A stretch of 64,000 bases of DNA from a virus. The position numbers were made by a program, and so were the translations under genes. Each line of letters opens with the position of its first letter. Position 1 is the first letter of the stretch. The notes under the pieces were generated by a model. It saw only the letters and a list, made by a program, of their open reading frames with translations. It had not been told where the DNA came from and did not search any database. This document shows, piece by piece, positions 1 through 64,000 of this stretch. The stretch lies in the UHGV virus genome UHGV-0225074. One strand, written 5' to 3'.

Positions 1-52
1 AAACGCCTAAAGGCTGGCGACGTGTAGATCACTTGCGCCCCGCCGATCTGGC

Positions 53-547
53 TTGCTTTCCTTTCATGGGGATCAAAAAATGATTAGTGTACGAATGTTT
101 TATTACGATGAATTATCAGACCAGGCAAAAGCCGCCGCCCGCGCTAACGTTGTGATCCCCGAGGTGGAAGCACTGATCCGTAATGTTGGCAACGCTCGCC
201 AGGCCTGGAAGGAAAACATTCACCGGGCAATTAATGACCCTTATCACGTCCGCCGGATCTACAATGGACAAATGGCGCTTTACAAAATCCGGCACCAGGG
301 CGAGGCTTATTTGATACCCTACATCCGGCAAAACTGCACAATTTATCTGGCCGATGGATCATATGTTTACTATGATTGCAACAAAAAACGGATCGCTATT
401 GTTAACAGTGGTTATCATGGATTATTACCCGACGATCTCCAGGTGGCGGCGCGTGATGAATATGTAAGAGTAAACGATCGAGGCCCGGCATACTTTAGAA
501 AATTATATTCCGACATTGCAAAGGCGAAGAGATCCGGCCTGGCATGA
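53..547 (+). CDS. hypothetical protein (164 aa; start could be ATG at 80)
   Basis: ORF in rightward early block; no recognisable motif. Confidence 0.45.
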   Translation: MLSFHGDQKMISVRMFYYDELSDQAKAAARANVVIPEVEALIRNVGNARQAWKENIHRAINDPYHVRRIYNGQMALYKIRHQGEAYLIPYIRQNCTIYLADGSYVYYDCNKKRIAIVNSGYHGLLPDDLQVAARDEYVRVNDRGPAYFRKLYSDIAKAKRSGLA

Positions 548-567
548 TAGGCAAAATCTTTACAATT

Positions 568-596
568 CCAGGGCTTGCTTTCGGTCCTGGTTTTTG
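568..596 (+). terminator. putative rho-independent terminator
   Basis: CCAGG/CCTGG stem with long loop then TTTTT, directly after stop of 53..547. Confidence 0.3.
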
Positions 597-811
597 CTAT
601 TCTTTGTTTGAAGCGGCAACGATGGACACCGGAGGAAAGTCACCGGAGGTGCCCGCTATTCCGGTAATGAGAATTACTCTCAACAACGCCTAAAATCTTA
701 TGCAAAATAGTGAATATGGCGAGATCTCCGATAAAATGGACTAGGGTACAGCCTGGACGAAAAACCGCTTAAAACTCGTTACAGGGCGTTTAAAGGCCAT
801 ATAAAAACAAC

Positions 812-840
812 TTGACACGGGAAAACGGCTAAAAAGTAAT
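812..840 (+). promoter_or_regulatory. sigma70-like promoter (TTGACA-17-AGTAAT)
   Basis: Perfect -35 hexamer, 17-bp spacer, weak -10, in intergenic region. Confidence 0.35.
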
Positions 841-915
841 TTCACCATGAAATCAATTGCATAGCGATGCATAAAGATGCAAAAAGTGAATAATGTAAAG
901 ATACGTAAAGAGCTA

Positions 916-944
916 TTGACAGCGATCCCCGCTTATATTATTAT
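916..944 (+). promoter_or_regulatory. strong sigma70-like early promoter (TTGACA-17-TATTAT)
   Basis: Consensus -35, 17-bp spacer, near-consensus -10, about 50 nt upstream of RBS of 994 gene. Confidence 0.6.
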
Positions 945-993
945 TTATCTCGTAGGGCAAACAAACGAAAACAACTTAACGAGGTAAACGAAA

Positions 994-1353
994 ATGACTA
1001 TCATCAATCTGAATTCTACTGTTAAAGGTAAAGATTTTGGCGGCGTAGTAGATCATGATCCGATGTGGTCACTTTCAGTTTTCAAAGGCGATTTAATCGA
1101 CGTCGTTACCCTGGACGGCCCGAGCGACGATTACAAATGTGAAATTCGTCTCACTAACTGGTACACTAACAAAACTTATGCTCTTGATCGTGTGATTATC
1201 GGTAGAATTGAATCACTGACAGACGAAGAGACCGGACAAGATTTTGATTATTATATCAATAGCTCTGATCGCGCTGATCGCCTCCTGCAAAAGATTAAAG
1301 AAAAAGGCGTTATTGATTTAGCTCTTTGGGTAGACGTTACAGAAAGCAATTAA
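994..1353 (+). CDS. hypothetical early protein (119 aa)
   Basis: ORF with GAGG RBS; downstream of strong promoter. Confidence 0.55.
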   Translation: MTIINLNSTVKGKDFGGVVDHDPMWSLSVFKGDLIDVVTLDGPSDDYKCEIRLTNWYTNKTYALDRVIIGRIESLTDEETGQDFDYYINSSDRADRLLQKIKEKGVIDLALWVDVTESN

Positions 1354-1429
1354 GTTAACAGATTAAAAGGCGTTTAGATGAGCGCCTTTTGATAAGTTAT
1401 CACCAACAATCAAAAGAGGTAAAAAAACA

Positions 1430-1744
1430 ATGACCAAATTAAAATTTTTCGAAATGCTGGATCGTTGTCTCGCAAGTCATAACTCTTGGTCAAAATTGAC
1501 TGGCGACGGTGAAAAATATAACGTAGCTCAATTAAAACCTTATGTTTTTCATGAAGATCCGGCAAAACTTGCGGCATATCGGGAACAAGATCCAGATTAT
1601 GCCTGGACTTCTCATGCTTCAGGGTTTACCCTTGCTGATTGTTGGCATATTGAAGCAATGCAACATAAAACCGCCGAGGCGGCAGAAAAGCAAGCCAAGA
1701 TTTTTACCCGCTGGATCGCTGAATATAAAGAGCTTAACAAATAA
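1430..1744 (+). CDS. hypothetical early protein (104 aa)
   Basis: ORF with AGAGG RBS. Confidence 0.55.
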   Translation: MTKLKFFEMLDRCLASHNSWSKLTGDGEKYNVAQLKPYVFHEDPAKLAAYREQDPDYAWTSHASGFTLADCWHIEAMQHKTAEAAEKQAKIFTRWIAEYKELNK

Positions 1745-1792
1745 TTAAACCGGGGCGCTAGCCGCCCCGCTATCCTTTGAGGTAAAGCAATT

Positions 1793-2023
1793 ATGATTAA
1801 TATTAGTGTTGACAAGTTAGCCGAAATCATCCAGAAAGCAGGCGATGAAAAATACGGCGTAAATGATTGTTATTTCATCGGGCAGTATGAGGACGGTCGC
1901 TATTATGGCGTGTTGTCTAACAAGGTGAAAAGCCGTAGCAGTGCCGCACAATTGCGCCGCCCGGATTTTTTCGAACAAAAAGGCCTGAAAGTAATCAAAG
2001 TAATGAAACGCAAAAAAGGCTAA
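1793..2023 (+). CDS. hypothetical protein (76 aa)
   Basis: ORF with GAGG RBS; stop overlaps next start (ATGA). Confidence 0.5.
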   Translation: MINISVDKLAEIIQKAGDEKYGVNDCYFIGQYEDGRYYGVLSNKVKSRSSAAQLRRPDFFEQKGLKVIKVMKRKKG

Positions 2024-2235
2024 TGATTATGAAAACTGTAAAAGCAAAAGATTTAAAAAGCGGAATGATCATCGAATTACCGGACATCGCCCCAGGCTTT
2101 AAGCCGGGTAGCGTCCTCATCACACAAATAGAAATCGAAGCGCCTCACATTGTGGAAGTATCTTTCTATTACAAAACTCGCTATATGGCTGATCTTTATC
2201 ACCCTGAGGCGGAATTTAAATTAATCAGTGAATGA
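2023..2235 (+). CDS. hypothetical protein (70 aa)
   Basis: Translationally coupled ORF. Confidence 0.5.
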   Translation: MIMKTVKAKDLKSGMIIELPDIAPGFKPGSVLITQIEIEAPHIVEVSFYYKTRYMADLYHPEAEFKLISE

Positions 2236-2566
2236 GGTAAAAGCTATGTTTCTGTTTAATCAATTCGACACGCCAGAAAAAGCCCTTGATTATTTGTTGA
2301 CAAAAGGCGAAAACTCATATCGTGGTAGTGCTCATGTGTGGCTAGTTTATCGCCAACTTGGATCGAGCATGAAAGCAACGGGCGCACACCCTATCACGCG
2401 CCGTGATCTGGAAAACAGGATCTATAAAGTTGCATTCTGTAATGATTCCGTGTCTATAGAGTTTTTAGATTGTATCTTTATCAATCACATAACAGGCCGA
2501 TCATTTCCTGATCCAGTACGTTGCCAGGTTGTCAGATATCCATCTAATGAGGTTGTAACATGTTAA
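2228..2566 (+). CDS. hypothetical protein (112 aa)
   Basis: ORF with GAGG RBS overlapping previous stop. Confidence 0.5.
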   Translation: MNEVKAMFLFNQFDTPEKALDYLLTKGENSYRGSAHVWLVYRQLGSSMKATGAHPITRRDLENRIYKVAFCNDSVSIEFLDCIFINHITGRSFPDPVRCQVVRYPSNEVVTC

Positions 2567-2793
2567 AAATTGATGACGCGATAACATACGCCACGGATCA
2601 CGGTTGCAAAGTATCAGATGATTTTATTCGTAAGGGTACAAGACTTAAAGCATTCTATGTTATGGATGGAATAATCCAGGTTATGATCACTCAGTGCCAT
2701 AAAGGGGCGCGGCGCTATCGTGTGAACGGCGAAGAGTACAGCCGAGCGCAAGCAATAATTTCCGCTGTAAACTATCTAAAACAATATGGTTAG
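2560..2793 (+). CDS. hypothetical protein (77 aa)
   Basis: Coupled ORF, last of rightward early block. Confidence 0.5.
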   Translation: MLKIDDAITYATDHGCKVSDDFIRKGTRLKAFYVMDGIIQVMITQCHKGARRYRVNGEEYSRAQAIISAVNYLKQYG

Positions 2794-2816
2794 CCAGTCA
2801 TAAGACAACCACACAA

Positions 2817-2842
2817 AGGCCAGGTTTTTACCTGGCTTTTCT
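2817..2842 (+). terminator. rho-independent terminator
   Basis: GCCAGG/CCTGGC stem, 6-nt loop, TTTT run after stop of 2560..2793. Confidence 0.6.
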
Positions 2843-3178
2843 CTTTGCAGATCCACACCATAAACAACCCACACCACGGCCCCACCGCTATGCAAAAAAG
2901 TGCATAATTGAGATCTAACACAAGACATACCATGATGAGGGTAACCGATAACCACGCTCAAAACGCTTTATATTGCGTTTAATTGTGTGTCGGTCCTGGC
3001 TTTTCACCCCACAACCCCACCTAATTAATAACGCATGTTATTAACTGAATAAATCATGCATTTCTATGCACTGGAAGTGAATATGAGCATAAATCAATAT
3101 AATGATAACTTTTCTCATCTAACCTATTGTGTGAACTGGTTTTATTGAGCATAAAAATAAAATCTTGTCAAATAAAAA

Positions 3179-3420
3179 TCGTTCGCGTAATCGTGGGGAG
3201 TGGCGCGAGCGTAGCGAGCGACACAATAACACGGGAGTAACTCAAATGATAATCCTTATCATTTTCGTTCGCGTTATCGTGGCTCGTAGACGCTACGATT
3301 AAAAGCGAAATAGTAACATAATTTATCATTACATCCGTAATGATTAGCAAGATCATTTTATCACATCGCCACGATAACACCGATCACGCTCTGCGTGATC
3401 GCTCCCGTGTTATTGTGTCG
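3179..3420. repeat. nested repeat cluster: 19-bp perfect inverted repeat (3219-3237 / 3402-3420), direct repeats TCGTTCGCGT(A/T)ATCGTGG (3179-3196, 3265-3282), hairpin GATCACGC-tct-GCGTGATC (3382-3400)
   Basis: Read directly in sequence inside 1.7-kb gene-free region. Confidence 0.8.
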
Positions 3421-4323
3421 GTATGTGATGGTAACACATGGTTATTATATGCGATCAAATCGCATTAAATCGTGTTTAATGGTTGACAAACCATTAAAAT
3501 GATGATCGTATCTTATGAGAAAAGGCTTGTTTTTGAGCATGATTTTATCTGAAGTGTCAAGTGTTTTTGTTATCGAAAATTCCTATCAATGCCTTGCGTA
3601 GCAAGGCTTATGTGAGAATAGTTATCATTGCGGAAATGCTCAAAGTATGGCTGTGTGTTAAACACAATTCTCTCTCCTTGTCAAGCTTTTATTTATAAAT
3701 TTACAAAATATTTATATTTGCGGAATGATTCTCATTTCGAAATTGAATTCGAAATCGAAATAATAATGATTCTCATTCGTCGTCTCATTCACAAAACAAC
3801 CCTAAAACATGAATAATCACACATGAAACTATCACCACAGTAACAGTCACACCATGTAATGACCTGAAGCGGCTGGCCTATGCGTCACACTGGTAACATT
3901 GGGCATTATTAGCTTGCTATGTGTTGTTAGCTAGTGCGCATAACGTGTTTTATGTTAAATAGCGTAATTCATATAAATATAAGCTTGTCAATGACAAATC
4001 GTGCTCTAAGCTGGCAAACCATATGCTTGCTATCTGTAACATTTGATAATTATTAGTTTCGGCAAGTAACTATCATGCCTGAAGAGGCCCCGAGGGACCG
4101 GGGACCGGATCGACCTTGCCCATGATATTTTGTAAAGATCCGTAAAGATAGTTGACGCCCGGAGCTGTCCGTCTAGCACCGCAGATGGTGAGAACACAAT
4201 ATTTTTACCCAAGGGCCAAGCCATGATATTTTTCGGCAAGTGATATTTTCGGCAGGGGGTCTGTTTTGATTTCTCCACGGGGGGAAGGGGTGGTTATACG
4301 GGGAAAACAGGGGCCTGTTTACG

Positions 4324-4390
4324 CGATATGTTTATGGCATCGACACGTTACGGCAATATGTTTATGAAATTATGTTTTATCAACATATCG
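4324..4390. repeat. 9-bp inverted repeat CGATATGTT/AACATATCG enclosing direct repeats ATATGTTTATG (4326-4336, 4356-4366)
   Basis: Read directly; iteron-like arrangement in non-coding region. Confidence 0.7.
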
Positions 4391-4558
4391 GGGAGTCCCT
4401 TCAGATTGTGTGTTAACAGAATGTGCACCATTCCGAGCAGGGGTTGTGATTGTATCCTCCAGCTTCAGGAGACATGGCTCGTGTTGTGGCTTACATAAAG
4501 CATAACAGGGCTGACAGTTTACGTCAACCCTTTTTGTGTGGTAAGCCGCATAGCAGTC

Positions 4559-4678
4559 TCAACAATCGTCCTTCTTAGCCACTGGCCCAATAGATACGTA
4601 CAACATCATCCCATAAGGGATAAGGATCAGGAACGCTGTAATCAGCATCCCCAGCAATAAGAAACCCACGTCGTCCAT
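4559..4678 (-). CDS. small hydrophobic membrane protein (39 aa)
   Basis: GGAG RBS 7 nt upstream, own promoter, single TM-like segment; below ORF-track cutoff. Confidence 0.45.
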   Translation of the reverse strand: MDDVGFLLLGMLITAFLILIPYGMMLYVSIGPVAKKDDC

Positions 4679-4703
4679 AAAATTCTCCTCGTGTAATTGA
4701 TAG

Positions 4704-4736
4704 AGGAAGTATAATAGACGAGCCTGTTTACGTCAA
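4704..4736 (-). promoter_or_regulatory. sigma70-like promoter (TTGACG-17-TATACT) on minus strand
   Basis: Good -35/-10 with 17-bp spacer upstream of 39-aa ORF. Confidence 0.5.
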
Positions 4737-4761
4737 GGTAAATTGATGCGCCACTTTAGAT

Positions 4762-4788
4762 AAAAGAAAAGGAGCCTCTTCAGGCTCC
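4762..4788 (-). terminator. rho-independent terminator of leftward operon
   Basis: GGAGCCT/AGGCTCC hairpin followed on minus strand by TTTTCTTTT; overlaps stop of 4780..5283. Confidence 0.6.
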
Positions 4789-5283
4789 CTTATTGTGTGC
4801 TTGTTGTGTGGTGAAACCACCTCGAATTTTCATAACCCCAGTTCTGCTGTACGCCTCTTTTGTGATCCATTCTTCCTTACTGGTGTCGTACATATCCAAA
4901 ATCCTGACGGCCTCTCCTTCTTCTTCACGAACATAGCCTTCCCAAAGGTCCATAGCTACACTGGCAGGAGACCTGTATACATTTAAGATTGTTGTCCAAA
5001 AGCTGGGGGATGTTGTGTCCCTGTATTGTTTCAAAATGATCACTGCTTCATGCTTATGCTCTTTGAACCATGTAGCCATAATCTCTGCTAAATGAAATAC
5101 ATCTCCTCCGGTGTATTTGATACAGATATCGTGCAAATTACCTGGTAGAATAAAGACCTCGCAACCCTCTCTTTGCGCGTTCTCAGACCCCTCCGCTATC
5201 TTCTTGCAGTAGGCCTTGAGTCCGTCAATATCTTCGATCCACGGAAAGTGTTTAAGTTTTTTCAATTTTGGTGTTTTATACAT
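4780..5283 (-). CDS. hypothetical protein (167 aa)
   Basis: Last ORF of leftward block. Confidence 0.5.
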   Translation of the reverse strand: MYKTPKLKKLKHFPWIEDIDGLKAYCKKIAEGSENAQREGCEVFILPGNLHDICIKYTGGDVFHLAEIMATWFKEHKHEAVIILKQYRDTTSPSFWTTILNVYRSPASVAMDLWEGYVREEEGEAVRILDMYDTSKEEWITKEAYSRTGVMKIRGGFTTQQAHNKGA

Positions 5284-5291
5284 TCTGTCTC

Positions 5292-5576
5292 CTACAGTCT
5301 CATCCAGGTCTGGTAGTCTGCTTCTGTGTAGTGGTCATCCCTTGCAACCTTTTGTGGTGGGGCAGGGTTCTTTGCAGCAGCTTCCATAATGCCTCGTGGG
5401 TCCGGATCTTCAATCAGGCCCTTGTGTTCGTCACAGGCGTAATGTTTGTACCAGTCACGTAGTCCCCACGGCGGTTGGTATTTCGTCATAAATGTGCAGC
5501 GCCTGCGGATGCCGATGGCTTTGCAGAATTTGCAGTAGGTTATAGGTTTGCACTTCTTCAGCGGGATATGTTTCAT
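5292..5576 (-). CDS. Cys-rich hypothetical protein (94 aa)
   Basis: ORF; CxxC-type cysteines; ATGA coupling with upstream gene. Confidence 0.5.
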   Translation of the reverse strand: MKHIPLKKCKPITYCKFCKAIGIRRRCTFMTKYQPPWGLRDWYKHYACDEHKGLIEDPDPRGIMEAAAKNPAPPQKVARDDHYTEADYQTWMRL

Positions 5577-5797
5577 TAATAATAATCCTCAGGTCCACCC
5601 ATATACCAGGAGTCTGGTGCATCACCCAGATCAGCCTCTCCCCAGTCACGGCTCTTTTTGCCTTTGGTCTGTTCCTTTCCAAAAAGAGCAGTCCCGTCAA
5701 GAAGGTGGCCCATAGCTTTCTCGCCCTTTTTGACGATCCTCCCACGGGCGTTCCATTCCTCAAATGTTCTGTAGGCCATAGAAGCACTCCGGGTCAT
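5576..5797 (-). CDS. hypothetical protein (start 5797 or 5779)
   Basis: ORF; GGAG RBS before internal ATG at 5779. Confidence 0.4.
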   Translation of the reverse strand: MTRSASMAYRTFEEWNARGRIVKKGEKAMGHLLDGTALFGKEQTKGKKSRDWGEADLGDAPDSWYMGGPEDYY

Positions 5798-6182
5798 AGA
5801 TTACGATCTGGCTACGGAGGCTCTCAACCATCTCTTTGTTTGTGGCACTCTCGTAGTATTCTTCAAAAATATCTTCCAATATGTCCTCATGTTCCTCATC
5901 CATCAGGAAAAGGTAGACATTATCTTCAGACCGAAGACGGGAGATGGCATAACGAAGGTTGTGTTTACCAAAATTTGCACCCGGTTCAACAATGATGCCA
6001 CCAACCTGGTAGCCGCAGATCCTGTTCCTGAGGTCCTCGCCGTCGTGATGGAAGTGTAGACTTTTCAGCGGGGTAAGCTCAAGGCATTCTTTAATGCTTT
6101 TTGAACCCTTTTTGTAAATAACCAACAAAGGTCCCCTCCTGTTTGCAATAATCCACTCATTTAAAACATGATAATTTGTCAT
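5760..6182 (-). CDS. hypothetical protein (140 aa from internal start)
   Basis: GGGGAG RBS before ATG at 6182; longer 6320 start would overlap upstream gene by 160 nt. Confidence 0.45.
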   Translation of the reverse strand: MTNYHVLNEWIIANRRGPLLVIYKKGSKSIKECLELTPLKSLHFHHDGEDLRNRICGYQVGGIIVEPGANFGKHNLRYAISRLRSEDNVYLFLMDEEHEDILEDIFEEYYESATNKEMVESLRSQIVIYDPECFYGLQNI

Positions 6183-6399
6183 CGCAATTCTCCCCAAGAA
6201 TAAACTCGATAGCGGCATTCCATCCCAGGCAATAAGCATCTGTTCCCCGGAGGATACTCCCCTTGTCATTGATTTCGTGCTTCTTAAGCATACAGTCTGT
6301 CCAACCTTTAAGTGCCTCATCTTTTGTACCGTAAACAGAACGGTTAAGATTTTGCCACCAGAAGTGGAATACTTTTGTGTAGGTGTTGAGGGTATTCAT
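6157..6399 (-). CDS. hypothetical protein (80 aa)
   Basis: ORF in operon. Confidence 0.45.
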   Translation of the reverse strand: MNTLNTYTKVFHFWWQNLNRSVYGTKDEALKGWTDCMLKKHEINDKGSILRGTDAYCLGWNAAIEFILGENCDDKLSCFK

Positions 6400-6632
6400 T
6401 TCATAACCTTCGGGTTCTCAGTGTAAAATTTTCTGACTTCCTGCAGTTTCGCGATGAACTCATCAAGGTCATCAAGTTCGATCATGATGGTATCGTCATC
6501 ATCACCGTTTGCGTGTAATGGTTGAGTCAGAGTTATTCCGCGAAGACGAGGGTATTTTGCGCCTGTCGCACAGATGGTTATATCCCCAACCATGCCCTCT
6601 AGTGCGGGGATTGGGTCATCAGTTAGCTTCAT
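6396..6632 (-). CDS. hypothetical protein (78 aa)
   Basis: ORF, 4-nt start/stop overlap. Confidence 0.45.
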   Translation of the reverse strand: MKLTDDPIPALEGMVGDITICATGAKYPRLRGITLTQPLHANGDDDDTIMIELDDLDEFIAKLQEVRKFYTENPKVMK

Positions 6633-6865
6633 ACTGTGTACTCCACAAAAACTTCAGTTGGCCTTACCTTTTTGGTGGAATAAAACATCTCTATTACCCC
6701 TGTGTTCAGGTTTAATGCTGGAATTTTAGGGTCTGGGCGATCCATGCCCCATGAAGGACAATCCGCTCTGATAAATAAACACTTGTCGTGTAGGAACCCC
6801 TCACCAGGACGAATCTCCCACACCTCAACATCCTCTTTAATCCTTTCTTTTATCTTTACCTTCAT
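6629..6865 (-). CDS. hypothetical protein (78 aa)
   Basis: ORF, 4-nt overlap. Confidence 0.45.
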   Translation of the reverse strand: MKVKIKERIKEDVEVWEIRPGEGFLHDKCLFIRADCPSWGMDRPDPKIPALNLNTGVIEMFYSTKKVRPTEVFVEYTV

Positions 6866-7128
6866 TTCATAACTCCCGGAGTTGGTATTAATTTAGAAAC
6901 ATCCTTTCCGCAGCTATCGCAAACAAACCTTTTCCCACCAGATACGATCTTATTATCGGATTGCCCATATGGTAAACCCGTGAAGTCTACACTAAGAGTA
7001 TATCTCTCTGTGATAACAGTGCTGGCAGAGTAGCCTCCACAGTGTGGGCAGGTTTCTGTTCCCATCTTATCAATATCTTTCATTTGAGCACTCACACCAA
7101 GGAAAGACTTCTTTGAGTTTTGAAGCAA
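6862..7128 (-). CDS. zinc-ribbon protein (CPHCGG ... CDSCG), start uncertain
   Basis: Two CxxC pairs; longest start overlaps upstream gene. Confidence 0.45.
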   Translation of the reverse strand: MLQNSKKSFLGVSAQMKDIDKMGTETCPHCGGYSASTVITERYTLSVDFTGLPYGQSDNKIVSGGKRFVCDSCGKDVSKLIPTPGVMK

Positions 7129-7417
7129 TAACCCGCTCCATGTAGTCTGTGCAACGCCAGAAGTGCTTCACAATATCAGATCCCTCAAGGGAAGAGTTAT
7201 CCTCTGCGTGGTAGACGAGCGAACTCCATAGAAGACTATTCATCCATTTGTCGTACAAGCTGATTGTGAGGAGTAAATCTTTCGGGAATTTCTCCACAAC
7301 CTCGTCATCATCTGTTGCCACAAGATACCAGTTACGACCATCCTTAGATACTCGAATAACCTCCGGCTTTTGGTATTCCCCATACACACGGATGTAGCGT
7401 ACTTCGTTGAACGTCAT
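7070..7417 (-). CDS. hypothetical protein (115 aa)
   Basis: ORF. Confidence 0.45.
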   Translation of the reverse strand: MTFNEVRYIRVYGEYQKPEVIRVSKDGRNWYLVATDDDEVVEKFPKDLLLTISLYDKWMNSLLWSSLVYHAEDNSSLEGSDIVKHFWRCTDYMERVIASKLKEVFPWCECSNERY

Positions 7418-7578
7418 GCAATGATCTCCCTAAAAAGGATTAACGAAAGTGTTCCAACAAAGAACCAGTTAAATACAGCAACCACTGCTGAATACTTGTT
7501 ACCCTCCAACAAAGCCTTCTTACTGTGGGATACACCCACGAAGAAATTCAGCAACAACGCAAAAATAGTAAAAAACAT
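7414..7578 (-). CDS. small membrane protein (54 aa)
   Basis: GGTAGGAG RBS; hydrophobic; TGA overlaps next ATG; below ORF-track cutoff. Confidence 0.45.
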   Translation of the reverse strand: MFFTIFALLLNFFVGVSHSKKALLEGNKYSAVVAVFNWFFVGTLSLILFREIIA

Positions 7579-7587
7579 ATCTTTCTC

Positions 7588-7833
7588 CTACCAAATAAGA
7601 ACGTAATTGTACTTCAAGCATCTCTTCATACCATAAAGGTCGGCCTGAATACACATGATGACCAACTCACGATCGAAAGATGTCATGCCGTCTTCATGGC
7701 AACTCTTTACGTAGTTTTCGATCCAAACTTCATCTGTTAACAGCGCCTCTGTGGTAGCAATTTCTTGCTTTATCCATTCACACTCTTCAGGTGTTATTGG
7801 GGTCCCCATCCGTGCATCCGTAAAGATATTCAT
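7588..7833 (-). CDS. hypothetical protein (82 aa from ATG 7833)
   Basis: GGAGA RBS before internal ATG; ATGA coupling. Confidence 0.45.
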   Translation of the reverse strand: MNIFTDARMGTPITPEECEWIKQEIATTEALLTDEVWIENYVKSCHEDGMTSFDRELVIMCIQADLYGMKRCLKYNYVLIW

Positions 7834-8012
7834 GGTGTCATCTCCAACCAGACATTGAACATCCATGCTGAAAGAAATGCATGGGCAATCATCATGAGGC
7901 CAGGGAAAACAAACGGGTCTTCTTTTTTACGAAGCAGGAGTGTTAATCCCTGCAACCCACAGCAAACCGTGTTCAAAATGAACAAGAAAAACGTAAATAC
8001 TAAGACAAACAT
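7830..8012 (-). CDS. membrane protein (60 aa)
   Basis: GGGAG RBS; hydrophobic. Confidence 0.4.
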   Translation of the reverse strand: MFVLVFTFFLFILNTVCCGLQGLTLLLRKKEDPFVFPGLMMIAHAFLSAWMFNVWLEMTP

Positions 8013-8016
8013 ATCA

Positions 8017-8172
8017 TTACTCCCAAAGACCAAAGTGATTAAGTACCGCGATGATGAGAACAATGGCTACGACTTTCAAGATAAAAGGCAGACATCCGAG
8101 GTTCTCATAAACACCGCTTCTTTCCGCATTGAAGTGATCGCGGACGATCGCCCTCATTATCCAGAAATTCAT
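8017..8172 (-). CDS. small membrane protein (51 aa)
   Basis: GAGGAGGAG RBS; two hydrophobic segments; not in ORF track. Confidence 0.45.
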   Translation of the reverse strand: MNFWIMRAIVRDHFNAERSGVYENLGCLPFILKVVAIVLIIAVLNHFGLWE

Positions 8173-8224
8173 AGCTCCTCCTCTTGATTAGATACCCTGA
8201 GGATATATTACTATCCATGAGGTG

Positions 8225-8468
8225 TCAAGGCTCTTTTCCAAAAAGAATACGATCATGACCAACAATAGCCTTCGTCTTTTCCTTCAGAGCGAACCGCTTT
8301 GTCCAGTCAGCCATGTCCTGAATGTACCAACAAGCCTCTGCCGCTGCACGAATATTCGCTACATATTCGAGTGCGCCCTGATACCCACGAGAAACACCCT
8401 CCGCCCACCGGATACCGCCCCTTTTTGCTTCCAGATGCCCTAATGCCTTCTTAACATTTTCCATCATC
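8225..8468 (-). CDS. hypothetical protein (about 81 aa from MM start)
   Basis: GGAGG RBS before ATGATG at 8463-8468. Confidence 0.4.
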
Positions 8469-8765
8469 AACCTCCAGGAGATATTTTTGCCGACGGCGCA
8501 TACTAACATCATGGAGTTTACGACTGCCAAGGAGATTTGCAATCTTCCAAGATTTTACTTCAGAAAATTCCTTTTTTACAACACCTTGAAGATGCCCGTT
8601 TATTTTTCTACGGGTCTCCACTGCACGTTTATAACCTTTAGTCTTGAACAGACTACACCAGGTCCCTCTGGTATTTGCATCGATGCTGAAACTTCTCATC
8701 ACTAACTGGAAGATACGCTGGCGGTGGCCCGTGCATGTCTCATCGAGGACATAATAATTTTTCAC
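8451..8765 (-). CDS. hypothetical basic protein (104 aa)
   Basis: ORF. Confidence 0.45.
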   Translation of the reverse strand: MKNYYVLDETCTGHRQRIFQLVMRSFSIDANTRGTWCSLFKTKGYKRAVETRRKINGHLQGVVKKEFSEVKSWKIANLLGSRKLHDVSMRRRQKYLLEVDDGKC

Positions 8766-8859
8766 AAGAACTCCTTCACAAAAAGATCGACGGCAAAATC
8801 CAGGCCCCGGCGTAGCGGGGGTACTGGATTTGGACGGCGCGGCGCTTCGCGCCCATATG

Positions 8860-9018
8860 TTAACGCCATTCCAGCTTCACGCAACCGTAGCCTTCACCCT
8901 TGCATTTTACCATCTGCCGAAGGGCCTCGTCAAAGCTTTCTCCCTGCCAGAATACGTAATATTTATACTCACCCTCGTGGGCGTTTGTCCAGTATTGGAC
9001 AGTAAAAGTGCTTCCCAT
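8860..9018 (-). CDS. small protein (52 aa)
   Basis: AGGAG RBS; not in ORF track. Confidence 0.4.
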   Translation of the reverse strand: MGSTFTVQYWTNAHEGEYKYYVFWQGESFDEALRQMVKCKGEGYGCVKLEWR

Positions 9019-9026
9019 TTAGTCTC

Positions 9027-9203
9027 CTAATGATTTTCTAATAGCCGCCAAAAACGATCCAGGAAAAGGTTAGCCCAGAATGCGAATGCTATTCCAAACA
9101 ACAACATCCCCAAGAATTCGCGAAATTCTGTTGTCAGTACCAAGCCAGTCCCCATGATAATGGTCATGATAACACATCCCAAGGTTTTCCAGATTTCAAT
9201 CAT
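9027..9203 (-). CDS. small membrane protein (58 aa)
   Basis: Hydrophobic; ATGA overlap with upstream gene. Confidence 0.4.
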   Translation of the reverse strand: MIEIWKTLGCVIMTIIMGTGLVLTTEFREFLGMLLFGIAFAFWANLFLDRFWRLLENH

Positions 9204-9447
9204 AAAGCACCATCCCAGATCTCAAAAGATTCACTACCAAGCCGGGGGAGGTCATGCTCATGAATTGGACAACAACGAAATCCTTCCAGCAGGCACATTT
9301 TGTATAAATTGTAAACAAGATATAAACTGCCTTCCTTGGACATGAAGATGTAAATGCCCTGTAACCACTTCGGGTCTCTGAAGTAAATTCCATTACTCCG
9401 AGATTTCTTCAGAGCAGACTTTATCAAAACCAAATCATCGTAAATCA
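9200..9447 (-). CDS. hypothetical protein (82 aa from internal start)
   Basis: GAGGAT RBS before ATG 9447; avoids overlap with 9462..9710. Confidence 0.4.
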
Positions 9448-9461
9448 TATTTTTATCCTCA

Positions 9462-9710
9462 TTAAGGCTTGGAAGGAGGGGCTGGTGGTGGACCTGGTCG
9501 CACCATTTTAGCAGAGACTGCGGAGATAATCTCTTCCCGTGTTGGATAGTAAATGCACTCATCCTCTTTTTCCTGGACGTGCTCTGCAATCTTTGCCATT
9601 GCACTTTCTTTCGTCAAAGAGGAATTCCAAATGGTTAGCCACAGGAATCCAAAGAATTTTTCCTGCACCCACCAACGTCCACTTTGACATTTTAGCCTAA
9701 ATTTATTCAT
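9462..9710 (-). CDS. hypothetical protein (82 aa)
   Basis: ORF. Confidence 0.4.
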   Translation of the reverse strand: MNKFRLKCQSGRWWVQEKFFGFLWLTIWNSSLTKESAMAKIAEHVQEKEDECIYYPTREEIISAVSAKMVRPGPPPAPPSKP

Positions 9711-10086
9711 CTTTTACCCTCCGAGCACTGTCCGGCAATGGACCGCCGTTTCTCCAGATCGTACAGGCAGCATACCCAGGTAGATCAGACCTCGATAAAA
9801 GGCACGGCACGTTGGTTGGCTCTACGTACCTTTTTCCTCTCGGAGATACAAAATACATCCATTGACCTGTTTCCTTAACCCCGATGTCTGCCCAAGTCAC
9901 TGACCATTTTGATGTCGCATACAAAGACAACTGCCTGTTTCTAAACAGCTTGAAATAAAGACTTCTAAAAAACTCAATCATAAGAGATACCCTTAACATA
10001 ACGCCAAGTTTTACGGTAATAGGCCAGCCACTTGGCAAGTTCTTCTTCACTGATACCAGATTTGCACAAATACCAGCCGTTGTCAA
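9703..10086 (-). CDS. hypothetical protein (127 aa)
   Basis: ORF. Confidence 0.4.
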   Translation of the reverse strand: MTTAGICANLVSVKKNLPSGWPITVKLGVMLRVSLMIEFFRSLYFKLFRNRQLSLYATSKWSVTWADIGVKETGQWMYFVSPRGKRYVEPTNVPCLLSRSDLPGYAACTIWRNGGPLPDSARRVKDE

Positions 10087-10116
10087 CGCTCACCCGCCCA
10101 TAGATGCAGAATTTTT

Positions 10117-10320
10117 TCATGCGCCCCTCTTCATTATGAAATCGCCAACATACAAAAGCTCATCGATAGCCACTGTCATCGCTGCCCGATTTAATGAGCC
10201 TCTCTCAAACTGGTCTCTCTTTTTCTGGTTGTTGGTGACAGCTTTGACAATATACTCAAGGATTTCTCCTCTTTCTTGTAGCCTCCCCATCTCAATCAGA
10301 TCCTTCTCATATCTCCCCAT
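10117..10320 (-). CDS. hypothetical protein (67 aa)
   Basis: ORF, first gene of leftward unit. Confidence 0.4.
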   Translation of the reverse strand: MGRYEKDLIEMGRLQERGEILEYIVKAVTNNQKKRDQFERGSLNRAAMTVAIDELLYVGDFIMKRGA

Positions 10321-10412
10321 GATTTCTCCTTTGAAGTTGTTTTTGTATATACTACACTATGCCTGTACATGACGTCAAGATACTTAATTAGAAAAAAAAA
10401 ACTCAAAAAGAC

Positions 10413-10441
10413 TTGCACATAAAAATGTGGCCGTTTATAGT
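10413..10441 (+). promoter_or_regulatory. sigma70-like promoter (TTGCAC-17-TATAGT)
   Basis: Upstream of rightward island gene 10497. Confidence 0.5.
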
Positions 10442-10496
10442 GTGTCTGTCGAAACGAAACGACCTAAAAATAACTTCCATATAGGAGAAATTAAAC

Positions 10497-11384
10497 ATGG
10501 CATCTGAAATTACTAAAGCTCAAAAACAAACTTTCTCCGCAACTCATGTTCGCGGTGTCCTGGGTAAATATCCCCGCCACAAACTGTGCAAAGATCTTAT
10601 TGGTACGCAGGTAGGTGCCTTCACTGTCCGCCATTTTTACCGTCATCTGAATGGAAAGACATTGTGGTGGTGTCAGAATAACAACAATAGCAATGAGTAT
10701 ATCATTCGGTCTACTAATAGCATCCATAACTCACTCAACTATCGGCGTAAATCGGCGATTACAAAAGATTCGGCTGTATTACCACCTGAGCGAACAAATG
10801 TTGTCGGTGGGGAATGCGTAATGATCAGCCCTGACGATTCAGGTGTCATCTACGATAACAAGCTGTATCTTCCGGCGGCTTGGCTATTACGTAACGATAC
10901 CTCGGGGACCTACGCCCGTCTTTATAACCGAGTAAGTGGAAAGGCCCGTTCTAAAATGCGTCGTATGGACTCCTTTGGTTGTGTTAAGTCACATCCACAC
11001 CGGAAATACCGTATGCTTACGACGGAGGATATCAAAGAGGCTATCGACGGTATGGGTGGGGAGGAAGAAACCATTCGTCGTATCGAAGCATTAGAGAGTA
11101 AATTCCTTAACAAAGTACCAAAACAGGAAAGTAAGGTCAAGATTGAGGAGAATACGGTCCAAATCACTGTCGATCTCATGGAGGTAGCGAAGGAACGTGT
11201 GCAGAATTTCTTCGAGGGACGAGAAGCCCCAGCGGAGGTAAAACAACAAATGTATAATGACCTTGTAGAGAAGATTCTTAATGACCAACAAACAATCAAG
11301 GTAATTTCTGTAGATATCGGGTCTATCGACAGAGCATTTACAACAGAATTTCAGCTGGAAAGCTTGCTAAAACAACTAAAGTAA
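10497..11384 (+). CDS. hypothetical protein (295 aa)
   Basis: AGGAGA RBS; rightward island inside leftward block. Confidence 0.55.
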   Translation: MASEITKAQKQTFSATHVRGVLGKYPRHKLCKDLIGTQVGAFTVRHFYRHLNGKTLWWCQNNNNSNEYIIRSTNSIHNSLNYRRKSAITKDSAVLPPERTNVVGGECVMISPDDSGVIYDNKLYLPAAWLLRNDTSGTYARLYNRVSGKARSKMRRMDSFGCVKSHPHRKYRMLTTEDIKEAIDGMGGEEETIRRIEALESKFLNKVPKQESKVKIEENTVQITVDLMEVAKERVQNFFEGREAPAEVKQQMYNDLVEKILNDQQTIKVISVDIGSIDRAFTTEFQLESLLKQLK

Positions 11385-11396
11385 GATAGTATTTAA

Positions 11397-11425
11397 GGCG
11401 TACCGATGGGTACGCCTTTTATTTT
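11397..11425 (+). terminator. rho-independent terminator
   Basis: GGCGTACC-gatg-GGTACGCC hairpin plus TTTTATTTT. Confidence 0.6.
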
Positions 11426-11435
11426 GGAGAAAATA

Positions 11436-11675
11436 ATGACCGAGAAAGTTGAAGAACAATTCAAGTATAAGTTCAATGAAATCGTCCTCATCGATGGTCA
11501 ATACGAGGCAACCATTCGAGATATCTATACCAGGACTGTCCGTAAGGACGAGGATACCGTTGAGGTCTATGTGTCTTATCGTCTTCACGAGAAAGATTGG
11601 TGGTATGAGGAGATTCTCCCACACCGTGTACAAAAGTTGAATGGCGAACTTAACTTTGGAGATAAAAAATGCTGA
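11436..11675 (+). CDS. hypothetical protein (79 aa)
   Basis: GGAG RBS 6 nt before ATG 11436. Confidence 0.5.
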   Translation: MTEKVEEQFKYKFNEIVLIDGQYEATIRDIYTRTVRKDEDTVEVYVSYRLHEKDWWYEEILPHRVQKLNGELNFGDKKC

Positions 11676-11965
11676 AACTAGAAGATAGTGGTATGCCTGA
11701 TCGTAACGAGCCGGACCATAAGGTTTGTGTTGATTCCATCTGCCTGCTGTATGGGTTCTCGGAGGATAATATCCTTAACGGTAAACGTTGCCTTGTGCTG
11801 GAGAAGACCGTCCTCGGTGTAAATGGATATTATCCTCGTAACGAATCTTGGTTTCTTTGCCACGTTGATGGACTTCCATATCTACATGATATCCGAGCTG
11901 ATCACTTGATGCACCTGGATGATTCAGATCATCTCGTGATAGAAAAGCTATCCAAAGGTCAATAA
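11669..11965 (+). CDS. hypothetical protein (98 aa)
   Basis: ORF overlapping previous stop. Confidence 0.5.
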   Translation: MLKLEDSGMPDRNEPDHKVCVDSICLLYGFSEDNILNGKRCLVLEKTVLGVNGYYPRNESWFLCHVDGLPYLHDIRADHLMHLDDSDHLVIEKLSKGQ

Positions 11966-11992
11966 AAAACCCGGCGCTTGCCGGGTTTTTTC
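11963..11992. terminator. bidirectional rho-independent terminator
   Basis: CCCGGC-gctt-GCCGGG hairpin flanked by A-run and T-run between convergent genes. Confidence 0.65.
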
Positions 11993-12366
11993 TATACATC
12001 TTTCAACCATTCATTCCTTTCGGTATAGATCATACGGTTTTTCTTCTTCCTGTTGAGGGTCGCAGGTATCACTTGGATATTATCACCACAGTTAAGGCCG
12101 GACACTTTAGTTGCCCTGAGCGGAAGCATGTGGTCTGGTTCCCACTTTATTCCAGTATCTTCACAGCGAACAGAACACAGGTGATCAGCCTCATCCCTGA
12201 CAAACTCATCCCACTCACTATGGAGGGTGGCACGTTTCTCTGCTTCAATACGAGCAAGACGGATACGAAGTTGTTCTGCCTTACCTTCCGGTGTGGAACG
12301 CCGCTGACGATCAATCTCACGACGACGGGCGGCATACTGACGATAATACTCCTGACGATCTCTCAT
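11992..12366 (-). CDS. HNH endonuclease (small, 124 aa)
   Basis: EPDHMLP ... N ... N HNH motif with Cys pairs. Confidence 0.55.
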   Translation of the reverse strand: MRDRQEYYRQYAARRREIDRQRRSTPEGKAEQLRIRLARIEAEKRATLHSEWDEFVRDEADHLCSVRCEDTGIKWEPDHMLPLRATKVSGLNCGDNIQVIPATLNRKKKNRMIYTERNEWLKDV

Positions 12367-12378
12367 AAGAATCTCCTC

Positions 12379-12858
12379 TTAGTGCAAGGTCAGAAATACC
12401 GTCAACAGGCCGTAGAGAACTGCCGCCAGGAGAAACCAGCGGTTATTGGAATTTCTGAACCAGTCTTTTACTCGGTATTTTACACCTAGCGTTTTCTTGT
12501 GTTCACTGATAATCCTATCCAACGATCTATAGAGATCACGAATAGAGGCTTCGAACCCTTCATAACTATCAAAGGCCTCTTCCAGATGTTCTGGATCGAG
12601 CTTCCCCATGTCTCCAACACGAAAAGTGTAAGTTGTTGGTCTTATGGTATTTGAACCCCTAGTGACATCCAGACGACCAACTTTGATAGAAAAAAGGATG
12701 CCGTTTTTGGCATCCCTTATGACGAGAACTCGTTCTTCTGTCACAGGCTCCCTTACGAGAGCGATGCAACCTTTTGAGTTTTCTATAAAACCCTTTTCCA
12801 GCAGAGTATGCCAGTGCTCTCGAAGGATAGGGTGTTCACGTACAATCTTTTGAAACAT
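12379..12858 (-). CDS. hypothetical protein (159 aa)
   Basis: ORF with GGAGG RBS. Confidence 0.5.
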   Translation of the reverse strand: MFQKIVREHPILREHWHTLLEKGFIENSKGCIALVREPVTEERVLVIRDAKNGILFSIKVGRLDVTRGSNTIRPTTYTFRVGDMGKLDPEHLEEAFDSYEGFEASIRDLYRSLDRIISEHKKTLGVKYRVKDWFRNSNNRWFLLAAVLYGLLTVFLTLH

Positions 12859-12930
12859 ACTAACCTCCTATCTTAATGATAGATCCATTTTATCATGAAA
12901 AACAGGGTTATCATATAAGATAGGGACGAT

Positions 12931-13161
12931 TCAGCACTTAAAACTGCACTTGGGACAAGGACAAGATATTCCGTGGACGCATAAACCAGTGCCATCTTTT
13001 CTGACACCCGTGCCACCACAATTAGGACAAGCGTCGTGCATGCATTTCACAGTTCCGGTATCACCGGGAGAAGGCCAGACAACTTTCTTGATGCCTTGCT
13101 GCTCATAATAACGGTCTTGCAGGATCTTGGCCTGCTCTGCGGTCAGTGGTCCATAGCTCAT
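12931..13161 (-). CDS. DnaJ-type zinc-finger-like Cys-rich protein (76 aa)
   Basis: CPNCGGTG and CxxC repeats. Confidence 0.45.
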   Translation of the reverse strand: MSYGPLTAEQAKILQDRYYEQQGIKKVVWPSPGDTGTVKCMHDACPNCGGTGVRKDGTGLCVHGISCPCPKCSFKC

Positions 13162-13334
13162 ACTGTATACCCCTTACATTGTAGCCAAACAAAGAAATCC
13201 TCCAACCAATCTTCCTGATCTCTGGTGTCGGGCCAGTTCTCAGGCTCTTCGGAGAGATTCCTGTGCATTTTATATTCTGATTGCCATTCGGAAATCAGTT
13301 CTACCATTCTACCCATAAACTCAAGCTGTCGCAT
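13158..13334 (-). CDS. small acidic protein (about 58 aa)
   Basis: GGAG RBS; TGA overlaps next ATG; not in ORF track. Confidence 0.35.
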   Translation of the reverse strand: MRQLEFMGRMVELISEWQSEYKMHRNLSEEPENWPDTRDQEDWLEDFFVWLQCKGYTV

Positions 13335-13551
13335 TTCTTCTCCTCATAACATAGTGGATTAAGGCCCCGAAGGGCCATGCAAAACCAATGGCAAAGCAGA
13401 TTTCAGACCAGTCTCGATCTGTACGGGCTTTATAAATCTGCTTCAGGACTACGTCCTTTTCCATCTTTACTGAGTATACCACAGCAATTATCGCATATGC
13501 AACACCAAAAAGTCCTACCAGAGCTTCAATCATCCCATCTTGCTCCAGCAC
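13321..13551 (-). CDS. membrane protein (76 aa)
   Basis: Two hydrophobic segments. Confidence 0.45.
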   Translation of the reverse strand: MLEQDGMIEALVGLFGVAYAIIAVVYSVKMEKDVVLKQIYKARTDRDWSEICFAIGFAWPFGALIHYVMRRRNATA

Positions 13552-14603
13552 ATGTCCTGAGCCGTCATGAGGACCCTTGCAAACAGGTCAAGATCCGCCA
13601 TTTTAGGAAGTTGTGTCTTTTTGTACAAATCTTCCCGGATATAACGATCCTTCTCGTCAGCCCATGAGAGCAATTCGTCAAGAGTCCATTTACCTGCCCG
13701 GATGTCGAGAAGTTCCTGAGCATCAGGACGCTTCACGAGTACCTTACCCTCAGAAAGGATCTCTTCCGCCATACGCATCAGGCGTACAAGGTGCATCGCG
13801 TGTTTGGTATCATAACCAAAGTCAACTTCGAGCTGATGACGAACTTCGTTTCGGTTCTGTTTCCATGTCCAATAGTTACGATGCTTCTCTTTGGCCTGTT
13901 TGTGTTCCTCTGCCAAATATTTGACAATAAAGACAGGTTTTCTCCGCTTGTCAGAATCAGAAAGTTGCTGATAGTCAACATGGCGAATTGAACCGTCAGC
14001 ATTGAACATCCCTGAGCTACTGAAGTTTTCCATCACCCCATAGATATCGTTCCCATAAGGTACAAGGATACACATATCGTTGAGATTGTTCATTGCTTCC
14101 ATGAAGCGATCATGTTTAATTGCCCCAGCAAGGAACTCGTTCTCACTATAGTTGTGAACTAAGCGGAAGAACTCCTTTTGCGTAGGCTTTGCCTCTGGCT
14201 GAGGATTGCTGATCCACTTATCATGACCGCGAATACGCTTAAGCTGTGCCATCGCATAGCCAGAAAAGGAGAACGCTACCTTACTGGTCAGTAGCGCCGG
14301 AGCCATTGTGCGAAGATATTCATAAACTTCAGAGGTTTGCAGAATATCCTTATCATCGACAAACATCAGTTCGATAATGTTGGGGTTCATCTCTGCAAAC
14401 AATTTCATGAAGTTTGTCAGCTCATAAATCTTCCCATCTTCTTCATCTTTCAGTGTCTGCTCTTTGATGTTAAAGAACGGGGTGCGAATGAATTTAGGAG
14501 GGGCGCAGAACAGACCCCGGATATCCACATCACTAGTTGGCAGATTTGTGCCATAAGCCAAACTTCCTGAGTGGCATCGCATCACTTCGAAATTTTCCAT
14601 CAT
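13530..14603 (-). CDS. nucleotidyltransferase-fold protein with OAS/cGAS/CD-NTase-like motif
   Basis: HSGSLAYGTNLPTSDVDIRGLF matches the GS-x3-GT-x-L-x3-SD-x-D signature. Confidence 0.5.
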   Translation of the reverse strand: MMENFEVMRCHSGSLAYGTNLPTSDVDIRGLFCAPPKFIRTPFFNIKEQTLKDEEDGKIYELTNFMKLFAEMNPNIIELMFVDDKDILQTSEVYEYLRTMAPALLTSKVAFSFSGYAMAQLKRIRGHDKWISNPQPEAKPTQKEFFRLVHNYSENEFLAGAIKHDRFMEAMNNLNDMCILVPYGNDIYGVMENFSSSGMFNADGSIRHVDYQQLSDSDKRRKPVFIVKYLAEEHKQAKEKHRNYWTWKQNRNEVRHQLEVDFGYDTKHAMHLVRLMRMAEEILSEGKVLVKRPDAQELLDIRAGKWTLDELLSWADEKDRYIREDLYKKTQLPKMADLDLFARVLMTAQDMCWSKMG

Positions 14604-14609
14604 CTCTCC

Positions 14610-14984
14610 TTAGGAGGTTACCAGTTTCATCGGGCGTTTCATATCCCAAAAGTTCAGGAGGCCCTGACACAGTTGCTTTGTGGGCAGACCATCTTTATTC
14701 ATCGGGGCTTCGTCACGCAGACGGCGGATCTCTTCAAGCAGAAGGATCACCTCATCTGGATAATAACCAGTAGGCTCTTCCGCCTTGATCATACAGATAC
14801 CAGGTTTCCACTTAGAAAAAGAGTAACGACTCTCGTCTTCTTTCCGGTTAGGGTATGCATCAACCAACACCTTGGCTAGCTTACCCCGGATCTGCTTTAC
14901 AATGCCGGGTTTCAGTTCATTGTACCCGAAATAAATATAAACAGAGTCGCCAACCTTGAGAGTATCGCCACGAACATCATTCAT
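14610..14984 (-). CDS. hypothetical protein (124 aa)
   Basis: ORF. Confidence 0.45.
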   Translation of the reverse strand: MNDVRGDTLKVGDSVYIYFGYNELKPGIVKQIRGKLAKVLVDAYPNRKEDESRYSFSKWKPGICMIKAEEPTGYYPDEVILLLEEIRRLRDEAPMNKDGLPTKQLCQGLLNFWDMKRPMKLVTS

Positions 14985-14985
14985 G

Positions 14986-15477
14986 CTATTCTCCTTTCAG
15001 TCGGAAAGATTTGATCATGGTAATCAGGTCTTTCTCCACTTGGGTATAGTTGTGGATAACATTTCCCATCTCATCACGATACTGATTCGCAATTTGTGGA
15101 CCTGACAGTTGACCTGGTCGGTATACGAGATCCGCAACTTCCATGTATTGTGGATTGTACATATACTCTGGTAGTACAACAGCAACTGCCGTCATTGCCC
15201 CGTTAAGAGCATCCTTTTCCTCGCAGAACGAGGCCCACGGGTACGTAGCTGAAACAGGGATCAGCTTTTGACACAGGGATTGAAGGCTTGACTGATAACC
15301 GCCATTAAGAACAATGATAGTCTTATCTTCATCAGCCCATTCCAATACTAACTTACCTGCCTTTGTCTTGGCAGGGGTGTAGTCACGGAATACCTCAGCG
15401 ATCGCATGAGCGGACTGAATTCCGGCATGGATACCTGCAATATACTGATTTACTACGCAATACATACGTGTCTTCAT
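14986..15477 (-). CDS. PTH2-like peptidyl-tRNA hydrolase family protein (putative)
   Basis: GIHAGIQSAHA resembles the PTH2 'K..aQ.SHA' motif. Confidence 0.35.
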   Translation of the reverse strand: MKTRMYCVVNQYIAGIHAGIQSAHAIAEVFRDYTPAKTKAGKLVLEWADEDKTIIVLNGGYQSSLQSLCQKLIPVSATYPWASFCEEKDALNGAMTAVAVVLPEYMYNPQYMEVADLVYRPGQLSGPQIANQYRDEMGNVIHNYTQVEKDLITMIKSFRLKGE

Positions 15478-15692
15478 TATTTCTTTCTCCTGTACACAAC
15501 TGTACTACTATTCAGATGCTTCCCTACCCAACCACAAATGGCACATAAAATAGCTAACCACCAAAAAACACCACAGATCAGGGAAATTAAAATATCTCCG
15601 ACCCTCAGTAAATCTTGTTCACGAAGGGTGTGGTAAATTACAGCCCCTGCCATGATGATACCGAGAACAATATAAATAATGGCAAAAATCAT
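15477..15692 (-). CDS. membrane protein (71 aa)
   Basis: Two TM-like segments. Confidence 0.45.
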   Translation of the reverse strand: MIFAIIYIVLGIIMAGAVIYHTLREQDLLRVGDILISLICGVFWWLAILCAICGWVGKHLNSSTVVYRRKK

Positions 15693-16045
15693 TTCCCTTT
15701 CCTTTCCTTCACAAACTTAACCAGAAGAAACATCCCCAATCCTATGGCCGCAGTTATGGCAAGGAATATAAATGCGGGAAGAAGCATAACCCCCAGCCCT
15801 ATGATTACCGGAAGGAATAAACCGCACATAACAGCTATCAACGCTGGAATTCCATATTTATCCCATACTGTGTCGTCCTCTGCACGATAAACGAGACCAA
15901 CACACAATCCAGCCAAGACACTTAGAACGACAACCAGCAAGGCTGCGTTATTAAAGATAAATCTCCATATAGGGAGTACAACGTCATCAAGATAATTCAT
16001 TTTTCTATCCTTTTTTGAAGAACTCTGTGTATTTAAACATAGCAC
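15689..16045 (-). CDS. membrane protein (118 aa)
   Basis: Multiple hydrophobic segments. Confidence 0.45.
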   Translation of the reverse strand: MLCLNTQSSSKKDRKMNYLDDVVLPIWRFIFNNAALLVVVLSVLAGLCVGLVYRAEDDTVWDKYGIPALIAVMCGLFLPVIIGLGVMLLPAFIFLAITAAIGLGMFLLVKFVKERKGK

Positions 16046-16214
16046 CCTTGTAGCTTGGATGCAAGCGATAATTACAACCTTTTTCGATACACCAATCTGT
16101 GGCCTTGTTACGCAGGGCTACTAAACCACACCAAGCACAAACTTGCTTCCCTGCATGTTTGTCCAGAAAGAAATGATGTTTCTCGTAGGTGTACTCTTCT
16201 TTGTCCTTAGGCAT
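16005..16214 (-). CDS. zinc-finger protein (about 69 aa from ATG 16214)
   Basis: GGAGG RBS; CAWCG ... CIEKGC. Confidence 0.4.
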   Translation of the reverse strand: MPKDKEEYTYEKHHFFLDKHAGKQVCAWCGLVALRNKATDWCIEKGCNYRLHPSYKGAMFKYTEFFKKG

Positions 16215-16665
16215 TATTCTGCTCCTCCAGCCAATCCCCAAGCTCATCCCTGGTCTGTTTGAAAGACTCAAGTTCAAGCAGTTTTTCATCTTTTTCCGTG
16301 AGCCTGTCTGCCAGGTTGAAAAGTCTTGCTAACGCATGGTTGAGCAGCGTTTTCTCAAATAGGGTTGCCCAAGAAATCCCTTTAAAACTGATTGAGTGAT
16401 CAGTCCCATACTCAGTTATATCGAAGATTTCCACCTTCTCTATGCGGAAAGGAAGCTCCCCATTTTTCCACACAAGAAATTTCCTTTTCCCTTCATATGC
16501 AGTCCTAAAGTTGTTCGCCTCTTTTTCCAAGAACTTAAGGAATTCCCAAGCCGGGTAATCACATCTCGCCACAAGTCGAGCATACTCTGCCTTCGCGTCT
16601 ATAGTATTCTTTGGAGAGCGTCTTATCCACCACAGGTTAAAGTCTTCGTGACTTACAAGTTTCAT
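16207..16665 (-). CDS. hypothetical protein (152 aa)
   Basis: ORF. Confidence 0.45.
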   Translation of the reverse strand: MKLVSHEDFNLWWIRRSPKNTIDAKAEYARLVARCDYPAWEFLKFLEKEANNFRTAYEGKRKFLVWKNGELPFRIEKVEIFDITEYGTDHSISFKGISWATLFEKTLLNHALARLFNLADRLTEKDEKLLELESFKQTRDELGDWLEEQNNA

Positions 16666-17909
16666 GATCTCTCCTTAAGAACATTACGGATTGCATCGAT
16701 ACGTGCAACACGGATCGCCTCACCGATCTCCTTGCCGCTTTTGCCTTTCTCCAGCATTGCGGAAGATACCGCCTTGCTGTCCATATTTACAACCGCCTCG
16801 AAAGCATCAAGGAGAATTTTTCCTTGCGGGTATTCCTTGTCTGCGTGGGTGGCACCGCGACCACGGGCATCGCAGAAACAAGCGTCTGCTAAGGCAAACA
16901 CCTTATCCTGTGTCTTCTGACTAGCCACGTTACCTGCGGCTTCGAAAAGCTTGATCATGGAACGTGGCTTGATTCCTTTATTATTCCCACGGCCCAAAAT
17001 GCAATGCACACGAGTATGGTGCTCTGTCACGTACAGTGCAATATCCCTGAATTCGTTAGGAACTCGAATCCGACTGCACAGCGTCCGCACAGGATCAAGA
17101 CCAGCCTCTTCATGACCGTGAAGATTACCGTACTTACGGAAAGTGATCGCCTTTCCAAAGTCATGACACAGCACCGCAAATTTCACCTGAGGAGAGCAAA
17201 AGGTTTTATCGGCCTGTTGCAGACACATCAACGTATGAATGAAAGCGTCTCCCTCAGGGTGATGTTCTGGTGGTTGCTCTACTCCACGTAGGGAATCCAG
17301 TTCTGGAAGTTCGCCCATAATCGACATGTGGTAGGCGTAATTATGGAAGTTTTTGGAATTTAAGGCCTTTTCCATTTCTTTCCATTTCCGCTCAGGGCTA
17401 ATCTCCGCAAGACGGTGACGATTATTAAACATAAGTGTGTATGTTTTATGGTCAACAGACCAACTCTCACCCAACTGCGACTTAAGACGGAAAAGACGCA
17501 GAATACGCAGAGGGTCATCCATGAATGCCGACGTCGTATGACGAAGAGTCATGTTTGACAGGTCATCCATACCATTGAACGGGTCAATGATAAATCCTGT
17601 TTCCATGTCTTTAGCCATCGCATTGATCGTCAGGTCACGACGCGATAAATCCTCTTCCAGAGTTACATCCGGGCTGAAGAAGGTCTCAAAGCCAGTATGG
17701 CCTTCACCAGTTTTACGCTCAGTACGGGCCAGTGCGTATTCTTCTTTGGTTTCAGGATGAAGGTAGACAGGAAAAGCGGCGCCAACCTGGGTGAAACCTT
17801 TTTCAATCATCTCTTCGTGTGTTGCACCCACAACCACGTAATCACGGTCATGAACTGGACGACCAAGCAACCCATCACGAACAGCGCCACCTACCAGATA
17901 TACTTTCAT
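16662..17909 (-). CDS. cca: tRNA nucleotidyltransferase (class II CCA-adding enzyme) with HD domain
   Basis: N-terminal GGAVRD ... RD.D head motif and HDFGK HD motif. Confidence 0.8.
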   Translation of the reverse strand: MKVYLVGGAVRDGLLGRPVHDRDYVVVGATHEEMIEKGFTQVGAAFPVYLHPETKEEYALARTERKTGEGHTGFETFFSPDVTLEEDLSRRDLTINAMAKDMETGFIIDPFNGMDDLSNMTLRHTTSAFMDDPLRILRLFRLKSQLGESWSVDHKTYTLMFNNRHRLAEISPERKWKEMEKALNSKNFHNYAYHMSIMGELPELDSLRGVEQPPEHHPEGDAFIHTLMCLQQADKTFCSPQVKFAVLCHDFGKAITFRKYGNLHGHEEAGLDPVRTLCSRIRVPNEFRDIALYVTEHHTRVHCILGRGNNKGIKPRSMIKLFEAAGNVASQKTQDKVFALADACFCDARGRGATHADKEYPQGKILLDAFEAVVNMDSKAVSSAMLEKGKSGKEIGEAIRVARIDAIRNVLKERS

Positions 17910-17918
17910 CTTTTCTCC

Positions 17919-18185
17919 TTAGAAATTTTCTGTGTTGATGAAGTTTACACCGTTGTGCCTCAACACGTCAATCTTTAATTGACGGTGAAGTCGATCATAT
18001 TCTTTTGTAATAGTATTGCGATCCTCTTGGTGTTTACCAAACTCATCAATTGGTCTGACATATATCACCTTTCCACGATTATATGTACCGCATGATGTTT
18101 TTACATCGAAATTCTCTTGAAGGTCGCCCTCAAGAACAACGTAATACGGGTACAGATCGTATTTTAAAAATGCAGTTACTTTCAT
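17919..18185 (-). CDS. hypothetical protein (88 aa)
   Basis: ORF. Confidence 0.45.
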   Translation of the reverse strand: MKVTAFLKYDLYPYYVVLEGDLQENFDVKTSCGTYNRGKVIYVRPIDEFGKHQEDRNTITKEYDRLHRQLKIDVLRHNGVNFINTENF

Positions 18186-18189
18186 AGTC

Positions 18190-18474
18190 TCACCACATCA
18201 CGTAAGTTTTATAAATTTGGGGAAGATTGTTTTTATTCATGAAGATATCGTACTCTTCAAGACCATTTTCACCTTCAACGAAAAATGTAAACTGGACACT
18301 GTTCCAGTGTTTTCCATGCTCATTCAGAGTTATGGCTGTGCTGCTACGATCAATAGCAACTTCAAGCACAGGGAGAATTTCTTCCTCATCATGAGTTTTC
18401 AAAAACTCTTTTGCTCGTTTCTCATCATAAGGCCAACCCGCATTCGGGTTAGTAAGCTTTGCGTAAAGATTCAT
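18190..18474 (-). CDS. hypothetical protein (94 aa)
   Basis: ORF. Confidence 0.45.
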   Translation of the reverse strand: MNLYAKLTNPNAGWPYDEKRAKEFLKTHDEEEILPVLEVAIDRSSTAITLNEHGKHWNSVQFTFFVEGENGLEEYDIFMNKNNLPQIYKTYVMW

Positions 18475-18779
18475 TCAGTAATCTCCAGCTCTTCTGCGGT
18501 ATACACATCGTTACCTTCGTACACTGTACCACCAATACGCACGACGAATGTACGATCAACAACCTTACCAAAGTGTAAAGTTCTTGATCCTCCGCCCGTG
18601 GTTAAGTAGACATCCCGACTAGTGCGTGCAGTCCCGCACAACTTATCCTCGGAATAAATAGCCATCTCTGTCCCAGCAGGTATTGCTACGACTGCTGTTA
18701 CAATTTGTCCAACAGTAGAAGATGTTCCCACAACTTCACTGCACAGATCTCTAACAACGGTATAGATTTTATTAATCAT
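18471..18779 (-). CDS. hypothetical protein (102 aa)
   Basis: ORF. Confidence 0.45.
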   Translation of the reverse strand: MINKIYTVVRDLCSEVVGTSSTVGQIVTAVVAIPAGTEMAIYSEDKLCGTARTSRDVYLTTGGGSRTLHFGKVVDRTFVVRIGGTVYEGNDVYTAEELEITE

Positions 18780-19309
18780 TGTATTTCTCCTCTCATTTTA
18801 AGGACTGCTTGTTTGTGTGCGTTACTTTGTGGAACACCAGAGAAGTTGACCGCGATAAAGTAATCGAGGATCTGCTTGTCTGTTGCTTGTTCTAATGTTA
18901 ACACAGGTAAGAATGGGTTGCCAAATGCTAATTGTTCTCCACGGGTCATGTCAGACCAGTACAGGCTTTTACCATCAGGAAGTACAAACGGGATCTCGTT
19001 CGTGATGAATAGATTGATCGTTGTCAAACGTTGTTTCCCATCAACAACCTCAATCCAAGGACCATCTCGACGGTCCCAGTCATCATGCTTGGCGACTGCC
19101 ACATTTCCGAGCGGGAATCCAGACACCAATGTCTTCAGAAACTGTTGCTGTTCCTTTTTCTTCCACACATACGGGCGCTGGTAAGCAGCGTCAAAGAAAT
19201 ATGCTCCGCGCTCAAGCCAGCAGATGTGGGATTCAACACTGTGTTGACCAGGGTTCACACGGAACACCTGGAGTTCCCGAATCCGGTTACGAACGACTGG
19301 TTCACTCAT
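18776..19309 (-). CDS. ParB-like nuclease domain (DUF262-like) protein
   Basis: DGKQRLTT motif. Confidence 0.45.
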   Translation of the reverse strand: MSEPVVRNRIRELQVFRVNPGQHSVESHICWLERGAYFFDAAYQRPYVWKKKEQQQFLKTLVSGFPLGNVAVAKHDDWDRRDGPWIEVVDGKQRLTTINLFITNEIPFVLPDGKSLYWSDMTRGEQLAFGNPFLPVLTLEQATDKQILDYFIAVNFSGVPQSNAHKQAVLKMRGEIQ

Positions 19310-19680
19310 TTGCGGAATCCCGCTTCTTCTAAGGTGAGCATTACGTGTGGGGGATCACACCCATCATACCAGTTGTCAACAAAAACTTTTTTATTTTTCT
19401 TAACTGTGCTAATTCCAGCCATATTCAGTTGCGCTATAAAGCCTGAGTAGATATCGTCATTGTCGCCAAACAACACAAGACCAGCATCATAAGCTGGGAC
19501 ATCTTCATGAACATAGATGATCATATTCCCGTCATAAGATACCTTCAGCCTAGAAGGCATGGAATCCAACTTATCTTCCAGTTCCCTGTGGGCCTTATCG
19601 TTAAGCTTACCGACAGGGAATGTAAGTTCCGCTATCACACCTACCGTTACACGTTGCTCGCTCATTATTTGTTCTCCCAT
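19306..19680 (-). CDS. hypothetical protein (124 aa)
   Basis: ORF. Confidence 0.45.
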   Translation of the reverse strand: MGEQIMSEQRVTVGVIAELTFPVGKLNDKAHRELEDKLDSMPSRLKVSYDGNMIIYVHEDVPAYDAGLVLFGDNDDIYSGFIAQLNMAGISTVKKNKKVFVDNWYDGCDPPHVMLTLEEAGFRK

Positions 19681-19994
19681 TTATTCATGTAGTTAACAAG
19701 GTCTTTTACTGACCGTTTGCCATCAAGAGGGTAAACCATGTCACCCTCCATCCCGCCATGTGTCAGCATCTTTACTAAACGATTATACACGGACTCAGGA
19801 CGATTGCAACGTTTAATTTTCCATCGCTCCCCATCCGGACTGAAATATTTCTCTTCACAAGAAACATGGATCAGGTCGCCCATGTACTCTTTGAATTTGA
19901 CGGTATGCATAGGACGGTGATAAATGTAGAATTTCATAGCAATCTCCTCTAATACGAGAAGCATAATTGAAGCTGTGCAGGGAGTCAAGTACAA
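19665..19994 (-). CDS. hypothetical protein (109 aa)
   Basis: ORF. Confidence 0.45.
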   Translation of the reverse strand: MYLTPCTASIMLLVLEEIAMKFYIYHRPMHTVKFKEYMGDLIHVSCEEKYFSPDGERWKIKRCNRPESVYNRLVKMLTHGGMEGDMVYPLDGKRSVKDLVNYMNKWENK

Positions 19995-20020
19995 AAACTA
20001 AAAAACCCGCCGAAGCGGGT

Positions 20021-20299
20021 TTACCATGTAATATACAATCGTGCTCTAATGCCTTGCATAGAGGGTTCAACTTCTACGACATCAACCTCGAAACCTCCAC
20101 CACGAAGATCAGCAATAATATGAGGCAAATAATCAAGCAGGTAATCCGGCAGATCTATCACCATCCCCATCCCCAAAAGTCCCTTCTTGGCACATTGGTG
20201 AATCCCCTCCACCATGTTGTCGTACAGCTGGTTCATCTCGGGCGGGATTGCTGCGTTTGCGATTTCTGCGATCCCTCGCATCTTGCTTGCGGCACTCAT
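20021..20299 (-). CDS. hypothetical protein (92 aa)
   Basis: GGAGGG RBS; overlaps 3' tail of methyltransferase frame. Confidence 0.45.
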   Translation of the reverse strand: MSAASKMRGIAEIANAAIPPEMNQLYDNMVEGIHQCAKKGLLGMGMVIDLPDYLLDYLPHIIADLRGGGFEVDVVEVEPSMQGIRARLYITW

Positions 20300-20816
20300 C
20301 GTCTTGTCCCTCCAAAAAATAAAATGGCTTAAGATTCAGCCTATTCTTACGGTCCCAAATAAAGTAAGCGTAACCACTTCCGTCTGTTTTACCATCTTCA
20401 GTAAATGATGGTCTTTGAGACAACACCATCAGACTGGTGATAGGATTCTCTTGCCACCATTCCCATCGCTTCATGCTCTCAAGGAACCCTAACCGTAAAA
20501 GCATAATCACGACATCGGCATCGTCAAGTGCTTTTGTCACAAACTCTTGGGCCAATGAATATGGCGGGTTGGTGATGATGCAATCAACATGATTTGGATA
20601 ATAGGTATTGAGATAATCCACACCTTCACGAATTTCCCCCCAAGCTGAACCGAGAGGCATGTGATTATAGAACCTCCCAGACGCTCTACAAGGTTCCAGG
20701 TATGTCCATGAGGGGTTGATAGGGATAACATCCAAGAGGGCCTGTACGGCCCATTCAGGAGTCTCATAGACGTCATAATCCCTACGCTCCCCCTTTTTCT
20801 TCAGGGGAGCACTCAT
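20133..20816 (-). CDS. DNA methyltransferase (NPPY motif, probable N6-adenine); 3' extent uncertain
   Basis: ITNPPYS catalytic motif; Gly/Asp-rich tail overlaps next gene in another frame. Confidence 0.55.
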   Translation of the reverse strand: MSAPLKKKGERRDYDVYETPEWAVQALLDVIPINPSWTYLEPCRASGRFYNHMPLGSAWGEIREGVDYLNTYYPNHVDCIITNPPYSLAQEFVTKALDDADVVIMLLRLGFLESMKRWEWWQENPITSLMVLSQRPSFTEDGKTDGSGYAYFIWDRKNRLNLKPFYFLEGQDDECRKQDARDRRNRKRSNPARDEPAVRQHGGGDSPMCQEGTFGDGDGDRSAGLPA

Positions 20817-21742
20817 TACTCGGCATTCCCAAAGGTGTCGATGATAACTTCACCTGCGGTCAGGAGAGCTTCGATTAGTGCTTGGCGATCACGAGAGGTA
20901 ATCTCCAGTGCCTTTTCTTCTCCTTGTGCAATAGCCCCAACCTGTGACAGAATGCTTTGCAGCTCATCGATGTTGAAGATATCGAAATCAGAAGCCTTCA
21001 GGTTTCTCACATCTAACGAGAAAGTCTCACCATCGACATGTACCTTCAGGACAACACTTCGGTCAGGGTCTCCAGTAACGGTGTCCTCTTTCTGGGTATC
21101 TTTCACACCAACAGGGGTTATGATCGGATTTTTACCTGATTTCATCCTTTCGATATTTTTATCATCCAAGATCACTGCGCGGGTTCGTTTAGTGATCTCA
21201 ACTTCATCCAACCACACCTGCCCGCCACCTTTGATTGTGTTGATCTCCCCGTCGGTCAATACACCTTTGTAGAAATAATCGATTAAGCGATCGAAGTGTT
21301 GTTTATAGAACAGCACCTGGGTATAAATATTGGCCCCATCACCAAATGCCCCGCCCTGATAGTTATGGAACATAAATTCCGTCATTGGGGCCACAGTGCG
21401 CTCTTTACAAGCCAGCCATAAGATTGTCCCAGCAGAACACACCTGTCCCTCTGCATGGGTCACTACGGTTGCTTGACTCTCACGCATCGCGCTAACATAG
21501 GCCATTGCGATATCAACACGTCCACCGTAAGTGTTGATGATAACACGCACCATATCGTCTGGGTTGGCTTGGCGTATTTGTTGTAATTTATTAAAATGAT
21601 CTTCCATATAATCCAAATCATGAATATAGATCACATGCTCATGAGAGGGCATTGGATAGCAGAAAGAACCTTCCCCACCAAAACCACCGCCAAAGCCAAA
21701 GTAATTCTTTTTGTCGTTATTCTGCATCTTGTGTCTCCCCAT
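20816..21742 (-). CDS. ClpP/S14-like serine peptidase
   Basis: TYGGRVDIAMAYV ... ATVVTHAEGQVCSAGTILW resembles the ClpP active-site region. Confidence 0.5.
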   Translation of the reverse strand: MGRHKMQNNDKKNYFGFGGGFGGEGSFCYPMPSHEHVIYIHDLDYMEDHFNKLQQIRQANPDDMVRVIINTYGGRVDIAMAYVSAMRESQATVVTHAEGQVCSAGTILWLACKERTVAPMTEFMFHNYQGGAFGDGANIYTQVLFYKQHFDRLIDYFYKGVLTDGEINTIKGGGQVWLDEVEITKRTRAVILDDKNIERMKSGKNPIITPVGVKDTQKEDTVTGDPDRSVVLKVHVDGETFSLDVRNLKASDFDIFNIDELQSILSQVGAIAQGEEKALEITSRDRQALIEALLTAGEVIIDTFGNAE

Positions 21743-22211
21743 TCGCGTCTACAATCAGTTGTCGTAATGTGTATGCATTCCGTAACAACCAGTCTATATT
21801 GAACCCTGAATCATCATCCACAAGGACTTGGTCGCTGTACTTAAAGCACAGGAGTACCCTCTTGGCGCGTTCTGAGGCTACTGCCGCTTGATGCAACAGC
21901 GTAAAGTGGTTAAGCTCTTCTTTGGTCAAACTCACGTACTGAGATTTTCCATCTAGGTAAATCAAATGTTCCAACAGGTCACGACGATCCGGGAACATCC
22001 AAGAGGCATCCCGCTCGGCAGCGGAACGACTATAAATCATCCGGGTAAAGAACCCGTCATTCATTCTATAAAGTGATTCAGCCACAACCTTTAGATAGAG
22101 ATTGTAATACTTTGTCACCTCGGACTCGAAAAATTCAGGCTCGACGACTCCACAATTCTTCAGTTCCATCAGTCTCCGATGGGAAAGAATCCCATGAATA
22201 CTAACTGTCAT
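21717..22211 (-). CDS. hypothetical protein (164 aa)
   Basis: ORF. Confidence 0.45.
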   Translation of the reverse strand: MTVSIHGILSHRRLMELKNCGVVEPEFFESEVTKYYNLYLKVVAESLYRMNDGFFTRMIYSRSAAERDASWMFPDRRDLLEHLIYLDGKSQYVSLTKEELNHFTLLHQAAVASERAKRVLLCFKYSDQVLVDDDSGFNIDWLLRNAYTLRQLIVDANGETQDAE

Positions 22212-22218
22212 ACTCCTC

Positions 22219-22530
22219 CTATCGAGCTATAAGGTACTTAATACTTCCGTCTTTCTCACGGTGACCGATATCTACCACATAGTACGGTCCGAACTTGTCA
22301 ACGTTCACCTTGTCACCAACGAATAACTCTCTCTTACTTTGGTACTCAATGGATTCCAGGAAGTATCTGAATAAATCAGTATCGTCTGTGTTACAGATGT
22401 TTTTCATCCCGCCATCCTTGTAAGTAATGAAAATCACTTTGTTACCGATTTTACCAACTGACCAGCCCTGCCCATCAACTTTAACGAGACAATAAGAATT
22501 ATTAAGCTTATCGCGAAATCTGGATGCCAC
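22219..22530 (-). CDS. hypothetical protein (103 aa)
   Basis: ORF. Confidence 0.45.
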   Translation of the reverse strand: MASRFRDKLNNSYCLVKVDGQGWSVGKIGNKVIFITYKDGGMKNICNTDDTDLFRYFLESIEYQSKRELFVGDKVNVDKFGPYYVVDIGHREKDGSIKYLIAR

Positions 22531-23146
22531 GTTTTTCCTCCAAGGATCTTAAGAACCTCTCCAACAAGGCTAGTTTATCAGGTGTGTTCAGGTTAAGAAC
22601 CCGAACTCCGTACTTTCTGGCTAAATTAACTGCGGTTGCAGTACCTCCCTTAGGATTTCCGTTCCTATCTTCTTTGGCATAGTACAAACAAAATGCAGAG
22701 GGACGTGGATCGAGGATATTGGCCCCCAAGACTTGATGCACATTACGAGAATGGAGCGCAAAAGCTCCTCTTTTTCTTTTAAGAGCTTCAAAATTAGGAT
22801 GAATCTCCTCAACCAGTGCCTCACGTACAACCTTTTGGTCGGGAATAAGATAATCAAGATAATCTAAAGGATAATCCCAGAGATCCCAGAGATTATCATT
22901 GTCAGATGCAAATCCATCCCAGGGAATATAGATCTCCGCCAAATGTGTACGATACTCTTCTTGCTTCCCATTGTCAAGAGATTCGTAATATTTTTGCATT
23001 CCGACCTGGAATGCTTCATCTGCACCACCTGCTTTTCCACTTCTCAAGGTGAATCCGCACCTTGCAAGGCGGAAACCAGCATCTTCCATGATGCTGATAA
23101 CCTCAGGAGGGGTCTCCCTCGACCCCACGCCTGTATAATAAGCCAT
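22508..23146 (-). CDS. SLOG/DprA-like Rossmann-fold protein
   Basis: YTGVGSRETP and SGKAGGADEAFQVG resemble DprA/Smf-LOG motifs. Confidence 0.4.
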   Translation of the reverse strand: MAYYTGVGSRETPPEVISIMEDAGFRLARCGFTLRSGKAGGADEAFQVGMQKYYESLDNGKQEEYRTHLAEIYIPWDGFASDNDNLWDLWDYPLDYLDYLIPDQKVVREALVEEIHPNFEALKRKRGAFALHSRNVHQVLGANILDPRPSAFCLYYAKEDRNGNPKGGTATAVNLARKYGVRVLNLNTPDKLALLERFLRSLEEKRGIQISR

Positions 23147-23155
23147 AATCCTCCG

Positions 23156-23944
23156 TTACGAAGCCAGTGGAGTATAGCGTCCTTCTGCACGGTCGGCGAT
23201 TAACGCCTTGGCAATGTCACGAACCATACCACCACGGACGATGTCATCATCTGGGTTGTCGAAGTTTACAATACCCACACCCGCGATCCCGTTCCGGCTC
23301 AGGAAATCTTCCACCCACTCCAGACCGGAGATTCCGTGGATATCTTTCTGAGAGGCATCCCCCATGACCACGAGTGTACAGTTGTCAGAGATACGTGTGA
23401 TGATACTCAACATTTCCTCTGGGGTACTCTGCTGGGCTTCGTCGATCAGGAGATAGCTTCTTTCATCGAATGAACGACCACGGATGCTTTCCAATTCCTG
23501 AACTTCAATACGCCCATTCAGACCATCTTTAAGCGCATTGTAATAGGCACCGTCGCCCATACGTTTACGGATGGTGTCTAACATGTTACGAACATACGGG
23601 AAGAGTTTTTCCAACGATGTTCCCGGTTTGAAGCCGGAGGTTTTACCCGTCTGCACATAAGGGCGAGCGACAATGATCTTGTCAAGTTCATTCTTACGGA
23701 GCAGATCAGCAGCGTAAGCCGATGCCAGGTAAGTTTTACCTGTACCGAAGATACCTTTTGCGATAACAATATTGCAAGTTTGCAACTTGTGAAGGTAATC
23801 TTGCTGCTTGTCATTCAGAGGAGTCAGCGGTGGAGCGCTATTCCTTTCCTCATCGAATTTAGGGTGGTGCTTGGCTTGTCTCTCAGCACGTTGTTGCTGG
23901 CGAACGCTAAGTTTGGTTGCACGAGCCTCTTTGCTTCTTCCCAT
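23156..23944 (-). CDS. phoH: PhoH-like ATPase
   Basis: Walker A GIFGTGKTYLA and conserved PhoH core. Confidence 0.8.
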   Translation of the reverse strand: MGRSKEARATKLSVRQQQRAERQAKHHPKFDEERNSAPPLTPLNDKQQDYLHKLQTCNIVIAKGIFGTGKTYLASAYAADLLRKNELDKIIVARPYVQTGKTSGFKPGTSLEKLFPYVRNMLDTIRKRMGDGAYYNALKDGLNGRIEVQELESIRGRSFDERSYLLIDEAQQSTPEEMLSIITRISDNCTLVVMGDASQKDIHGISGLEWVEDFLSRNGIAGVGIVNFDNPDDDIVRGGMVRDIAKALIADRAEGRYTPLAS

Positions 23945-23954
23945 GTGGTTCTCC

Positions 23955-24509
23955 TTAAGAGGTTAGAACAGATTTTGCCTTTTTGTAGTATGCGGTTCTT
24001 TCTGCGAGGTGGTTAGTCCCGCCATTTACCAGCTTGGTGATTTTGGTGATATCATCAGCATCGCAAGCGGCGTTGATGTTTCTCATGTTCCAGTACCAAC
24101 CAGCGCTGTCAACTGCATATTTCGGCTGTTCAAGTAATTCAGGGTGATTGACGAGATCCAACCCTAAGGCTTTACCACAAGCTTTGTAGTTTGCAAGCCC
24201 GGTGACTTGGATCAGACCACGTCCCTTGTACTTAGCTCCGTCACCATCCTTTTCTGGTGTATTGCCAAGTCGCTTTGCAATTGGTCCGGTATCATACTTA
24301 TTAAAGTAGGCATTGTTTCCAAGCTCTCTGGTATAAAGGAACTCTGCGGACTCCACCCCGATTTGGGAGAGGAAACCGGCAATGCGGTTGACAGTATTAA
24401 TACCACCCTTCTCAAACAAATCGTTCAAAGGACCAATAAACTTGGCATTTCTGCCAGCCTTCGCTCCATTCGGAAAGATTTTGTTGAGTTGTTCCAGCGT
24501 AAGTTTCAA
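23955..24509 (-). CDS. endolysin, GH19 chitinase-like lysozyme
   Basis: GRGLIQVTG and SAGWYWNM match GH19 signatures. Confidence 0.6.
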   Translation of the reverse strand: MKLTLEQLNKIFPNGAKAGRNAKFIGPLNDLFEKGGINTVNRIAGFLSQIGVESAEFLYTRELGNNAYFNKYDTGPIAKRLGNTPEKDGDGAKYKGRGLIQVTGLANYKACGKALGLDLVNHPELLEQPKYAVDSAGWYWNMRNINAACDADDITKITKLVNGGTNHLAERTAYYKKAKSVLTS

Positions 24510-24527
24510 AAGACCTCCTTTTTCAGG

Positions 24528-24908
24528 TTAGGCCTCTCCCACCGCCTCTTCAAAAGCCGCTTCGAGCTGGGAGGCTACCCCATGAATCTTGATCGTAATC
24601 TTCTCTTGGAAGATCGCGTATCTCAGCTCTTCTTCTGTCAAAGCCTCTGCCAACTGGCAGACCAATTTATCAAACACTTTCTGTTGAACCCCTGTAGAGA
24701 GAGTTTTACGAAGGCGTTCTTTTTTCTCCTTTATTTCCTTGGCAAAATATACGTCTTTCTCTCCCTTCACCATGTTCTGGAGACTTTCAACCTGCACCTG
24801 CAATCCAGTAGCAAAATCCCCGATCAGTCGGTCCCACACCAGAGAAACAAACTCCTTTGCCAGAGAAGGTCGTAAGTCAGTGGTTACAACTTCGGCCTTT
24901 TTTGACAT
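24528..24908 (-). CDS. hypothetical protein (126 aa)
   Basis: ORF. Confidence 0.45.
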   Translation of the reverse strand: MSKKAEVVTTDLRPSLAKEFVSLVWDRLIGDFATGLQVQVESLQNMVKGEKDVYFAKEIKEKKERLRKTLSTGVQQKVFDKLVCQLAEALTEEELRYAIFQEKITIKIHGVASQLEAAFEEAVGEA

Positions 24909-25048
24909 TAGTAACCCCCGCGAGCGGCAGCGTCTGCTGCAAGTTGCTGAAGTTCTTCATCAGAAGAGCGTTTATTCTTCGGCTTTTTGCCACGCAGTTC
25001 CAGAGCCAGTTCCTTGGTATATGCCTTACGCAGTGCTTTCTTACTCAT
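24908..25048 (-). CDS. small basic protein (46 aa)
   Basis: AGGAG RBS; stop overlaps next ATG; not in ORF track. Confidence 0.35.
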   Translation of the reverse strand: MSKKALRKAYTKELALELRGKKPKNKRSSDEELQQLAADAAARGGY

Positions 25049-25127
25049 TCGAATTCTCCTCTAAATTTCCTGCCGGACAGATTTCTCGGCAGGATTACAT
25101 AAATCATACAGACAGAAGGTTGCTATG

Positions 25128-25400
25128 TCAACAGGATTTCATATGTTTTTGCACAAAAGCAATGAAGTCATCCGCGCCACCAATGTACTCCGTTGAGGAG
25201 TCCGTCTCACGGAAAATCTGCGGGACGGTGCGAGGGATAACCGGGGCGCATTGCTCCACCAGCTCTTCCTTGGTGTAATTCTTCCCGAGTGTCAGGTAGA
25301 TATACTCGATCCCATTTGCAATGGCAAACTCCTTCGCACGGACGCAGTGTGAGCAGTTATCCTTACCATAAATGGTGAAGGTTGAATTCTTCAGATTCAT
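25128..25400 (-). CDS. glutaredoxin-like redoxin (RNR electron donor)
   Basis: CSHC active site; adjacent to nrdAB. Confidence 0.65.
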   Translation of the reverse strand: MNLKNSTFTIYGKDNCSHCVRAKEFAIANGIEYIYLTLGKNYTKEELVEQCAPVIPRTVPQIFRETDSSTEYIGGADDFIAFVQKHMKSC

Positions 25401-25744
25401 TGTTTCTCCGATTCAAGAAGGAATGTGAATACTGGGATTTCTGATGTGTAGTCAACATCATACCCTTTAACTACCAAGTCCCCAACGAAACGCATGGATT
25501 CTGATATACTGCCAAAAACGGGATACGCTGCCTCAACCCTTGCAGGATGGCCTAGCGCCTGTTTAAGCTTTAATACCCAAGGGCTGGTAGCCTGTAAATA
25601 GATTTTAGCCTTAGCTACTCCGTGCAATCGACGGGAAATGGAAATTTTCATATCACTTGAGAAGCCTACCACACGCTCGCCTCCAAAAGTAACTACCAGC
25701 TTGGACGGATCGTATACTACAGATTCAAAATTGGCACTATCCAT
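25397..25744 (-). CDS. hypothetical protein (115 aa)
   Basis: ORF. Confidence 0.45.
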   Translation of the reverse strand: MDSANFESVVYDPSKLVVTFGGERVVGFSSDMKISISRRLHGVAKAKIYLQATSPWVLKLKQALGHPARVEAAYPVFGSISESMRFVGDLVVKGYDVDYTSEIPVFTFLLESEKQ

Positions 25745-25753
25745 TATTACTCC

Positions 25754-26842
25754 TTAAAAATCCCAGACTTCATCTTCAGCGTCATTGACTGTCGCATTAA
25801 GACGATAATCAGTGTTTGTTTGTTCCTGATTCGCATTCTGTTGCTTGGAAGGGTTCATCCAAACATCCATGAACGGGAGAGGATCACGTTTTGGTGCTAC
25901 GAAATCTTTTTCAATGCCGTAGTAATCGTAGATCGGAGCACAGTTCCAGTCAGTCCAATCTTTCAGCAATGGGGCGTTCAACCCGATGATCGCGCGGCCT
26001 TCACTGAAGAGATAATCGCCCCAACCATATTCATTGGTACGAACTTCATCCAGAATTGCTTTCAGCTCGTGTTTGATTGCGATAAAACTGGCCTTCCATA
26101 CCGGGTCTTTCAGAAGGATATCGATAACTCCGAAATCCATCTTGGTATGCAGCATCTCATCCAACATAATTTTCTGTACTAGCTGCCCCACCTGGACAAA
26201 CACACCCTGTTCTGCAAGAGCGAACGTACAGGCAAAGCTAGAGATGAATTCAATACCTTCCAGCCCCAACAGGGAGAACATCGCTCTCAGGATTCCTCGA
26301 CGGATTTCCTCTTTGTCAACAGAGTCCGGGTCAATACGGTATCGAGCACCGAGGATCTCTAATTCACGCATGAATTTGACAATGACGCCAGAGCGTTCAA
26401 GGACGGCCTGGTTGTTCTGAATATCTTCAATGATCTGGCGAGAATTAGGCAGACATTGACGAACAATATCAGAATACGTCAGAGCATGTAGGACTTCAAT
26501 CTCTGATTGCTTCATCATCATGGCGAACAGTTCACTATTCGTGATGAACGGTGCAAACAGACAGATGATAGACTGTGCTGCAACACTATCAGCTTCCCAT
26601 TGCCACATCAGGGTCTGCACCATGACGTCGTAAGTCGATTTGCTGCAAGTAGCAAAGTCAGTGATAGACTGGCTCAGTTCAACTTCATCTTCTGACCAGT
26701 CCTGTTCTTTCTGCTTTTTATACAGGTCAAACAGTTGCGGATACTTTTTATTAATGGAGTCATACATCCCCATCTGTTGACCAAGGAACAGTGGGTAGTC
26801 CCCGGTCTTATGTGCGGTGTTTTCTACGTTAAAAACTGCCAT
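25754..26842 (-). CDS. nrdB: ribonucleotide reductase class Ia small subunit
   Basis: Diiron ligand motifs (E...H pairs), 362 aa, downstream of nrdA. Confidence 0.85.
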   Translation of the reverse strand: MAVFNVENTAHKTGDYPLFLGQQMGMYDSINKKYPQLFDLYKKQKEQDWSEDEVELSQSITDFATCSKSTYDVMVQTLMWQWEADSVAAQSIICLFAPFITNSELFAMMMKQSEIEVLHALTYSDIVRQCLPNSRQIIEDIQNNQAVLERSGVIVKFMRELEILGARYRIDPDSVDKEEIRRGILRAMFSLLGLEGIEFISSFACTFALAEQGVFVQVGQLVQKIMLDEMLHTKMDFGVIDILLKDPVWKASFIAIKHELKAILDEVRTNEYGWGDYLFSEGRAIIGLNAPLLKDWTDWNCAPIYDYYGIEKDFVAPKRDPLPFMDVWMNPSKQQNANQEQTNTDYRLNATVNDAEDEVWDF

Positions 26843-26879
26843 TTTCTCTCCTCAAAAACGGGGCCGAAGCCCCTACAAC

Positions 26880-29192
26880 TTATAAAGAACAACTTTCGCA
26901 ATAAGGATCTTCAGCATCCCCGGCGATAAGTGGTGCAACAGCTCTTGTCTCTTCCTCAGCTTTTGCTTTAGCATGAAGTTCCTCAGTGAGGGAGTCTCCA
27001 GCCCCAACTTTGGAGTTTAGGTAATACCATGTCTTCATACCCATCTTCGTGGCGCGAATCAGATACCCAAGTTGTTGTTTCATGGAAATCTTACCATCCG
27101 GCAACTGGGTATAGTCGATGTAAAGATCCGCACTAATTGCCTGGCCTGCGAACTTCTGAATGATTGCATAGATATCAATCAAATCATTCGTATCGATATC
27201 CCAAGCCGACGTGTAATATTCCTTCAGCTCTTCATACTCGGGCACGATAAACAGCACAGAGCCTTGAGGAGATTTCTTGAAGATCACATGGTCACGTACC
27301 GGATACAGGCCATTTGTTGTGTTGGTAGCTAATGATGAACTTTCGTTCGGCATATAAGCTTCCAAGACACTGTTACGGATACCACCATTTTCGATGATTT
27401 CCTGGCGCAAAGTTTCCCAGTCCTGCTTCAGGCTCGGATTCTTCACGACACTATCAACCGCCTTATTATAGGTATCGATAGGCAACCAACCCTGCGGATA
27501 CTTAGTCTTATTCATCCACGGAGCAACACCACGCTCTTTAGCCAGTCGCAGACTTGCCTTATGCAGACTGAAGCTATGCAGTTCTGCCAGATCGTGAACC
27601 AACTGCTTGCTCTCAGGAGAACCATACGCGACTTTGTGTTTCGCGATGTAGTGTGCAAGGTTGGTCAGGCCAACACCAATCGAACGACGAGATTCGGCTG
27701 TGTACTTCATGTTCTCATACGGATAATCCATGATATCCATAACGTTGTCGATCATCAGGACGGTGTAGTAAGCAACATCCTCGTATTCTTCTTCGGAAAC
27801 ACGACCAGCAACCAGAGAGGCGATAAAGCACAATGCAACTTCACCATCATCGATGGTCGGGTTGAAAATATTGCGCATATCTGTATACCCTTTTGTTGGC
27901 AGACAGATTTCTTGACACAAGTTAGATGAGTAAATTGTCTCAAGGAATGGCGTATGACGGTTCATTTCGTCAGGCCAGTAAACATAAAGACGACCAGTTT
28001 CAGCACGTTGAGTGATCAGTTCCATTGCCAGATCACGAGCCTTCACCCAAGTCTTTGGAATCTTAGTATCTGCTGCTACACGGGCAACCTCAGCATCAAA
28101 CTCCTGCATTGTCATTCGGAACATACCCTCATGTAACTGAGGAGCATCCTTATATGACACCAACATCCAGTCCAGATTCTTAGCTACGCGATTCATGAAC
28201 GAGTGATTGACACCAATTGAATAGTCCATCGTGTTGATACGCTTTGAGGTAACCGTCATCGGATTACGCAGGCGCATCAGTTCTTCAACTTGCGGGTCTA
28301 ACGCAAGGAAAGACACCGTTGCAGAACCACCACGGGATTGTTGACGATTTTCCTTAACACCAACATCAATTCCACGGTAATACGGGAGTTTACCCATGTG
28401 TTTGATCGTATTGTCACGAACACCATCGCCGATAGAGCGGGAGGACAGGTAATAACCGATCCCTGCCTGTGCTACCGTCATAGTGTACGCCACTTCACGG
28501 GCAACACCAATACTTTTAGCTGTATCGTCTGCTTTGATAATGCAACAGGATGCATATCCAGTTTTACCAGTACGCAACCCATTCAGGTACGGCGTTGGTG
28601 CATTGATTTTAAGATCAGAGAGATACCTATACAGTCTGATGACGTCATTCTTCCTACGGGATAATGGCATATTCTTCATAACAGCCATAGCAATACCCAT
28701 GAACATCATCTGTGGGGATTCGAACAGGATATCATTGATGTTATCTTTGATACCATACTTATCCCGGAACTGTTTCAGAACCGCATACCCATAACTCAGG
28801 TCCTTACTGTGGTCAATGACTTGATCAAAGTTTAACAGCTCAGGTCCAGTATAGCCCATTTCTTCCCAGTACCCACGCATCACCATGTCCTGGTAAAACT
28901 CGGTAAGGCTTGGGATTTTCTTAAATCCGCCAAAAGCTTCCTTGTAGATTTGTCCAATCAGGACGCGCCCAGCCATCCGTGAATGGGCTTCGTCTTTACG
29001 ACTCACACAGGCGTCGATCAATGCCTGGTTAACTTCACGAGTGGTGCAGCCGTCATACAGTCGCTTATATGCATCCATTGAGATATACGACCAGTTACCA
29101 TTACCGTCATCACCAAAGATAGCGGCCTTGTTTAGACGTTCTGGTTCAAATGGAACCACACTACCATCACTCTTCACAACTGTATTGATCAA
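26880..29192 (-). CDS. nrdA: ribonucleotide reductase class Ia large subunit
   Basis: N-terminal ATP cone, 770 aa, conserved RNR core and C-terminal CxxC tail. Confidence 0.9.
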   Translation of the reverse strand: MINTVVKSDGSVVPFEPERLNKAAIFGDDGNGNWSYISMDAYKRLYDGCTTREVNQALIDACVSRKDEAHSRMAGRVLIGQIYKEAFGGFKKIPSLTEFYQDMVMRGYWEEMGYTGPELLNFDQVIDHSKDLSYGYAVLKQFRDKYGIKDNINDILFESPQMMFMGIAMAVMKNMPLSRRKNDVIRLYRYLSDLKINAPTPYLNGLRTGKTGYASCCIIKADDTAKSIGVAREVAYTMTVAQAGIGYYLSSRSIGDGVRDNTIKHMGKLPYYRGIDVGVKENRQQSRGGSATVSFLALDPQVEELMRLRNPMTVTSKRINTMDYSIGVNHSFMNRVAKNLDWMLVSYKDAPQLHEGMFRMTMQEFDAEVARVAADTKIPKTWVKARDLAMELITQRAETGRLYVYWPDEMNRHTPFLETIYSSNLCQEICLPTKGYTDMRNIFNPTIDDGEVALCFIASLVAGRVSEEEYEDVAYYTVLMIDNVMDIMDYPYENMKYTAESRRSIGVGLTNLAHYIAKHKVAYGSPESKQLVHDLAELHSFSLHKASLRLAKERGVAPWMNKTKYPQGWLPIDTYNKAVDSVVKNPSLKQDWETLRQEIIENGGIRNSVLEAYMPNESSSLATNTTNGLYPVRDHVIFKKSPQGSVLFIVPEYEELKEYYTSAWDIDTNDLIDIYAIIQKFAGQAISADLYIDYTQLPDGKISMKQQLGYLIRATKMGMKTWYYLNSKVGAGDSLTEELHAKAKAEEETRAVAPLIAGDAEDPYCESCSL

Positions 29193-29201
29193 ACTTTCCC
29201 C

Positions 29202-29432
29202 TTATTCTTCTTCAAATTGAGACAAAAACGCATCTGCCTCGTCAACATCCTGATCGTCTTTCTCGTTTTGATCTGGCGCAACGATGTTAACTATTTTACC
29301 AGAAAACTCATCATAGTAAACATCGTCGTACATTTTACTGTCATCGGTTAAATCGTTGAAGTAGAGCCACCCGGCATAATGATGCTTATCATCGAAGCCA
29401 CGGTCTTTCCATTTCGTTTTTTCTTTACTCAT
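29202..29432 (-). CDS. acidic hypothetical protein (76 aa)
   Basis: ORF. Confidence 0.45.
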   Translation of the reverse strand: MSKEKTKWKDRGFDDKHHYAGWLYFNDLTDDSKMYDDVYYDEFSGKIVNIVAPDQNEKDDQDVDEADAFLSQFEEE

Positions 29433-29938
29433 TCGTCCTCCAGGCCAAATACATCGCCCAGACGAGCTTCGTCTTCAATATCGAAAGTGATTTCAAATGT
29501 CTCTGGTCGATCCCCTCGCTTGGTATACTTGCGGGTGTTAACTTTTTCAGTTACAGGGATGTCGTAAGGAAGATCTAAAACAAATTCCATATCACTGCCT
29601 GAATAAACCCCTACATCAAGGATTTCAACACCGTTGTATATCTTCGCGTATTTATAATCAGGTCGCATTTCTCCGACAAAAATCATTGTCTTACGATACG
29701 TCGATGGCATATTGGCACATCTTACATTTTTGTTTTGGAACACAGTTACGTGTTTAGGATTCCCATCTTTATCGGTAACCTGAAAACCGAGTGCGTATAA
29801 GGCAGCGCGGAGGTCATTATCTTTCTGAACATCAAATCCTGGGACCGTTCTCAGGAAGTCAATGGTGACCGAAATATGTTGTGGTGGCTTGCGTTTCTCT
29901 TTACTCATGTAATCTCCATTCTGCCTGACAAGGGGCAA
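29429..29938 (-). CDS. hypothetical protein (169 aa)
   Basis: ORF; promoter-like TTGACA-17-TATCTT upstream. Confidence 0.45.
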   Translation of the reverse strand: MPLVRQNGDYMSKEKRKPPQHISVTIDFLRTVPGFDVQKDNDLRAALYALGFQVTDKDGNPKHVTVFQNKNVRCANMPSTYRKTMIFVGEMRPDYKYAKIYNGVEILDVGVYSGSDMEFVLDLPYDIPVTEKVNTRKYTKRGDRPETFEITFDIEDEARLGDVFGLEDE

Positions 29939-29988
29939 AATCGCCCCTAATTAATATGCTTCTAAGATACGAATTAACGATATCTTTG

Positions 29989-30987
29989 TCAACCTGAAAT
30001 TGCATTGTCAGGCACTAACTGGCGATGTTGTCGCCAACCACGCAGGTTACCGGACCAAAGTTGCCCTTGACGATCTGCGTGTGTGATACCTTCTTCCCAA
30101 GAGCTTGGGTCACGGGGAAAGTTAATATGTCCGATAGTTAAATAATCAGAGTTCTCAATTTCCCTGTATTCTGTCATGGGTGTGGCCTGATGTTCGAATG
30201 GTGAGGCATGAACCTTGTTACCACTGATCAACTTCTCGTAGATATCCAAGGCCTTTTCTTTGCTCGTATTCAGAACACGATAAGATACCTGGGCACAACA
30301 AGATGCGGAAACAGACAAAGCCTCTTCCAGAGTCAACATTACAGGCTTGTTCTCTTCGTCAAGAACACAATAGCCTTCAAATACTGCACACTCTTTGTCG
30401 TCGATATCTTCAAAGCCATAAACGTGGTCAACGTATGGTGTATGCCACTGTCCCGGTTCAAGAGGGTCTGGGATAGAGTTATCGCTAGCCTCTTTCATTG
30501 CCTTAGCCAGTTCATAGATCGTAGGATCAGCATCCGGGTCAACACGCAACCAGAAGAAGTTATTCCAGTCTGTAGCGGTGACAACTGTCTTCATTCTTTG
30601 GTATGGTTCCAGAAGGCGGTTTGCAATCTGCTTGTGATAACCCGCATCTGCAAATTCTGCTGCAAACCGGGCTGCACTAAGTCCTGCGAGTTTCCACCAC
30701 TCTTCTGCCGAGTACCCATCACCAAGCTGTGCTGAGTGCTCCCCGGCATCCTGCATTCCAGGTTGGTTCTTACCAAACTTCACAGGCATTGCAGGATTTT
30801 GCTGAACCTGCTCGATCATTTTCTTAATCGGAATAGCACGACTGCTCATTGCATTTCGACTTAACAGTCGGTGAGTCATCAGCTCACTATGGATTATTCG
30901 TGGGTATTCAAGTTCGAAGGTTATGATTCGAATGCCTGAAGGAGAAATGCTGTCAGCTACAATTTTTACGGAAATCAAATTACTCAC
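29989..30987 (-). CDS. thyX: flavin-dependent thymidylate synthase (ThyX family)
   Basis: HR-x7-S ThyX-like motif (THRLLSRNAMSS) and overall ThyX-like N-terminus. Confidence 0.65.
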   Translation of the reverse strand: MSNLISVKIVADSISPSGIRIITFELEYPRIIHSELMTHRLLSRNAMSSRAIPIKKMIEQVQQNPAMPVKFGKNQPGMQDAGEHSAQLGDGYSAEEWWKLAGLSAARFAAEFADAGYHKQIANRLLEPYQRMKTVVTATDWNNFFWLRVDPDADPTIYELAKAMKEASDNSIPDPLEPGQWHTPYVDHVYGFEDIDDKECAVFEGYCVLDEENKPVMLTLEEALSVSASCCAQVSYRVLNTSKEKALDIYEKLISGNKVHASPFEHQATPMTEYREIENSDYLTIGHINFPRDPSSWEEGITHADRQGQLWSGNLRGWRQHRQLVPDNAISG

Positions 30988-31297
30988 TCATTGCTCCTAA
31001 TTTCTCAATAATCTTGTCTTGGTTTTCAGCCATACGGGCGGCGACGGCAGTTTCAACTAACAGGTCAAGTTCAGCAAGACGGTCTTTGTATTTGATCTGG
31101 GGGGTAATAATCTCTTCCAGCTCGCGGAGAGAGAATAAGTTCAGATAGACGTCATCAAAAAGACCTTTATTAAAATCCGCATCAATCCCCATGATATCCG
31201 CAGTCAGTCCTGTACCTGGGAACATACCTTCAATAACACGATTCACACGAGCCGTTGCTTGTGTACGGATGTGTTCCGCCATTTCATCCTTTGTCAT
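30980..31297 (-). CDS. hypothetical protein (105 aa)
   Basis: ORF. Confidence 0.45.
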   Translation of the reverse strand: MTKDEMAEHIRTQATARVNRVIEGMFPGTGLTADIMGIDADFNKGLFDDVYLNLFSLRELEEIITPQIKYKDRLAELDLLVETAVAARMAENQDKIIEKLGAMSE

Positions 31298-31494
31298 TTT
31301 CCAACCCTCTTAATTTTGTAGTTAACATTTGGATCAAGGTCTGCCTTGAACACCAAGTAGCGGTTAAGCACATTCTTACACATGTCGCTTGTCGCTTTGA
31401 ATGAGTACACGAAATTATCCTTCTCATCGAATACTTCGTACCACTTACCCTGACGGACGATGAAATCACCGCCCTCGCATCTATTCCTTTTCAT
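31294..31494 (-). CDS. hypothetical protein (66 aa)
   Basis: ORF. Confidence 0.4.
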   Translation of the reverse strand: MKRNRCEGGDFIVRQGKWYEVFDEKDNFVYSFKATSDMCKNVLNRYLVFKADLDPNVNYKIKRVGK

Positions 31495-32153
31495 CAGGAG
31501 AGGTCCAGAATAAAGTCCTGAATATGACTCCAGTCGGATGTCTCAAGGTCAATCGAGACTTTCAACTCCTCAGATTGGTCATACGGAGTCCAGAACTTAA
31601 TCTTAAGTACGTCATCTCCGAACTGATTCAGGAATTCATTGCGATCATCAATAATGACGTCAAGCTTAAGACCTGCTTTGTTCTTCGTCGCATAAAAACC
31701 ATGACCAGAACCCGGCTCAAGGCTGAAGAACTCTTCTGTCTCACGTTTCAAGAAGCGTACCTTAGACGAAAAGTGTCCCTTTTTGCAGTATGATACAAAT
31801 TGGTTGAAGTGACCAGCTTCAGCAAATGCGGCCACTGCTTCAACAGCGCCAGGGCGTGGTTTCAGCCTATCGTACAAATAAGGATCTTCCCAGAACTCAT
31901 ACGGAGGTAATTGATTCACCTTCGCGGGTGGAAAATATTTAGAAAGATTATAGTAAGTCTTCCCCTGTGGGTTCGGGGGTGGCAAACTACAGTCTGCCTT
32001 AACGCCATACATCAGTTCCAACCAATGAAGCCAAGGAGTACCAGAATCTACAAACGTCAGATCGACATCAATACCGATATTCAGCGATTTACGCATCATC
32101 TTCTCCATAGCTAATTGTTCTTGCCCACTCAAGGATCTCTTCTGCACAGTCAA
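31494..32153 (-). CDS. HAD-family phosphatase / putative 5'-nucleotidase
   Basis: IGIDVDLTF fits HAD motif I DxDxT. Confidence 0.4.
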   Translation of the reverse strand: MTVQKRSLSGQEQLAMEKMMRKSLNIGIDVDLTFVDSGTPWLHWLELMYGVKADCSLPPPNPQGKTYYNLSKYFPPAKVNQLPPYEFWEDPYLYDRLKPRPGAVEAVAAFAEAGHFNQFVSYCKKGHFSSKVRFLKRETEEFFSLEPGSGHGFYATKNKAGLKLDVIIDDRNEFLNQFGDDVLKIKFWTPYDQSEELKVSIDLETSDWSHIQDFILDLS

Positions 32154-32694
32154 TCATACCACCCTCTTTGTTATCGAAGTCACGTTCATGACCCCGGATA
32201 CCATCAAGATATAACCAGTTACGACTGTCATTCCCCCAATCATAACCTTTTCGGTGGATACGTGCAAGGAAGAATTCCCCACCAGTCGAGTATGCATAAT
32301 CGGACAATTCTTTGATTTCTTCAGCAAAACCACCATCAGAGAATACAATCACCTCGTCGTTGGCATAGGTCTGTTTCAGCTTTTCCACAGCAGCTTTACC
32401 GAATGCTGACTTTCCGAACAACGGCTTGATTACCTTCTCAGAGCAATGGATCATCCATTCTCGGGGAGAAACAAAGAAGCCGTCTATCATCAGGTAAGGT
32501 GTTGGTTTCTCTTTGTAGCGGCGCGTGTATAGAGAGTCCCATAGCTCGCGAGAGATACCTGCACTTCGAACAGCGACCTCAAAAAGGAGTTCCTTCACCT
32601 CTTCGTGGTTGATGTTGGGGTTTCCTTTGCACAGATATGCGGAAATCTCATCTTTACCGCTTTGTGGCGGAGCGTTTAATACTATTATATCCAT
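32089..32694 (-). CDS. dNMP kinase-like P-loop kinase
   Basis: MDIIVLNAPPQSGKDE resembles the N-terminus of T4 dNMP kinase. Confidence 0.45.
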   Translation of the reverse strand: MDIIVLNAPPQSGKDEISAYLCKGNPNINHEEVKELLFEVAVRSAGISRELWDSLYTRRYKEKPTPYLMIDGFFVSPREWMIHCSEKVIKPLFGKSAFGKAAVEKLKQTYANDEVIVFSDGGFAEEIKELSDYAYSTGGEFFLARIHRKGYDWGNDSRNWLYLDGIRGHERDFDNKEGGMIDCAEEILEWARTISYGEDDA

Positions 32695-32885
32695 CAGGCC
32701 CCCGTATACTCGCGAAGTGCATCCACGAGATCAAGCGTTTCATCGTGCAGTCGATACCCTGTTTCATCTATAGACCCCGACAGATCCTCAAGCTTATCTG
32801 CCAAAGAGCGGATCTGTTTTTGAAGCCACTCAATGTCTTCCCATTCAGGGATGTCAATCTCTAAAGCTCTTCCACGTCTGATCAT
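32694..32885 (-). CDS. hypothetical protein (63 aa)
   Basis: ORF. Confidence 0.4.
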   Translation of the reverse strand: MIRRGRALEIDIPEWEDIEWLQKQIRSLADKLEDLSGSIDETGYRLHDETLDLVDALREYTGA

Positions 32886-32923
32886 TCTCTCTCTCTCCTT
32901 AAAAAGGGCCGAAGCCCTTAAAG

Positions 32924-33865
32924 TTAAACCAAAATATTAGACAGCAGTTGCGATCGTTTCTCTTTCGAGAGGAGGTTTGTTCTCCCACGACGCTGTTGCC
33001 CGGTGACCTTGTGACGGTAACGTTGGTACTTGCCAAGGTTGGTGTAATGGAAACCATCCTCTATCCACTCGCTCATATCAAGAACACCATCAACATAAAG
33101 ATCGAAGTTAGGCAGACGAGAATCCCACGGCATGAAGATTTCGTACAACTCTTGGTTCGATAAAACGTCGAACTTGTTATACTCTTCCATTTCATCCCAA
33201 GCCTCGGGGTTACCTTTCAAGCACTCATCCCACAGCAGGTGTCCTGGGAACTTGGTGTGCTTAGACTTCTTGTATTTCGTACACAGGCGATCGGTCAGAT
33301 ATTCCAGCTTGTTGGAGGTGAATCCAAACAGGGCTTTGGCGATAAGCATGGTATCGATAATACGGAAGGTTGATGGCTTATCCATTCCATTCAATAGGAA
33401 ACGAGCATTGACCTTCTTAATGTCGAACTTACGGACATTATGCCCAACAACAAAATCCGCTTCATCAAGCAAGTCCCACAGGTCTTGAAGAATAGATGCA
33501 TCACTTTCCTTATCGTAGTTATCACGGATATCGCGATAAATGACCTCGTCCTGGTCAGCCCATTTGGCTACGAAAGATAGCATGTACCAGTCAGAAACCA
33601 GCTGGTTCAATCCAATCCCGTTCTGCCAAAGACTCCAGAGATGTCCCTTCAGCGGCGCGGTCTCGATGTCTAAGAACAGGATTTTAGCTTTCTTATAATC
33701 AGATACTAAGGACTTTGTCAAAGGCGTAGACTCTGCGCTATGACGCTTAAGAACCAAACGGATGTATGACTCTCTCGACTCTTTTCCAAGGAATGTGCGA
33801 GCAATTTCACGGTTACTCATTCCGCTTTCATGAAGTTCTATAATCTTTTTATCTACAGGTAGCAT
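32924..33865 (-). CDS. DEDD-family 3'-5' exonuclease with N-terminal HTH
   Basis: LFLDIETAP and GHNVRKFD exonuclease motifs; N-terminal HTH-like SNREIARTF. Confidence 0.55.
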   Translation of the reverse strand: MLPVDKKIIELHESGMSNREIARTFLGKESRESYIRLVLKRHSAESTPLTKSLVSDYKKAKILFLDIETAPLKGHLWSLWQNGIGLNQLVSDWYMLSFVAKWADQDEVIYRDIRDNYDKESDASILQDLWDLLDEADFVVGHNVRKFDIKKVNARFLLNGMDKPSTFRIIDTMLIAKALFGFTSNKLEYLTDRLCTKYKKSKHTKFPGHLLWDECLKGNPEAWDEMEEYNKFDVLSNQELYEIFMPWDSRLPNFDLYVDGVLDMSEWIEDGFHYTNLGKYQRYRHKVTGQQRRGRTNLLSKEKRSQLLSNILV

Positions 33866-34068
33866 TACACCTCTCGGACGAATTCAATGATATCATTCAC
33901 AGCGAAATCTCTAAAGTCTTGTTTATCGAGGTCATAACCTCTAATAAACCATTGAGAGTTCTTGTGATACTGGGTAGACCCATACCACATGACGGGTTCT
34001 TCTACAGTACGATATCCGCACTTACCTCGCCAATTTCTGTAAAAGAATTTAAGTGGTTTCTTTGGCAT
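33865..34068 (-). CDS. hypothetical protein (67 aa)
   Basis: ORF. Confidence 0.4.
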   Translation of the reverse strand: MPKKPLKFFYRNWRGKCGYRTVEEPVMWYGSTQYHKNSQWFIRGYDLDKQDFRDFAVNDIIEFVREV

Positions 34069-34543
34069 GTTTTTCCTCCGTCTGCTTGACGAACTCTGTA
34101 AGGTATAGCAAGAGGCTGTCTTGTTTCTGAGTACCTTCGGGGATAATTATGCCAAGGTCCGCCTTAGCTCTTTCAATTATCTTCTCGTTGGTGCATCTTC
34201 TCAAAAACTTCAACATATCGTTCTTAAACCCGCCGTGAAGCGGATAGCCACTGAAGTCTTGCTCTAAGTAATCTGCCAAATTTCTAAGAGCGGTGGATAA
34301 CGACGTCTGAGTATTCTCTGAAACGTACTTCATCCAAGCCTTCAGGACATATCCCTCAAAAGTATTCACGCACTGACTAAGGACACCTCTGCATTTACCT
34401 TCGAAATGGTCATGATCCAAGCACGGCTTACGAAGTGGCTCGCCGAGTATAGGATCTAACCCTTGCTGCTCCAGAATCAATTTGTTTCTGAAAGCAGCAA
34501 TCTGCTTTGCATCTTTCACCCAAAGTTCCGGTGTTAATGGCAC
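34049..34543 (-). CDS. endonuclease VII-like Holliday junction resolvase
   Basis: CLDHDHFEGKCRGVLSQCVNTFEG matches the T4 gp49 HLDHDH ... RGLLC.LCN..EG region. Confidence 0.7.
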   Translation of the reverse strand: MPLTPELWVKDAKQIAAFRNKLILEQQGLDPILGEPLRKPCLDHDHFEGKCRGVLSQCVNTFEGYVLKAWMKYVSENTQTSLSTALRNLADYLEQDFSGYPLHGGFKNDMLKFLRRCTNEKIIERAKADLGIIIPEGTQKQDSLLLYLTEFVKQTEEKHAKETT

Positions 34544-34587
34544 AACTACTGGCTTCTTCCTTGCTTTTGGTTTGGATGCTCGACTCT

Positions 34588-35202
34588 TTATTCTTTTCCT
34601 ACGGATATATCCTCCAAGAACTTCTTCCCTATCAAATATGCATCTGCGTAGTCAGCCTTTCCGGCGGCAAGAGTCATTCCGTCAAGCCAACCTGGGAAAT
34701 CACAATCTACGGCTCTCACCATGTGCGATTTTTCCATTTTAACCTGACCTGTGGAGTATACCTTTTTCCCGGTCTTTTTGTCAACCTTTTCTTTAACAAC
34801 TGTGCGTTCTGATTCAGGCAAAAGTGCTCTGGCATAAGCCTTCACAGAGGTAGGGGCTACAGTATGGATCGCTTGATACCCCAAAATTGCTGACTGATAC
34901 AACCCGTACACAATACAGTAGAACAGACCAGCCAAATCCCGAGTGGCGCTGCCGATAGAACTAAGGCTAAGGGCTTCCATAACATATTTGTCAATCCGAT
35001 GTTCTTCAGCCAAAGTAAGGATTCTGCCAACAATGAACCTAATCTGTTCATGAACATTGTCAAAATAAATAACATCCTTGTTTTTCTTGCTCTTGCTATT
35101 GTTTGAGCCTGTTCTGATCATTTCCCGGTAAACAGGCACTCCATCATCGAATATGACAACAGCACAATGGCTAAGACTCTGATCAACCGACATCAGCTTC
35201 AT
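34588..35202 (-). CDS. RNase H-like fold (RuvC-like) nuclease, putative
   Basis: N-terminal SVDQS ... D ... E acidic pattern. Confidence 0.3.
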   Translation of the reverse strand: MKLMSVDQSLSHCAVVIFDDGVPVYREMIRTGSNNSKSKKNKDVIYFDNVHEQIRFIVGRILTLAEEHRIDKYVMEALSLSSIGSATRDLAGLFYCIVYGLYQSAILGYQAIHTVAPTSVKAYARALLPESERTVVKEKVDKKTGKKVYSTGQVKMEKSHMVRAVDCDFPGWLDGMTLAAGKADYADAYLIGKKFLEDISVGKE

Positions 35203-35503
35203 CGGTTACCTCCGAGTCATTTTGGTCCTTGAAGACAACAAGCGAGAATTCTTGAGTGTCTAGCAAAACGCTTGTTAACATCAACAGCCTCTCACCTTCT
35301 ACCAGCTCGCAATCATCCAGAAGCAATACGGTGAATGCAACATTCGGATCAGTATAGTCATCAGTGAAAATCACATAGCAATCATCACCAGACTCAACCA
35401 TGCGCCACAATCCTGTGGCGACTAAGAATTTACCCTTGACGCTGGGAACAGCCAGCGCCTCAGCATCCCTCATAACTGCCTGCATGATTAAGTTATCAAT
35501 CAT
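35183..35503 (-). CDS. acidic hypothetical protein (106 aa)
   Basis: ORF. Confidence 0.45.
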   Translation of the reverse strand: MIDNLIMQAVMRDAEALAVPSVKGKFLVATGLWRMVESGDDCYVIFTDDYTDPNVAFTVLLLDDCELVEGERLLMLTSVLLDTQEFSLVVFKDQNDSEVTDEADVG

Positions 35504-36633
35504 ATAACCCCCACACGACGTAACTCGCTTGAAAGGGTTGTCTTATCATTTGCAGAACGTTTCATGTAGACCATCTGGAAAATGATAGATGCCCACTGAC
35601 CTGCACTCATTTTCCGTTGTGTGCCGTCCCACGAAGTGAACTCAACACCGTTCGGGAACCAGGTTTTATACTGGTTAATGATCGCTTGCCACATGGATTT
35701 CTCATCCTGAAGGTGTCCGATCAGGTTGAATGCAGCCGTATCACCGAAACGTCCAGCGATATCGAAACACTGGTAAGGCTTGATGTTATCTGAGCTATCA
35801 CCGCAAAGCATCTGGTAACCGAAGAACTTACGTCCCCATCCCTTGACCTTGCTACCTTCCATCCAGATCTCACCCATAGAATCATCGATTAACATAGGGA
35901 TCGGGTGCTTCCATGTCTTCTCTTCTGAATCGCGCATAGTATCGAAGATAAGTCCAGGATTTCCTTTCTGGTCTTTATCAAATGATGCCACGATGTAGTT
36001 GAACTTCCCGGTCTTCTGGTAATTCTCCCACCCCATGTAGGCAAGAACAGACAAATAATCATCTGCTTCAACACCATTGATCACCTTGGCGTTATACTTC
36101 CGGGTAACATAATCCCTTGTTTCCTGAAGAAGGAGTGGGCGTAATGTATCCTCACGATTACCCTTGTAACGCTCTGGAGCTGGGAGCATAAGGCGGAAGT
36201 TACCCTCACCACCAAGTACACCCATCCCTGTATTGCTTTCCATCTCAAGGTGTTCAAAGATAGCATTGATCTTTGTCTTCAGGATATGAAGGCAGTTTTC
36301 TACAGGTTCCGGTTCCTGAATGTCTTTAATCGTGAAGTCATCCCTACCCCACGGTACAAACACTCGGCCTTCGGCCTTTGCCTTCGCCTCCATGTTCATG
36401 TTTTGGTCTTTGATCCATCCACCGACAACTTTCTTTGTCGATCCCCAAAACTCAGTCCTGTTTTTGAAAATCTTTGTTCTTCCAGACTCAATGTGAGTGA
36501 CCTCAATTGTACGCTTTTCAGCACCAGCAGCTGATACAAAGCATGTCTGGTCGAGATCCAAAGCTAATACGCAGTCTTTTGTGACTTTATTTTTCCAATC
36601 TTTATCATACGGATATCCCACTAGCCCTCTCAA
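35500..36633 (-). CDS. flap endonuclease / 5'-3' exonuclease (RNase H-type)
   Basis: YKGNRE and GVEADD FEN motifs. Confidence 0.75.
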   Translation of the reverse strand: MRGLVGYPYDKDWKNKVTKDCVLALDLDQTCFVSAAGAEKRTIEVTHIESGRTKIFKNRTEFWGSTKKVVGGWIKDQNMNMEAKAKAEGRVFVPWGRDDFTIKDIQEPEPVENCLHILKTKINAIFEHLEMESNTGMGVLGGEGNFRLMLPAPERYKGNREDTLRPLLLQETRDYVTRKYNAKVINGVEADDYLSVLAYMGWENYQKTGKFNYIVASFDKDQKGNPGLIFDTMRDSEEKTWKHPIPMLIDDSMGEIWMEGSKVKGWGRKFFGYQMLCGDSSDNIKPYQCFDIAGRFGDTAAFNLIGHLQDEKSMWQAIINQYKTWFPNGVEFTSWDGTQRKMSAGQWASIIFQMVYMKRSANDKTTLSSELRRVGVI

Positions 36634-37121
36634 TCTTTACTCAAATACTCGTCCAAATACCGGACATCCAATTCCCACTTTTCGCGCTTGCTTCGCTCAT
36701 GATACAAATCAAACGCTTCCTTAACATATTTCTCTGCCACAGGGCGACTAACTTCATTCACTCTCATAAAGTGACGAAGGGCAATTTCACCACGCCCACG
36801 GATCCCTGCCAAACCAATATGCTTGACTTCATGACAGGAAGGACATAGCGCGATTAAACCTATCAGAGTTATCTTACCGTCTCCGAAATTCCACTTCTCA
36901 TGGCATTCAACAGGGTGTTTTGTTCCTTTACCCCCGCAGATTTCACATCGATAATTGGCCTTCGCATAACACTTCTTTCTGACAACATCCCACTGGGCTT
37001 TGGGGAGACGAGATCGGAGATTAGTAAACCACGCGGTCTTTGGAACTAGTTCAATCTCTAATTTCAAATCACCTCCACGTTGCAGCAACAACAATATCAA
37101 TAGCTCGTTCCCAGCACTCAC
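36630..37121 (-). CDS. zinc-binding HNH-like protein (start uncertain)
   Basis: CEICGG ... HEKW ... CPSCHEVKH; overlaps NADAR 3' end. Confidence 0.4.
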   Translation of the reverse strand: MSAGNELLILLLLQRGGDLKLEIELVPKTAWFTNLRSRLPKAQWDVVRKKCYAKANYRCEICGGKGTKHPVECHEKWNFGDGKITLIGLIALCPSCHEVKHIGLAGIRGRGEIALRHFMRVNEVSRPVAEKYVKEAFDLYHERSKREKWELDVRYLDEYLSKD

Positions 37122-37575
37122 CGAGAAGATTCAAACCACGCCAGTTGGTTGGGTCATCGATACGTGTGTCATATTCGTTTAATTTAACACCCCAGATGGC
37201 ATCATAAGGGGAGGCTTCCACAAACTTACGACCAGCATCCCGATGCCCAAGCGCCGCTTCTAGAACAGACCTGTTGGCCTTCATTTTCAATACAAGGCCT
37301 GAAGTCACAATATCCATTCTATTCTCTTCCCAGACGCTGTTGTCGAAACCTTTTACCTGACGACCAAGAGCTTTGGCCTCATTAGGGTTATCAACCGTAG
37401 CGATACGGGAAGCAATTTCTTTGTCATCGAAGAGCATTGCCTTCTGGAACATCATGTAATGTTCTACAGTGAAAAACTCGTAACCACCACAACGAATAGG
37501 AATAACTTGGCGGTAGTGATTACTGAACATATCCCGGTAAGTGAAGAAAAAGACGTATTTATCAGTTACTCGCAT
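37069..37575 (-). CDS. NADAR (YbiA-like) domain protein
   Basis: YVFFFTYRDMFSNHY ... CGG ... FTVEHYMMFQKA ... SPYDAIWG; GAGG RBS before ATG 37575. Confidence 0.7.
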   Translation of the reverse strand: MRVTDKYVFFFTYRDMFSNHYRQVIPIRCGGYEFFTVEHYMMFQKAMLFDDKEIASRIATVDNPNEAKALGRQVKGFDNSVWEENRMDIVTSGLVLKMKANRSVLEAALGHRDAGRKFVEASPYDAIWGVKLNEYDTRIDDPTNWRGLNLLGECWERAIDIVVAATWR

Positions 37576-37582
37576 TATTGCC

Positions 37583-37777
37583 TCAATGAAATGTTTTCTT
37601 ACTTGGACAAGAACCAGCGCCATCTTTTGTTACAATCTCTGTTCGATGACCGTCGCTGTAAACGCAGACCTTAGAGCTGCCGTTGGTATATTCATCAACC
37701 AAATCGAGAGTGTTTACAGTTGCGAATACCGGAGAAGAGAGCAGCAATGCTGCGATAAGAATTTTTGTGCGGATCAT
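37583..37777 (-). CDS. small secreted protein with signal peptide (64 aa)
   Basis: AAGGAG RBS; MIRTKILIAALLLSSPVFA signal-like N-terminus; two Cys. Confidence 0.45.
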   Translation of the reverse strand: MIRTKILIAALLLSSPVFATVNTLDLVDEYTNGSSKVCVYSDGHRTEIVTKDGAGSCPSKKTFH

Positions 37778-37840
37778 TGTGTATCTCCTTTTGTAAGTAG
37801 AGACCCGATGATAGTCTATCACCGGGCCTTTTGTCAACTC

Positions 37841-38731
37841 TTACTTACCTGCTGGTAAGGTAACGAATGGGGTCTGAGAACCACTGGTCATGTAGACTGG
37901 GGTCACACCGTTCCACTTGTTGATCGCTTCCAGTTGCATGATTTCTGGGTTTTTTCGGAGAGAATCACCACGCAGTTGGATAGATTCTGCTTCGCCTTTT
38001 GCCAGTGCTACTTTAGCATCTGCTTCACCCTGAGCTTGCAGTCGCTTAGATTCAGCTTCACCGCGAGCTGCTTCAATTTGTTTCTGAGCTTCAGCTTTAG
38101 TCTGCTGGATTTCGTTTTCACGCAGCAGCGCTTTCTGAGTCGCTTCGATCTTAGCGTTGATGGACGCAGTTACCTGAGGAGGATAACCAAGGTCATCAGT
38201 GTAAGACAGTTTCACAATAACGATACCTACCGGGTCAAGTTTCTGCTTCAGGGTCTTGGTCACTCGGTCCAGAAGCTGAGATTTACCATCACCAGCCAGT
38301 GTACCAATGTCCATTGTACCCGCTTCCTTGATCAACGCATCAGAGATATTCTGACGAATGTTGACATCGGTAATCTCCTGGACGCCTTTACGGTAGGTCT
38401 GGAAGATCTTGGTAACCTTAGAGCGGTCAACGTAATACTCAACACCGATCTTCGCAGTAACCGTCATAGAATCTTTGGTCTGGAAGTTAAACGGTTGTTC
38501 GTAGTTGTTCAACTGGTTGAACGTCGGGAACTGATAGATCTCTTCGTTCCAGGTTAACCAATACTTACCAACGCCCACTTCTTGCTGCTGAACGCCTTTC
38601 TCATCACCATACAGGTCAACCTTAACACCCACATAACCCGCCGGAACAGTTGCACGTTCACAACCAGTCAGACCAATTGCACCCAGGGCGATCAGGCCAG
38701 CAAATACTACGCGTTTGATATTCTTAAGCAT
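37841..38731 (-). CDS. SPFH (band-7/HflK-like) domain lipoprotein
   Basis: Lipobox LTGC; SPFH-like core; Ala/Glu-rich coiled-coil tail. Confidence 0.55.
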   Translation of the reverse strand: MLKNIKRVVFAGLIALGAIGLTGCERATVPAGYVGVKVDLYGDEKGVQQQEVGVGKYWLTWNEEIYQFPTFNQLNNYEQPFNFQTKDSMTVTAKIGVEYYVDRSKVTKIFQTYRKGVQEITDVNIRQNISDALIKEAGTMDIGTLAGDGKSQLLDRVTKTLKQKLDPVGIVIVKLSYTDDLGYPPQVTASINAKIEATQKALLRENEIQQTKAEAQKQIEAARGEAESKRLQAQGEADAKVALAKGEAESIQLRGDSLRKNPEIMQLEAINKWNGVTPVYMTSGSQTPFVTLPAGK

Positions 38732-38888
38732 TAGTTTGTTTCTCCTCTTTGATTTTATACTCAGTCTTTACGTTTTCATCAACGTGGTCATCTACGATTT
38801 TTGCAACATAAGATGCCGCAGACTTACCTTTGGACTTTGCCAAGTGCTGCAACTTTTCCCAAGTTGCCGCCTTCAGATTTAGCAACAT
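38724..38888 (-). CDS. ribbon-helix-helix (CopG/Arc-like) small DNA-binding protein (54 aa)
   Basis: AGGAG RBS; RHH-like ...SKGKSAASYVAKIV; stop overlaps SPFH start. Confidence 0.45.
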   Translation of the reverse strand: MLLNLKAATWEKLQHLAKSKGKSAASYVAKIVDDHVDENVKTEYKIKEEKQTNA

Positions 38889-39088
38889 TATCGATCTCCT
38901 TCAGCGCTTGTCTTCGGAATGAAGACCTTACGCAACCAGTACCACACGACAACCGGGGCAGTGAAGACTAAGGCAAACCCGCCAATAACACTGATTGTAT
39001 CTTTGGCAGAAACCAGAGTTGGGACACCAAACCCGAATACGACGCAGATGAAGACAAATAGGCCAACACCATTAAGGTAGTATTTCAT
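38888..39088 (-). CDS. membrane protein (66 aa, 2 TM)
   Basis: Hydrophobic segments. Confidence 0.45.
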   Translation of the reverse strand: MKYYLNGVGLFVFICVVFGFGVPTLVSAKDTISVIGGFALVFTAPVVVWYWLRKVFIPKTSAEGDR

Positions 39089-39447
39089 TATTCAGTGTCC
39101 TCAGCACCATCATCGGCTTCAGTCTGTGCAACATTAGGTGTTCCACGACCAAACAGAATATCTGCCTCGGTGAAGACTTCTTTTTCGGCCTCTAATGCAG
39201 CAGTTTTCTTTTCTGCTTCGAAGCGAACATCATACTCGCGCTTCACCAGACTATTGAAGAATTTTGGAGAGATATTATGCGTTTCTTTCTCCACAGAGCG
39301 AATATCTTTGATCTGGTCTTTCAGATCAGCGATTTGACGCTGGAGATCAACCACTTCAGTTACGCTATCTTTCAGGCGTTTACGCTGAACCGGGTCAGAC
39401 GGCAGAGAGGTGATCAGTTCGATTTTGATTTTTGGCATACGTGGCAT
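39088..39447 (-). CDS. coiled-coil hypothetical protein (119 aa)
   Basis: ORF. Confidence 0.45.
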   Translation of the reverse strand: MPRMPKIKIELITSLPSDPVQRKRLKDSVTEVVDLQRQIADLKDQIKDIRSVEKETHNISPKFFNSLVKREYDVRFEAEKKTAALEAEKEVFTEADILFGRGTPNVAQTEADDGAEDTE

Positions 39448-39509
39448 ATATTGCTCCTTTGTTTGGTTTAGTGTGGTCAGTATAACCGTTCAGTTTTATT
39501 TGTCAAGCT

Positions 39510-39734
39510 TCAATTGTCAATGCCGACAATTTTTCCGCCCATTCTCTCGATCTGGTTGACATGAGATACCAGTGTGCCGAGTGTGCATTCATAAGCGTAT
39601 TTCTTTACGCCACCCCAACGACGCTTCATCGTGAAGCGGATAACATGACGGGAAGATGCCCCGCGATTAATGATGGTCATTTTAAGGCGTTTAGCCAAGG
39701 CAACAATTTCAGAATAATCAATATTTTCTTCCAC
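39510..39734 (-). CDS. hypothetical protein (74 aa)
   Basis: ORF. Confidence 0.4.
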   Translation of the reverse strand: MEENIDYSEIVALAKRLKMTIINRGASSRHVIRFTMKRRWGGVKKYAYECTLGTLVSHVNQIERMGGKIVGIDN

Positions 39735-39785
39735 TTCGTTCTCCTTTTGTCTTGATGGGTCATTATACAGACCCAGATACGATTG

Positions 39786-40463
39786 TCAAACAATAATGTT
39801 TGGTTTTTTGAAAGTCCCTGGCTTCATGATTTTACCGCCTTTGTCGAAGAATACGACACGTGGCTCTTCTTTCATATTCTCATCAACAATGGAGAAATGA
39901 ACACCTTCATAGCGTCCACCATTACGCTGTTCGATACAGGTGCATTCTGCCTCAAGGGCTTTTGCCAAGTCAAGGTCTTTATGCAAAGACTGAATTTCAC
40001 TAAGTGTTGGATATTTAGAATCATTAGATTCCAGAACGCTATGCATGTTCTTATGCAATTGCATATCAAGACCAAACAACAAAGCTGTGCTCAATTTAAG
40101 CATCCCCTCATAGTCATCATTCGCAAAAGCATCCAAAGCTTTACCAGGAGAAAACTTAAGGTCCGGATTATAAGTTAAATATTTATCTGAGGATAGCGAA
40201 TAGTTATTACTCAACCAATAAGCATACGACGCCACAACAAACAAGTCACACGCTCCATCAACAACTTCCTTACGGTCATTTTCGATTAATGCTGTAACGG
40301 TTTCTTGTAACTCCTCTCCTACAAACTCCCACTGCTTTCCCAATGGGGTAAATTCACCCTTTGCAGATGCTGCGACAGAATTCCAATCTACAACATGTTT
40401 CGCATACTTAACAAGAGAGGTTGGGCGCAGCATAGCATTCAGAGTATCATAAGCTTCTTTCAT
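39786..40463 (-). CDS. MazG-like nucleotide pyrophosphohydrolase domain protein
   Basis: EELQETVTALIEND ... EVVDGACDLFVVA resembles the MazG EExxE ... D motif. Confidence 0.4.
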   Translation of the reverse strand: MKEAYDTLNAMLRPTSLVKYAKHVVDWNSVAASAKGEFTPLGKQWEFVGEELQETVTALIENDRKEVVDGACDLFVVASYAYWLSNNYSLSSDKYLTYNPDLKFSPGKALDAFANDDYEGMLKLSTALLFGLDMQLHKNMHSVLESNDSKYPTLSEIQSLHKDLDLAKALEAECTCIEQRNGGRYEGVHFSIVDENMKEEPRVVFFDKGGKIMKPGTFKKPNIIV

Positions 40464-40471
40464 TAAATCTC

Positions 40472-40750
40472 CTAAATTGTTTTTTCAAAAACACCATCGA
40501 TGGCGTATTTAATTTTTTCCCAAGTTTCTTTATCGAAACCTACCATACCCCGCTGTTCATAACCTTGGCGAGAACGGTTGTCATAATGAGCTAACTCATT
40601 GTAAGAAAGGTTAACTGAACCTGGCAGATCAGGATCTGGACGAATTGACCATCTGTAGTTGTCGTTCATCGCAGAATCGTAGATATGCGCTTCAAAATCT
40701 ACAGTATTTTCTTTAATTTGATGCATCACCATCTCCTTGCGGTTGATCAC
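40472..40750 (-). CDS. hypothetical protein (92 aa)
   Basis: ORF. Confidence 0.45.
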   Translation of the reverse strand: MINRKEMVMHQIKENTVDFEAHIYDSAMNDNYRWSIRPDPDLPGSVNLSYNELAHYDNRSRQGYEQRGMVGFDKETWEKIKYAIDGVFEKTI

Positions 40751-41063
40751 GACTGATACCTAAAGGTAGCCATGCCCCTGTCTTGCTTTTATACAGGCAG
40801 GTTGATTTGTACCATGAATAACTGGTCTCTGTATTCGCGGCCCAGCCGTCGAACTGACAAGTCATAGTATGCCATAATGGGACAGTAAGGGCCAGCGTAA
40901 CAAGGCCCATAACAAATACCCAGATGATCAGCAGACGTTTAACCTTTCCAGCAACCCAGTCAAAGAAATCATCCAGCTTATCTTTTCGGAATCTGTAAGC
41001 GGCATAAATGCCGCCTCCTGTTACAAATGATGCGCCTAGTAGCGCCAGCCAATACCAGATCAT
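40713..41063 (-). CDS. membrane protein (116 aa)
   Basis: Three hydrophobic segments. Confidence 0.45.
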   Translation of the reverse strand: MIWYWLALLGASFVTGGGIYAAYRFRKDKLDDFFDWVAGKVKRLLIIWVFVMGLVTLALTVPLWHTMTCQFDGWAANTETSYSWYKSTCLYKSKTGAWLPLGISRDQPQGDGDASN

Positions 41064-41064
41064 T

Positions 41065-41544
41065 TTACTGTGCCTTTGTTACGATAATTTGAGTATCAGG
41101 GCGCACAGGGATTTGGGAACCATCGCCGAGAGTCAGGATAACATCCTCCCCCATCGCACCAGTATTCGTTACGGTATAAACCTTTCCGCAAAACATGATC
41201 TCATCACCCTTACGGATTGCTTTAGCTGGGTAGTTCCCAGGTTCCCGATCAGTGTCTTCCAGCGGGTCATATGTTGCATGGAAAATTTCTGATTTGCAAG
41301 GATAGAATTCTCCAGCCACCCCTTTAATTACATAATCCCCAGCAGAGGCTACAACCACCCCCTCTGGGGTTTTTATCTCTACAGTACGACCACAATCACG
41401 AGTGTGGATTTCGGAATCCTTCCACACACCAGTTTCCATCCAATTATGGATCTGCCCTGCGCTGGTTGACGACCCGTCAAACTTATGTGCTTCAACCTCT
41501 ACAGGTTTTTTACGATAAAATCCCATTAGTATACAGGCTCCCAT
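41065..41544 (-). CDS. hypothetical protein (159 aa)
   Basis: ORF. Confidence 0.45.
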   Translation of the reverse strand: MGACILMGFYRKKPVEVEAHKFDGSSTSAGQIHNWMETGVWKDSEIHTRDCGRTVEIKTPEGVVVASAGDYVIKGVAGEFYPCKSEIFHATYDPLEDTDREPGNYPAKAIRKGDEIMFCGKVYTVTNTGAMGEDVILTLGDGSQIPVRPDTQIIVTKAQ

Positions 41545-42827
41545 GTTAATGTATCTAGTTCACGAACGCTTTGGCCCACAGGGAACTGAGGAACACCATC
41601 ATCAGTTCTAGCTTGGAACGTGAAGTTAATAAACTTACCCACCAGCAGGAGCATTCGTTCCTGAGATCTCTCTGCGTGGGTTCCCTTCATTTTACAGTTG
41701 AAACGTGTACCATCTTTCTCTTCGCAGAGTAATACACCCTCACCGTTCTTATCTTCCACAGAATCAAGGACTTTAGCCTCGCCATCTTGGAACAATTTCC
41801 ATTTTAGAAGGTCTGATGAACGCTGTCCAAATTCATACAAGCCTTTGAAGTTTCGGACAATAGAACCTTCAAACCCCCTCTCCATATATTTACCGATGGA
41901 CCATTTAACCTCTCTCTCACAAGAGACAACAATACCATGAACAATGTTAATAAGAGGTACTTCAAGTTCACACTCTACAGCTTCAGCAACGGATAAGAGG
42001 TCTTGGTGACGTGTCTTATCATGATCCGTTGAATACCAAGGACTTCCTGCATTCACAGGAATGTCGAAGATATGGTACTCTAGGTCAAGGCTTGAATAGC
42101 CGCCATAACGATCAACATCTTTAACTGGTTCGATCGCGATAGAGTAAACATCGCCATCAAAATCTTTCCAGCTCTCTTCCCCGTTGTCAACAGCTTTCTG
42201 ATGACGCTTCAGGTCAGACTGGTAATCCTTTTCAATCTCTTCTTCAATCTGCTCTGGTGTACGCCACTTCTTAGCGAGAGCGACAATCTTTTGCAGACTC
42301 AGACCATGAATGTACAGCTCCCCATCGAATTTGTCAAACCCTGAATGCTCAGAAAGGGATTTAACCTGTTTAGACAACTCAGAATCAAGCGGTACAGGAT
42401 ATAGTTTGTTACCACGGCTATTGAATTGTGGGAAGCCATCTGCATCAAGAGTAACCAGAGCACGTACACCATCGAGCTTTGGCTGTACGTATGCTGGATA
42501 AATTATTGATTTATAACGTTTAATTGCATCATGTGCCAGCATTGGGGAGAAGTTCTCTTCCTGTTCAAGCTTGCTTGTATCGTCACGATATCCAAGGCGA
42601 ACCTGTTTCTCCCATTTGGAAACGGCCTCAGCCCATGCTTGCTGTTCTGCGGTGGTTTCGTTAGAACGTCCAACGTTCTTTGGTTCACAGGTGGTAACCT
42701 TTTGTTGCTTCTTGCCACCAACCTTACCAAACTCTACAACTACCTGATTACCAACAATAAAAACCTTCCAACACTGGAAAGATCCATCTTTATTCAGTGC
42801 GAAAAGTGTTGAATTAACTTGTTGCAT
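41526..42827 (-). CDS. ATP-dependent DNA ligase
   Basis: KLDGVRAL motif I (KxDG), 433 aa. Confidence 0.75.
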   Translation of the reverse strand: MQQVNSTLFALNKDGSFQCWKVFIVGNQVVVEFGKVGGKKQQKVTTCEPKNVGRSNETTAEQQAWAEAVSKWEKQVRLGYRDDTSKLEQEENFSPMLAHDAIKRYKSIIYPAYVQPKLDGVRALVTLDADGFPQFNSRGNKLYPVPLDSELSKQVKSLSEHSGFDKFDGELYIHGLSLQKIVALAKKWRTPEQIEEEIEKDYQSDLKRHQKAVDNGEESWKDFDGDVYSIAIEPVKDVDRYGGYSSLDLEYHIFDIPVNAGSPWYSTDHDKTRHQDLLSVAEAVECELEVPLINIVHGIVVSCEREVKWSIGKYMERGFEGSIVRNFKGLYEFGQRSSDLLKWKLFQDGEAKVLDSVEDKNGEGVLLCEEKDGTRFNCKMKGTHAERSQERMLLLVGKFINFTFQARTDDGVPQFPVGQSVRELDTLTWEPVY

Positions 42828-43603
42828 TATTTCTCCTTTGTCTGTAAAACAGTTTTACCTTCAAGGTGATCCTCAACCATTTTAACCAGGCCGGGATTAC
42901 TAAAGGCATCAACAGCTCCGGTACGATAAACTACAACACCCGCATCTTCGTACATCAACTGCTCGTCATATCTAACAGCAGGATTGACAACTACAACTTT
43001 AGTACCCCGCATAACCGCAGGGAACAATTCCCAGTTGAAGTTGATTACCGTGTTTGAACATCCAACAACAATTACAAGGTCTTGGCTTGTCAAGGACTCT
43101 AAGGTATCATACATAGGGCCATAGGCTGGAGCATTTTCACCAAAGAAAATTACGTTTGGTTTACACCAATCATAATCATCAGGATCAATTTGGTCGTAAC
43201 CAATATCGACAATCTCTATCTTCTGAGTGAAAGCATCTTTAACAAGGATCTCTTTCAGATAACCATGTATGTACAGAGTATCTTCTTTCGGTACACCTGC
43301 ACGTTCCAACAAATCATCGACGTTAGTCGTCATGTTGATAACTTGTCCAGGATAACGTTTGTACCATTCAGCAACACGAAGATGTGCAGCATTCGGGTGT
43401 ACCGTTGGTAACTCTGCACGACGCTTGTTATAAAACATGTGCGTTTTATGGTAGAAATTACCACGGAAGGCGTGTATGTTACAAACCTCCTCAAGGTCGT
43501 ATTCATCCCACAGGGCTTTACCAGATTCAGTATCTGTGCGGAATGTACGTACACCACTCTCCGCAGAGAAGCCAGCACCACTTATAACGATAAGACGTCT
43601 CAT
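42827..43603 (-). CDS. Sir2-family NAD-dependent deacylase/ADP-ribosyltransferase-like protein lacking Zn Cys motifs
   Basis: ISGAGFSAESGVRTFR, TTNVDDLLERAG and HG Sir2 motifs. Confidence 0.7.
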   Translation of the reverse strand: MRRLIVISGAGFSAESGVRTFRTDTESGKALWDEYDLEEVCNIHAFRGNFYHKTHMFYNKRRAELPTVHPNAAHLRVAEWYKRYPGQVINMTTNVDDLLERAGVPKEDTLYIHGYLKEILVKDAFTQKIEIVDIGYDQIDPDDYDWCKPNVIFFGENAPAYGPMYDTLESLTSQDLVIVVGCSNTVINFNWELFPAVMRGTKVVVVNPAVRYDEQLMYEDAGVVVYRTGAVDAFSNPGLVKMVEDHLEGKTVLQTKEK

Positions 43604-43824
43604 GGATTTTCCCCTATAACATTATTTATCTCATTCATAGCCTCATTATAACCATTACACCGCTCGGTAATACCTTTCATATAACGAATTTTATTAAGAA
43701 CTCGTAAATTTGAAAACTTCCAGGCTTCCCATGCAGCAGATTTTGCTTCTGGTGTTGACCAAGGATCGCTAAGAGAGTTCCACCAATTTTCGAACGATTC
43801 CCGTAGGTTATTTCCTTTATACAT
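43600..43824 (-). CDS. hypothetical protein (74 aa)
   Basis: ORF. Confidence 0.45.
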   Translation of the reverse strand: MYKGNNLRESFENWWNSLSDPWSTPEAKSAAWEAWKFSNLRVLNKIRYMKGITERCNGYNEAMNEINNVIGENP

Positions 43825-43833
43825 TATCTTTCC

Positions 43834-44241
43834 TTACTGTAATTTCAATGAGTTACGCAGACGACGCTCTTGAGCATCACGAGTTTCCTGCGGAACACTG
43901 TGAATAGAATCATTCCCGTGGCGGTTCTCGACCACTAGGCTGATAACACGATACCCATTCTCCGCAGCGAGATCAAGATAAGGTTTCAGTTCTTTTTCAC
44001 TGGTAGAAGTATTAGACAAGATGATTTTACGAAATTTCCATTCCATCATTTCCTTTACTTGATCTTGGCACCATTTATGCGCTGCCTGGATATTTTCAGG
44101 TTTCCAGTCGTAAACACCATCTTCCGTGTAGTGAAATTTATCTGCTTCACAGATAGGCCACAAACCTTCTGCTAGCATATCTGCAACTGTAGATTTACCA
44201 GCACCAGACACACCGCGCAGGATAATCAGAGTCTTTTCCAT
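43834..44241 (-). CDS. P-loop kinase (polynucleotide kinase-like domain)
   Basis: LRGVSGAGKSTVA Walker A; 135 aa, kinase domain only. Confidence 0.5.
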   Translation of the reverse strand: MEKTLIILRGVSGAGKSTVADMLAEGLWPICEADKFHYTEDGVYDWKPENIQAAHKWCQDQVKEMMEWKFRKIILSNTSTSEKELKPYLDLAAENGYRVISLVVENRHGNDSIHSVPQETRDAQERRLRNSLKLQ

Positions 44242-44250
44242 CTCTTCTCC

Positions 44251-44595
44251 TCAGTAATTGTTTCTCAAGATCGTAATACGATACTTCGAGAAGCTCTCTT
44301 TTGCAAGCATGAACTTTTGTGCAGCAGAAGGGTTAGACGTGTGGACATAGAGTTTAGCATCATGCACAGGAAGTTTCCCATACACAAGCTTCTCTTCCAA
44401 GGCTAACAGGCAGTCATAGCCCTCCATTTCTGAATCTTCACCGAGGTCATTGTCGAAATGCCACTCTGTGACATAACGATAGAACTTTGACCGATTATCA
44501 AGAAAATCCATAAATTTCTGAGAGGTCTTGAACCACAATGCATCAGGATAACCGTAGTCTTTAGGGTCTCTTAAATCGTCAAGCCAGACAATCAT
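44251..44595 (-). CDS. hypothetical protein (114 aa)
   Basis: ORF between kinase and ligase. Confidence 0.45.
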   Translation of the reverse strand: MIVWLDDLRDPKDYGYPDALWFKTSQKFMDFLDNRSKFYRYVTEWHFDNDLGEDSEMEGYDCLLALEEKLVYGKLPVHDAKLYVHTSNPSAAQKFMLAKESFSKYRITILRNNY

Positions 44596-45554
44596 TTTTG
44601 AACTCCAACGTAAAAACGACTATCGCGATCAAAGAGGTCTTCAATCGCAAAATAATCTTCAACAACCTGACGACGTTTTTGAGAGTCCATCCCAGCCCAG
44701 TCGTCTTTAGAGTAATACTCACGAATATGGTCTAGCAACTCGTAATACTCTTCGTCAATACGCTTCTTGGCATCTTTCGGGTTATCCCAGATCATATCCC
44801 ACTTGTTATCACCTCCACGCATCAGGAATTTCTTCGCCAGATAATGTGGGGACTTGATTTTCAAAAGTAGTTCGCTATTTTCGTCATCTGTCCCGATATT
44901 TCGGACAACAAAACCTTCGTGGCTAACAGCATGACTGGCTGCAACGACATCGCCAAATGCACGGACATCCCATTGAGGACGTTTTGCACCGATCACTTCA
45001 GCGATGCGATCAAGTTTGTGCTCTTCAACCATAACACCGTTTAAAGCGAGATCACGGACACCAATCAGATAAGCACCTTCTTTCTCTTCCACAATATGTG
45101 GGTCGCTGCTATCGCATATTTCGAAAATGAAAGTGTAATCTTCACGGAAAGAAATCAGATCAAAATTCATTTTTTCGAGGTACTTACGAGCCAATTCTGA
45201 AAACTCAGAATCCAATGTCCCTGTTGTTGAAACGAGCAGCTTGTCTTTGTGTATTGCCGCTGTAGCCATAAAACCATTGACCTTGCGGGAACAAACAACC
45301 GGTTTGTCAAGAGGAAGGTCAGTTCCATTCTCGAAGCGGTTGAAAATCTTAGTGAAAGGCCAGATAATCACGTTGTCTTCTGAATCAACAACCATGCCAC
45401 GGCACTCAAGCAGTCGTGGGTCAGTATGCCACAGGTTATCCCAGAACACATTGTTCTTATACTTCAGCACAGAAAGACCCGCGAACGGGCCTTCGGTGTA
45501 AGTCTTTTTGGTTACCAGTTTTTTAGCAACCAAATCGTCTACGTTGAATTTCAT
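44592..45554 (-). CDS. Rnl2-like RNA ligase
   Basis: Motif I KVNG, motif IV EGFVVR, motif V K..K (LKIKSPHYLAKK); 320 aa. Confidence 0.55.
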   Translation of the reverse strand: MKFNVDDLVAKKLVTKKTYTEGPFAGLSVLKYKNNVFWDNLWHTDPRLLECRGMVVDSEDNVIIWPFTKIFNRFENGTDLPLDKPVVCSRKVNGFMATAAIHKDKLLVSTTGTLDSEFSELARKYLEKMNFDLISFREDYTFIFEICDSSDPHIVEEKEGAYLIGVRDLALNGVMVEEHKLDRIAEVIGAKRPQWDVRAFGDVVAASHAVSHEGFVVRNIGTDDENSELLLKIKSPHYLAKKFLMRGGDNKWDMIWDNPKDAKKRIDEEYYELLDHIREYYSKDDWAGMDSQKRRQVVEDYFAIEDLFDRDSRFYVGVQK

Positions 45555-45720
45555 GTTCTCTCCTTCGTCTGAGATTTTTCAATAGTTTGAGCACTTCTTT
45601 TTGTGCTGATTTCATTTCACTGTAGTCATCATAGATGCTCAGGTCTAGTTCGTCAACATATTCTTCAAGCTCGCTAATCAAAAAGGCCACGTTATGGATA
45701 AGGTCAAGATCTTTTTTCAT
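45523..45720 (-). CDS. hypothetical protein (65 aa)
   Basis: ORF. Confidence 0.4.
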   Translation of the reverse strand: MKKDLDLIHNVAFLISELEEYVDELDLSIYDDYSEMKSAQKEVLKLLKNLRRRREHEIQRRRFGC

Positions 45721-46060
45721 AACCTTCCGCCTGATAATATGTTGTATTATAAGGAGTTTCGATACTGAAGCTTATCTGGCACATCTCCTGAGCAAGATAT
45801 TTTCCAAGTTCGACAGCCATTGATAATATCTCATGCTCCTGACGCTGGAAACGTGGATACTGCATCAACCGCACAGTCATACCATCTTCGACACCACCTG
45901 TGTAAACATAGGTGCATGGAGCAATCTGCACACAAGCACCTTGCATAACCCACTGGCGACACAAATTCTCGGCCTGAGCATAATCCCCGGCAATGTGAAT
46001 AGTAGCGAAGAAAGACTTCGCCGTGTTACGTGCTATGAAATTTCGTTCTTTGTTATGCAT
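45704..46060 (-). CDS. hypothetical protein (118 aa)
   Basis: ORF. Confidence 0.45.
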   Translation of the reverse strand: MHNKERNFIARNTAKSFFATIHIAGDYAQAENLCRQWVMQGACVQIAPCTYVYTGGVEDGMTVRLMQYPRFQRQEHEILSMAVELGKYLAQEMCQISFSIETPYNTTYYQAEGYEKRS

Positions 46061-46061
46061 C

Positions 46062-46655
46062 TTATTCTCCGTGGTCAGCAGTGTAGATTGGTTTTTTGAG
46101 GCACATCAGGACTGCCTCACGCATCGTCAGAGGACGACCATGAACATCCCAACCTACATCGAGAATACGTCCACCGGGGGCTGTATAGGAGCCGTGGCTA
46201 TGCCCGTGCAACATAACTGACCCGTGGTGTGCTTTGTTCCACGATGCGAACGGATAGTGAGACATACACACATGCACCTTCTCTTTTCCAGTGCTGAAGT
46301 TAATCTCTTTATAATCAACGACTTCATGACCGAATTCACGGAAGATACGTTTCGTATCTCGGTTGTCATGGTTACCACCAACCAGAATGATCTTTCCGTT
46401 GATCTTTTCAAGGATGTCACGAACGCGAGGCTCCATGTAACGTCCGTAAGCAATCACGAAGTCACCAAGGTGCGCTACGACATCATCTGGTTTAACGTGC
46501 TTATTCCAGATTTCAATCATTCCTGCATTCATGGCATACAGACTTTCACGGTCTTCTTTTGGGCCGTACAGTTTCTTCCGGAATTTATCACACGAGGGAA
46601 AACCCAGAATATTGGTGTGCCACCAGTGCGTGTCTGACGTTACGTGGTCGATCAT
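46062..46655 (-). CDS. calcineurin-like metallophosphoesterase
   Basis: SDTHW ... HLGDF ... GGNHD ... GHSH metallophosphatase motifs. Confidence 0.7.
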   Translation of the reverse strand: MIDHVTSDTHWWHTNILGFPSCDKFRKKLYGPKEDRESLYAMNAGMIEIWNKHVKPDDVVAHLGDFVIAYGRYMEPRVRDILEKINGKIILVGGNHDNRDTKRIFREFGHEVVDYKEINFSTGKEKVHVCMSHYPFASWNKAHHGSVMLHGHSHGSYTAPGGRILDVGWDVHGRPLTMREAVLMCLKKPIYTADHGE

Positions 46656-46891
46656 GTATCCTCCTGATATCTTTTTACAAGTTCCTCTTGAATATGAAGT
46701 GTAACATCACGAACTTCACCTTCAAGGTCGTGGAGCACAGGACGAAGAATATCACGGATCAACTGTCTCTGCGAAGGTGTTATCAGATTTGCCTTCATAG
46801 CCTCTCGGCATACTTGGAAAGTAGCCGTGATGTTTTTCTGCTTTTCTTTCAACATTTTCTTTCTTCTGTTTAGTTTCGCAAGTCTGCTCAT
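46652..46891 (-). CDS. hypothetical protein (79 aa)
   Basis: ORF. Confidence 0.45.
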   Translation of the reverse strand: MSRLAKLNRRKKMLKEKQKNITATFQVCREAMKANLITPSQRQLIRDILRPVLHDLEGEVRDVTLHIQEELVKRYQEDT

Positions 46892-47172
46892 TTTTTCTTC
46901 CTCTTCGTAGTTTTCTTATACAGACCCAGTGCAGCATTTTCCTGAGCACATGTCAATACACGTGTTAATCCGCGACGATCAACCTCCGGCATGTTAAGCT
47001 CCCACCAACCCATCCAATAGATCTGATCCTTTGTCAGTGGTTCCGCTTCAGGATCTGCCTCCTGTTCATTCAGTCTCTGTAGAGCATCTTTAATCACACC
47101 CACATCGGTTGTGAACACAAATGCAGAGGTATCAAACTTTTCCTTGACAGGTTTCCTGATATCTTTCTTCAT
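46888..47172 (-). CDS. hypothetical protein (94 aa)
   Basis: ORF. Confidence 0.45.
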   Translation of the reverse strand: MKKDIRKPVKEKFDTSAFVFTTDVGVIKDALQRLNEQEADPEAEPLTKDQIYWMGWWELNMPEVDRRGLTRVLTCAQENAALGLYKKTTKRKKK

Positions 47173-47459
47173 TTCATATCCTCAGCTGGGTAGGCGAACA
47201 GAAGCCCATCCCTTATTTTCTGGTAATGCTGCCACACAATAAGTTTCATGCACACCAAGTTAACGATATGCCTATCACCATGAATGTAAACTGAAGCATC
47301 CATCCATGTCTTTCCCCAGTCTACCCGGCTATCTAAGTACAGTTTCACACCATACTTTTTCTCCATAGACTTCATGATGTCTCTCAGAGCTAGATAAGCA
47401 TCTTTATAGATGGAGTCATCACGGGTAATGCTCTTCATATCCAAAATAATCCTCCACAA
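47169..47459 (-). CDS. hypothetical protein (96 aa)
   Basis: ORF. Confidence 0.45.
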   Translation of the reverse strand: MWRIILDMKSITRDDSIYKDAYLALRDIMKSMEKKYGVKLYLDSRVDWGKTWMDASVYIHGDRHIVNLVCMKLIVWQHYQKIRDGLLFAYPAEDMK

Positions 47460-47555
47460 TACCTCTCAGAGCCTCTGGGAGGCCCTGTATTTAATTTAAT
47501 ATGGGTTGGTAACCCAAGTGTACTACCACACCATTAAAACGCCTTAGAACACGTT

Positions 47556-47897
47556 CTAGAGCGTTACATGGATTTCACTTAGATCCACCACAACATTGTT
47601 GTTCTCGATGTGTTCCACAGTCAAGTCCTTTGCATATGTTACACACACATTACGTCGAGCTAGTCTCGACTTTACCGAAGCATAGAAGTTATCGAAGACC
47701 TTGTCAACTGGTATACCATCTGGTAATACCACGCACACATTGTGGTCTTCACCACATTCATGATACACTTCACGTATCATCATCAGCTTGGTCTTCTCTT
47801 CATCGGTCTGCTCCGGTTTCCGTCGTGGCTTACCACAGACCATTTCACCGATAATTTTTGTTTCTTTACTTGAAAACATAACAATCTCCTTTAACAT
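47556..47897 (-). CDS. hypothetical protein (113 aa), first gene of leftward block
   Basis: AGGAGA RBS; promoter immediately upstream. Confidence 0.5.
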   Translation of the reverse strand: MLKEIVMFSSKETKIIGEMVCGKPRRKPEQTDEEKTKLMMIREVYHECGEDHNVCVVLPDGIPVDKVFDNFYASVKSRLARRNVCVTYAKDLTVEHIENNNVVVDLSEIHVTL

Positions 47898-47904
47898 TCC
47901 CTAG

Positions 47905-47932
47905 ATTCTACACGTTAAAAAGTTCATGTCAA
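47905..47932 (-). promoter_or_regulatory. sigma70-like promoter (TTGACA-16-TAGAAT) for leftward block
   Basis: Consensus -35 and good -10 on minus strand. Confidence 0.55.
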
Positions 47933-47935
47933 CAC

Positions 47936-47964
47936 TTGACATCATCTTTTCTTCATACGATAAT
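47936..47964 (+). promoter_or_regulatory. sigma70-like promoter (TTGACA-17-GATAAT) for rightward NAD operon
   Basis: Consensus -35, 17-bp spacer; back-to-back with the minus-strand promoter. Confidence 0.5.
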
Positions 47965-48099
47965 CCAACTCATCGAGTCACCGACTCTATGATATAGAAT
48001 ATTTATACTCTGTAGTAAAAGATCTTGTTTTAGATCTTATGTTTTATTGTTTTTTAAAAGAGTATTGTTTTATTTATTTTATATAGTATTTATTTACGT

Positions 48100-48143
48100 G
48101 CTCAAATTGAGCATAGGCTTAGTATCAAAATGAGCACAGGCTA
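48100..48143. repeat. two 17-bp direct repeats CAAATTGAGCATAGGCT / CAAAATGAGCACAGGCT (operator-like)
   Basis: 14/17 identical, tandem with 8-bp gap, just upstream of RBS of 48156 gene. Confidence 0.6.
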
Positions 48144-48155
48144 TGGAGGAGTGAC

Positions 48156-48473
48156 ATGGGGTACATTGCAACAGGTAAGCACATCTACGGCAACTTCGAA
48201 CTGAAGCTGCTGTCGGTGACCTGTGCCTCTTCCAATGATAAGATAGTGTACCTATATATGCGGCATCAGTTCCATTACTTCAAATCGATGCGGAAGGAGT
48301 ACCACGAATCGCTGGATAGCATAGCTGATGCAGTTGGCCTATCACGGGCGACCACAACAAGGTGTGTAAGCAACCTTGAGAAATTAAAATGGTTGACAAA
48401 ACATACGACGCGTACCAAGATGGGTCACAACCAAACAATTTATGAAGTACATTCTTGGAAAGAGGAGAAATGA
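48156..48473 (+). CDS. winged-helix HTH DNA-binding protein (105 aa)
   Basis: GGAGGAG RBS; HTH-like SIADAVGLSRATTTRCVSNLEKL. Confidence 0.5.
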   Translation: MGYIATGKHIYGNFELKLLSVTCASSNDKIVYLYMRHQFHYFKSMRKEYHESLDSIADAVGLSRATTTRCVSNLEKLKWLTKHTTRTKMGHNQTIYEVHSWKEEK

Positions 48474-48474
48474 A

Positions 48475-49275
48475 ATGAGTTTAGAACTTCGTCTGAACAA
48501 ACTGGTAGTTCCTGTCGATCACTTTACGTTCAAAGGTGGTGAAGAACAGGTTAGAATCGATATGGCGCATACTCCGAAAGGTGGTATTGGTTTCGTAGAC
48601 ATCACTGCGAAAATTAAAAATTCTACTGATGTTATGGCACTTGCCATGTTGGTGGATGCATGTTCTCGCCTTGAAGGTCTCCATCATACTGCACAATTTA
48701 CTTTGCACTTGCCGTATATCCCATATGCACGTCAGGACCGCGTAATGCAACCTGGTGAAGCGTTATCCATCAAAGTTTTCGCAAATATCGTCAACTCTCT
48801 TGGGTTTGACAAGGTCATTGTCGATGATCCGCATAGCGATGTCTCCGCAGCACTGCTTAACAACGTTAAAATTCGTGGTCAGGATGCTCTTATTGCGGAA
48901 TTCCATGAAGGTCTTGCCGGAAAAGATGTTGTTATCGTTGCCCCTGACGCCGGAGCACGTAAAAAAGCTCAGAAAGTTTCCGATCGTCTCCGCCTCCCTC
49001 TGGTAGAAGCTGGAAAAGTGCGTGACCTGAAGACAAATGAAATTACCGGGACTGCTGTTTTCGGTGATGTTGAAGGCCGCGAGTGTGTTATTGTCGATGA
49101 TATCTGCGATGGTGGTCGAACATTCATTGCCCTGGCACAAGCATTGAAGGCAAAAGGTGCAAAACGTGTTATTCTTTACGTAACTCACGGTATCTTTTCC
49201 TTCGGTAAAGAAGTTATCTACGAAGGCGGCGTTGATGAAATCTACGCGTACCACGACTGGACCGAAAACTTTTAA
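48475..49275 (+). CDS. adps: ribose-phosphate pyrophosphokinase-like protein (Prs family; candidate NARP1 ADPR-PP synthetase Adps)
   Basis: AGGAG RBS before ATG 48475; PRPP-binding VIVDDICDGGRTF loop; paired with Nampt-like gene. Confidence 0.6.
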   Translation: MSLELRLNKLVVPVDHFTFKGGEEQVRIDMAHTPKGGIGFVDITAKIKNSTDVMALAMLVDACSRLEGLHHTAQFTLHLPYIPYARQDRVMQPGEALSIKVFANIVNSLGFDKVIVDDPHSDVSAALLNNVKIRGQDALIAEFHEGLAGKDVVIVAPDAGARKKAQKVSDRLRLPLVEAGKVRDLKTNEITGTAVFGDVEGRECVIVDDICDGGRTFIALAQALKAKGAKRVILYVTHGIFSFGKEVIYEGGVDEIYAYHDWTENF

Positions 49276-49335
49276 TTGACAAATGAATAAGTGGGCGTAC
49301 AATCGCCCTATTAAACAAACAAAGGAGAAACAAAA

Positions 49336-51022
49336 CATGCTTAATCAAGAAAGTCCTATCCTGTTCGCTGACTTTTACAAACCTTCACATATCTCCATGT
49401 ATGATAAACGTTCTGAAATTGTTCAGGATAACATGACCCCTCGTAATGCGAAGCACTTCATCCACTTCGCTGATAACGACCAGCGTGTCATGTTTGCTGG
49501 CCTTCAGGGATTTATTAAGTGGTTCCTTATCGACATGTTCAACAATAACTTCTTCAACCTCCCGAAAGAAGAAGCGGTTGCTGATTATCGTGAGGTTTGC
49601 GACTCCAGCATCGGCATTGGCATGGTAGAAACATGGGGCTTTGAGGCTCTTCATGATCTCGGTTATCTTCCTCTGGAAATCCGTGCTCTTCCAGAAGGGA
49701 CGCTTTCTCCGGTTCAGGTCCCAATGTTTACAATCCAGAATACGCACCCGGATTTTTACTGGTTGCCTAACTTCTTGGAAAGTGTGATCTCCGCAGAAAC
49801 TTGGAAAACTATCACAACTGCAACGACGTTCTGGCAGTATCGCAAGCTGTCTGAAAAATGGGCTGCTGAGACCTGTGATAACAACGACCATGTTGCATTC
49901 CAGAACCACTGCTTCGCATATCGCGGTGAAGCTGGTACTCACGACGCAGCACAGAGCGAATTTGGTCAACTGATCAACTCTATGGGTACAGACACTATCC
50001 CAGCGATTCTGTATGCTCGTCGTTATTACAACATGAAAGGCAAGTTCGTTGCTGGTTCTATTCCTGCATCTGAACACTCTGTTGCAACCACGAACATCGG
50101 CTTTATCGTCGGTCGCCTACAAGGTGAACACCCGGAACTAACTCTGGACGAAGCACGTTTCCTGGCTGAGGTTGAATTCCTGCGTTTCTACATCACGGAA
50201 ATTTTCCCTAAAGGTTTTGTTTCCTACGTGGCAGACAGTTATGACTTCTGGGCGATTATCACCAAAGCAGCAGCGATCCTGAAACAGGACATCATGGCAC
50301 GTGATGGTCGTGTTGTTTTCCGTCCTGACTCCGGCATTCCTGAACATATCATTGCAGGCTATCGTAGCCTCGGTGAGTTTGATGACTGGTCTGATGCGCT
50401 GCCAGCACTACAGGAAGATTCAAATTCAGAAGTTGCCAAGATTGAAGGTAAATACTACCGGATTCTTGTTGACGATGAAGATAATGCCTACTTCGACTTC
50501 CAACCTTCAGGTCTTGAAGAGCATGAAGTTAAGGGTGCAATTCAGTGTCTGTGGGAAATCTTTGGTGGTGAAGTTAACTCCAAGGGTTACAAAGTTCTGG
50601 ACAGTCATGTAGGTCTGATCTATGGTGATTCCATCACTGTTGCTCGTGCAAAAGACATCTTTGAACGTCTGAAAGATAAAGGCTTTGCATCCAGCAATAT
50701 CGTGTACGGTGTTGGTTCCTTTACCACCCAGTATACAACCCGTGATTCACTTGGTATGGCTGTGAAAGCAACTGGCGCTGTGATTGATGGTCAGCAGATC
50801 ATGGTTGTCAAAGAACCGAAGACTGACCTCGGTAAGAAATCTGCAAAAGGTTTCCTGAAGGTTGTTCGTGATGAGAATGGCGAACTGAAACTGGTTGACA
50901 ATTGTCAGCTTGAAGAGGTACAGTCTGAAGATAATGAACTGCGTCGTGTGTTCTACAACGGCAAACTGATTGTCGATGAAGATCTGACAACGATTCGTGA
51001 ACGCGCAGCCGATCAACTGTAA
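49336..51022 (+). CDS. namat: nicotinamide phosphoribosyltransferase-like protein (NadV/Nampt family; candidate NARP1 Namat)
   Basis: AAGGAG RBS before ATG 49336; ILFADFYKPSH matches the Nampt DSYK motif; about 560 aa. Confidence 0.6.
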
Positions 51023-51027
51023 TCAAT

Positions 51028-51048
51028 AAGCCCCTTCGGGGGCTTTTC
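51028..51048 (+). terminator. rho-independent terminator
   Basis: GCCCC-ttcg-GGGGC hairpin followed by TTTT. Confidence 0.75.
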
Positions 51049-51157
51049 TGATAGGTACACTATGGAAAATCCATGCAAGTGGCATGAAGTCCCGGTACAT
51101 GATTGCCTGACATGTAATAATACACCGACAAACCCGTATTATATTAAGGAGCCTAAA

Positions 51158-51373
51158 ATGTTTGGACCCGTAATGATGGAATGTAAAGTCTGTAAACAGG
51201 AGTTTGAAGCCGATCTTGAGGCTCATGGACCAGGTGTTTGCATCATTTCCTTTGGTTGTGGACATACAATGCACGCAACAAAGACCGAAACCAGCTGGGT
51301 AAACACGAAAACGGGAAATGTAGATCTCGTTGAAACCGCAAAACAGATTAAGGGGTCTGATTTCAGTGCGTAA
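51158..51373 (+). CDS. zinc-ribbon protein (71 aa from ATG 51158)
   Basis: AAGGAG RBS; CKVCK ... CGH. Confidence 0.45.
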   Translation: MFGPVMMECKVCKQEFEADLEAHGPGVCIISFGCGHTMHATKTETSWVNTKTGNVDLVETAKQIKGSDFSA

Positions 51374-51578
51374 TTTAGTCGCGAAACATGATTTTAACAG
51401 GGCATCTGTTCATGAAGACCAAAAGAAGTCTTGGGTTCCTGAGGTTGAGGAAGGTCTTGATGAATATTACGATGATGACTGTGAATGGGAGACCGATGAT
51501 GAGTTCATAGAACGTATCAGAGCACTCTCCATAGCAGAATACCGTCGTGGCGTCAACGACTCAGGTATCATGGATTGA
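51330..51578 (+). CDS. acidic hypothetical protein (start 51330 or GTG 51366)
   Basis: ORF overlapping previous gene end. Confidence 0.4.
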   Translation: MKPQNRLRGLISVRNLVAKHDFNRASVHEDQKKSWVPEVEEGLDEYYDDDCEWETDDEFIERIRALSIAEYRRGVNDSGIMD

Positions 51579-51652
51579 CAAAAAAGGTGTCCGCTGGTAA
51601 GATTGAGTTATCAAAATAACTTGACTCTTAACAACTTACACGGTAGGACACT

Positions 51653-51898
51653 ATGTTTAAACTAAAACTCGTTTACAAAACTGATAACGGAGAGTATATT
51701 GAACACGAATCGAATCATAGGGAACTGGATGAAGCCACTGATGAAGCGGATGAGATCGCTTTTTCTACAACTGGTTTTGGAATTGAAGCCTGGAAATACG
51801 TTGCCTCCTTCGGTGAAGAAGGTGGATTATACTATTTCTACCCCAATGATGAAGACCTCACAATCAAATACGCTCTCCGAATCTTCCGAACAATTTAA
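51653..51898 (+). CDS. acidic hypothetical protein (81 aa)
   Basis: ORF. Confidence 0.45.
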   Translation: MFKLKLVYKTDNGEYIEHESNHRELDEATDEADEIAFSTTGFGIEAWKYVASFGEEGGLYYFYPNDEDLTIKYALRIFRTI

Positions 51899-51961
51899 GA
51901 ATCGCAAACAACGCCGTGCTGAAGCGGCGATCAGTCGTTCAAAACGAAAAGGAGCAAAACG

Positions 51962-52081
51962 ATGAAAGATGAATTTGACGGGTTTATTGGTTACGGCGAA
52001 GGAATTCGTCAGGCTGAAGACGTAGATTTTTTCGTTGGTTTCGGAGAGGGGATTTCTTCTGATGAACGACCTGACCTCTAA
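51962..52081 (+). CDS. small repeat protein (39 aa; GYGEGI ... GFGEGI)
   Basis: AAAGGAG RBS; not in ORF track. Confidence 0.35.
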   Translation: MKDEFDGFIGYGEGIRQAEDVDFFVGFGEGISSDERPDL

Positions 52082-52256
52082 TCACTGTATCGCATTCTCG
52101 GAAAGAGACTGGCCTAGTGAAAGTCTGCGTGGTATGTATTATCATTCAGCCTGTACTAACTGCGGGAAGGAGTACATAGGTCCTAAAAGAGAAATTTTCT
52201 GTTTTATTTGCGGGAATAGTAAAAAAGACGTTGACAATGAAACAGGTAATCTATAA
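52062..52256 (+). CDS. zinc-ribbon protein (64 aa)
   Basis: CTNCG ... CFICG; in-frame internal start with GGAG upstream. Confidence 0.45.
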   Translation: MNDLTSNHCIAFSERDWPSESLRGMYYHSACTNCGKEYIGPKREIFCFICGNSKKDVDNETGNL

Positions 52257-52273
52257 TATCTACCACATCAAAC

Positions 52274-52346
52274 GTTCAGTAGCTCAGTTGGTAGAGCAGG
52301 TTCTTCATACGGACAAGGTCAGTGGTTCAATTCCGCTCTGAACGAT
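52274..52346 (+). tRNA. tRNA-Met(CAT)
   Basis: Cloverleaf by eye: CGTTCAG/CTGAACG acceptor, GCTC/GAGC D-stem, loop TTCATAC, T-loop TTCAATT. Confidence 0.6.
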
Positions 52347-52349
52347 AAG

Positions 52350-52424
52350 GCCCTCAAGCTCATTAGGTATGAGCAATCGACTCATAATCGAGAGGTAGGC
52401 AGGTTCGAATCCTCCGGGGGTCAC
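52350..52424 (+). tRNA. tRNA with CAT anticodon (Met/fMet/Ile-lysidine), CCA encoded
   Basis: Acceptor GGCCCTC/GGGGGTC with G-U pairs; loop CTCATAA; T-loop TTCGAAT. Confidence 0.55.
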
Positions 52425-52518
52425 CAATTAAAAATGTTGGCGAGGATATCTGATTGAGTTAGTATCCTCATGAACATAAACGGGACAAATTCCCAAATAA
52501 AATGCAAAGGAGAAAATT

Positions 52519-52830
52519 ATGACTAAGAAAAATACTGCTAAGAAAGTATCCGCCATCGACGCTATCAAACAGCCTTTCCAGTTTGAGTCGAAGTCTACTC
52601 AGACTCATTCTGCACCGCACGATGTGCGTCTCGGTGGTGTAGAGAAAACCGTATCAGTTTTCGATCGCCGTAAAGGCGAGTATAAATCCGAAACCCGGAT
52701 TGAAGGTGGTCAGATTATCTCTGCTTCTTACCGCATCCGCACAGGAAAGACCAAGCGTGAACGTGCTGGTAAGGTAAAGGAAACTAAGGTTGTTGAAACC
52801 GTAGCTCCGAAGAGTAAGAAGAAAAAGTAA
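52519..52830 (+). CDS. Lys-rich basic protein (103 aa)
   Basis: AAGGAG RBS; C-terminal APKSKKKK; inside tRNA array. Confidence 0.5.
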   Translation: MTKKNTAKKVSAIDAIKQPFQFESKSTQTHSAPHDVRLGGVEKTVSVFDRRKGEYKSETRIEGGQIISASYRIRTGKTKRERAGKVKETKVVETVAPKSKKKK

Positions 52831-52892
52831 TTTCTCCGGCATGGGGAATGACGATTCCGTGAAACGTCTTTAAAAACACGGGCATGTTTTCG

Positions 52893-52965
52893 GGGGTATT
52901 AACACAGCGGTTAGTGTAGCGGCCTCTTAAGCCGAAGGTCGAAGGTTCGAATCCTTCATGCCCCA
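52893..52965 (+). tRNA. tRNA-Lys(CTT), CCA encoded
   Basis: GGGGTAT/ATGCCCC acceptor, ACAC/GTGT D-stem, loop CTCTTAA, GAAGG-TTCGAAT-CCTTC T-arm. Confidence 0.6.
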
Positions 52966-53096
52966 CCAAGTTTGAAATGAGAGAGATACGGGTTCGACTC
53001 CCGTTCTTGCTGGCCCGGCTCGCGTAGTGGCACAGGGCGATAGCTTAAATGGACGAAAGTGCTCTCGTTTCAAATCTAAACCAAAAGGAGAACGAA

Positions 53097-53285
53097 ATGT
53101 TCGGATCCCTGTTACGTATGGCTGGCGATATTGTTGGTACTGCTGTTGTTGTCACGGCAACTGTTGCAGAACCTTTTGTAGATGTAGCCGCAGAAGTTCT
53201 TGACGCCGCTGATGAGATTATCGTATCACCTACCGCAGACGTCGTTGGTGAAGTTTGTGACTCCATTAAGGACATTGTACGATGA
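53097..53285 (+). CDS. small hydrophobic/acidic protein (62 aa)
   Basis: AAAGGAG RBS before ATG 53097. Confidence 0.45.
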   Translation: MFGSLLRMAGDIVGTAVVVTATVAEPFVDVAAEVLDAADEIIVSPTADVVGEVCDSIKDIVR

Positions 53286-53419
53286 GTGGCGGTGTTATCT
53301 TTATCATCATGTCAGTGATCTCTTTCCTGCTTGTTCTTTGGTATTATTGGTCATGGTTTGAAAACAACCCTACCACCGAAGAAATAATCAAAGATTCGCT
53401 TGACAAACACAATCTGTAA
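53282..53419 (+). CDS. small membrane protein (45 aa)
   Basis: ATGA coupling; single TM; not in ORF track. Confidence 0.4.
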   Translation: MSGGVIFIIMSVISFLLVLWYYWSWFENNPTTEEIIKDSLDKHNL

Positions 53420-53428
53420 GTGTAGTAT
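53400..53428 (+). promoter_or_regulatory. sigma70-like promoter (TTGACA-17-TAGTAT)
   Basis: Consensus -35 with 17-bp spacer, 30 nt upstream of 53461 gene. Confidence 0.5.
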
Positions 53429-53460
53429 TTAAAACCTAATTTAACGCAAAGGAGAACTTA

Positions 53461-54072
53461 ATGACTGATTCTAAAACTGTAATTTCCGTAACTGAACGTG
53501 CCACTAAAGCAGTAACCACTGCCGCTACTGGTCTGACTAAAGTAGTCGCTGAACTGCAATCTCTGGCAGAAGGGTCTGAAAAGATCAGTCAGGAAATTCA
53601 GTTTAAGCAGCAGGAACTGGGACAAATTGAAGTTCAGTTCAACGAAAAACTGGCAGAAGAAAAATCCAAGCTGAAGATCAAAGTTCTGGAAAATGAAGAT
53701 TCCGTTCTGAACTCTATCCTGAAAGCTCGCGGCCTTGTAGCTGTAGAACCGGGTGTTGTTGAAGACCTTCGTGCAGAGCTGGCGATCTCTCAGCAGAACA
53801 ATGCTGAAGCTGTAGAAAGCGCAGTTGCCGACGTTAAACGTAGCGCTGCAATCGAACTGAATGCGGTTAAGGCAAATCTGGAATCTGCTCACAAGGTTGC
53901 AATTGCAGAACTTACTGCGAATAGCAAGGCTAAGGATGACCGTATTGCAATGCTGACAGAACAGCTTGAAGCAGCGCGTGGTGATCTGAAGGCTGAACGC
54001 GAAACCCGTCTGGAAATCGCAAAAGCTGATGCTAACCGCCAGGGCGTTGTTGTCAACACTGGCAAAAACTAA
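53461..54072 (+). CDS. coiled-coil protein (203 aa), codon-optimised
   Basis: AAGGAG RBS; Ala/Glu/Lys-rich heptad-like sequence; E. coli-preferred codons. Confidence 0.55.
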   Translation: MTDSKTVISVTERATKAVTTAATGLTKVVAELQSLAEGSEKISQEIQFKQQELGQIEVQFNEKLAEEKSKLKIKVLENEDSVLNSILKARGLVAVEPGVVEDLRAELAISQQNNAEAVESAVADVKRSAAIELNAVKANLESAHKVAIAELTANSKAKDDRIAMLTEQLEAARGDLKAERETRLEIAKADANRQGVVVNTGKN

Positions 54073-54146
54073 TGCGTAGTGTCGACACGGATGTCGGCAA
54101 ATATTTGAAGTAACTTAAATTTTAAATTTCATGAGAGGAGAATTCT

Positions 54147-54794
54147 ATGTCTACTAAGATGTCTGTAACCCGCGCTCTGGCTACCCTGACCAAGGTTGAG
54201 GAAAAGATTCAGAAGCGTATCGAAGCGCTGAACACGATTCACATCGCGAAAGGCACTGACGCAAACCGTCAGATCCCAGGCTCTATCCAGAGCGTTGAGG
54301 ACTTCGAGAAATCTGCTCAGGCAGACTTCCAGGGTGTTCAGGATCTTCTGGCTGTTCGCGACGACCTGAAGGCGAAAGTTGTTCAGTCAAACGCTGTAAC
54401 AAAAGTTGAGATCGCTGGCGAGTCTATGACCGTAGCTCAGGCGATTGAACGTAAACGCACCATCGTTTTCAAAGAGCTTCTGCTTGGCAAACTGAAGTCT
54501 CAGTATAATCATGCTCAGGTTCGCCTGAACCGTGATACACAGGAATTCGAAGCGAAGCTTGAAGCTGCTCGTGCTCCATATGTCCAACGTGATAAAGCGC
54601 CAGACGCTGCACAGTTGGCTGTAGTAGAAGCGCCAGTTCGTAGCATGGGAACTCCTTCCATTGTCGACCCACTGGGTCTGGCAGATCGCATTCGTTCTCT
54701 GGAAGCAGAGATTGAAGACTTCAAGTCTAACGTTGACTTTGTTCTTTCCGAGTCAAATGCACGGACTGAAGTAGAGATTGAAGGATCAATCTAA
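54147..54794 (+). CDS. coiled-coil protein (215 aa), codon-optimised
   Basis: GAGAGGAG RBS; same style as 53461 gene. Confidence 0.55.
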   Translation: MSTKMSVTRALATLTKVEEKIQKRIEALNTIHIAKGTDANRQIPGSIQSVEDFEKSAQADFQGVQDLLAVRDDLKAKVVQSNAVTKVEIAGESMTVAQAIERKRTIVFKELLLGKLKSQYNHAQVRLNRDTQEFEAKLEAARAPYVQRDKAPDAAQLAVVEAPVRSMGTPSIVDPLGLADRIRSLEAEIEDFKSNVDFVLSESNARTEVEIEGSI

Positions 54795-55195
54795 AATATT
54801 TGCAGGAATTCTTGATTAACATCTTGTAATTCCTGTGAATAGCTGGTAAAGTTTTTAAATGCTGTTTTTGGTTAGCGAAGTCAGAAACATCTTGCCTCTA
54901 CCGGGGCCGGAGGTTAAACTGCTCCGAACATAATCATATAGGATGATACTTAAACGTATGTTTCCGTCAGTCCGCACAATGATGCGGTTTGATCGAAATT
55001 GTCGAATCGCGAATTCGAAAGACTTCAACATTCAGCATTCAAAGATTATCGTTCAAAGCTTAATGTTTAAACTTGAAGCTTCTAAACCGTAAAGCTAAAA
55101 TTTCTTTGATTACTTAAATCCTGGGTATAGGATCTTAGCTCACAAGATATGGCTAACTGACTCCTCCAGGCTGTTAATCGGAAACAGCATTTCTT

Positions 55196-55268
55196 GCTCG
55201 TATAGCTCAGTTGGTAGAGCAACTCCCTTGTAAGGAGAAGGTCGTGGGTTCAAGTCCTACTGCGAGCA
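55196..55268 (+). tRNA. tRNA-Thr(TGT), CCA encoded
   Basis: GCTCGTA/TGCGAGC acceptor, loop CTTGTAA, T-loop TTCAAGT. Confidence 0.65.
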
Positions 55269-55277
55269 CCAAACAAT

Positions 55278-55349
55278 TTCTCGATAGCTTACTTTGGTTA
55301 GAGCGGTCCCACGATAGGGACGGTACAGGTTCGATTCCTGTTCGAGAAG
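55278..55349 (+). tRNA. atypical tRNA-like gene, anticodon unclear (6-nt loop ACGATA on GTCCC/GGGAC stem)
   Basis: Perfect acceptor TTCTCGA/TCGAGAA, D- and T-arms present, CCA encoded, irregular anticodon arm. Confidence 0.35.
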
Positions 55350-55354
55350 CCAAT

Positions 55355-55460
55355 GCAGGGTAGGCGGTTTGTCAACCGCGAGGTCCATCCAGACCTGAAA
55401 AATATGCCAGAACTAACAGTACGGCTAAATACATAGGTGGTTAGATTCCACCGCCCTGCT
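55355..55460 (+). tRNA. atypical long (106 nt) tRNA-like gene with about 38-nt insert in the variable region
   Basis: Acceptor GCAGGGT/GCCCTGC, D-arm GCGG/CCGC, T-arm GGTGG-TTAGATT-CCACC, CCA encoded; anticodon arm irregular. Confidence 0.3.
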
Positions 55461-55645
55461 CCAAATCTATTCTGCTAGGTTCTGAAACACTTAAAATCTC
55501 CTGCATCTAGTGGGGTGTGATCTCTGTGTCGGCTTTGATATCAAGTTGATGAAAGGGATGGCGTAGGCTCTTCTTCGCAAGTAGAGGCGCTTCGGAGAGG
55601 CAACGGCGGTTGTCAGGACATCGGGACTTCACAAAATAGATTTCT

Positions 55646-55731
55646 GCGGGATTGGTGGTATTGGCAGTACACACGAGGCTTAAGACTTCGTAGGCCTCTG
55701 GGCCTTGAGGGTTCGAATCCCTCATCCCGCA
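55646..55731 (+). tRNA. tRNA-Leu(TAA), type II, CCA encoded
   Basis: GCGGGAT/ATCCCGC acceptor, loop CTTAAGA, variable-arm hairpin AGGCC/GGCCT. Confidence 0.6.
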
Positions 55732-55740
55732 CCAGTTTAA

Positions 55741-55819
55741 GAGGGCGTATCTCAACGGGCTTCTAACCCGTCGTTAATCGAGTAATTGGAGTATGCGGGT
55801 TCGAATCCTGCCGCCTTCG
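55741..55819 (+). tRNA. tRNA-Arg(TCT)-like, atypical (no clear D-arm)
   Basis: Perfect ACGGG-CTTCTAA-CCCGT anticodon arm and T-arm, CCA encoded; only 7 nt between acceptor and anticodon stem. Confidence 0.3.
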
Positions 55820-55938
55820 CCAAATTCACAGGACAGCCGGGACGGGTTTACTCCGAGCTGTGGAAGCGTCGAAAGACTATAGGACACGTCTTGACCCGAA
55901 TGTGTGGGAGCGAATTGAAATAATCGGGTCCCCCAAAA

Positions 55939-56009
55939 GCACGGTTGCTGGAGTGGCAACAGCTTTCTCTGCAAAAGAAATGTCAGGTGTTCGATTCACC
56001 TACCGTGCT
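55939..56009 (+). tRNA. tRNA-Cys(GCA), CCA encoded
   Basis: GCACGGT/ACCGTGC acceptor, TTTCT-CTGCAAA-AGAAA anticodon arm. Confidence 0.6.
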
Positions 56010-56051
56010 CCAAGTTGTTGAATATTTTTATAAAAAATGATAAAATGGCCC

Positions 56052-56080
56052 TTGACAGATAAATTTAAATCTGATAACAT
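56052..56080 (+). promoter_or_regulatory. sigma70-like promoter (TTGACA-17-TAACAT)
   Basis: Consensus -35 upstream of 56098 gene. Confidence 0.35.
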
Positions 56081-56097
56081 TAATAAGTGGGGTTATT

Positions 56098-56448
56098 ATG
56101 GCAGTAAAACAACAACTTACAAAGCGTCGTAGAGGAAAAGGTAGACCCCTTAAAGAAGAGTCTAATGCTATTCAGCTTGAGAAGAATATCCTTGACCTTA
56201 AGACCAATATGATTGCTATGATTCCTGATGCTCATAAGGTATTGAAAGATCTTATGACAAGTGCCACAACAAAGGACAATATCAGGGAAAATATTGCTCG
56301 ATTTGTAATTGAGAAAGGCGAACAAATGCTTTCTGATTACTTCGATGAAGAGAATGAAGAAGCTGAAACAACTAATGTTGATGACAATAAGTCTACTCCT
56401 ATGAGTAGGCCGTTCACAACAGATATTGTTCAGTTCAAACAAGGTTAA
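56098..56448 (+). CDS. hypothetical protein with basic N-terminus (116 aa)
   Basis: ORF inside tRNA array; KRRRGKGRP. Confidence 0.5.
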   Translation: MAVKQQLTKRRRGKGRPLKEESNAIQLEKNILDLKTNMIAMIPDAHKVLKDLMTSATTKDNIRENIARFVIEKGEQMLSDYFDEENEEAETTNVDDNKSTPMSRPFTTDIVQFKQG

Positions 56449-56450
56449 TT

Positions 56451-56531
56451 GGCTCGTTGGCAGAATGGCTATTGCAGCGGATTGTAAATCCGTGCCCTTC
56501 GGGGTTCCTGGTTCGAGTCCAGGGTGGGCCA
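56451..56531 (+). tRNA. tRNA-Tyr(GTA), type II, CCA encoded
   Basis: Loop TTGTAAA on GCGGA/TCCGT stem; variable-arm hairpin; T-loop TTCGAGT. Confidence 0.55.
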
Positions 56532-56540
56532 CCAATTAAT

Positions 56541-56613
56541 GGGAGTATAGCTCAGTCAGTAGAGCGCTCGACCGATAATCGAGAGGTCGCAGGAGCAAAG
56601 CCTGCTACTCCCA
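56541..56613 (+). tRNA. tRNA-Ile(GAT), unusual T-loop AGCAAAG
   Basis: GGGAGTA/TACTCCC acceptor, CTCGA-CCGATAA-TCGAG anticodon arm, CCA encoded. Confidence 0.5.
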
Positions 56614-56706
56614 CCACTCTCCGTCATAGTACCGCATCCTGACGTTTCGGATTGCATAATCAAGGTACTGGGAACTAGTAAGATACTATGACGGGATCGA
56701 TTTAAA

Positions 56707-56780
56707 GCGTTATTAGTGTTAGCGGTCCAGCACTCCGTCCTTCCAAGTCGGAAGCATCGGTTCGAATCCGATATAACGCT
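56707..56780 (+). tRNA. tRNA-Gly(TCC), CCA encoded
   Basis: GCGTTAT/ATAACGC acceptor, loop CTTCCAA, ATCGG-TTCGAAT-CCGAT T-arm. Confidence 0.6.
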
Positions 56781-56864
56781 CCAAATACGCCCCTAAACTG
56801 ATGAACGTCTGCGCGGCTGGAAACACCCACTCAATAGTTCAGATACCCAGGGGCAACAAACAAA

Positions 56865-56937
56865 TGCTCCTATCGGCTAAATGGACAGGCCGTCAGACTT
56901 TCAATCTGGAAATCCGAGTTCGATCCTCGGTGGGAGT
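56865..56937 (+). tRNA. tRNA-Glu(TTC), CCA encoded
   Basis: TCAGA-CTTTCAA-TCTGG anticodon arm, CCGAG-TTCGATC-CTCGG T-arm. Confidence 0.55.
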
Positions 56938-56947
56938 ACCAAATAAT

Positions 56948-57048
56948 GGGTATCTAAGGCGAATTGGAAAACGCCCGGTGAAGTGGGTGCGCACCTTGTA
57001 GCTCACTGGCATACTTGCTGAGGTTCGTTTGAGTCGGACTGATGCCCA
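56948..57048 (+). tRNA. atypical long tRNA-like element (about 100 nt)
   Basis: Acceptor GGGTATC/GATGCCC plus CCA and a good D-arm GGCG-AATTGGAAAA-CGCC; anticodon and T regions do not fold canonically. Confidence 0.25.
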
Positions 57049-57055
57049 CCAAACA

Positions 57056-57135
57056 ATGTGCGGGTAACTTAATTGCTCCGGGAGCAAGCTGGTCTCCAAA
57101 GCCAGTCGTAAGGGGTTCGACTCCTCACCTTCATG
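57056..57135 (+). tRNA. tRNA-Trp(CCA)-like, acceptor stem poorly paired
   Basis: Good D-arm TTGC/GCAA and CTGGT-CTCCAAA-GCCAG anticodon arm; T-loop TTCGACT; 3' G-CCA; 5' end uncertain. Confidence 0.3.
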
Positions 57136-57154
57136 CCAGATAATGGGGGCGACC

Positions 57155-57285
57155 GGATGTTGAAAATGACTATGATCTACCGCTGCAACGGGAAATCTTG
57201 TCGGTCATAAGTAAGCATGGCGGCAACAAAATAAGCTGAGGATTGCAGTCCGATACTTAGCCTGGCTCGGTTTCAGGCGCCCTCA
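57155..57285 (+). ncRNA. long tRNA-like or structured RNA element bracketed by acceptor-like stem GGGGGCG/CGCCCTC
   Basis: Pairing termini only; internal fold unresolved. Confidence 0.15.
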
Positions 57286-57293
57286 CCGATTGT

Positions 57294-57366
57294 AGGGAGA
57301 TGGTGTAATTGGTTAGCACACGGGTCTTTGAAATCCGTAGTTCAGGTTCAAGTCCTGATCTCCCTG
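57294..57366 (+). tRNA. tRNA-Gln(TTG), CCA encoded
   Basis: AGGGAGA/TCTCCCT acceptor, CGGGT-CTTTGAA-ATCCG anticodon arm, T-loop TTCAAGT. Confidence 0.6.
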
Positions 57367-57563
57367 CCAAGTTTGAGTGTTTTCTTTTGAGAATACTCAT
57401 GCGTGGCCTAAGCATTTATCAGATGATGTTCAACCTGTGACGTTGAGGAAGTGGGAGCGATACCCACAGGTCACCCCAATTTGCAGATACGTGATTATCT
57501 CTATCTTCCCACGTCATGTGTTCTAGTCGAGATTTTCGTTTGTACGATATCTGCCGCGAATTT

Positions 57564-57651
57564 GGTGGAATGGTCGAGAGGTTTAAGACAGCACCTTGGA
57601 AAGGTGTAGGCCCCCAAAAGGGGTCCGTAGGTTCGAATCCTACTTCCACCG
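57564..57651 (+). tRNA. tRNA-Ser(GGA), type II, CCA encoded
   Basis: GGTGGAA/TTCCACC acceptor, GCACC-TTGGAAA-GGTGT anticodon arm, long variable-arm hairpin. Confidence 0.6.
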
Positions 57652-57672
57652 CCACTTTATGGAGGGTTTATG

Positions 57673-57828
57673 CAGAAACTTTTGCGTTGCAAGAAAGTGT
57701 TTGGACGCTGTAGGCTCCACGGTAGTAACTGTGGTGTTGCAGAAGAAATTCAATCAGTCCCTATTACTCGTGCGAAAGAAAAAGCAGATCTTCGTAAAGA
57801 AATTAAAGAACAATTGGAAGATTAACCC
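57673..57828 (+). CDS. possible small Cys-rich protein (51 aa)
   Basis: GGAGGG upstream (short spacing); C..C..C..C; stop lies inside tRNA-Ser(GCT) 5' end. Confidence 0.2.
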
Positions 57829-57905
57829 TAATCAGGTAAGGGATCTCTTTGCTAAAGAGACAGTAGCTCCGAAAGGGGTGTGCGAGTTCAAGTCTTGCAT
57901 CTTCC
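57816..57905 (+). tRNA. tRNA-Ser(GCT), type II, CCA encoded
   Basis: GGAAGAT/ATCTTCC acceptor, TCTCT-TTGCTAA-AGAGA anticodon arm, variable-arm hairpin. Confidence 0.55.
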
Positions 57906-57933
57906 GCCAAAACAACAAGGAGGAACAAATCGA

Positions 57934-58380
57934 ATGGCGACGAAAACTGTTTTGAAAACAGCCGAGCATGATGAGTGCCTTGGGAGTTCAACTCTCCCTT
58001 CCTCCGCCAAATATTGCAATGGGTGCGCAACAACGTATCCAATAAGCGAGTTCTACACGATAGGTAAGTACAAAGACAAAATGAAATATAAACCTTTGTG
58101 CAAACGTTGTGAGAATAAACGCAGAAAAGAAAGGAATCTTGAGATAATCAAGGAAGTGTTTGGAGAAAATCTCTGCTGCTCATCTTGTGGATATGACAAG
58201 TGCTTTGCTGCTCTTGACTTCCATCATGTAGATGCAGAATCGAAAGACTTCAATATCGCTAAGATGCTACTTGGGACGCCAGCAAAAGAGAAGCTGGCAG
58301 CAGAATTGAAGAAGTGTATGATTCTTTGTGCGAATTGTCACAGGGAGCACCACGCAGAAGAAAGATTATCGGGTAGGTAG
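57934..58380 (+). CDS. HNH homing endonuclease embedded in tRNA array
   Basis: AGGAGG RBS; CCSSCG ... FHHVD ... CANCHREHH HNH motif; 3' end overlaps tRNA-Lys(TTT). Confidence 0.7.
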   Translation: MATKTVLKTAEHDECLGSSTLPSSAKYCNGCATTYPISEFYTIGKYKDKMKYKPLCKRCENKRRKERNLEIIKEVFGENLCCSSCGYDKCFAALDFHHVDAESKDFNIAKMLLGTPAKEKLAAELKKCMILCANCHREHHAEERLSGR

Positions 58381-58443
58381 CCGAGCGGTCAGGCATTCGC
58401 CTTTTAAGCGAAGAGACGATGGGTTCAAATCCCTCCCTTCCCA
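58371..58443 (+). tRNA. tRNA-Lys(TTT), CCA encoded (T-stem weak)
   Basis: TTCGC-CTTTTAA-GCGAA anticodon arm, T-loop TTCAAAT. Confidence 0.45.
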
Positions 58444-58506
58444 CCAAATTGAATCGGTTAAAATAATTCTTGCAAAAGGTTGTTTTCACTGGTAAAGTAT
58501 TAAAAT

Positions 58507-58588
58507 GACGAGCTGGTTCATTGGTAGAACGGCGGACTGTTAATCCGCGAGCATTAGCTCTATGTAGGTTCAATTCCTACGCTCGTCG
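58507..58588 (+). tRNA. tRNA-Asn(GTT), long variable arm, CCA encoded
   Basis: GACGAGC/GCTCGTC acceptor, GCGGA-CTGTTAA-TCCGC anticodon arm, GTAGG-TTCAATT-CCTAC T-arm. Confidence 0.6.
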
Positions 58589-58598
58589 CCAAATTTAT

Positions 58599-58671
58599 GG
58601 GGATATGGTATTAGCGGCAAACATACTGGCCTGTCACGCCGGAGTCACGGGTTCGAATCCCGTTATCCTCG
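58599..58671 (+). tRNA. tRNA-Asp(GTC), CCA encoded
   Basis: CTGGC-CTGTCAC-GCCGG anticodon arm, ACGGG-TTCGAAT-CCCGT T-arm. Confidence 0.5.
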
Positions 58672-58678
58672 CCATCTT

Positions 58679-58749
58679 GGGAAATTAGTTAAGTGATATA
58701 ATGGCCTCTGGTGCTGAGGGCGTCTCCTGTTCGACTCAGGAATTTCCCG
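58679..58749 (+). tRNA. tRNA-His(GTG)? (anticodon loop TGGTGCT irregular), CCA encoded
   Basis: GGGAAAT/ATTTCCC acceptor, GTTA/TAAT D-stem, TCCTG-TTCGACT-CAGGA T-arm. Confidence 0.4.
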
Positions 58750-58894
58750 CCAATTTGATATGTTGATGTAAATTGCCGGAAGGCACTCAAAATGAGTTCG
58801 ACGTATCAAACCAATTGTACCCTAACGGGGCATGATATTAGCTAGCCAGCGATACCAGTTGCAGTGTCTGGGATAATTAAAATTCTGCACTTAT

Positions 58895-58969
58895 CTCTCC
58901 TTAGCGCAGTCTGGTCAGCGTGGGTGCTTTGGATGCATCGGGTCCCAGGTTCGAATCCTGGAGGGGAGA
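58895..58969 (+). tRNA. tRNA-Pro(TGG), CCA encoded
   Basis: GGTGC-TTTGGAT-GCATC anticodon arm, CCAGG-TTCGAAT-CCTGG T-arm. Confidence 0.6.
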
Positions 58970-59031
58970 CCAAATAAGGTTTATCGTGGGGCGATGGAAA
59001 CTTAGTTAACCATGCGACGGTAAAAATTAAT

Positions 59032-59101
59032 GTGGGTGTCCTGACGGACAGGCAACGGTCTACGAAGCCGTTTGATGTAGGTTCGAGTCCTTCCATCCAC
59101 A
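59032..59101 (+). tRNA. tRNA-Arg(ACG), short D-loop, CCA encoded
   Basis: ACGGT-CTACGAA-GCCGT anticodon arm, T-loop TTCGAGT. Confidence 0.5.
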
Positions 59102-59108
59102 CCACCAT

Positions 59109-59181
59109 GGGGCTGTAGTTTATTTGGATAAAATCACAGGCTTGCACCTTGTAGAACTGAGTTCGATTCTCAGTGGCTCCA
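59109..59181 (+). tRNA. tRNA-Ala(TGC) with G3:U70, CCA encoded
   Basis: ACAGG-CTTGCAC-CTTGT anticodon arm, CTGAG-TTCGATT-CTCAG T-arm; G3-U70 AlaRS identity pair. Confidence 0.55.
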
Positions 59182-59350
59182 CCAAATGAAGAAGCCGGAC
59201 TCGGTGTACAACGACATGGCAAGTCTTCGGCGTTAAAGGCATCCCTGGTACAAATGTGCTTTACACGGAGCAAGGATTGATGAGTATATTGCCTATAAGT
59301 GCTTGTCATGGTATTTGTCCGAGGGTGGCATTCTCCCGAAGGATCGATTA

Positions 59351-59432
59351 GGGCAAGTGGCGAAATTGGTAGACGCACCAGATTTAGGTTCTGGCGTCCT
59401 ATGACGTGAGAGTTCGAGTCTCTCCTTGCCCA
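59351..59432 (+). tRNA. tRNA-Leu(TAG), type II, CCA encoded
   Basis: GGGCAAG/CTTGCCC acceptor, GCG-AAATTGGTAGA-CGC D-arm, CCAGA-TTTAGGT-TCTGG anticodon arm, variable-arm hairpin. Confidence 0.65.
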
Positions 59433-59441
59433 CCACACATC

Positions 59442-59524
59442 GGGTCGGTAGCTCAGTTGGTAGAGCACCTGATTGAAGATCAGGGTGTCGGTGGTTCGAA
59501 TCCACCCCGTCCCGCCAAACAATT
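59442..59524 (+). tRNA. tRNA-Phe(GAA), CCA encoded
   Basis: GCTC-AGTTGGTA-GAGC D-arm, CCTGA-TTGAAGA-TCAGG anticodon arm, GGTGG-TTCGAAT-CCACC T-arm. Confidence 0.6.
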
Positions 59525-59618
59525 CTCTGTGATGCAGGTTCAACTCCTGTCAGGACGGCAAAGCCTTCGGGTGGAGAGGTCGTGTGCGTGAAGTGGTTAA
59601 CGGCAGGGAATCCAATAT

Positions 59619-59691
59619 TGCGGGTTAGAACTCAGGGAGTTCATCGGTCTCATAAGCCGAACGAAGAGCAGTTCGAGTCTGCTACCCGCAT
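59619..59691 (+). tRNA. third tRNA with CAT anticodon (Met/fMet/Ile-lysidine), CCA encoded
   Basis: TGCGGGT/ACCCGCA acceptor, GAAC/GTTC D-stem, TCGGT-CTCATAA-GCCGA anticodon arm, AGCAG-TTCGAGT-CTGCT T-arm. Confidence 0.55.
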
Positions 59692-59737
59692 CCAAATTCT
59701 AATAACAATAAATTATTATATCTCCTCTCCTTTGCCT

Positions 59738-59768
59738 CGCCCCGCTCTTGCGGGGCTTTTCTTTTTCT
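59738..59768 (+). terminator. strong rho-independent terminator closing the tRNA array
   Basis: GCCCCGC-tctt-GCGGGGC hairpin followed by TTTTCTTTTTCT. Confidence 0.85.
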
Positions 59769-59805
59769 GGTACACTCTAAAAGTAGCTTATTAAAGGAGA
59801 CCAGA

Positions 59806-61263
59806 ATGATCCACACTTACGAGAAGAATGAGCATCTTCGAGAATACCGTTTACTGAAAAGTTTTTTCTCTGATGATATTTACCACATTTTACGCAGTCT
59901 TGATGTAATCATCGCAGGCGGCTCTATCACTGCACTTTTCACAAACCGGGAAGTTAATGACCTCGACTTGTACTTCCGTTCATGGGATGACTTGGAGATC
60001 TTCATTACTTACATGATGGACATAGACCTACGAAAAGGTGAACATGACCTGTCCCCTAAGACGATGGGATATAATGAAGAGAAACGTGTTTATCGTGATT
60101 TCTTCATTTTAGACAATGGGAAAGAGGTATGGGAATCCCGTGCGCCAAGATTCAAGGTTCTTTCTCAGAAAGTGTCTAAGCAAGAGATCGTGGAGATGGA
60201 AGATAAGTTTGCCAGTGACTGCCCTTTTGATCTGTCTGATATCTCTGAATCGACTTGGGATGGTATTGAAAAACTGCTCGAAAGTAGAAAGAAGAAAGTC
60301 TCATATGTTCGTAATATCGGCATGACAGACAAAAGCATTATGTTTTCAGATGGTTCTAATCCGGTGATGCAATGCATTGCATTCTCGGTATTTGACAACG
60401 CTGGTCAGATCTTTGATAAGTTTGACTACACCATCAACATGGGTGCCTTCTCATTTAGTGATGAAACATGGGTGTTTGACAGTCGTTTCCTTAAACATGC
60501 TGCACAGAAAGTGTTGGTTCTTAATCCAGCGACAGACTATCCGATCATCAGTATGCTCCGAGCGTCAAAGTACGAGGCCCGTGGGTATACAATCTCCCGT
60601 CGAGAAACAATGAAGTTGGGTGTTGCCGTCGCAAGTCTCAAAATGGAAAGCTGGGAAGATGCCAAAAAGCATCTTAGCGGTATGTATGGGACAAACGTTG
60701 AAGAACTCTTCGATACAAAAGAGCCGTTTTCATTTGAGGGATTATTTGATAAACTGGATAATGCAGGTGATATTGCTATCAGCACGATTGCCACTATCAC
60801 CGACAAGCGTAAAGGCCAACGGCGTTTTAATCTCGAAGCTAAAAATATCTTCAATGTTTTCCAACGCCTGCGTAAAAACACCGATCGCCTGTATTTCAAG
60901 GAATTCTGGGCTGTATCTAGTGCTGTGCATTTTTACATGATGCAGGCGCATACCGAAAAACACGTATTCGGCCTTAATAGCAATAGCATCGACAATCCAG
61001 AGATGCTAGATAAGATCAGGATTTATTTTGATCTTGATGCTGCACAAGAGAGGTACAAGCTCTTATGCAAGAATGGGGTTCAGGGGAGTTGGCACGTAGG
61101 GGAGATAGAACCTGGTGCTTGTCTGTTTAAGGTTATCGTGGAAGATCCGCTTATCCTTGAGTACGAAGGAGATGGGCGAGTGTCTTTAAACCGAGAAGAT
61201 AAGGCTCCTCGGAATAAGGTGACTATTGTTGAATTATTAGATTGTGATGGGGATATCTCATGA
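59806..61263 (+). CDS. nucleotidyltransferase-fold-like protein of unknown function (485 aa)
   Basis: AAAGGAG RBS; IIAGGSITALFTNREVNDLDLYF (GS ... DxD) resembles the Pol-beta NTase motif. Confidence 0.5.
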   Translation: MIHTYEKNEHLREYRLLKSFFSDDIYHILRSLDVIIAGGSITALFTNREVNDLDLYFRSWDDLEIFITYMMDIDLRKGEHDLSPKTMGYNEEKRVYRDFFILDNGKEVWESRAPRFKVLSQKVSKQEIVEMEDKFASDCPFDLSDISESTWDGIEKLLESRKKKVSYVRNIGMTDKSIMFSDGSNPVMQCIAFSVFDNAGQIFDKFDYTINMGAFSFSDETWVFDSRFLKHAAQKVLVLNPATDYPIISMLRASKYEARGYTISRRETMKLGVAVASLKMESWEDAKKHLSGMYGTNVEELFDTKEPFSFEGLFDKLDNAGDIAISTIATITDKRKGQRRFNLEAKNIFNVFQRLRKNTDRLYFKEFWAVSSAVHFYMMQAHTEKHVFGLNSNSIDNPEMLDKIRIYFDLDAAQERYKLLCKNGVQGSWHVGEIEPGACLFKVIVEDPLILEYEGDGRVSLNREDKAPRNKVTIVELLDCDGDIS

Positions 61264-61664
61264 TAAATTTTATCAGTGTGGTTTGGACCTTTATAAAGGG
61301 ACACACCAAACTGGTTATCATTGCTGTCCTTTCTCTGGCGCTCCTGTGGGGCGCTTTTGAAGTTAAGTGGTGGTATGATGACCAAATACAGCAGGCCTAT
61401 AGCCGTGGGGTTAATGATACGGATAACAAATGGGTTCTGCAAATGAGAAACAACAAAGATGCAAATCAAGATTTCAAAAATGGGCAGCAAGACTTCTCTG
61501 ATGAACTGAGTCGCCAGCTTGCAGAAGAGAAGGCTAAGAATGATTTACTTAGATCCCGACTCGATGAAAAACAACAGGCATATAACAAATCTGAAGCGGG
61601 TAAAAAGTTTGGGCTGGATAACGACTTTGTTGATATCTATAATGAAAGCTTGGGGGTCAAATGA
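61260..61664 (+). CDS. i-spanin (Rz-like)
   Basis: N-terminal TM helix then periplasmic coiled-coil; ATGA overlap with upstream gene. Confidence 0.55.
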   Translation: MINFISVVWTFIKGHTKLVIIAVLSLALLWGAFEVKWWYDDQIQQAYSRGVNDTDNKWVLQMRNNKDANQDFKNGQQDFSDELSRQLAEEKAKNDLLRSRLDEKQQAYNKSEAGKKFGLDNDFVDIYNESLGVK

Positions 61665-61951
61665 GAAAGTGTTTGCTTGCCATATTCCTCTCTGTAATCA
61701 TGCTTGTTGGATGCGAGTCTCCACAGAAGGTAGTTCCAGTGGTTGAGAAGTTTAATCCCTCTGAGGTGCTTTCTAAGCCGCCTGCTCACGCGATGATTCC
61801 CCCTTCTGACCCAACACCACTTCCCTATGGTGCTGATAACGCTAAAAACAGTGCTATTGTTAAGAAAAATAATCTTGAAGCAGCAGATACACGTAGCAAA
61901 TTGCTTATCCTTCAGGCATACATTCGTAACATATTTACACCTCAAAAGTGA
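61661..61951 (+). CDS. o-spanin (Rz1-like lipoprotein)
   Basis: Signal peptide with LVGC lipobox; Pro-rich; overlaps i-spanin stop. Confidence 0.55.
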   Translation: MRKCLLAIFLSVIMLVGCESPQKVVPVVEKFNPSEVLSKPPAHAMIPPSDPTPLPYGADNAKNSAIVKKNNLEAADTRSKLLILQAYIRNIFTPQK

Positions 61952-61959
61952 TTGACAAG

Positions 61960-61990
61960 GCCCTTATTTCGTGATAAGGGCTTTATTTTT
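61960..61990 (+). terminator. rho-independent terminator
   Basis: GCCCTTAT-ttcgtg-ATAAGGGC hairpin followed by TTTATTTTT. Confidence 0.7.
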
Positions 61991-62040
61991 ATGATCTTTC
62001 GTGGTAAAATCCTCCTATAGCATATAATAATGGAGGTCCT

Positions 62041-63540
62041 TTGAGTACAACTTTTGGACCCGCCAGCCCCAAGCAGAAAATGATCCTGGAAAACAAGGCG
62101 CAAATCCTGATCATTGGGGGCGCTGCGGGATCAGGTAAATCTTACCTGTTGCAACTTATGCCCTTAGCCTTAATAGATGACCCTCGATCAAACTGTATCA
62201 TGTTCCGAAGACTTACACCGCAGATTGTCGGTGCGGGCGGTTTGTATGAAACAGCTCGTGGTATCTATAGTGAATTATCGCCTGAGTGGAAGCCGCGCTT
62301 CCGAGAAAAAGACCTGAAGGCTATCTTCCCTTCGGGTGCAAAAGTTAAATGGTCGCACATGGAATATGAGAAAGACAAGCTTTCTCATCAGGGTCTTCAG
62401 TATACTTTTGTAGGGTTTGACGAAGGAACACAGTTTGAATGGACGCAGATCGAATATCTGATGTCTCGTTTACGTTCCGAATCTAAATACCCAAGCCGTA
62501 TGGTCATCTCTTGTAACCCTGATCCTGATCATAAGATTAAAGAGCTGATAGATTGGTATCTCGACGAGGATGGTTATCCTATCCCAGAACGTGATGGTGT
62601 TATCCGTTGGTTCATCCGTCGTGATGGTGATTTCATTTGGGGTGATAGCGCAGAAGAATTAATTGAACGATACTGGGATGGTGAAGATATCCACAAGAAG
62701 CCTAAGCCGCTCTCCTTCTCGTTTATTAGTGCAACAATTTTCGATAATCCGCCAATGCTGGAAAACAACCCAGATTATCTTGCATTTCTTGAAGGTCTTC
62801 CTGAAGTTGAAAAAGCACAGCTGTTGTATGGTAACTGGAAGGTTCGCCCAGAAGGTGCAAACTATTTCCAAAGGTCTTTCTTGAAAGAAGTCGCGACGCT
62901 ACCTTTAGGCTGTACTTCTGTAAGACCATATGACAAGGCGGGAACTGAACGCTCAACAGGCAACAAGTTCCCTGACTTTACTGCATCGGTCAAGGTAAGT
63001 AAAGATACCGAGGGATTCTATTATCTTTCTGGTGACTATCACCCAGATTTTGTTGATGATGGTCCTTATTCTACCGGGACGCAGGGCCGCTTCTGTAAGA
63101 AGGCTGGCGAACGTGATGCAATTATCAAAAAACAAGCAGAACATGATGGCGATGATGTAACGATTATTTTCTCAGTTGACCCAGGCCAAGCTGGTATAAG
63201 CGAATTCCTCACCAGCTCAAGAGCATTGCTCGCGGATGGTTATGTAGTTGAGAAAGACCCTACGCCAGGCAACAAGTCGAAACTTACTCGTTTTGCACCA
63301 TTTGCCCAGCTTGCACAGCAAGGCTTTGTCCGTATTGTACGTAGTAGTTTTGATGCAAAGACATATGAAGCCCTCATGAATGAACTTGAGAAATTTAATG
63401 GCGAGCGAAGCACCGTGTCCCGTAAGGACGATTGGGTTGACGCCATCTCTTCAGGTATTAACTTCCTGGAGAAAACGGAGATCATCAGACCTGTCGTAAT
63501 CCCAAGGATTGTTGCTCCGACTATGTATACACGATTATAA
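62041..63540 (+). CDS. terL: terminase large subunit
   Basis: Walker A GGAAGSGKS; about 500 aa; terminase nuclease-like C-terminal half; GGAGGT RBS before TTG/ATG start. Confidence 0.8.
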   Translation: MSTTFGPASPKQKMILENKAQILIIGGAAGSGKSYLLQLMPLALIDDPRSNCIMFRRLTPQIVGAGGLYETARGIYSELSPEWKPRFREKDLKAIFPSGAKVKWSHMEYEKDKLSHQGLQYTFVGFDEGTQFEWTQIEYLMSRLRSESKYPSRMVISCNPDPDHKIKELIDWYLDEDGYPIPERDGVIRWFIRRDGDFIWGDSAEELIERYWDGEDIHKKPKPLSFSFISATIFDNPPMLENNPDYLAFLEGLPEVEKAQLLYGNWKVRPEGANYFQRSFLKEVATLPLGCTSVRPYDKAGTERSTGNKFPDFTASVKVSKDTEGFYYLSGDYHPDFVDDGPYSTGTQGRFCKKAGERDAIIKKQAEHDGDDVTIIFSVDPGQAGISEFLTSSRALLADGYVVEKDPTPGNKSKLTRFAPFAQLAQQGFVRIVRSSFDAKTYEALMNELEKFNGERSTVSRKDDWVDAISSGINFLEKTEIIRPVVIPRIVAPTMYTRL

Positions 63541-63555
63541 TAGAGGGGATGACTC

Positions 63556-64000
63556 GTGTCAAATCGCAGAAACAGAAAAAGAAAGAATGCGGTGGCAAAA
63601 GCAGGGAATGAAAACCTTGCTGTGAGTCGTGTCCGTACTGGAGAACTTGGTAGTGGAGCATTGTCTCAGATTCGTGCTGAATCTGAGATTATGAAGGTTG
63701 AAGAACTCCGCTGGCCTATGTTCCTCGCAACAGTGGATTCCATGAAGCAAGACCATACTGTTGCCACAGCGCTGGATACGAAATATGTTTTTGTCACCAA
63801 GGCTTTCAATGATTTTAAAATTCTTTTCAACCGAGATAGTGAAGAGTCTAAAAAAGCGGCAGATTTCGTCGAGTATGCTCTGAAGAATCTTGCTAACCAA
63901 CAGACGCTTCGCGATGTAGCGAGAAGTGCTGCGACATTTAACGAGTATGGTTTCTCTGTATTCGAAAAGGTCTACAGAACAGAATCCGCGCCATCTAAGT
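63556..64000 (+). CDS. putative portal protein, 5' partial (runs off window end)
   Basis: Open frame from GTG 63556 with GGGG RBS, directly after terminase; identity inferred from position only. Confidence 0.3.
   Translation, partial: MSNRRNRKRKNAVAKAGNENLAVSRVRTGELGSGALSQIRAESEIMKVEELRWPMFLATVDSMKQDHTVATALDTKYVFVTKAFNDFKILFNRDSEESKKAADFVEYALKNLANQQTLRDVARSAATFNEYGFSVFEKVYRTESAPSK

Follow-up and report, generated by a model that had tools for sequence, protein, structure and literature searches.

What does a phage genome keep in 1.7 kb of repeat-rich DNA that carries no genes? The question is raised by positions 2850-4558 of the viral genome UHGV-0225074, of which 64,000 nt (called the window here) were analysed. 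A preliminary description had likened the phage to Felix O1, which is wrong: it belongs to Mydovirus (Vequintavirinae, rV5-like). The same description had offered a replication origin, a packaging region or a regulatory RNA locus as possible functions. Packaging, or the genome end, is the option that stood, on the basis of homology to direct terminal repeats (DTRs), while an origin and an RNA were not demonstrated. We consider it highly probable that the region holds the physical ends of the chromosome, used in T7-type packaging, along with cis-acting signals that include a nested hairpin with a proposed role.

As first described, the region is non-coding and flanked by convergent gene clusters, and the listed repeats are present with small corrections of their coordinates. 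Plus-strand open reading frames (ORFs) stop at 2793 and minus-strand ORFs run leftward to 4559, in line with the convergent transcription proposed before. The statement that no credible ORF of at least 60 aa lies here holds as well, since the four mechanical ORFs that overlap the region lacked a coding signal where tested. These ORFs and the further candidate frames are:

2776-2961, minus strand, mechanical ORF of at least 60 aa
3168-3380, minus strand, mechanical ORF of at least 60 aa
3628-3816, plus strand, mechanical ORF of at least 60 aa
4030-4278, minus strand, mechanical ORF of at least 60 aa
3934-4056, plus strand, candidate frame
4328-4498, plus strand, candidate frame
3880-4046, plus strand, candidate frame

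In 15 genomes, substitutions were spread evenly over the codon positions of six of these frames (2776-2961 on the minus strand was left out), with 27/24/25, 18/19/20 and 20/21/17 variable sites per position in three of them. Length differences among relatives were not multiples of 3 in any of the three frames checked, and none of six tested ORFs inside the region matched a PHROGs family. Real genes in the region were therefore rejected for want of a third-position excess, frame conservation or a family match. Several depositors have annotated short ORFs across it. In the OY-series records tail or head genes are annotated over it, which looks like a shifted annotation and was ignored. Relatives do not carry ordinary genes at this place: it is empty over 2.2 kb in PVP-SE1 and over 2.6 kb in rV5, both hand-annotated genomes. 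The flanking genes are often unalignable among relatives, and the region is better conserved than they are.

The terminators thought to bound the region were recovered in a terminator scan as terminator-like hairpins at 2819-2836 and 4768-4791, and the sites homologous to both are annotated as bidirectional terminators in phage Mydo. The borders and flanks comprise the following features:

2817-2842, bidirectional intrinsic terminator (hairpin 2819-2836 in the scan; Mydo homologue annotated on both strands)
2850-3178, no strand assigned, conserved non-coding leader with the palindrome TTAATAAC-GCAT-GTTATTAA at about 3025-3044
4174-4506, no strand assigned, non-coding right flank with G-runs, GC(G/A)ATATGTTTATG copies in an inverted repeat and a covarying hairpin at about 4456-4470
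4507-4531, minus strand, terminator-like hairpin from the scan, at the end of the leftward gene cluster
4559-4678, minus strand, real 39-aa gene bounding the region on the right (phrog_30089, E = 1.8e-27)

The left terminator closes the rightward gene cluster, whose final ORF is 2560-2793. Within the leader, the blocks 3030-3060 and 3090-3178 show 84-97% identity in Mydovirus and 75-87% in Seunavirus. No coding signal was found in the right flank (4174-4506). A sigma-70-like promoter duplicate facing the DTR (TTGACG-17-TATGCT, 4527-4499) overlaps the hairpin at 4507-4531; its sequence resembles the promoter of the 39-aa gene, and conservation is 84-85% in both genera. That gene is annotated in KB57, Mydo and KPP-1, and a promoter of its own, TTGACG-17-TATACT, scored 10 of 12 at 4736-4708 in the promoter scan.

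The central part of the region, judged by homology, is the DTR of the virion chromosome:

3661-4173, no strand assigned, DTR of 513 bp, identified by homology to the DTRs of close relatives
3654-3666, no strand assigned, palindrome TGTGTT-A-AACACA straddling the left cut site 3660/3661, read from the sequence

It is matched boundary to boundary with experimentally supported DTRs of close relatives, from which the termini of this phage itself are inferred. The left terminus would begin with 5'-AACACAATTCTCTCTCCTTGTCAAG and the right terminus would finish with ...GGAGCTGTCCGTC-3'. In phage DP (OP296941.1), identical annotated repeats of 514 bp at both record ends map to 3661 and 4173, and the KP12 record opens at 4173; the boundaries of these two records are choices of their depositors, and the records do not state the method. 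For phage KPP-1, coverage was about twofold at 116,316-116,829 and a 514-bp DTR with T7-type packaging was confirmed by PhageTerm (PMC9862379). This interval aligns to window positions 4173 to 3661 with 98% identity. A DTR was also called by PhageTerm for the Mydovirus KPP-X1. In Vequintavirus, the starts or ends of several records fall on two fixed points separated by 459 bp, and EdH4, a member of this genus, carries an exact 459-bp repeat at both ends. The boundary motifs of EdH4 and rV5 (the latter flipped) are homologous to those of the window, the motifs being TCTCYTYTTGTCAAG at one boundary and GTCCGYC|..AGCAC at the other. Within the window the DTR sequence is present a single time, the repeat being collapsed to one copy, as in a concatemer junction or a collapsed assembly. 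That part of the region is already known as a DTR for the genus.

Conservation in the region peaks in the DTR, which is 95-100% identical in Mydovirus along the greater part of its length, with three less conserved bins of 30 nt at 85-92%. A stretch of 32-35% G+C (3687-3780) is almost 100% conserved in Mydovirus. In the palindrome across the left cut site, the left half varies among relatives, and TAAACACA together with the sequence to its right is conserved in both genera. Several motifs listed earlier lie inside the DTR: the GGGACCG tandem (4094-4107), the palindrome TTGTCAATGACAA, which is at 3985-3997 and thus 2 nt to the left of its earlier placement, and the TTCGAAAT repeats, whose coordinates were corrected to 3736-3759. 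To the right of the DTR, the GC(G/A)ATATGTTTATG repeats are present in two copies (4323-4336 and 4353-4366) inside an inverted repeat, the arms of which (4324-4335 / 4379-4390) are 12 nt long and 92% complementary and not 9 bp as first given. A direct-repeat search added one further pair of copies around the right cut site:

4120-4131, plus strand, CCATGATATTTT, first copy, ending 42 nt before the right cut site
4221-4232, plus strand, CCATGATATTTT, second copy, starting 48 nt after the right cut site

The positions 4057 and 4231 have the related TTTCGGCAAGT repeats, and the ATGATATTTT cores are conserved in Seunavirus. The CCATGATATTTT/TTTCGGCAAGT repeats are candidate protein-binding sites.

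To the left of the DTR, beyond a variable spacer, lies a nested inverted-repeat element, which together with an upstream repeat copy spans 3179-3420:

3179-3196, plus strand, direct-repeat copy 1 (TCGTTCGCGTAATCGTGG), an outlying copy of the GT(T/A)ATCGTGG motif
3219-3420, no strand assigned, nested inverted-repeat element
3219-3237 / 3402-3420, outer arms
3244-3252 / 3256-3264, left hairpin
3265-3282, direct-repeat copy 2
3273-3283 (GTTATCGTGGC) and 3368-3378 (GCCACGATAAC), inner arms, invariant in three genera
3284-3298 and 3325-3344, interior hairpins
3382-3389 / 3393-3400, right hairpin
3421-3660, no strand assigned, variable spacer from the element to the DTR, a hot spot of insertions and deletions

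Several repeats of the preliminary description were recovered here. The perfect 19-bp inverted repeat, which forms the outer arms, is found nowhere else in the 64 kb window (0.00 chance matches expected), and its right arm stops about 240 bp short of the DTR. The 18-bp direct repeat TCGTTCGCGT(A/T)ATCGTGG was found twice where 0.03 matches were expected, and its GTTATCGTGG core three times, with one mismatch at 3187, again at 3273 and in inverted form at 3369-3378; the 8-bp stem GATCACGC/GCGTGATC corresponds to the right hairpin. Direct-repeat copy 1 sits in a GC-rich hairpin (3180-3188 / 3203-3211) and is nearly invariant among 19 sequences from 3 genera. In the spacer, many relatives carry a 68-nt insertion at 3604/3605.

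Folding and comparative data agree on the pairing of this element. As RNA, 3175-3425 folds with -101.8 kcal/mol on the plus strand (z -9.4) and -101.4 kcal/mol on the minus strand (z -8.9); as single-stranded DNA, 3215-3424 reaches -57.8 kcal/mol (z -10.9). Among 19 sequences, 89% of the cells at the proposed pairs can pair, compared with 29-50% in slid controls, and two-sided changes occur at 20 pairs against 10.7 +/- 1.8 in shuffles (0/500), with compensatory changes in four helices. The outer arms are perfectly complementary over 18-22 nt in 23/23 sequences that hold both, from four genera, although the arm sequence differs between genera. Mydovirus and Seunavirus alone contain six outer-arm haplotypes, each perfectly complementary, and Erwinia phage pEp_SNUABM_01, a 148,842-bp IMG/VR contig, rV5 and EdH4 carry wholly different yet perfect arms of 18-22 nt at the same place. 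Insertions in relatives (Mydo and L028) fall in loops. The orientation of the element is fixed and its gap to the same DTR boundary is 200-310 bp (240 in the window, 308 in rV5, 200 in EdH4). Hairpin-transfer (flip-flop) replication is disfavoured by the interior, which is oriented alike in all genomes. Covariation proves pairing, but it proves neither the molecule nor the process.

Scans of metagenome and bacterial-genome collections with one 17-mer of the element gave mostly chance hits, and the partner arm was then required; with this filter, copies of the element were found in 0 bacterial genomes and 4 phage-like metagenome contigs. Breaks in the hairpin loop of the SalP219 and SEW_6S records were considered as DNA ends and dismissed, as exact end overlaps of 127 and 91 nt are read as assembly artefacts; the LNA4 break belongs to a circular record opened arbitrarily and was set aside as well. 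The element is strongly conserved and apparently undescribed: neither a description of the hairpin nor a Vequintavirinae transcriptome covering it was found in the literature searched, which is weak evidence of novelty given the thin coverage of subscription journals.

Could the pairing belong to an RNA? A structured non-coding RNA of about 200-250 nt over 3175-3425, acting as a regulator, an antitoxin-like molecule or a scaffold, would account for five or more predicted helices at z of about -9, four of them with compensatory changes, and for the confinement of the insertions in Mydo and L028 to loops. Just past the element, a minus-strand GC hairpin followed by ATTTTTATTT can be read from the sequence, and two plus-strand A.C mismatches become G.U pairs on the minus strand, which leaves room for an RNA from that strand. 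The upstream hairpin, however, favours the plus strand, so that the wobble evidence is contradictory and a strand assignment from it was dropped. Both strands also fold equally well, and the outer stem is a perfect Watson-Crick duplex of 18-22 bp in 23/23 sequences without a real G.U intermediate, which is unusual for RNA stems. A perfect RNA duplex of this length would be a substrate of RNase III. Nor does any Rfam family match the element, even at E = 1: with Rfam 15, only tRNAs were found in the window at gathering thresholds, and in 2800-4700 one chance-level snoRNA hit appeared at E <= 1. No conserved sigma-70-like promoter flanks the element on either side; promoter-like sites were not enriched (10 found, 8.3 expected). 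We therefore regard an RNA gene as improbable. Far less credit still is due to a miniature mobile element, or its remnant, with 19-bp terminal inverted repeats, or to decayed coding sequence. Perfect terminal-type inverted repeats some 200 bp apart, and small insertions that come and go around the element in relatives, would suit the former, but the 64 kb window has a single copy of the element, a reading of the flanks revealed no target-site duplication, bacterial genomes lack the element, and its locus, orientation and approximate distance to the DTR are the same in four genera. As a single copy at a fixed site and orientation in every relative examined, it was rejected as a mobile element. 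Decay of genes would explain the short ORFs of several depositors, yet the region is conserved above its flanking genes, and the ORFs lack a codon signature and differ by frame-breaking lengths in all three cases checked.

A replication origin, which is compatible with a genome end and does not exclude it, would use the GT(T/A)ATCGTGG motifs as iterons, the AT-rich 3687-3780 as unwinding element and the hairpins for priming or helicase loading. It is favoured by the three motif copies (two direct, one inverted), invariant across three genera, and by the low G+C content and near-complete conservation of the AT-rich stretch in Mydovirus. In T7, moreover, the origin phiOR (39,229) is close to the concatemer junction, and Chung and Hinkle reportedly found in 1990 that origin and concatemer junction together allow T7 packaging. 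Iteron-type origins likewise combine a short motif in direct and inverted orientation with an adjoining AT-rich stretch. Unlike in these, the motif here is embedded in base-paired structure, and only three copies with irregular spacing are present, without an adjacent initiator gene: the two direct copies are 86 bp apart, the third is inverted, the conserved AT-rich block is about 400 bp off and the genes adjoining the motifs have no recognisable function. The region also lacks DnaA boxes. The turn of the GC skew (about 4400-4600) falls at the change of transcription direction and is uninformative on an origin because it coincides with the switch of coding strand, a conclusion also reached by the rV5 authors for rV5. 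Thus, an origin at this site is unlikely, though less so than an RNA gene. The region also bears a superficial likeness to the injection stop signal (iss) of T5, where an untranslated repeat block near the entering end halts the incoming DNA via membrane-associated DnaA. Both are large untranslated blocks with repeats, inverted repeats and palindromes that are associated with a terminal repeat and conserved across a phage group. The T5 iss, in contrast, is part of a terminal repeat some 10 kb long, as against 0.5 kb here, and its defining feature is a set of 8 DnaA boxes in ordered array; with the pattern TTWTNCACA, no box was found in 2850-4558 and 5 in the whole window, where 6.5 are expected. 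Two-step injection is not known from this phage group, and a T5-like stop appears very improbable.

We thus return to the chromosome end as the preferred reading. The linear virion DNA would start at 3661, go once round the map and end at 4173, such that 3661-4173 stands at both virion ends as DTR and is single in replicating concatemers. Terminase would cut at both DTR boundaries, and the repeat would be duplicated for every packaged genome, as in T7-type packaging. The surrounding 1.2 kb or so would be free of genes because it is filled with cis-acting signals. On this map the nested element would stand to the left of the chromosome's right-hand DTR copy, at a distance of about 240 bp. It probably is a cis-acting structure for concatemer processing, packaging or replication, and it may act as DNA rather than RNA. 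As intrastrand-paired DNA, it could form a cruciform or a snap-back hairpin with GT(T/A)ATCGTGG as protein-binding motifs. It would then help to process concatemers, to duplicate the DTR or to have the DNA recognised for packaging, and might also help to initiate replication. It might be the site where the concatemer is nicked and a snap-back or an extruded cruciform primes duplication of the terminal repeat, or just as well a loading site for terminase or the replisome. The full claim, namely that 3179-3420 is a previously undescribed cis-acting DNA structure found across Vequintavirinae, is put forward tentatively and may well not hold.

The assignment would give annotators the true chromosome start for this phage and its relatives; the start point of most deposited Mydovirus and Seunavirus records is arbitrary, and several of them have spurious ORFs annotated over the region. 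It would also correct the older view of rV5-type genomes as circularly permuted. Duplication of short terminal repeats during packaging has so far only been modelled, mainly for T7. Since the architecture is conserved in four genera and natural compensatory variants exist, the element offers a clean genetic handle on hairpin-primed or structure-guided concatemer processing, in a group of large myoviruses widely used in phage therapy against Klebsiella, Salmonella and E. coli.

Among known systems, the closest are the DTRs of KPP-1 and DP, which have homologous sequence, the same boundaries and the same position between convergent clusters of small genes; the present DTR differs in length (513 versus 514 bp) and in its single copy in the window, and in nothing essential. 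Other DTRs in or near Vequintavirinae measure 459 bp (EdH4), 475 bp (Jab) and 342 bp (BME3). With T7 the phage shares, as judged from its relatives, a short DTR, fixed ends and the T7-type class of PhageTerm. In T7, the best inverted repeat left of the right terminal repeat is centred 190 bp from that repeat, so that the nested element occupies the place of the T7 processing palindrome: both lie in unique DNA, some two hundred bp left of the right-hand repeat. The T7 repeat measures 160 bp, and the arms of the T7 palindrome, 19 nt each, are 79% complementary around a 3-nt loop. Here the arms are perfect, and the 164 nt between them hold four to five further hairpins and a repeated motif; the two systems share no sequence similarity. 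The rV5-like phages probably rely on the host polymerase. Chung, Nardone and Hinkle are said to have described, in 1990, an intermediate with a hairpin end at the T7/T3 concatemer junction. Hairpin DNA containing the terminal repeat is reported from T7 infection and invoked in duplication of the repeat (PMC4281155, citing Chung and Hinkle 1990). Phages of the rV5 group encode a T7-like Pol A and a gp4-like primase-helicase (rV5 paper). Should the nested element prove to be such a site of priming or loading, it would represent a second and independent example, far more elaborate, of the hairpin step that has been put forward for T7.

In a database search, the gene-free region (2850-4558) and its flanks matched about 60 phage records, with identities of 80-95% in all but four, and two stray matches excepted these records belong to the Vequintavirinae. 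Mydovirus came first, with phages of Klebsiella, Proteus and Raoultella and the E. coli phage AV124, followed by Seunavirus and Henunavirus at about 70% identity. By these matches the phage is rV5-like, and its genome is about 145 kb long. The Felix O1-like affiliation given in the preliminary description was wrong; that guess may be traced to the annotation of rV5, in which some structural genes are labelled as similar to Felix O1 genes. The record of Salmonella phage SEW_6S (PQ002171.1; compared as L031 and L032) names Demerecviridae, and it aligns with Seunavirus phages across the region. In four records (OY757067.1, OY978784.1, OY979426.1 and OY978796.1; e.g. the one labelled L018), head, tail-spike or terminase genes are annotated over DNA homologous to the region, and the feature table seems to be displaced relative to the sequence. 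The SalP219 and SEW_6S records close with exact overlaps between their ends (127 and 91 nt, respectively), which look like assembly artefacts. Elsewhere in the window, a plus-strand cluster of 24 tRNA genes was called by ARAGORN at 52273-59694; one ARAGORN tRNA (tRNA-???, 55278-55352) has an abnormal anticodon loop, and the tRNA at 55741-55819 was called by Rfam and not by ARAGORN.

The region is genuinely non-coding. With plus-strand ORFs stopping at 2793 and those of the minus strand terminating at 4559, transcription converges here, as proposed earlier. Four mechanical ORFs of at least 60 aa overlap the region, some of them annotated by several depositors. The absence of real genes was borne out: across 15 aligned genomes, variable sites were spread evenly over the codon positions of ORFs 3628-3816 (27/24/25), 3934-4056 (18/19/20) and 4328-4498 (20/21/17), relatives differ in the length of these frames by non-multiples of three, and none of the six ORFs tested inside the region matched PHROGs, while the flanking 39-aa ORF (4559-4678) did with E = 1.8e-27. 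Related phages do not carry ordinary genes at this place either, as PVP-SE1 and rV5, whose genomes were annotated by hand, have empty stretches of 2.2 kb and 2.6 kb, respectively, at the corresponding position. The region is instead a mosaic of conserved non-coding blocks; decayed coding sequence was rejected. Every repeat listed in the preliminary description was recovered, the sole coordinate slip being that of the TTGTCAATGACAA palindrome, which moves by 2 nt to 3985-3997. Both the perfect 19-bp inverted repeat (3219-3237/3402-3420) and the 18-bp direct repeat (3179/3265) are unique within the 64 kb, with 0.00 and 0.03 matches expected by chance, respectively.

A sensitive search revealed that several records open or close inside the region. 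Klebsiella phage DP has an annotated 514-bp repeat_region at both record ends, with identical copies, which maps to window 3661 (left end) and 4173 (right end), and the first base of the KP12 record lies exactly at 4173. For KPP-1, approximately twofold read coverage over 116,316-116,829 and a PhageTerm-confirmed 514-bp direct terminal repeat (DTR) with T7-type packaging were described (PMC9862379); this interval aligns to window 4173..3661 with 98% identity. A DTR was likewise reported for Mydovirus KPP-X1 (PMC13064021). The predicted chromosome ends thus lie at 3661 and 4173, and the repeat found here is a new instance of a DTR already known for the genus. The 513-bp DTR sequence occurs once in the window, as expected if an assembler merges two copies; concatemer junctions likewise contain it once. 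No other part of the region is as well conserved among Mydovirus phages as the DTR, most of which is 95-100% identical. Its left boundary is marked by a steep rise in conservation, and the right cut falls between CTGTCCGTC and TAGCAC in a block that is conserved in Seunavirus too.

A second genus lends independent support. The gene-free region of rV5 also lies between convergent clusters, and seven Vequintavirus records open or close there at either of two points 459 bp apart; in EdH4, both ends consist of an exact 459-bp repeat. Once rV5 is reversed, the sequences at its boundaries are similar to those of the window: one boundary is followed by GACAAGTTTTTCTCCTCTTTGTCAAG in rV5 and by AACACAATTCTCTCTCCTTGTCAAG in the window, and the other lies between TTTCGTCCGCC and aggcagcac in rV5 and between GCTGTCCGTC and tagcaccgc in the window. 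The rV5 genome was first described as circularly permuted; present records indicate that short DTRs occur throughout the Vequintavirinae.

Between genera, not the DTR but segments 3120-3290 and 3360-3420 are best conserved (79-92% identity in Seunavirus), and they are the only part of the region still detectable in Erwinia phages. They fall in and around a nested hairpin element (3179-3420), in which an outer stem (3219-3238/3401-3420) encloses a left hairpin, an inner stem (GTTATCGTGGC/GCCACGATAAC), interior hairpins and a right hairpin. RNA fold energies were -101.8 kcal/mol for the plus strand (z -9.4) and -101.4 for the minus strand (z -8.9), and single-stranded DNA of 3215-3424 folded with -57.8 kcal/mol (z -10.9). 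The element is present in a single copy in the window, has one orientation throughout all genomes compared and is separated from the same DTR boundary by 240 bp in the window, 308 bp in rV5 and 200 bp in EdH4. No Rfam family matched it, and a search of bacterial genomes found it in none.

Selection keeps the hairpin arms complementary. Six outer-arm haplotypes were found in Mydovirus and Seunavirus (...CACGGGAG, ...CACGAGAG, ...CACGAGGG, ...CACTAGGG, ...CACGGGG and variants with CACTATAA), each with its exact complement in the other arm. Arms of unrelated sequence in an Erwinia phage (GCCACCTATAAAAGCAAGTAG) and a 148,842-bp IMG/VR contig (AGCCACCTATAAACGCTGATAG), and those of rV5 and EdH4, which differ again (GACATAATATAAAAGCAG), retain a length of 18-22 nt and perfect complementarity. 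The left small hairpin covaries from AATGATAA/TTATCATT to AATGCGA/TCGCATT and AACGATA/TATCGTT, and the right one from GATCACGC/GCGTGATC to GATCAAC/GTTGATC, GATTAAC/GTTAATC and GATTAGC/GCTAATC. In a 19-sequence alignment, 89% of cells were paired versus 29-50% with slid partners, and 20 pairs had changed on both sides versus 10.7 +/- 1.8 in shuffles (0/500), numbers that are conservative since the alignment leaves the two most divergent sequences partially out of register. Three genera share one unchanged sequence of the inner arms and of a further direct copy of their motif, GT(T/A)ATCGTGG, that lies upstream; in rV5, another motif, GGCAACTAT, is arranged likewise. Two metagenomic IMG/VR contigs (L020, 93,589 bp; L022, 83,217 bp) terminate in or just beside the element, which may reflect assembly trouble at inverted repeats and not real ends.

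Further features of the region and blocks found in some relatives and absent from others (window coordinates unless a record is named)
Right of 3420, just past the outer right arm: ~77-nt insertion in AV124 (Mydovirus; record L002, ~3715-3810), PVP-SE1 (Seunavirus; record L012, ~2550-2640) and SEW_6S (Seunavirus; L032 and L031)
Between 3604 and 3605: 68-nt hairpin-rich block in KPP-1, Mydo, KB57, BIS47, KNP2, Seu621, K18 and PVP-SE1
3153: 53-nt block in Mydo and Ro1
~3255, loop of the left small hairpin: 53-nt block in Mydo
4327: ~100-nt block in AV124 and Ro1, with similar sequence in GAP31
4499-4527, minus strand: sigma-70-like promoter TTGACG-17-TATGCT with upstream TG, a duplicate of the promoter of the 39-aa gene (4708-4736)

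The ~77-nt insertion contains hairpins of its own, and a 13-bp direct duplication, GTGTTAT(T/A)GTGTC, flanks it; its scattered occurrence in different genera points to a small insert that is mobile or was carried in by recombination. The promoter-like sequence at 4499-4527 overlaps a terminator-like hairpin, is 84-85% conserved in both genera and points leftward to the non-coding flank and the DTR, and could give rise to a non-coding transcript through the junction. A small hairpin at 4456-4470 shows a compensatory switch among relatives, from CTCC...GGAG to GTGC...GCAC.

Several lines of evidence favor DNA over RNA for the nested element without being decisive: the two strands do not differ in stability, all pairs of the outer stem are Watson-Crick in 23 of the 23 sequences holding both arms, a promoter scan found no conserved promoter for the element, and the wobble-pair evidence on strand is contradictory. 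A structured RNA is possible, but would have neither a promoter nor a family match, and the strands show no asymmetry. The data are compatible with a replication origin but do not support one: DnaA boxes are absent from the region, and transcription accounts for the turn in GC skew. A mobile element was rejected, and so was a T5-like injection-stop signal, whose defining DnaA-box array is absent.

Replication of phages with short terminal repeats produces concatemers with one repeat per junction; therefore the terminase has to cut at both boundaries, and every genome that is packaged requires a further copy of the repeat. Candidate terminase sites are the palindrome at the left cut and, around the right cut, the paired CCATGATATTTT repeats, one ending 42 nt before it and the other starting 48 nt after it. 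Phages of the rV5 group encode a T7-like Pol A and a gp4-like primase-helicase. For T7, strand-displacement or hairpin-primed synthesis has been modelled, and hairpin DNA with the terminal repeat is observed in infected cells (PMC4281155). Based on the covariation and conservation of the hairpins, these models, the T7 palindrome and the T7-like replication proteins, we tentatively propose that the nested element is a DNA structure that takes part in processing concatemers, duplicating the repeat or recognizing DNA for packaging, with the invariant motifs being bound by proteins, although we consider this somewhat short of probable. A limited search of the searchable literature returned no published description of the hairpin element. 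The hairpin of T7 forms where an imperfect palindrome lies some 190 bp to the left of the junction, and among inverted repeats left of the right-hand terminal repeat, the best one in the T7 sequence is located at this place (39,568-39,608, with 190 bp between its center and the repeat at 39,778). Should the proposed role be borne out, the nested element would add a variant to the T7-type junction palindromes.

Follow-up and report, generated by a model that had tools for sequence, protein, structure and literature searches.

An RlaP-family nucleotidyltransferase in a Klebsiella phage group and its proposed part in RNA-end repair

A minus-strand open reading frame in UHGV virus genome UHGV-0225074 almost certainly encodes a nucleotidyltransferase (NTase) of the RlaP family (PF10127); we refer to the whole 64,000-nucleotide stretch of viral DNA that was analysed as the window. 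Sequence comparisons indicate that the NTase belongs to a long, phage-rich clade of PF10127 that includes T4 NrdC.11 and is set apart from canonical RlaPs. Its function is probably RNA-end repair, in which it would rebuild trimmed tRNA ends without a template. A preliminary description had identified the product as a cGAS/OAS/CD-NTase-type enzyme, an identity that we do not uphold, as Pfam returns RlaP and there is no Mab21, OAS, SMODS or PADLOC match. The GS...DxD motif is insufficient for a cGAS/OAS call, and a tempting misreading is corrected here.

The frame itself, with the N-terminal motif quoted for it, is real. Residues 11–32 read HSGSLAYGTNLPTSDVDIRGLF, as had been reported, and PHROG 388 ('nucleotidyltransferase') matches the protein over its full length (1.4e-79). 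A word-indexed search returned 3568 homologs, and an exhaustive HMMER scan returned 5757 clusters (50% identity) at E ≤ 1e-3 and 610 at E ≤ 1e-30; on these matches the ORF is clearly a genuine gene and no chance reading frame. The Shine–Dalgarno sequence AAGGAG lies 2 nt ahead of the first ATG and 5 nt ahead of the second, and near-identical relatives in GenBank have a protein of 356 aa; because of this spacing and length, the true start is probably at 14600 rather than at the first ATG (Table 1). The gene is embedded in a long, tightly packed minus-strand block, starting 6 nt past the stop of the upstream gene and overlapping the next gene. A scan for promoters and terminators between 11.5 and 20 kb gave site counts equal to the shuffled expectation and thus defines no transcription unit.

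The window is 96–97% identical to Klebsiella phages in the Vequintavirinae genus Mydovirus, among them vB_Kpn_K45PH128C2, Seu621 and KpS8, and the records of several relatives (96–99% identical) already annotate the gene as 'nucleotidyltransferase' or 'putative nucleotidyltransferase'. Homologs occur in 395 of 50,697 phage records. On this count, the gene is widespread in phages; it was generically annotated before and is a new member of a recently characterised family.

Table 1. Features of the NTase gene, its neighbours and the RNA-repair genes of the window (residue numbers are those of the NTase)
Feature	Position	Strand	Details and basis
RlaP-family (PF10127) Pol-beta nucleotidyltransferase CDS	13530..14603	-	357 aa from first ATG; probably 356 aa from second ATG (14600)
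N-terminal NTase domain and following helices, residues 1-135	14199..14603	-	Pfam 9-125, hhalign, conservation, AF2
Beta-rich insertion, ~95 residues (136-230)	13914..14198	-	AF2; no Pfam match; deletion test; short bacterial homologs
C-terminal all-helical (HEPN/KNTase-C-like) domain, residues 231-357	13533..13913	-	
DUF7205 protein, immediately upstream, 6-nt gap	14610..14984	-	Pfam DUF7205 1.5e-46
PTH2-like 'hydrolase' (phrog_3668), two genes upstream	14986..15477	-	PHROG 8.2e-57; Pfam PTH2 sub-threshold, E=0.008
Class II CCA-adding enzyme with HD domain, 2 kb upstream	16662..17909	-	Pfam PolyA_pol, HD, PolyA_pol_RNAbd
RNA end-healing/sealing cassette	43834..46655	-	Pfam; matching annotation in relative ON602736.1
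P-loop AAA_33 kinase (cassette)	43834-44241	-	Pfam
cREC cyclic-phosphate domain (cassette)	44251-44595	-	Pfam
Rnl1-type RNA ligase (cassette)	44592-45554	-	Pfam
118-aa ORF between Rnl1 ligase and Metallophos (cassette)		-	
Metallophos phosphoesterase (cassette)	46062-46655	-	Pfam
24 phage tRNA genes	52273..59694	+	ARAGORN

The assignment to RlaP rests on the Pfam model of that name (PF10127, 'RNA repair pathway DNA polymerase beta family'), which scored 56.5 bits (gathering cut-off 23; E = 4.4e-15) and aligned NTase residues 9–125 to profile positions 23–141 of 249. NTP_transf_2 (PF01909) stayed sub-threshold (16.7 bits, cut-off 21), and these two were the only Pfam models returned at E ≤ 0.01; there was no match to Mab21, OAS or SMODS, nor to PolyA_pol, and NCBIfam and PADLOC searches gave no match for the ORF. 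When residues 136–230 were deleted in silico, the RlaP match scored 57.8 bits and extended over profile positions 23–196 of 249; therefore, both halves of the NTase appear collinear with the RlaP model and split by an insertion. For direct comparison, we took canonical RlaPs from the bacterial loci that carry long-clade homologs. The long-clade profile matched these proteins over its N-terminal ~118 columns (hhalign probability 98.1, E = 7e-14). The C-domain profile alone gave a non-significant E of 0.16, in an alignment that is nevertheless in register, placing R274 on R165, with identical spacing of K267/H271/R274/E281 in the NTase and K158/Y162/R165/H172 in canonical RlaPs. Searches of the PDB by sequence or profile found no relatives of the NTase protein, its clade profile or the canonical RlaP profile.

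The RlaP family has a literature that bears directly on function. [quoted passage not shown] A December 2025 preprint (PMC12776372) reports that the enzymes of Pseudomonas fluorescens and P. aeruginosa (PfRlaP and PaRlaP) add 1–2 NMPs to an RNA 3′-OH, use any NTP and dATP too, prefer Mn2+ as metal and the 5′ half of a cleaved-tRNA mimic as substrate, and leave DNA (including DNA 3′ ends) and proteins unmodified. With these RlaPs, a tRNA missing one anticodon-loop nucleotide partly regained aminoacylation, and the preprint proposes that RlaP acts in tRNA repair as an antidote to ribotoxins of the 'smart' kind, RloC among them (PMC12776372). A review (PMC7824862) ranks RlaP first in prevalence among the repair NTases of jumbo phages, with a distribution that mirrors that of RNA ligases, and it documents operons that link cREC to RNA ligases. 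The phage NTase shares with the Pseudomonas enzymes the Pfam family, the core of GS, DxD and a third Asp, an N-terminal NTase domain followed by a helical C-domain, the K-x3-[H/Y]-x2-R spacing of that C-domain, and RNA-repair enzymes in its genomic company. It differs from them in falling into another sequence cluster, with a significant match limited to the N-terminal ~120 residues, in its extra ~95-residue beta-rich insertion and diverged C-domain, and in lying outside an RtcB/RtcA operon.

Conservation was assessed in an alignment of 112 sequences (76 viral sequences, 34 from cellular genome assemblies, T4 NrdC.11 and this NTase). No aligned sequence departs from G13, S14, D25 or D27 (seen in 110–111 of 112, the remainder being alignment gaps), and the catalytic residues align with the GSH.YG and SDLDLKG motifs of canonical RlaPs. 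Position 56 is D or E in 111 of the 112 homologs and position 78 is E or D in 109. T4 NrdC.11 keeps D56 but not E61, and D56 is the likely third metal ligand because it, unlike E61, is conserved in T4 too. In the C-domain, K267, H271, R274 and E281 are invariant across the alignment, within the motif E259-x3-G263-x-D265-x-K267-x3-H271-x2-R274-x6-E281. The active-site residues are intact, and from these alignments the NTase should be catalytically intact and is predicted to be active. One further candidate motif, an RNxxxH signature of HEPN RNases at R251-N-E-V-R-H256, was rejected, as H256 is replaced by S or A in most of the 112 homologs.

An AlphaFold2 model of the NTase, built from a 30-sequence alignment (mean pLDDT 90.6, pTM 0.71), has three parts: an alpha/beta NTase domain with helices (residues 1–135), a beta-rich insertion (about 136–230) and an all-helical domain (231–356). 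The insertion is, on present alignments, specific to the long phage-type clade. A fold search of BFVD returned phage NTases of 232–287 aa at TM 0.72–0.81 (normalised by target length). Among solved structures, minimal NTases that have a helical C-domain come nearest (kanamycin NTase ANT(4′), LinB, MNT antitoxins and Hailong HalB), enzymes that act on small molecules or proteins or synthesise oligo-dA; similarity to the KNTase/ANT/MNT enzymes is moderate at most. In the PfRlaP crystal structure, the last C-terminal helix packs back against the NTase domain.

The window holds the partner genes of an RNA-repair pathway (Table 1). The preliminary description had named a canonical class II CCA enzyme in the window and therefore taken the NTase for a separate activity; the CCA enzyme is borne out by its PolyA_pol head, its HD domain and a match to NF008137 that, at 426 bits, falls just short of the 451-bit cut-off. 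It resembles the NTase in being a template-independent RNA 3′-end NTase of the same superfamily with probably the same tRNA substrates, and differs from it in its PolyA_pol head and HD domain and in adding C74, C75 and A76 only. Several small proteins without an assigned family lie between the PTH2-like gene and the CCA enzyme. The end-healing and sealing cassette is on the same strand as the NTase gene, ~30 kb away and not adjoining it. Beyond the range of the window, a close relative has genes for another RNA ligase and for a phosphatase. Since 23 of the 24 phage tRNA genes encode their own 3′ CCA, the phage CCA enzyme would serve repair, not maturation.

From the characterised RlaPs and the genomic context, we infer which RNA the NTase would act on, how many nucleotides it would add and that it would serve in counter-defence. 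The NTase would bind an NTP and an RNA 3′ end in the cleft lined by its NTase domain and C-domain and, as expected from homology to the Pseudomonas enzymes, would add 1–2 nucleotides to the RNA 3′-OH in a template-independent, Mn2+-favoured reaction. The genomic context suggests as clients those tRNAs, of host or phage, that host anticodon nucleases or further toxins directed at tRNA have cut and trimmed; the 24 phage tRNAs are likely clients of repair enzymes. With ends healed by the phage kinase and the cREC/phosphoesterase activities, Rnl1 would then reseal the rebuilt tRNA; in an alternative finish, the neighbouring CCA-adding enzyme would complete the tRNA 3′ end. The NTase, the CCA enzyme, the ligase/kinase/phosphoesterase cassette and the 24 tRNAs would together make up a full tRNA-maintenance kit in this Klebsiella phage group, a kit that bears on the escape of therapeutic Klebsiella phages from tRNA-targeting defences.

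Related viral loci show how far this gene company extends. Of 79 related viral loci, 19 have a CCA enzyme no more than 3.7 kb upstream of the NTase and 1 more has it at another place in the flank; in all but 2 of these 20 CCA-bearing loci, identity to the NTase described here is 50% or higher. The CCA gene directly abuts the NTase gene in locus L008. On a phage contig whose NTase is 55% identical, the operon runs Metallophos-x-x-AAA_33-CCA-RlaP, and its stop and start codons overlap. A PTH2-like gene is near the NTase in 12 of the 79 loci, DUF7205 in 10, and co-location of NTase and PTH2-like gene was also seen in locus L089. When the window's kinase, cREC and Rnl1 proteins were used as tblastn queries against the 79 loci, none was found within 10 kb, and its Metallophos protein was found at 1 locus only. 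We also grouped the viral NTases into 40 lineages (clusters at 70% identity) and ran 237 neighbouring ORFs through Pfam. Across these lineages, the commonest neighbours were RecA/UvsX (19), UvsW-type helicases (14) and gp32 (11), with PolyA_pol (6), Metallophos (5), AAA_33 (1) and PTH2 (1) rarer and RNA ligases absent from the frequent neighbours. The link between NTase and CCA genes is thus not universal among phages. These neighbour counts, the distance of the RNA ligase in this phage, the restriction of significant similarity to the N-terminal half and the activities of the nearest solved folds all weigh against the repair reading.

We consider every rival to RNA-end repair less likely than that reading. 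An enzyme at work on DNA ends, in replication or in recombination, or one that tails RNA generally for purposes unrelated to repair (for example, as marks for host RNA decay), is unlikely. The placement of the gene between gp32/UvsX and a UvsW-type helicase in about half of the 40 phage lineages would fit the DNA version, as would the acceptance of dNTPs by RlaPs (PMC12776372). That gene order, however, may be inherited within one large phage clade, and the conserved neighbours in this phage's own clade are instead the CCA enzyme and the PTH2-like hydrolase; moreover, DNA 3′ ends are no substrate for the characterised RlaPs (PMC12776372). Nucleotidylation of a protein or small molecule by an MNT/KNTase/ANT-like enzyme, such as AMPylation of a host HEPN RNase toxin in the manner of MntA antitoxins, is less credible again. 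Such enzymes are among the nearest solved folds, but the structural resemblance is weak, NTP_transf_2 is sub-threshold, and Pfam and PHROG scans of the neighbours found no HEPN partner gene adjoining the NTase.

Two further alternatives are very improbable. Hailong HalB, another of the nearest solved folds, suggests a primer-independent oligonucleotide synthase, which might for example make an oligo-dA decoy that keeps a HalA-type channel of the host closed; we give this little credence. Least credible of all is a signalling enzyme of the cGAS/OAS/CD-NTase type, making cyclic or 2′-5′ oligonucleotides, or decoys against CBASS-type immunity. What speaks for it is the local N-terminal motif GS-x3-GT-x-L-x3-SD-x-D, which we take to resemble that of OAS1. 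The motif is indeed present, as GS...SDVDIRG, and the earlier view that it is diagnostic of the Mab21/OAS/cGAS/CD-NTase branch does not stand, because GS...[DE]h[DE]h occurs throughout the Pol-beta superfamily and does not tell one branch from another. Membership in that superfamily and a generic GS...[DE]x[DE] motif are the only likenesses to cGAS, OAS1 and the CD-NTases. Comparison of the predicted fold with cGAS, DncV and OAS1, a check that had been suggested, showed that these are not its closest relatives: the minimal NTases with helical C-domains are nearest, and resemblance to cGAS, OAS1 and the bacterial CD-NTases is at noise level. Nor did the neighbourhood hold the cognate effector or signalling partner that had been envisaged, as it consists of DUF7205, the PTH2-like hydrolase, small proteins and the CCA enzyme. 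With nothing in its favour past a superfamily-wide motif, the signalling reading is largely refuted.

RNA-end repair can also be set against what is known of the long clade outside the Klebsiella phages. T4 NrdC.11 (NP_049709, 336 aa) is a full-length homolog (hhalign probability 96.8 over query residues 8–317) that yields the same half-profile RlaP match in Pfam. Like the NTase described here, it has the conserved catalytic and C-domain residues and comes from a lytic phage; it differs in that identity is only ~25% and its neighbours in T4 are mobD and other nrdC.x genes. T4 encodes RNA ligases and a polynucleotide kinase. NrdC.11 has been listed as an RlaP-family member (PMC12776372), and nrdC.11 was deletable in a T4 genome-reduction screen (PMC9825161).

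A scan of cellular genomes identified 35 loci with long-clade homologs, some on megabase-scale contigs (Acidobacteriota, Vulcanimicrobiota) or a Chloroflexia contig of 776 kb, others on shorter contigs from Myxococcota. The cellular proteins match the phage NTase in the N-domain as well as in the C-domain, which is 40–56% identical, and give the same half-profile RlaP match. The shortest bacterial homologs are without residues ~148–233 and align as two blocks (7–147 and 234–353). A canonical RlaP is immediately adjacent in 15 of 29 bacterial loci, either as a protein of 255–299 aa or inside a longer ORF (342 or 518 aa); long-clade genes in bacteria thus often partner a canonical RlaP. The shared domains and this pairing therefore place the phage NTase in a distinct long clade of PF10127. 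No second RlaP paralog was found in the window or in the 9–133 kb region of a close relative.

These features admit a narrower reading in which the long NrdC.11-type clade is a functionally distinct paralog, not a redundant RlaP, that rebuilds acceptor ends (for example, the discriminator base) or adds a specific nucleotide and so complements the canonical enzyme. Taken together, the diverged C-domain, the insertion in the phage members, the self-contained two-gene module formed with canonical RlaP in bacteria and the link to CCA and PTH2-like genes in this phage group make it conceivable that the enzyme rebuilds acceptor ends past the reach of the CCA enzyme or complements canonical RlaP, although we hold both versions to be doubtful. 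Either, if true, would constitute a new route of tRNA 3′-end repair against toxins that target the acceptor end, and the pairing seen in bacteria gives experiments on the long clade a concrete hypothesis to start from. The remaining flanking genes at the bacterial loci are mostly unconserved; PNKP_ligase (2), Metallophos (3) and AAA_33 (2) also occur near the bacterial long-clade genes.

The CCA end was gene-encoded in 23 of the 24 phage tRNA genes; therefore, the class II CCA-adding enzyme with an HD domain (CCA/HD enzyme) is a repair enzyme, and tRNA maturation does not depend on it. Within the tRNA cluster, ARAGORN also called a tRNA with a two-base 'anticodon (ga)' and no identity, and the annotation of the related phage ON602736.1 has no tRNA between tRNA-Thr and tRNA-Leu to match this call.

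Between the CCA/HD enzyme and the RlaP-family nucleotidyltransferase (NTase) lie the gene for a DUF7205 protein and that for a PTH2-like 'hydrolase' (PHROG 3668), the latter matching the Pfam PTH2 model with an E-value of only 0.008. Both genes accompany the CCA and NTase genes in relatives whose NTase identity falls to ~40–50% (loci L021, L070, and L089). A putative peptidyl-tRNA or acyl-tRNA hydrolase role would fit a module for tRNA 3′-end maintenance. Elsewhere in the window, as judged from Pfam domain content, we found a complete cassette for RNA end healing and sealing, adjoined by genes for a DNA ligase and a SIR2 protein. A separate 177-aa protein consists of the N-terminal (DUF262-like) domain of GmrSD without the nuclease half.

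Window features discussed in the text, with coordinates in nucleotides.
Feature	Coordinates	Strand	Remark
DUF7205 protein and PTH2-like 'hydrolase'	14610-15477	-	between CCA/HD enzyme and NTase
CCA/HD enzyme	16662-17909	-	
GmrSD N-terminal domain protein	18776-19309	-	
ATP-dependent DNA ligase	41526-42827		adjoins RNA-repair cassette
SIR2 protein	42827-43603		adjoins RNA-repair cassette
RNA-repair cassette	43834-46655	-	AAA_33 P-loop kinase, cREC cyclic-phosphate domain, Rnl1-type RNA ligase, 118-aa ORF, Metallophos phosphoesterase
PRPP synthetase	48442-49275	+	adjoins NAMPT/NAPRTase-family enzyme
NAMPT/NAPRTase-family enzyme	49283-51022	+	
tRNA genes (24)	52273-59694	+	
ARAGORN tRNA call	55278-55352	+	two-base anticodon

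The PRPP synthetase and the NAMPT/NAPRTase-family enzyme, whose genes are preceded by one for a small wHTH protein, are an NAD+ salvage pair, and a close relative of the window phage also encodes NMNAT and PnuC. NAD+ salvage pairs of this kind reportedly counter NAD+-depleting defenses.

Other gene neighborhoods surround NTase homologs in other phages and in bacteria. A large set of phage lineages (loci L026–L069 from IMG/VR and L006), in which the NTase is 40–50% identical, shares a conserved run where gp32 and then UvsX/RecA precede the NTase, and two ORFs of ~180 and ~152 aa and then a UvsW-type helicase follow it; this arrangement could reflect inherited gene order or could hint at a different role for the NTase. 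Among bacterial loci, 15 of 29 carried a canonical RlaP of ~260 aa directly beside the long NrdC.11-type RlaP, mostly on the same strand (loci L100–L121, on MAG contigs; for example, L100:7962-9687). Apart from a protein-kinase family that recurred in six loci, the genes flanking these pairs were mostly variable, and the long and canonical proteins together look like a self-contained two-paralog module.

Some homologs (P0121, P0123, P0126, and P0129) were about 700 aa, roughly twice as long, and their matches were broken into two or three segments. In jumbo phages including PBECO4 and K64-1 (hits H27–H29), the match to the NTase gene was in two pieces over ~1.2 kb. These double-length and split forms may stem from an intein or some other insertion, or from a fusion. 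In the closest public record (GenBank OY978796.1, 135286-136356; hits H1 and H16), the features over the NTase gene are labeled 'tail sheath' and 'virion structural protein'; the annotation of that record appears to be shifted or wrong here.

Follow-up and report, generated by a model that had tools for sequence, protein, structure and literature searches.

Known activities of NADAR proteins

NADAR proteins hydrolyse ADP-ribose from the N2 of guanine and serve as antitoxins of DarT1 (Schuller et al. 2023, Mol Cell, PMC11543638). Four NADAR subtypes associated with Escherichia coli, including YbiA and gp30.3 of phage T4, all remove guanine-linked ADP-ribose (G-ADPr) in vitro, but protection of cells from DarT1 is seen with only part of the set (Cihlova et al. 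2024, PMC11125620). Neither E. coli YbiA nor the T4 protein rescued cells from this toxin. In T-even phages, gp30.3, renamed AdfN, was found to be both necessary and sufficient for resistance to DarTG1 (Johannesman, Carlson & LeRoux, bioRxiv 2024; Nat Commun 2025, PMC11825919). Two unrelated phage proteins, the NADARs of Bas32 and of Bas60-62, neutralise DarT1 in uninfected cells (PMC11825919) and restore plaquing of RB69, T5 and Bas25 on hosts carrying DarTG1, although not on those carrying DarTG2 (PMC11825919). An earlier note on the locus described here had invoked guanine-ADP-ribose removal and the reversal of DarT toxins as recent findings for this family, and for phage NADARs and DarT1 both are indeed in print.

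The chemistry of these enzymes extends beyond guanine in DNA. G-ADPr is hydrolysed in vitro by all NADAR families tested (PMC11125620, PMC12945103), and in the Glu-type NADAR and YbiA families the activity extends to cytidine-linked ADP-ribose, in DNA as well as in RNA, which DarG1 and T4 AdfN do not remove (Mikolcevic et al. 2026, PMC12945103). Moreover, ADP-ribosylation of guanosine in RNA is reversed by NADARs (PMC11833690), which are inactive on RNA carrying ADP-ribose at a phosphate end (PMC11833690).

A NADAR gene in a Klebsiella myophage

The window, by which we mean the whole stretch of 64,000 nucleotides analysed (UHGV virus genome UHGV-0225074), belongs to a Klebsiella phage, a large myophage assigned to the genus Mydovirus of the Vequintavirinae. 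In the 1.4 kb surrounding its NADAR gene, identity is 98.7% to KpS8 and Seu621 and 96% to vB_KpnM_KB57, hereafter KB57. The orthologue KB57_119 is named "NADAR family protein" in the RefSeq record of KB57, and "GTP cyclohydrolase II" or "hypothetical protein" in some GenBank records. The features of the locus, together with the residues predicted to form the active site, are collected in Table 1.

Table 1. Features of the NADAR locus and predicted active-site residues of its product
Feature	Position	Strand	Remarks
NADAR-domain protein CDS	37069..37575	minus	168 aa; stop codon at 37069-37071; ORF, Pfam, PHROG and structure matches
Shine-Dalgarno-like GAGG	37581..37584	minus	5 nt upstream of ATG 37575; read from the sequence
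Small upstream gene	37583..37777	minus	64 aa, signal-peptide-like N-terminus; phrog_4641, E 2e-31; KB57_118 equal in length
Candidate sigma-70-like promoter, TTGACA-N18-TATCAT	37808..37837	minus	11/12 matches; consensus match only
HNH endonuclease gene	36630..37067	minus	directly downstream of NADAR; phrog_5200, E 1e-73; KB57_120 CDS 438 nt
Sir2	42827-43603	minus	strand of the NADAR gene
P-loop kinase	43834-44241		RNA-repair set
Rnl1 RNA ligase	44592-45554		RNA-repair set
Phosphoesterase	46062-46655		RNA-repair set
PRPP synthetase	48442-49275		NAD-centred set
NAMPT	49283-51022		NAD-centred set
E38	8BAU E43		predicted catalytic/ADP-ribose-binding
K45	8BAU K50		predicted catalytic/ADP-ribose-binding
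R86	8BAU R93		predicted catalytic/ADP-ribose-binding
E120	8BAU E125		predicted catalytic/ADP-ribose-binding
D125	8BAU D130		predicted catalytic/ADP-ribose-binding
W128	8BAU W133		predicted catalytic/ADP-ribose-binding

The reading frame that the earlier note had placed at 37069-37575 coincides exactly with the coding sequence. The longest mechanical frame ending at the same stop starts at ATG 37623 and would encode 184 aa. Judged from the sequence, ATG 37575 is almost certainly the real start, because it is preceded by a GAGG that overlies the TGA stop (37583-37585) of the small upstream gene, because homologues from other phages and from bacteria open with an identical MR(V/I)TDKYVFF, because M1 is nearly invariant in an alignment of 45 sequences, and because the RefSeq coding sequence of the KB57 orthologue, at 507 nt, equals the gene of the window in length. 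The 184-aa version was discarded, since it would run 41 nt into the upstream gene and the homologues begin at the methionine of 37575.

The junction with the HNH endonuclease gene reads TGG AGG TGA T TTG, that is, the NADAR stop, one nucleotide and the TTG at 37067, with the GGAGG ribosome-binding site of the HNH gene (37072-37076) located within the final NADAR codons. The longest mechanical HNH frame, from GTG 37121, overlaps the NADAR gene by 53 nt, and in this long frame the match to the phrog_5200 HNH profile begins at residue 19. The HNH gene most likely starts at TTG 37067, 1 nt past the NADAR stop, because the profile match begins there, the KB57 gene is annotated with the shorter coding sequence and a GGAGG is in place, whereas GTG 37121 has no ribosome-binding site; the GTG start was rejected in its favour. 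The overlap of the NADAR 3' end with the next gene that had been described earlier was therefore not confirmed, as only the frame from GTG 37121 overlaps and the TTG leaves a gap of 1 nt, an arrangement that suggests translational coupling of the two genes rather than overlap.

On the 5' side, an AAGGAG lies ahead of the ATG at 37777 of the small 64-aa gene, which probably opens the transcription unit containing the NADAR gene. The predicted promoter (37837-37808) lies farther upstream, between a lipoprotein gene and the 64-aa gene, which alone separates it from the NADAR gene; its sigma-70-like sequence is conserved in KB57. Such a promoter would fit early expression by the host RNA polymerase, before or alongside the surrounding replication genes. 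In this regard, the replication and recombination block in which the gene had been said to lie is readily recognised, with an exonuclease, endonuclease VII, a DNA polymerase exonuclease subunit, ribonucleotide reductase, thymidylate synthase and DNA ligase encoded around it.

Farther away, at 5-12 kb from the NADAR gene, the NAD-centred and RNA-repair genes of Table 1 form no obvious common unit with it. The window encodes 24 tRNAs, and a search of it for DarT homologues returned none. PADLOC gave a single match on the window, to the candidate-system component PDC-M42C.

Family, fold and active site

A search against the NADAR/DUF1768 profile, proposed in the earlier note as a check of the assignment, gave a match to Pfam PF08719 over profile positions 11-155 of 163 with 120.7 bits (E 9.4e-35), far above the cutoff of 35.1. 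The protein also matched phrog_1017, a PHROG of unknown function (E 2e-52), and the NCBIfam model TIGR02464, which describes the YbiA/COG3236 riboflavin-intermediate N-glycosidases, at 125.2 bits (cutoff 73.7). Among solved structures, a single-sequence search retrieved the Phytophthora NADAR in complex with ADP-ribose (8BAU, E 2e-15) and E. coli YbiA (2B3W, E 2e-4), and a profile built from the 45 sequences raised these matches to 6e-36 and 3e-19, respectively. The AlphaFold2 model calculated from the same 45-sequence alignment reached a mean pLDDT of 97.2 and a pTM of 0.91; when it was compared with the PDB by Foldseek, only 8BAU (TM 0.81) and 2B3W (TM 0.75) were significant. The product is a single-domain, stand-alone protein of 168 aa, in whose translation the motifs quoted in the earlier note are all present: FFFTYRD at residues 9-15, CGG at 29-31, EHYMMFQKA at 38-46 and IWG at 127-129.

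A close-up view of the predicted active site was obtained by mapping the ADP-ribose contacts through the alignment of the window protein with 8BAU and the residue roles given by Schuller et al. 2023 (PMC11543638). E38, K45, E120 and D125 are invariant across the 45 homologues. E38 and K45 align with the Glu and Lys essential for activity in the E. coli C7 NADAR (E88/K95), in 8BAU (E43/K50) and in T4 AdfN (E36/K43). The third catalytic position, which is an Asp in the DarG1 antitoxins and a His in the T4-type phage NADARs (PMC11543638), is occupied by a Glu, E120, within a VEASPYD motif, at the position of E125 in 8BAU and E167 in SCO5665. Altogether, the profile matches, the sequence matches to solved NADARs, the fold of the model and the conserved residues for catalysis and ADP-ribose binding support a real NADAR-domain protein gene of the Glu-type "NADAR family" represented by 8BAU. 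The NADAR (YbiA-like) identity first read from the letters of the sequence is borne out by the same evidence.

Relatives and distribution

The type of NADAR encoded in the window is common in phages. A tblastn search with the window protein recovered 719 phage records, 29 of them at 95% identity or more, and relatives with 35-48% identity are widespread in phages of Staphylococcus, Listeria, Enterococcus, Bacillus, E. coli, Cronobacter and Salmonella. In the protein database, metagenomic and bacterial stand-alone NADARs were found at 40-48% identity. Two of the bacterial relatives, from Vibrio (P0020) and Marinobacter (P0092), are orphan genes in a setting of small unknown genes, and neither has an ADP-ribosyltransferase as a neighbour.

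In a neighbour-joining tree of 124 sequences, the window protein falls in a subclade of 19 members together with the proteins of W70, another phage of the Vequintavirinae (48% identity), and of Salmonella phage SSE121 (P0009, 59%). AdfN-Bas60 lies in a separate subclade of the large clade that both share and that holds 85 of the 124 sequences. The BLOSUM62 distances from the window protein were 0.66 for Bas60, 0.68 for the 8BAU protein, 0.82 for E. coli YbiA and 0.94 for T4 AdfN.

The gene looks like an old, vertically inherited component of this phage lineage, because its order in W70 (NADAR, one hypothetical gene, a homing endonuclease, further genes and an endonuclease) is similar to that of the window and because its GC content equals that of its surroundings; the 29 phage records with at least 95% identity also count in favour. 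A recent horizontal acquisition was dismissed, as composition gives no sign of it (GC of 0.45 in the gene vs 0.444 in the window).

A proposed role in counter-defence

The favoured explanation, to which we assign a probability of roughly 0.6, is that the protein would be a base-ADP-ribose N-glycohydrolase serving as a counter-defence of the orphan-antitoxin type, like AdfN. According to the mechanism proposed, K45 and W128 would bind the diphosphate of a nucleobase-attached ADP-ribose, E38, E120 and D125 would orient its distal ribose, and cleavage of the N-glycosidic bond between ribose and base would free ADP-ribose and restore the base. The host-type promoter would have the protein made during infection together with the replication genes. 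Toxins of the DarT1 type attach ADP-ribose to guanines of single-stranded phage DNA, which blocks its replication, and the NADAR would erase this guanine-linked ADP-ribose from the phage ssDNA and allow replication to continue. Because its third catalytic residue is Glu, cytosine-linked ADP-ribose and RNA are probably further targets of the protein. What has been observed for the window protein itself is the family and fold to which it belongs, the conservation of its residues, the setting of its gene in the genome and its homology with a protein that has been tested, while its enzymatic activity, natural substrate, timing and role in infection are what we infer.

The anti-DarTG role for which the gene had been proposed as a candidate is supported, with a narrower expected target. 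There is a precedent of phage NADARs against DarTG1, a guanine-modifying system, and it includes a homologue 41% identical to the window protein, but DarTG2, which modifies thymine, falls outside that precedent. The expected target would therefore be DarTG1 and not DarTG2, and activity on the thymine-linked ADP-ribose of DarT2 is not expected. A suitable adversary may exist in the host genus: plasmid CP037447.1 of Klebsiella sp. encodes a DarT 41% identical to the DarT1 of E. coli C7, adjoined by a protein 51% identical to C7 DarG1, and this DarTG1-like pair counts for reversal of DarT1. Even so, hydrolysis of G-ADPr in vitro would be no guarantee of protection in vivo, because YbiA and T4 AdfN fail to rescue cells from DarT1.

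DarTG1 itself looks rare. Of 5426 complete E. coli genomes, 29 contain the primer site of the C7-type darT1, and among 72,556 plasmids a DarT1 relative was found on a single one, from Klebsiella; a pattern-limited scan of species-representative genomes, of low sensitivity and therefore weak as evidence, gave six distant loci, none of them from Enterobacterales. Since the spread of this NADAR type, present in ~720 phage genomes from Gram-positive and Gram-negative hosts, exceeds what such rarity would lead one to expect, a selective pressure broader than DarTG1 is suggested, and the mismatch leaves room for other substrates of the window NADAR. Pushed further, the Vequintavirinae NADAR could be a broad-spectrum eraser acting on G and C in both DNA and RNA instead of a dedicated anti-DarTG1 factor, retained in ~720 large phages under pressure from undescribed base-ADP-ribosylating defence toxins far commoner than DarTG1. 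We offer this wider proposal as a speculation, possible although rather doubtful.

Other readings of the gene

The same mismatch between a widespread NADAR type and an apparently rare DarTG1 can be read in favour of soluble substrates derived from NAD or ADP-ribose, in which case the protein would hydrolyse or sequester immune signals or the products of NADases, or would inhibit an effector through non-catalytic binding of ADP-ribose. Soluble ADP-ribose derivatives were argued to be NADAR substrates by Iyer et al. 2022, a phage NADAR that inhibits Retron-Eco1 and needs no enzymatic activity is cited by Johannesman et al., and the window does contain an NAD-centred set made up of Sir2, PRPP synthetase and NAMPT. 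These NAD genes, however, lie 5-12 kb off, with many unrelated genes between and partly on the other strand, and a purely binding role is hard to reconcile with the strict conservation of the catalytic residues. Moreover, the tested homologue acts on DNA-linked ADP-ribose in vivo (PMC11825919), and the literature offers no demonstrated soluble substrate for any NADAR of this clade, all of which makes a soluble substrate unlikely. ADP-ribosylated RNA as the main substrate, with the protein shielding phage tRNAs and mRNAs or the translation machinery of the host against ADP-ribosyltransferase toxins that target RNA, would be compatible with the favoured DNA eraser rather than exclusive of it. 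It agrees with the removal of guanosine-ADPr from RNA by NADARs (PMC11833690), with the clearing of both C-ADPr and G-ADPr from RNA and DNA by Glu-type enzymes (PMC12945103), and with a window that carries an RNA-repair set (Rnl1 ligase, P-loop kinase, phosphoesterase) in addition to its 24 tRNAs. We nevertheless consider it quite improbable that RNA is the principal target, given that the gene sits amid DNA-replication genes and outside the RNA-repair cluster, that NADARs leave phosphate-end ADPr-RNA untouched (PMC11833690), and that the reviewed literature describes no anti-phage system based on RNA base ADP-ribosylation that a NADAR would reverse.

A housekeeping N-glycosidase of the YbiA type, working on reactive intermediates of the riboflavin pathway, is what a score of 125 bits with TIGR02464 (cutoff 73.7), the presence of the YbiA-defining Glu as E120, the name "GTP cyclohydrolase II" in several GenBank records of the orthologue and the name "riboflavin intermediates N-glycosidase" in some records might lead one to propose. 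The cyclohydrolase name appears to be an annotation carry-over from homologues fused to RibA. Identity to YbiA is only 26%, the family profile prefers 8BAU (6e-36) over YbiA (3e-19), and in the neighbour-joining tree YbiA branches outside the clade. The 25 kb surrounding the KB57 orthologue contain no annotated riboflavin gene, and G-ADPr is in any case a substrate that YbiA of E. coli can hydrolyse in vitro (PMC11125620). A riboflavin role was judged very unlikely, since the protein groups with the 8BAU type rather than with YbiA and no riboflavin genes are near. Most improbable of all would be an eraser paired with a writer encoded by the phage, which would reverse the ADP-ribosylation carried out by its own Sir2 or limit the self-damage derived from it. 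Sir2 is encoded on the same strand as the NADAR, at 42827-43603, and phages have been noted to pair sirtuins or ARTs, in the manner of toxins and antitoxins, with domains of the Macro, NADAR or ARG type (Iyer et al.), but ~5.2 kb and more than ten genes separate the two, Sir2 is at most a putative ADP-ribosyltransferase, and the window holds no DarT-like gene.

The favoured explanation, an AdfN-like counter-defence, is thus supported and is not new, as both the NADAR annotation (in RefSeq) and the counter-defence idea (for homologues, 2024-2025) were already known. If the protein is active, Klebsiella phages that are candidates for therapy could replicate in hosts with DarTG1-like defences that ADP-ribosylate DNA, and an anti-DarTG1 activity, if true, would be useful to know when phages are chosen or engineered. 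On the basis of its sequence, the AdfN class would gain a subclade from Klebsiella phages, which by itself opens no new question; the point worth resolving is that this NADAR type is far more widespread in phages than the only target system known for it.

Comparison with known systems

YbiA of E. coli (2B3W) shares with the window protein its fold (TM 0.75), a Glu-type active site and a match to TIGR02464 above the cutoff, but the two proteins are 26% identical and YbiA lies outside the clade of the window protein in the tree. Furthermore, it is a chromosomal housekeeping gene within a LexA-controlled operon and gives cells no protection from DarT1 (PMC11125620). DarG1 of E. coli C7 belongs to the same superfamily and, by inference, would share the reaction on guanine-ADPr. 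It nonetheless differs in its length of 229 aa with an N-terminal extension, a catalytic Asp and a position beside darT1, whereas the 168-aa window protein has no extension and carries a Glu; BLASTP between them found no detectable similarity (E = 11). Neither this comparison nor the window, in which there is no DarT gene, is consistent with an antitoxin of the DarG1 type, and that identity was set aside.

T4 AdfN (gp30.3), a member of the "phage NADAR" family, is phage-encoded like the window protein, and its E36 and K43 align with E38 and K45. They are, however, only 19% identical; at the third catalytic position T4 AdfN has a His where the window protein has Glu, and it acts on G-ADPr but leaves C-ADPr in place, its effect being confined to the T-even context. 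The T4-type protein was accordingly discarded as the closest relative, given this identity, a BLOSUM62 distance of 0.94 and a tblastn search of the window with T4 AdfN that gave no match. The best match among solved structures, by sequence as well as by fold, is the NADAR of Phytophthora nicotianae (8BAU), all of whose ADP-ribose-contacting residues are conserved in the window protein, including the Glu equivalent to E125, although identity is ~28% and 8BAU is eukaryotic rather than phage-encoded.

Among the proteins tested against DarTG1, the comparison with AdfN-Bas60, which we identified as the single NADAR locus (bas60_0111) in the Bas60 genome MZ501100 (Escherichia phage PaulScherrer), extends over the full length with 41% identity (E 5e-37). 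Bas60-62 are called Vequintavirinae by Johannesman et al. (PMC11825919). Bas60 belongs to the Stephanstirmvirinae, large myophages of E. coli that form a related group, whereas the window phage is a member of the Vequintavirinae, and their hosts differ. The Bas60 gene follows a gene for an FtsH-like protease and one hypothetical gene instead of lying among replication genes, and its product carries two short insertions that the window protein does not have. Both proteins fall in the large clade of NADARs that are not associated with DarT, in different subclades, and used as queries they recover essentially one set of ~720 phage genomes. Despite these differences in setting, both are phage-encoded, single-domain, stand-alone NADARs with the same MR(V/I)TDKYVFF start and EASPYD motif.

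Gene neighbourhood of the NADAR gene

The stretch of the window around the NADAR gene contains three near-consensus sigma-70-like promoters within 2 kb, all of them oriented leftward, which suggests that host RNA polymerase transcribes the block carrying this gene. The regional promoter total showed no clear excess over the shuffled expectation (15 versus 11.0 ± 3.3). Directly upstream of the NADAR gene lie the genes for an SPFH/Band-7 lipoprotein and for a protein of 64 aa whose N-terminus resembles a signal peptide; both are envelope-associated proteins encoded in the middle of the replication block.

On its other side, between the NADAR gene and an exonuclease gene, lies a free-standing HNH endonuclease gene. 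The HNH gene probably starts at the TTG at 37067, and the NADAR coding sequence would then contain its ribosome-binding site. Since homing endonucleases are annotated at the same spot in relatives, this gene may be a mobile homing-endonuclease insertion.

Features in the window and on the Klebsiella plasmid
Feature	Position	Strand	Detail
HNH endonuclease, free-standing gene	36630-37121	-	phrog_5200, E 1e-73
64-aa protein, signal-peptide-like N-terminus	37583-37777	-	
Sigma-70-like promoter	37808-37837	-	11/12 consensus matches
SPFH/Band-7 lipoprotein	37841-38731	-	phrog_200
Sigma-70-like promoter	39479-39506	-	11/12 consensus matches
Sigma-70-like promoter	39762-39789	-	12/12 consensus matches
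Sir2-family protein	42827-43603	-	
P-loop kinase (AAA_33)	43834-44241	-	
Rnl1-type RNA ligase	44592-45554	-	
Calcineurin-like phosphoesterase	46062-46655	-	
PRPP synthetase	48442-49275	+	
NAMPT-type nicotinamide phosphoribosyltransferase	49283-51022	+	
tRNA array	52273-59694	+	24 tRNA genes
DarT1/DarG1-like pair	3028-4358 of CP037447.1		Klebsiella sp. PO552 plasmid p6; unannotated

NAD-related and RNA-repair genes

The Sir2-family protein, the PRPP synthetase and the NAMPT-type enzyme make up a predicted NAD-salvage/NAD-utilising gene set, and sets of this kind have been linked to countering NAD-depleting defences. The P-loop kinase, RNA ligase and phosphoesterase genes, close to one another in the window, form a trio resembling a tRNA-repair cassette (Pnkp plus ligase) of the split type. 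In the tRNA array, three genes encode tRNA-Met, and ARAGORN gave one odd call with a two-base anticodon (55278-55352).

Bacterial counterparts

The window NADAR protein (37072-37575, minus strand) matched PDC-M42C (E 6e-29), the PADLOC model for one component of an uncharacterised system that is a candidate for defence; NADARs of this type may therefore be used by bacteria as well. A DarT1/DarG1-like pair was found on the 6-kb plasmid p6 of Klebsiella sp. PO552, where a DUF4433 protein shares 41% identity with DarT1 of E. coli C7 and the adjoining 'hypothetical protein' 51% with the C7 DarT1-associated NADAR antitoxin.
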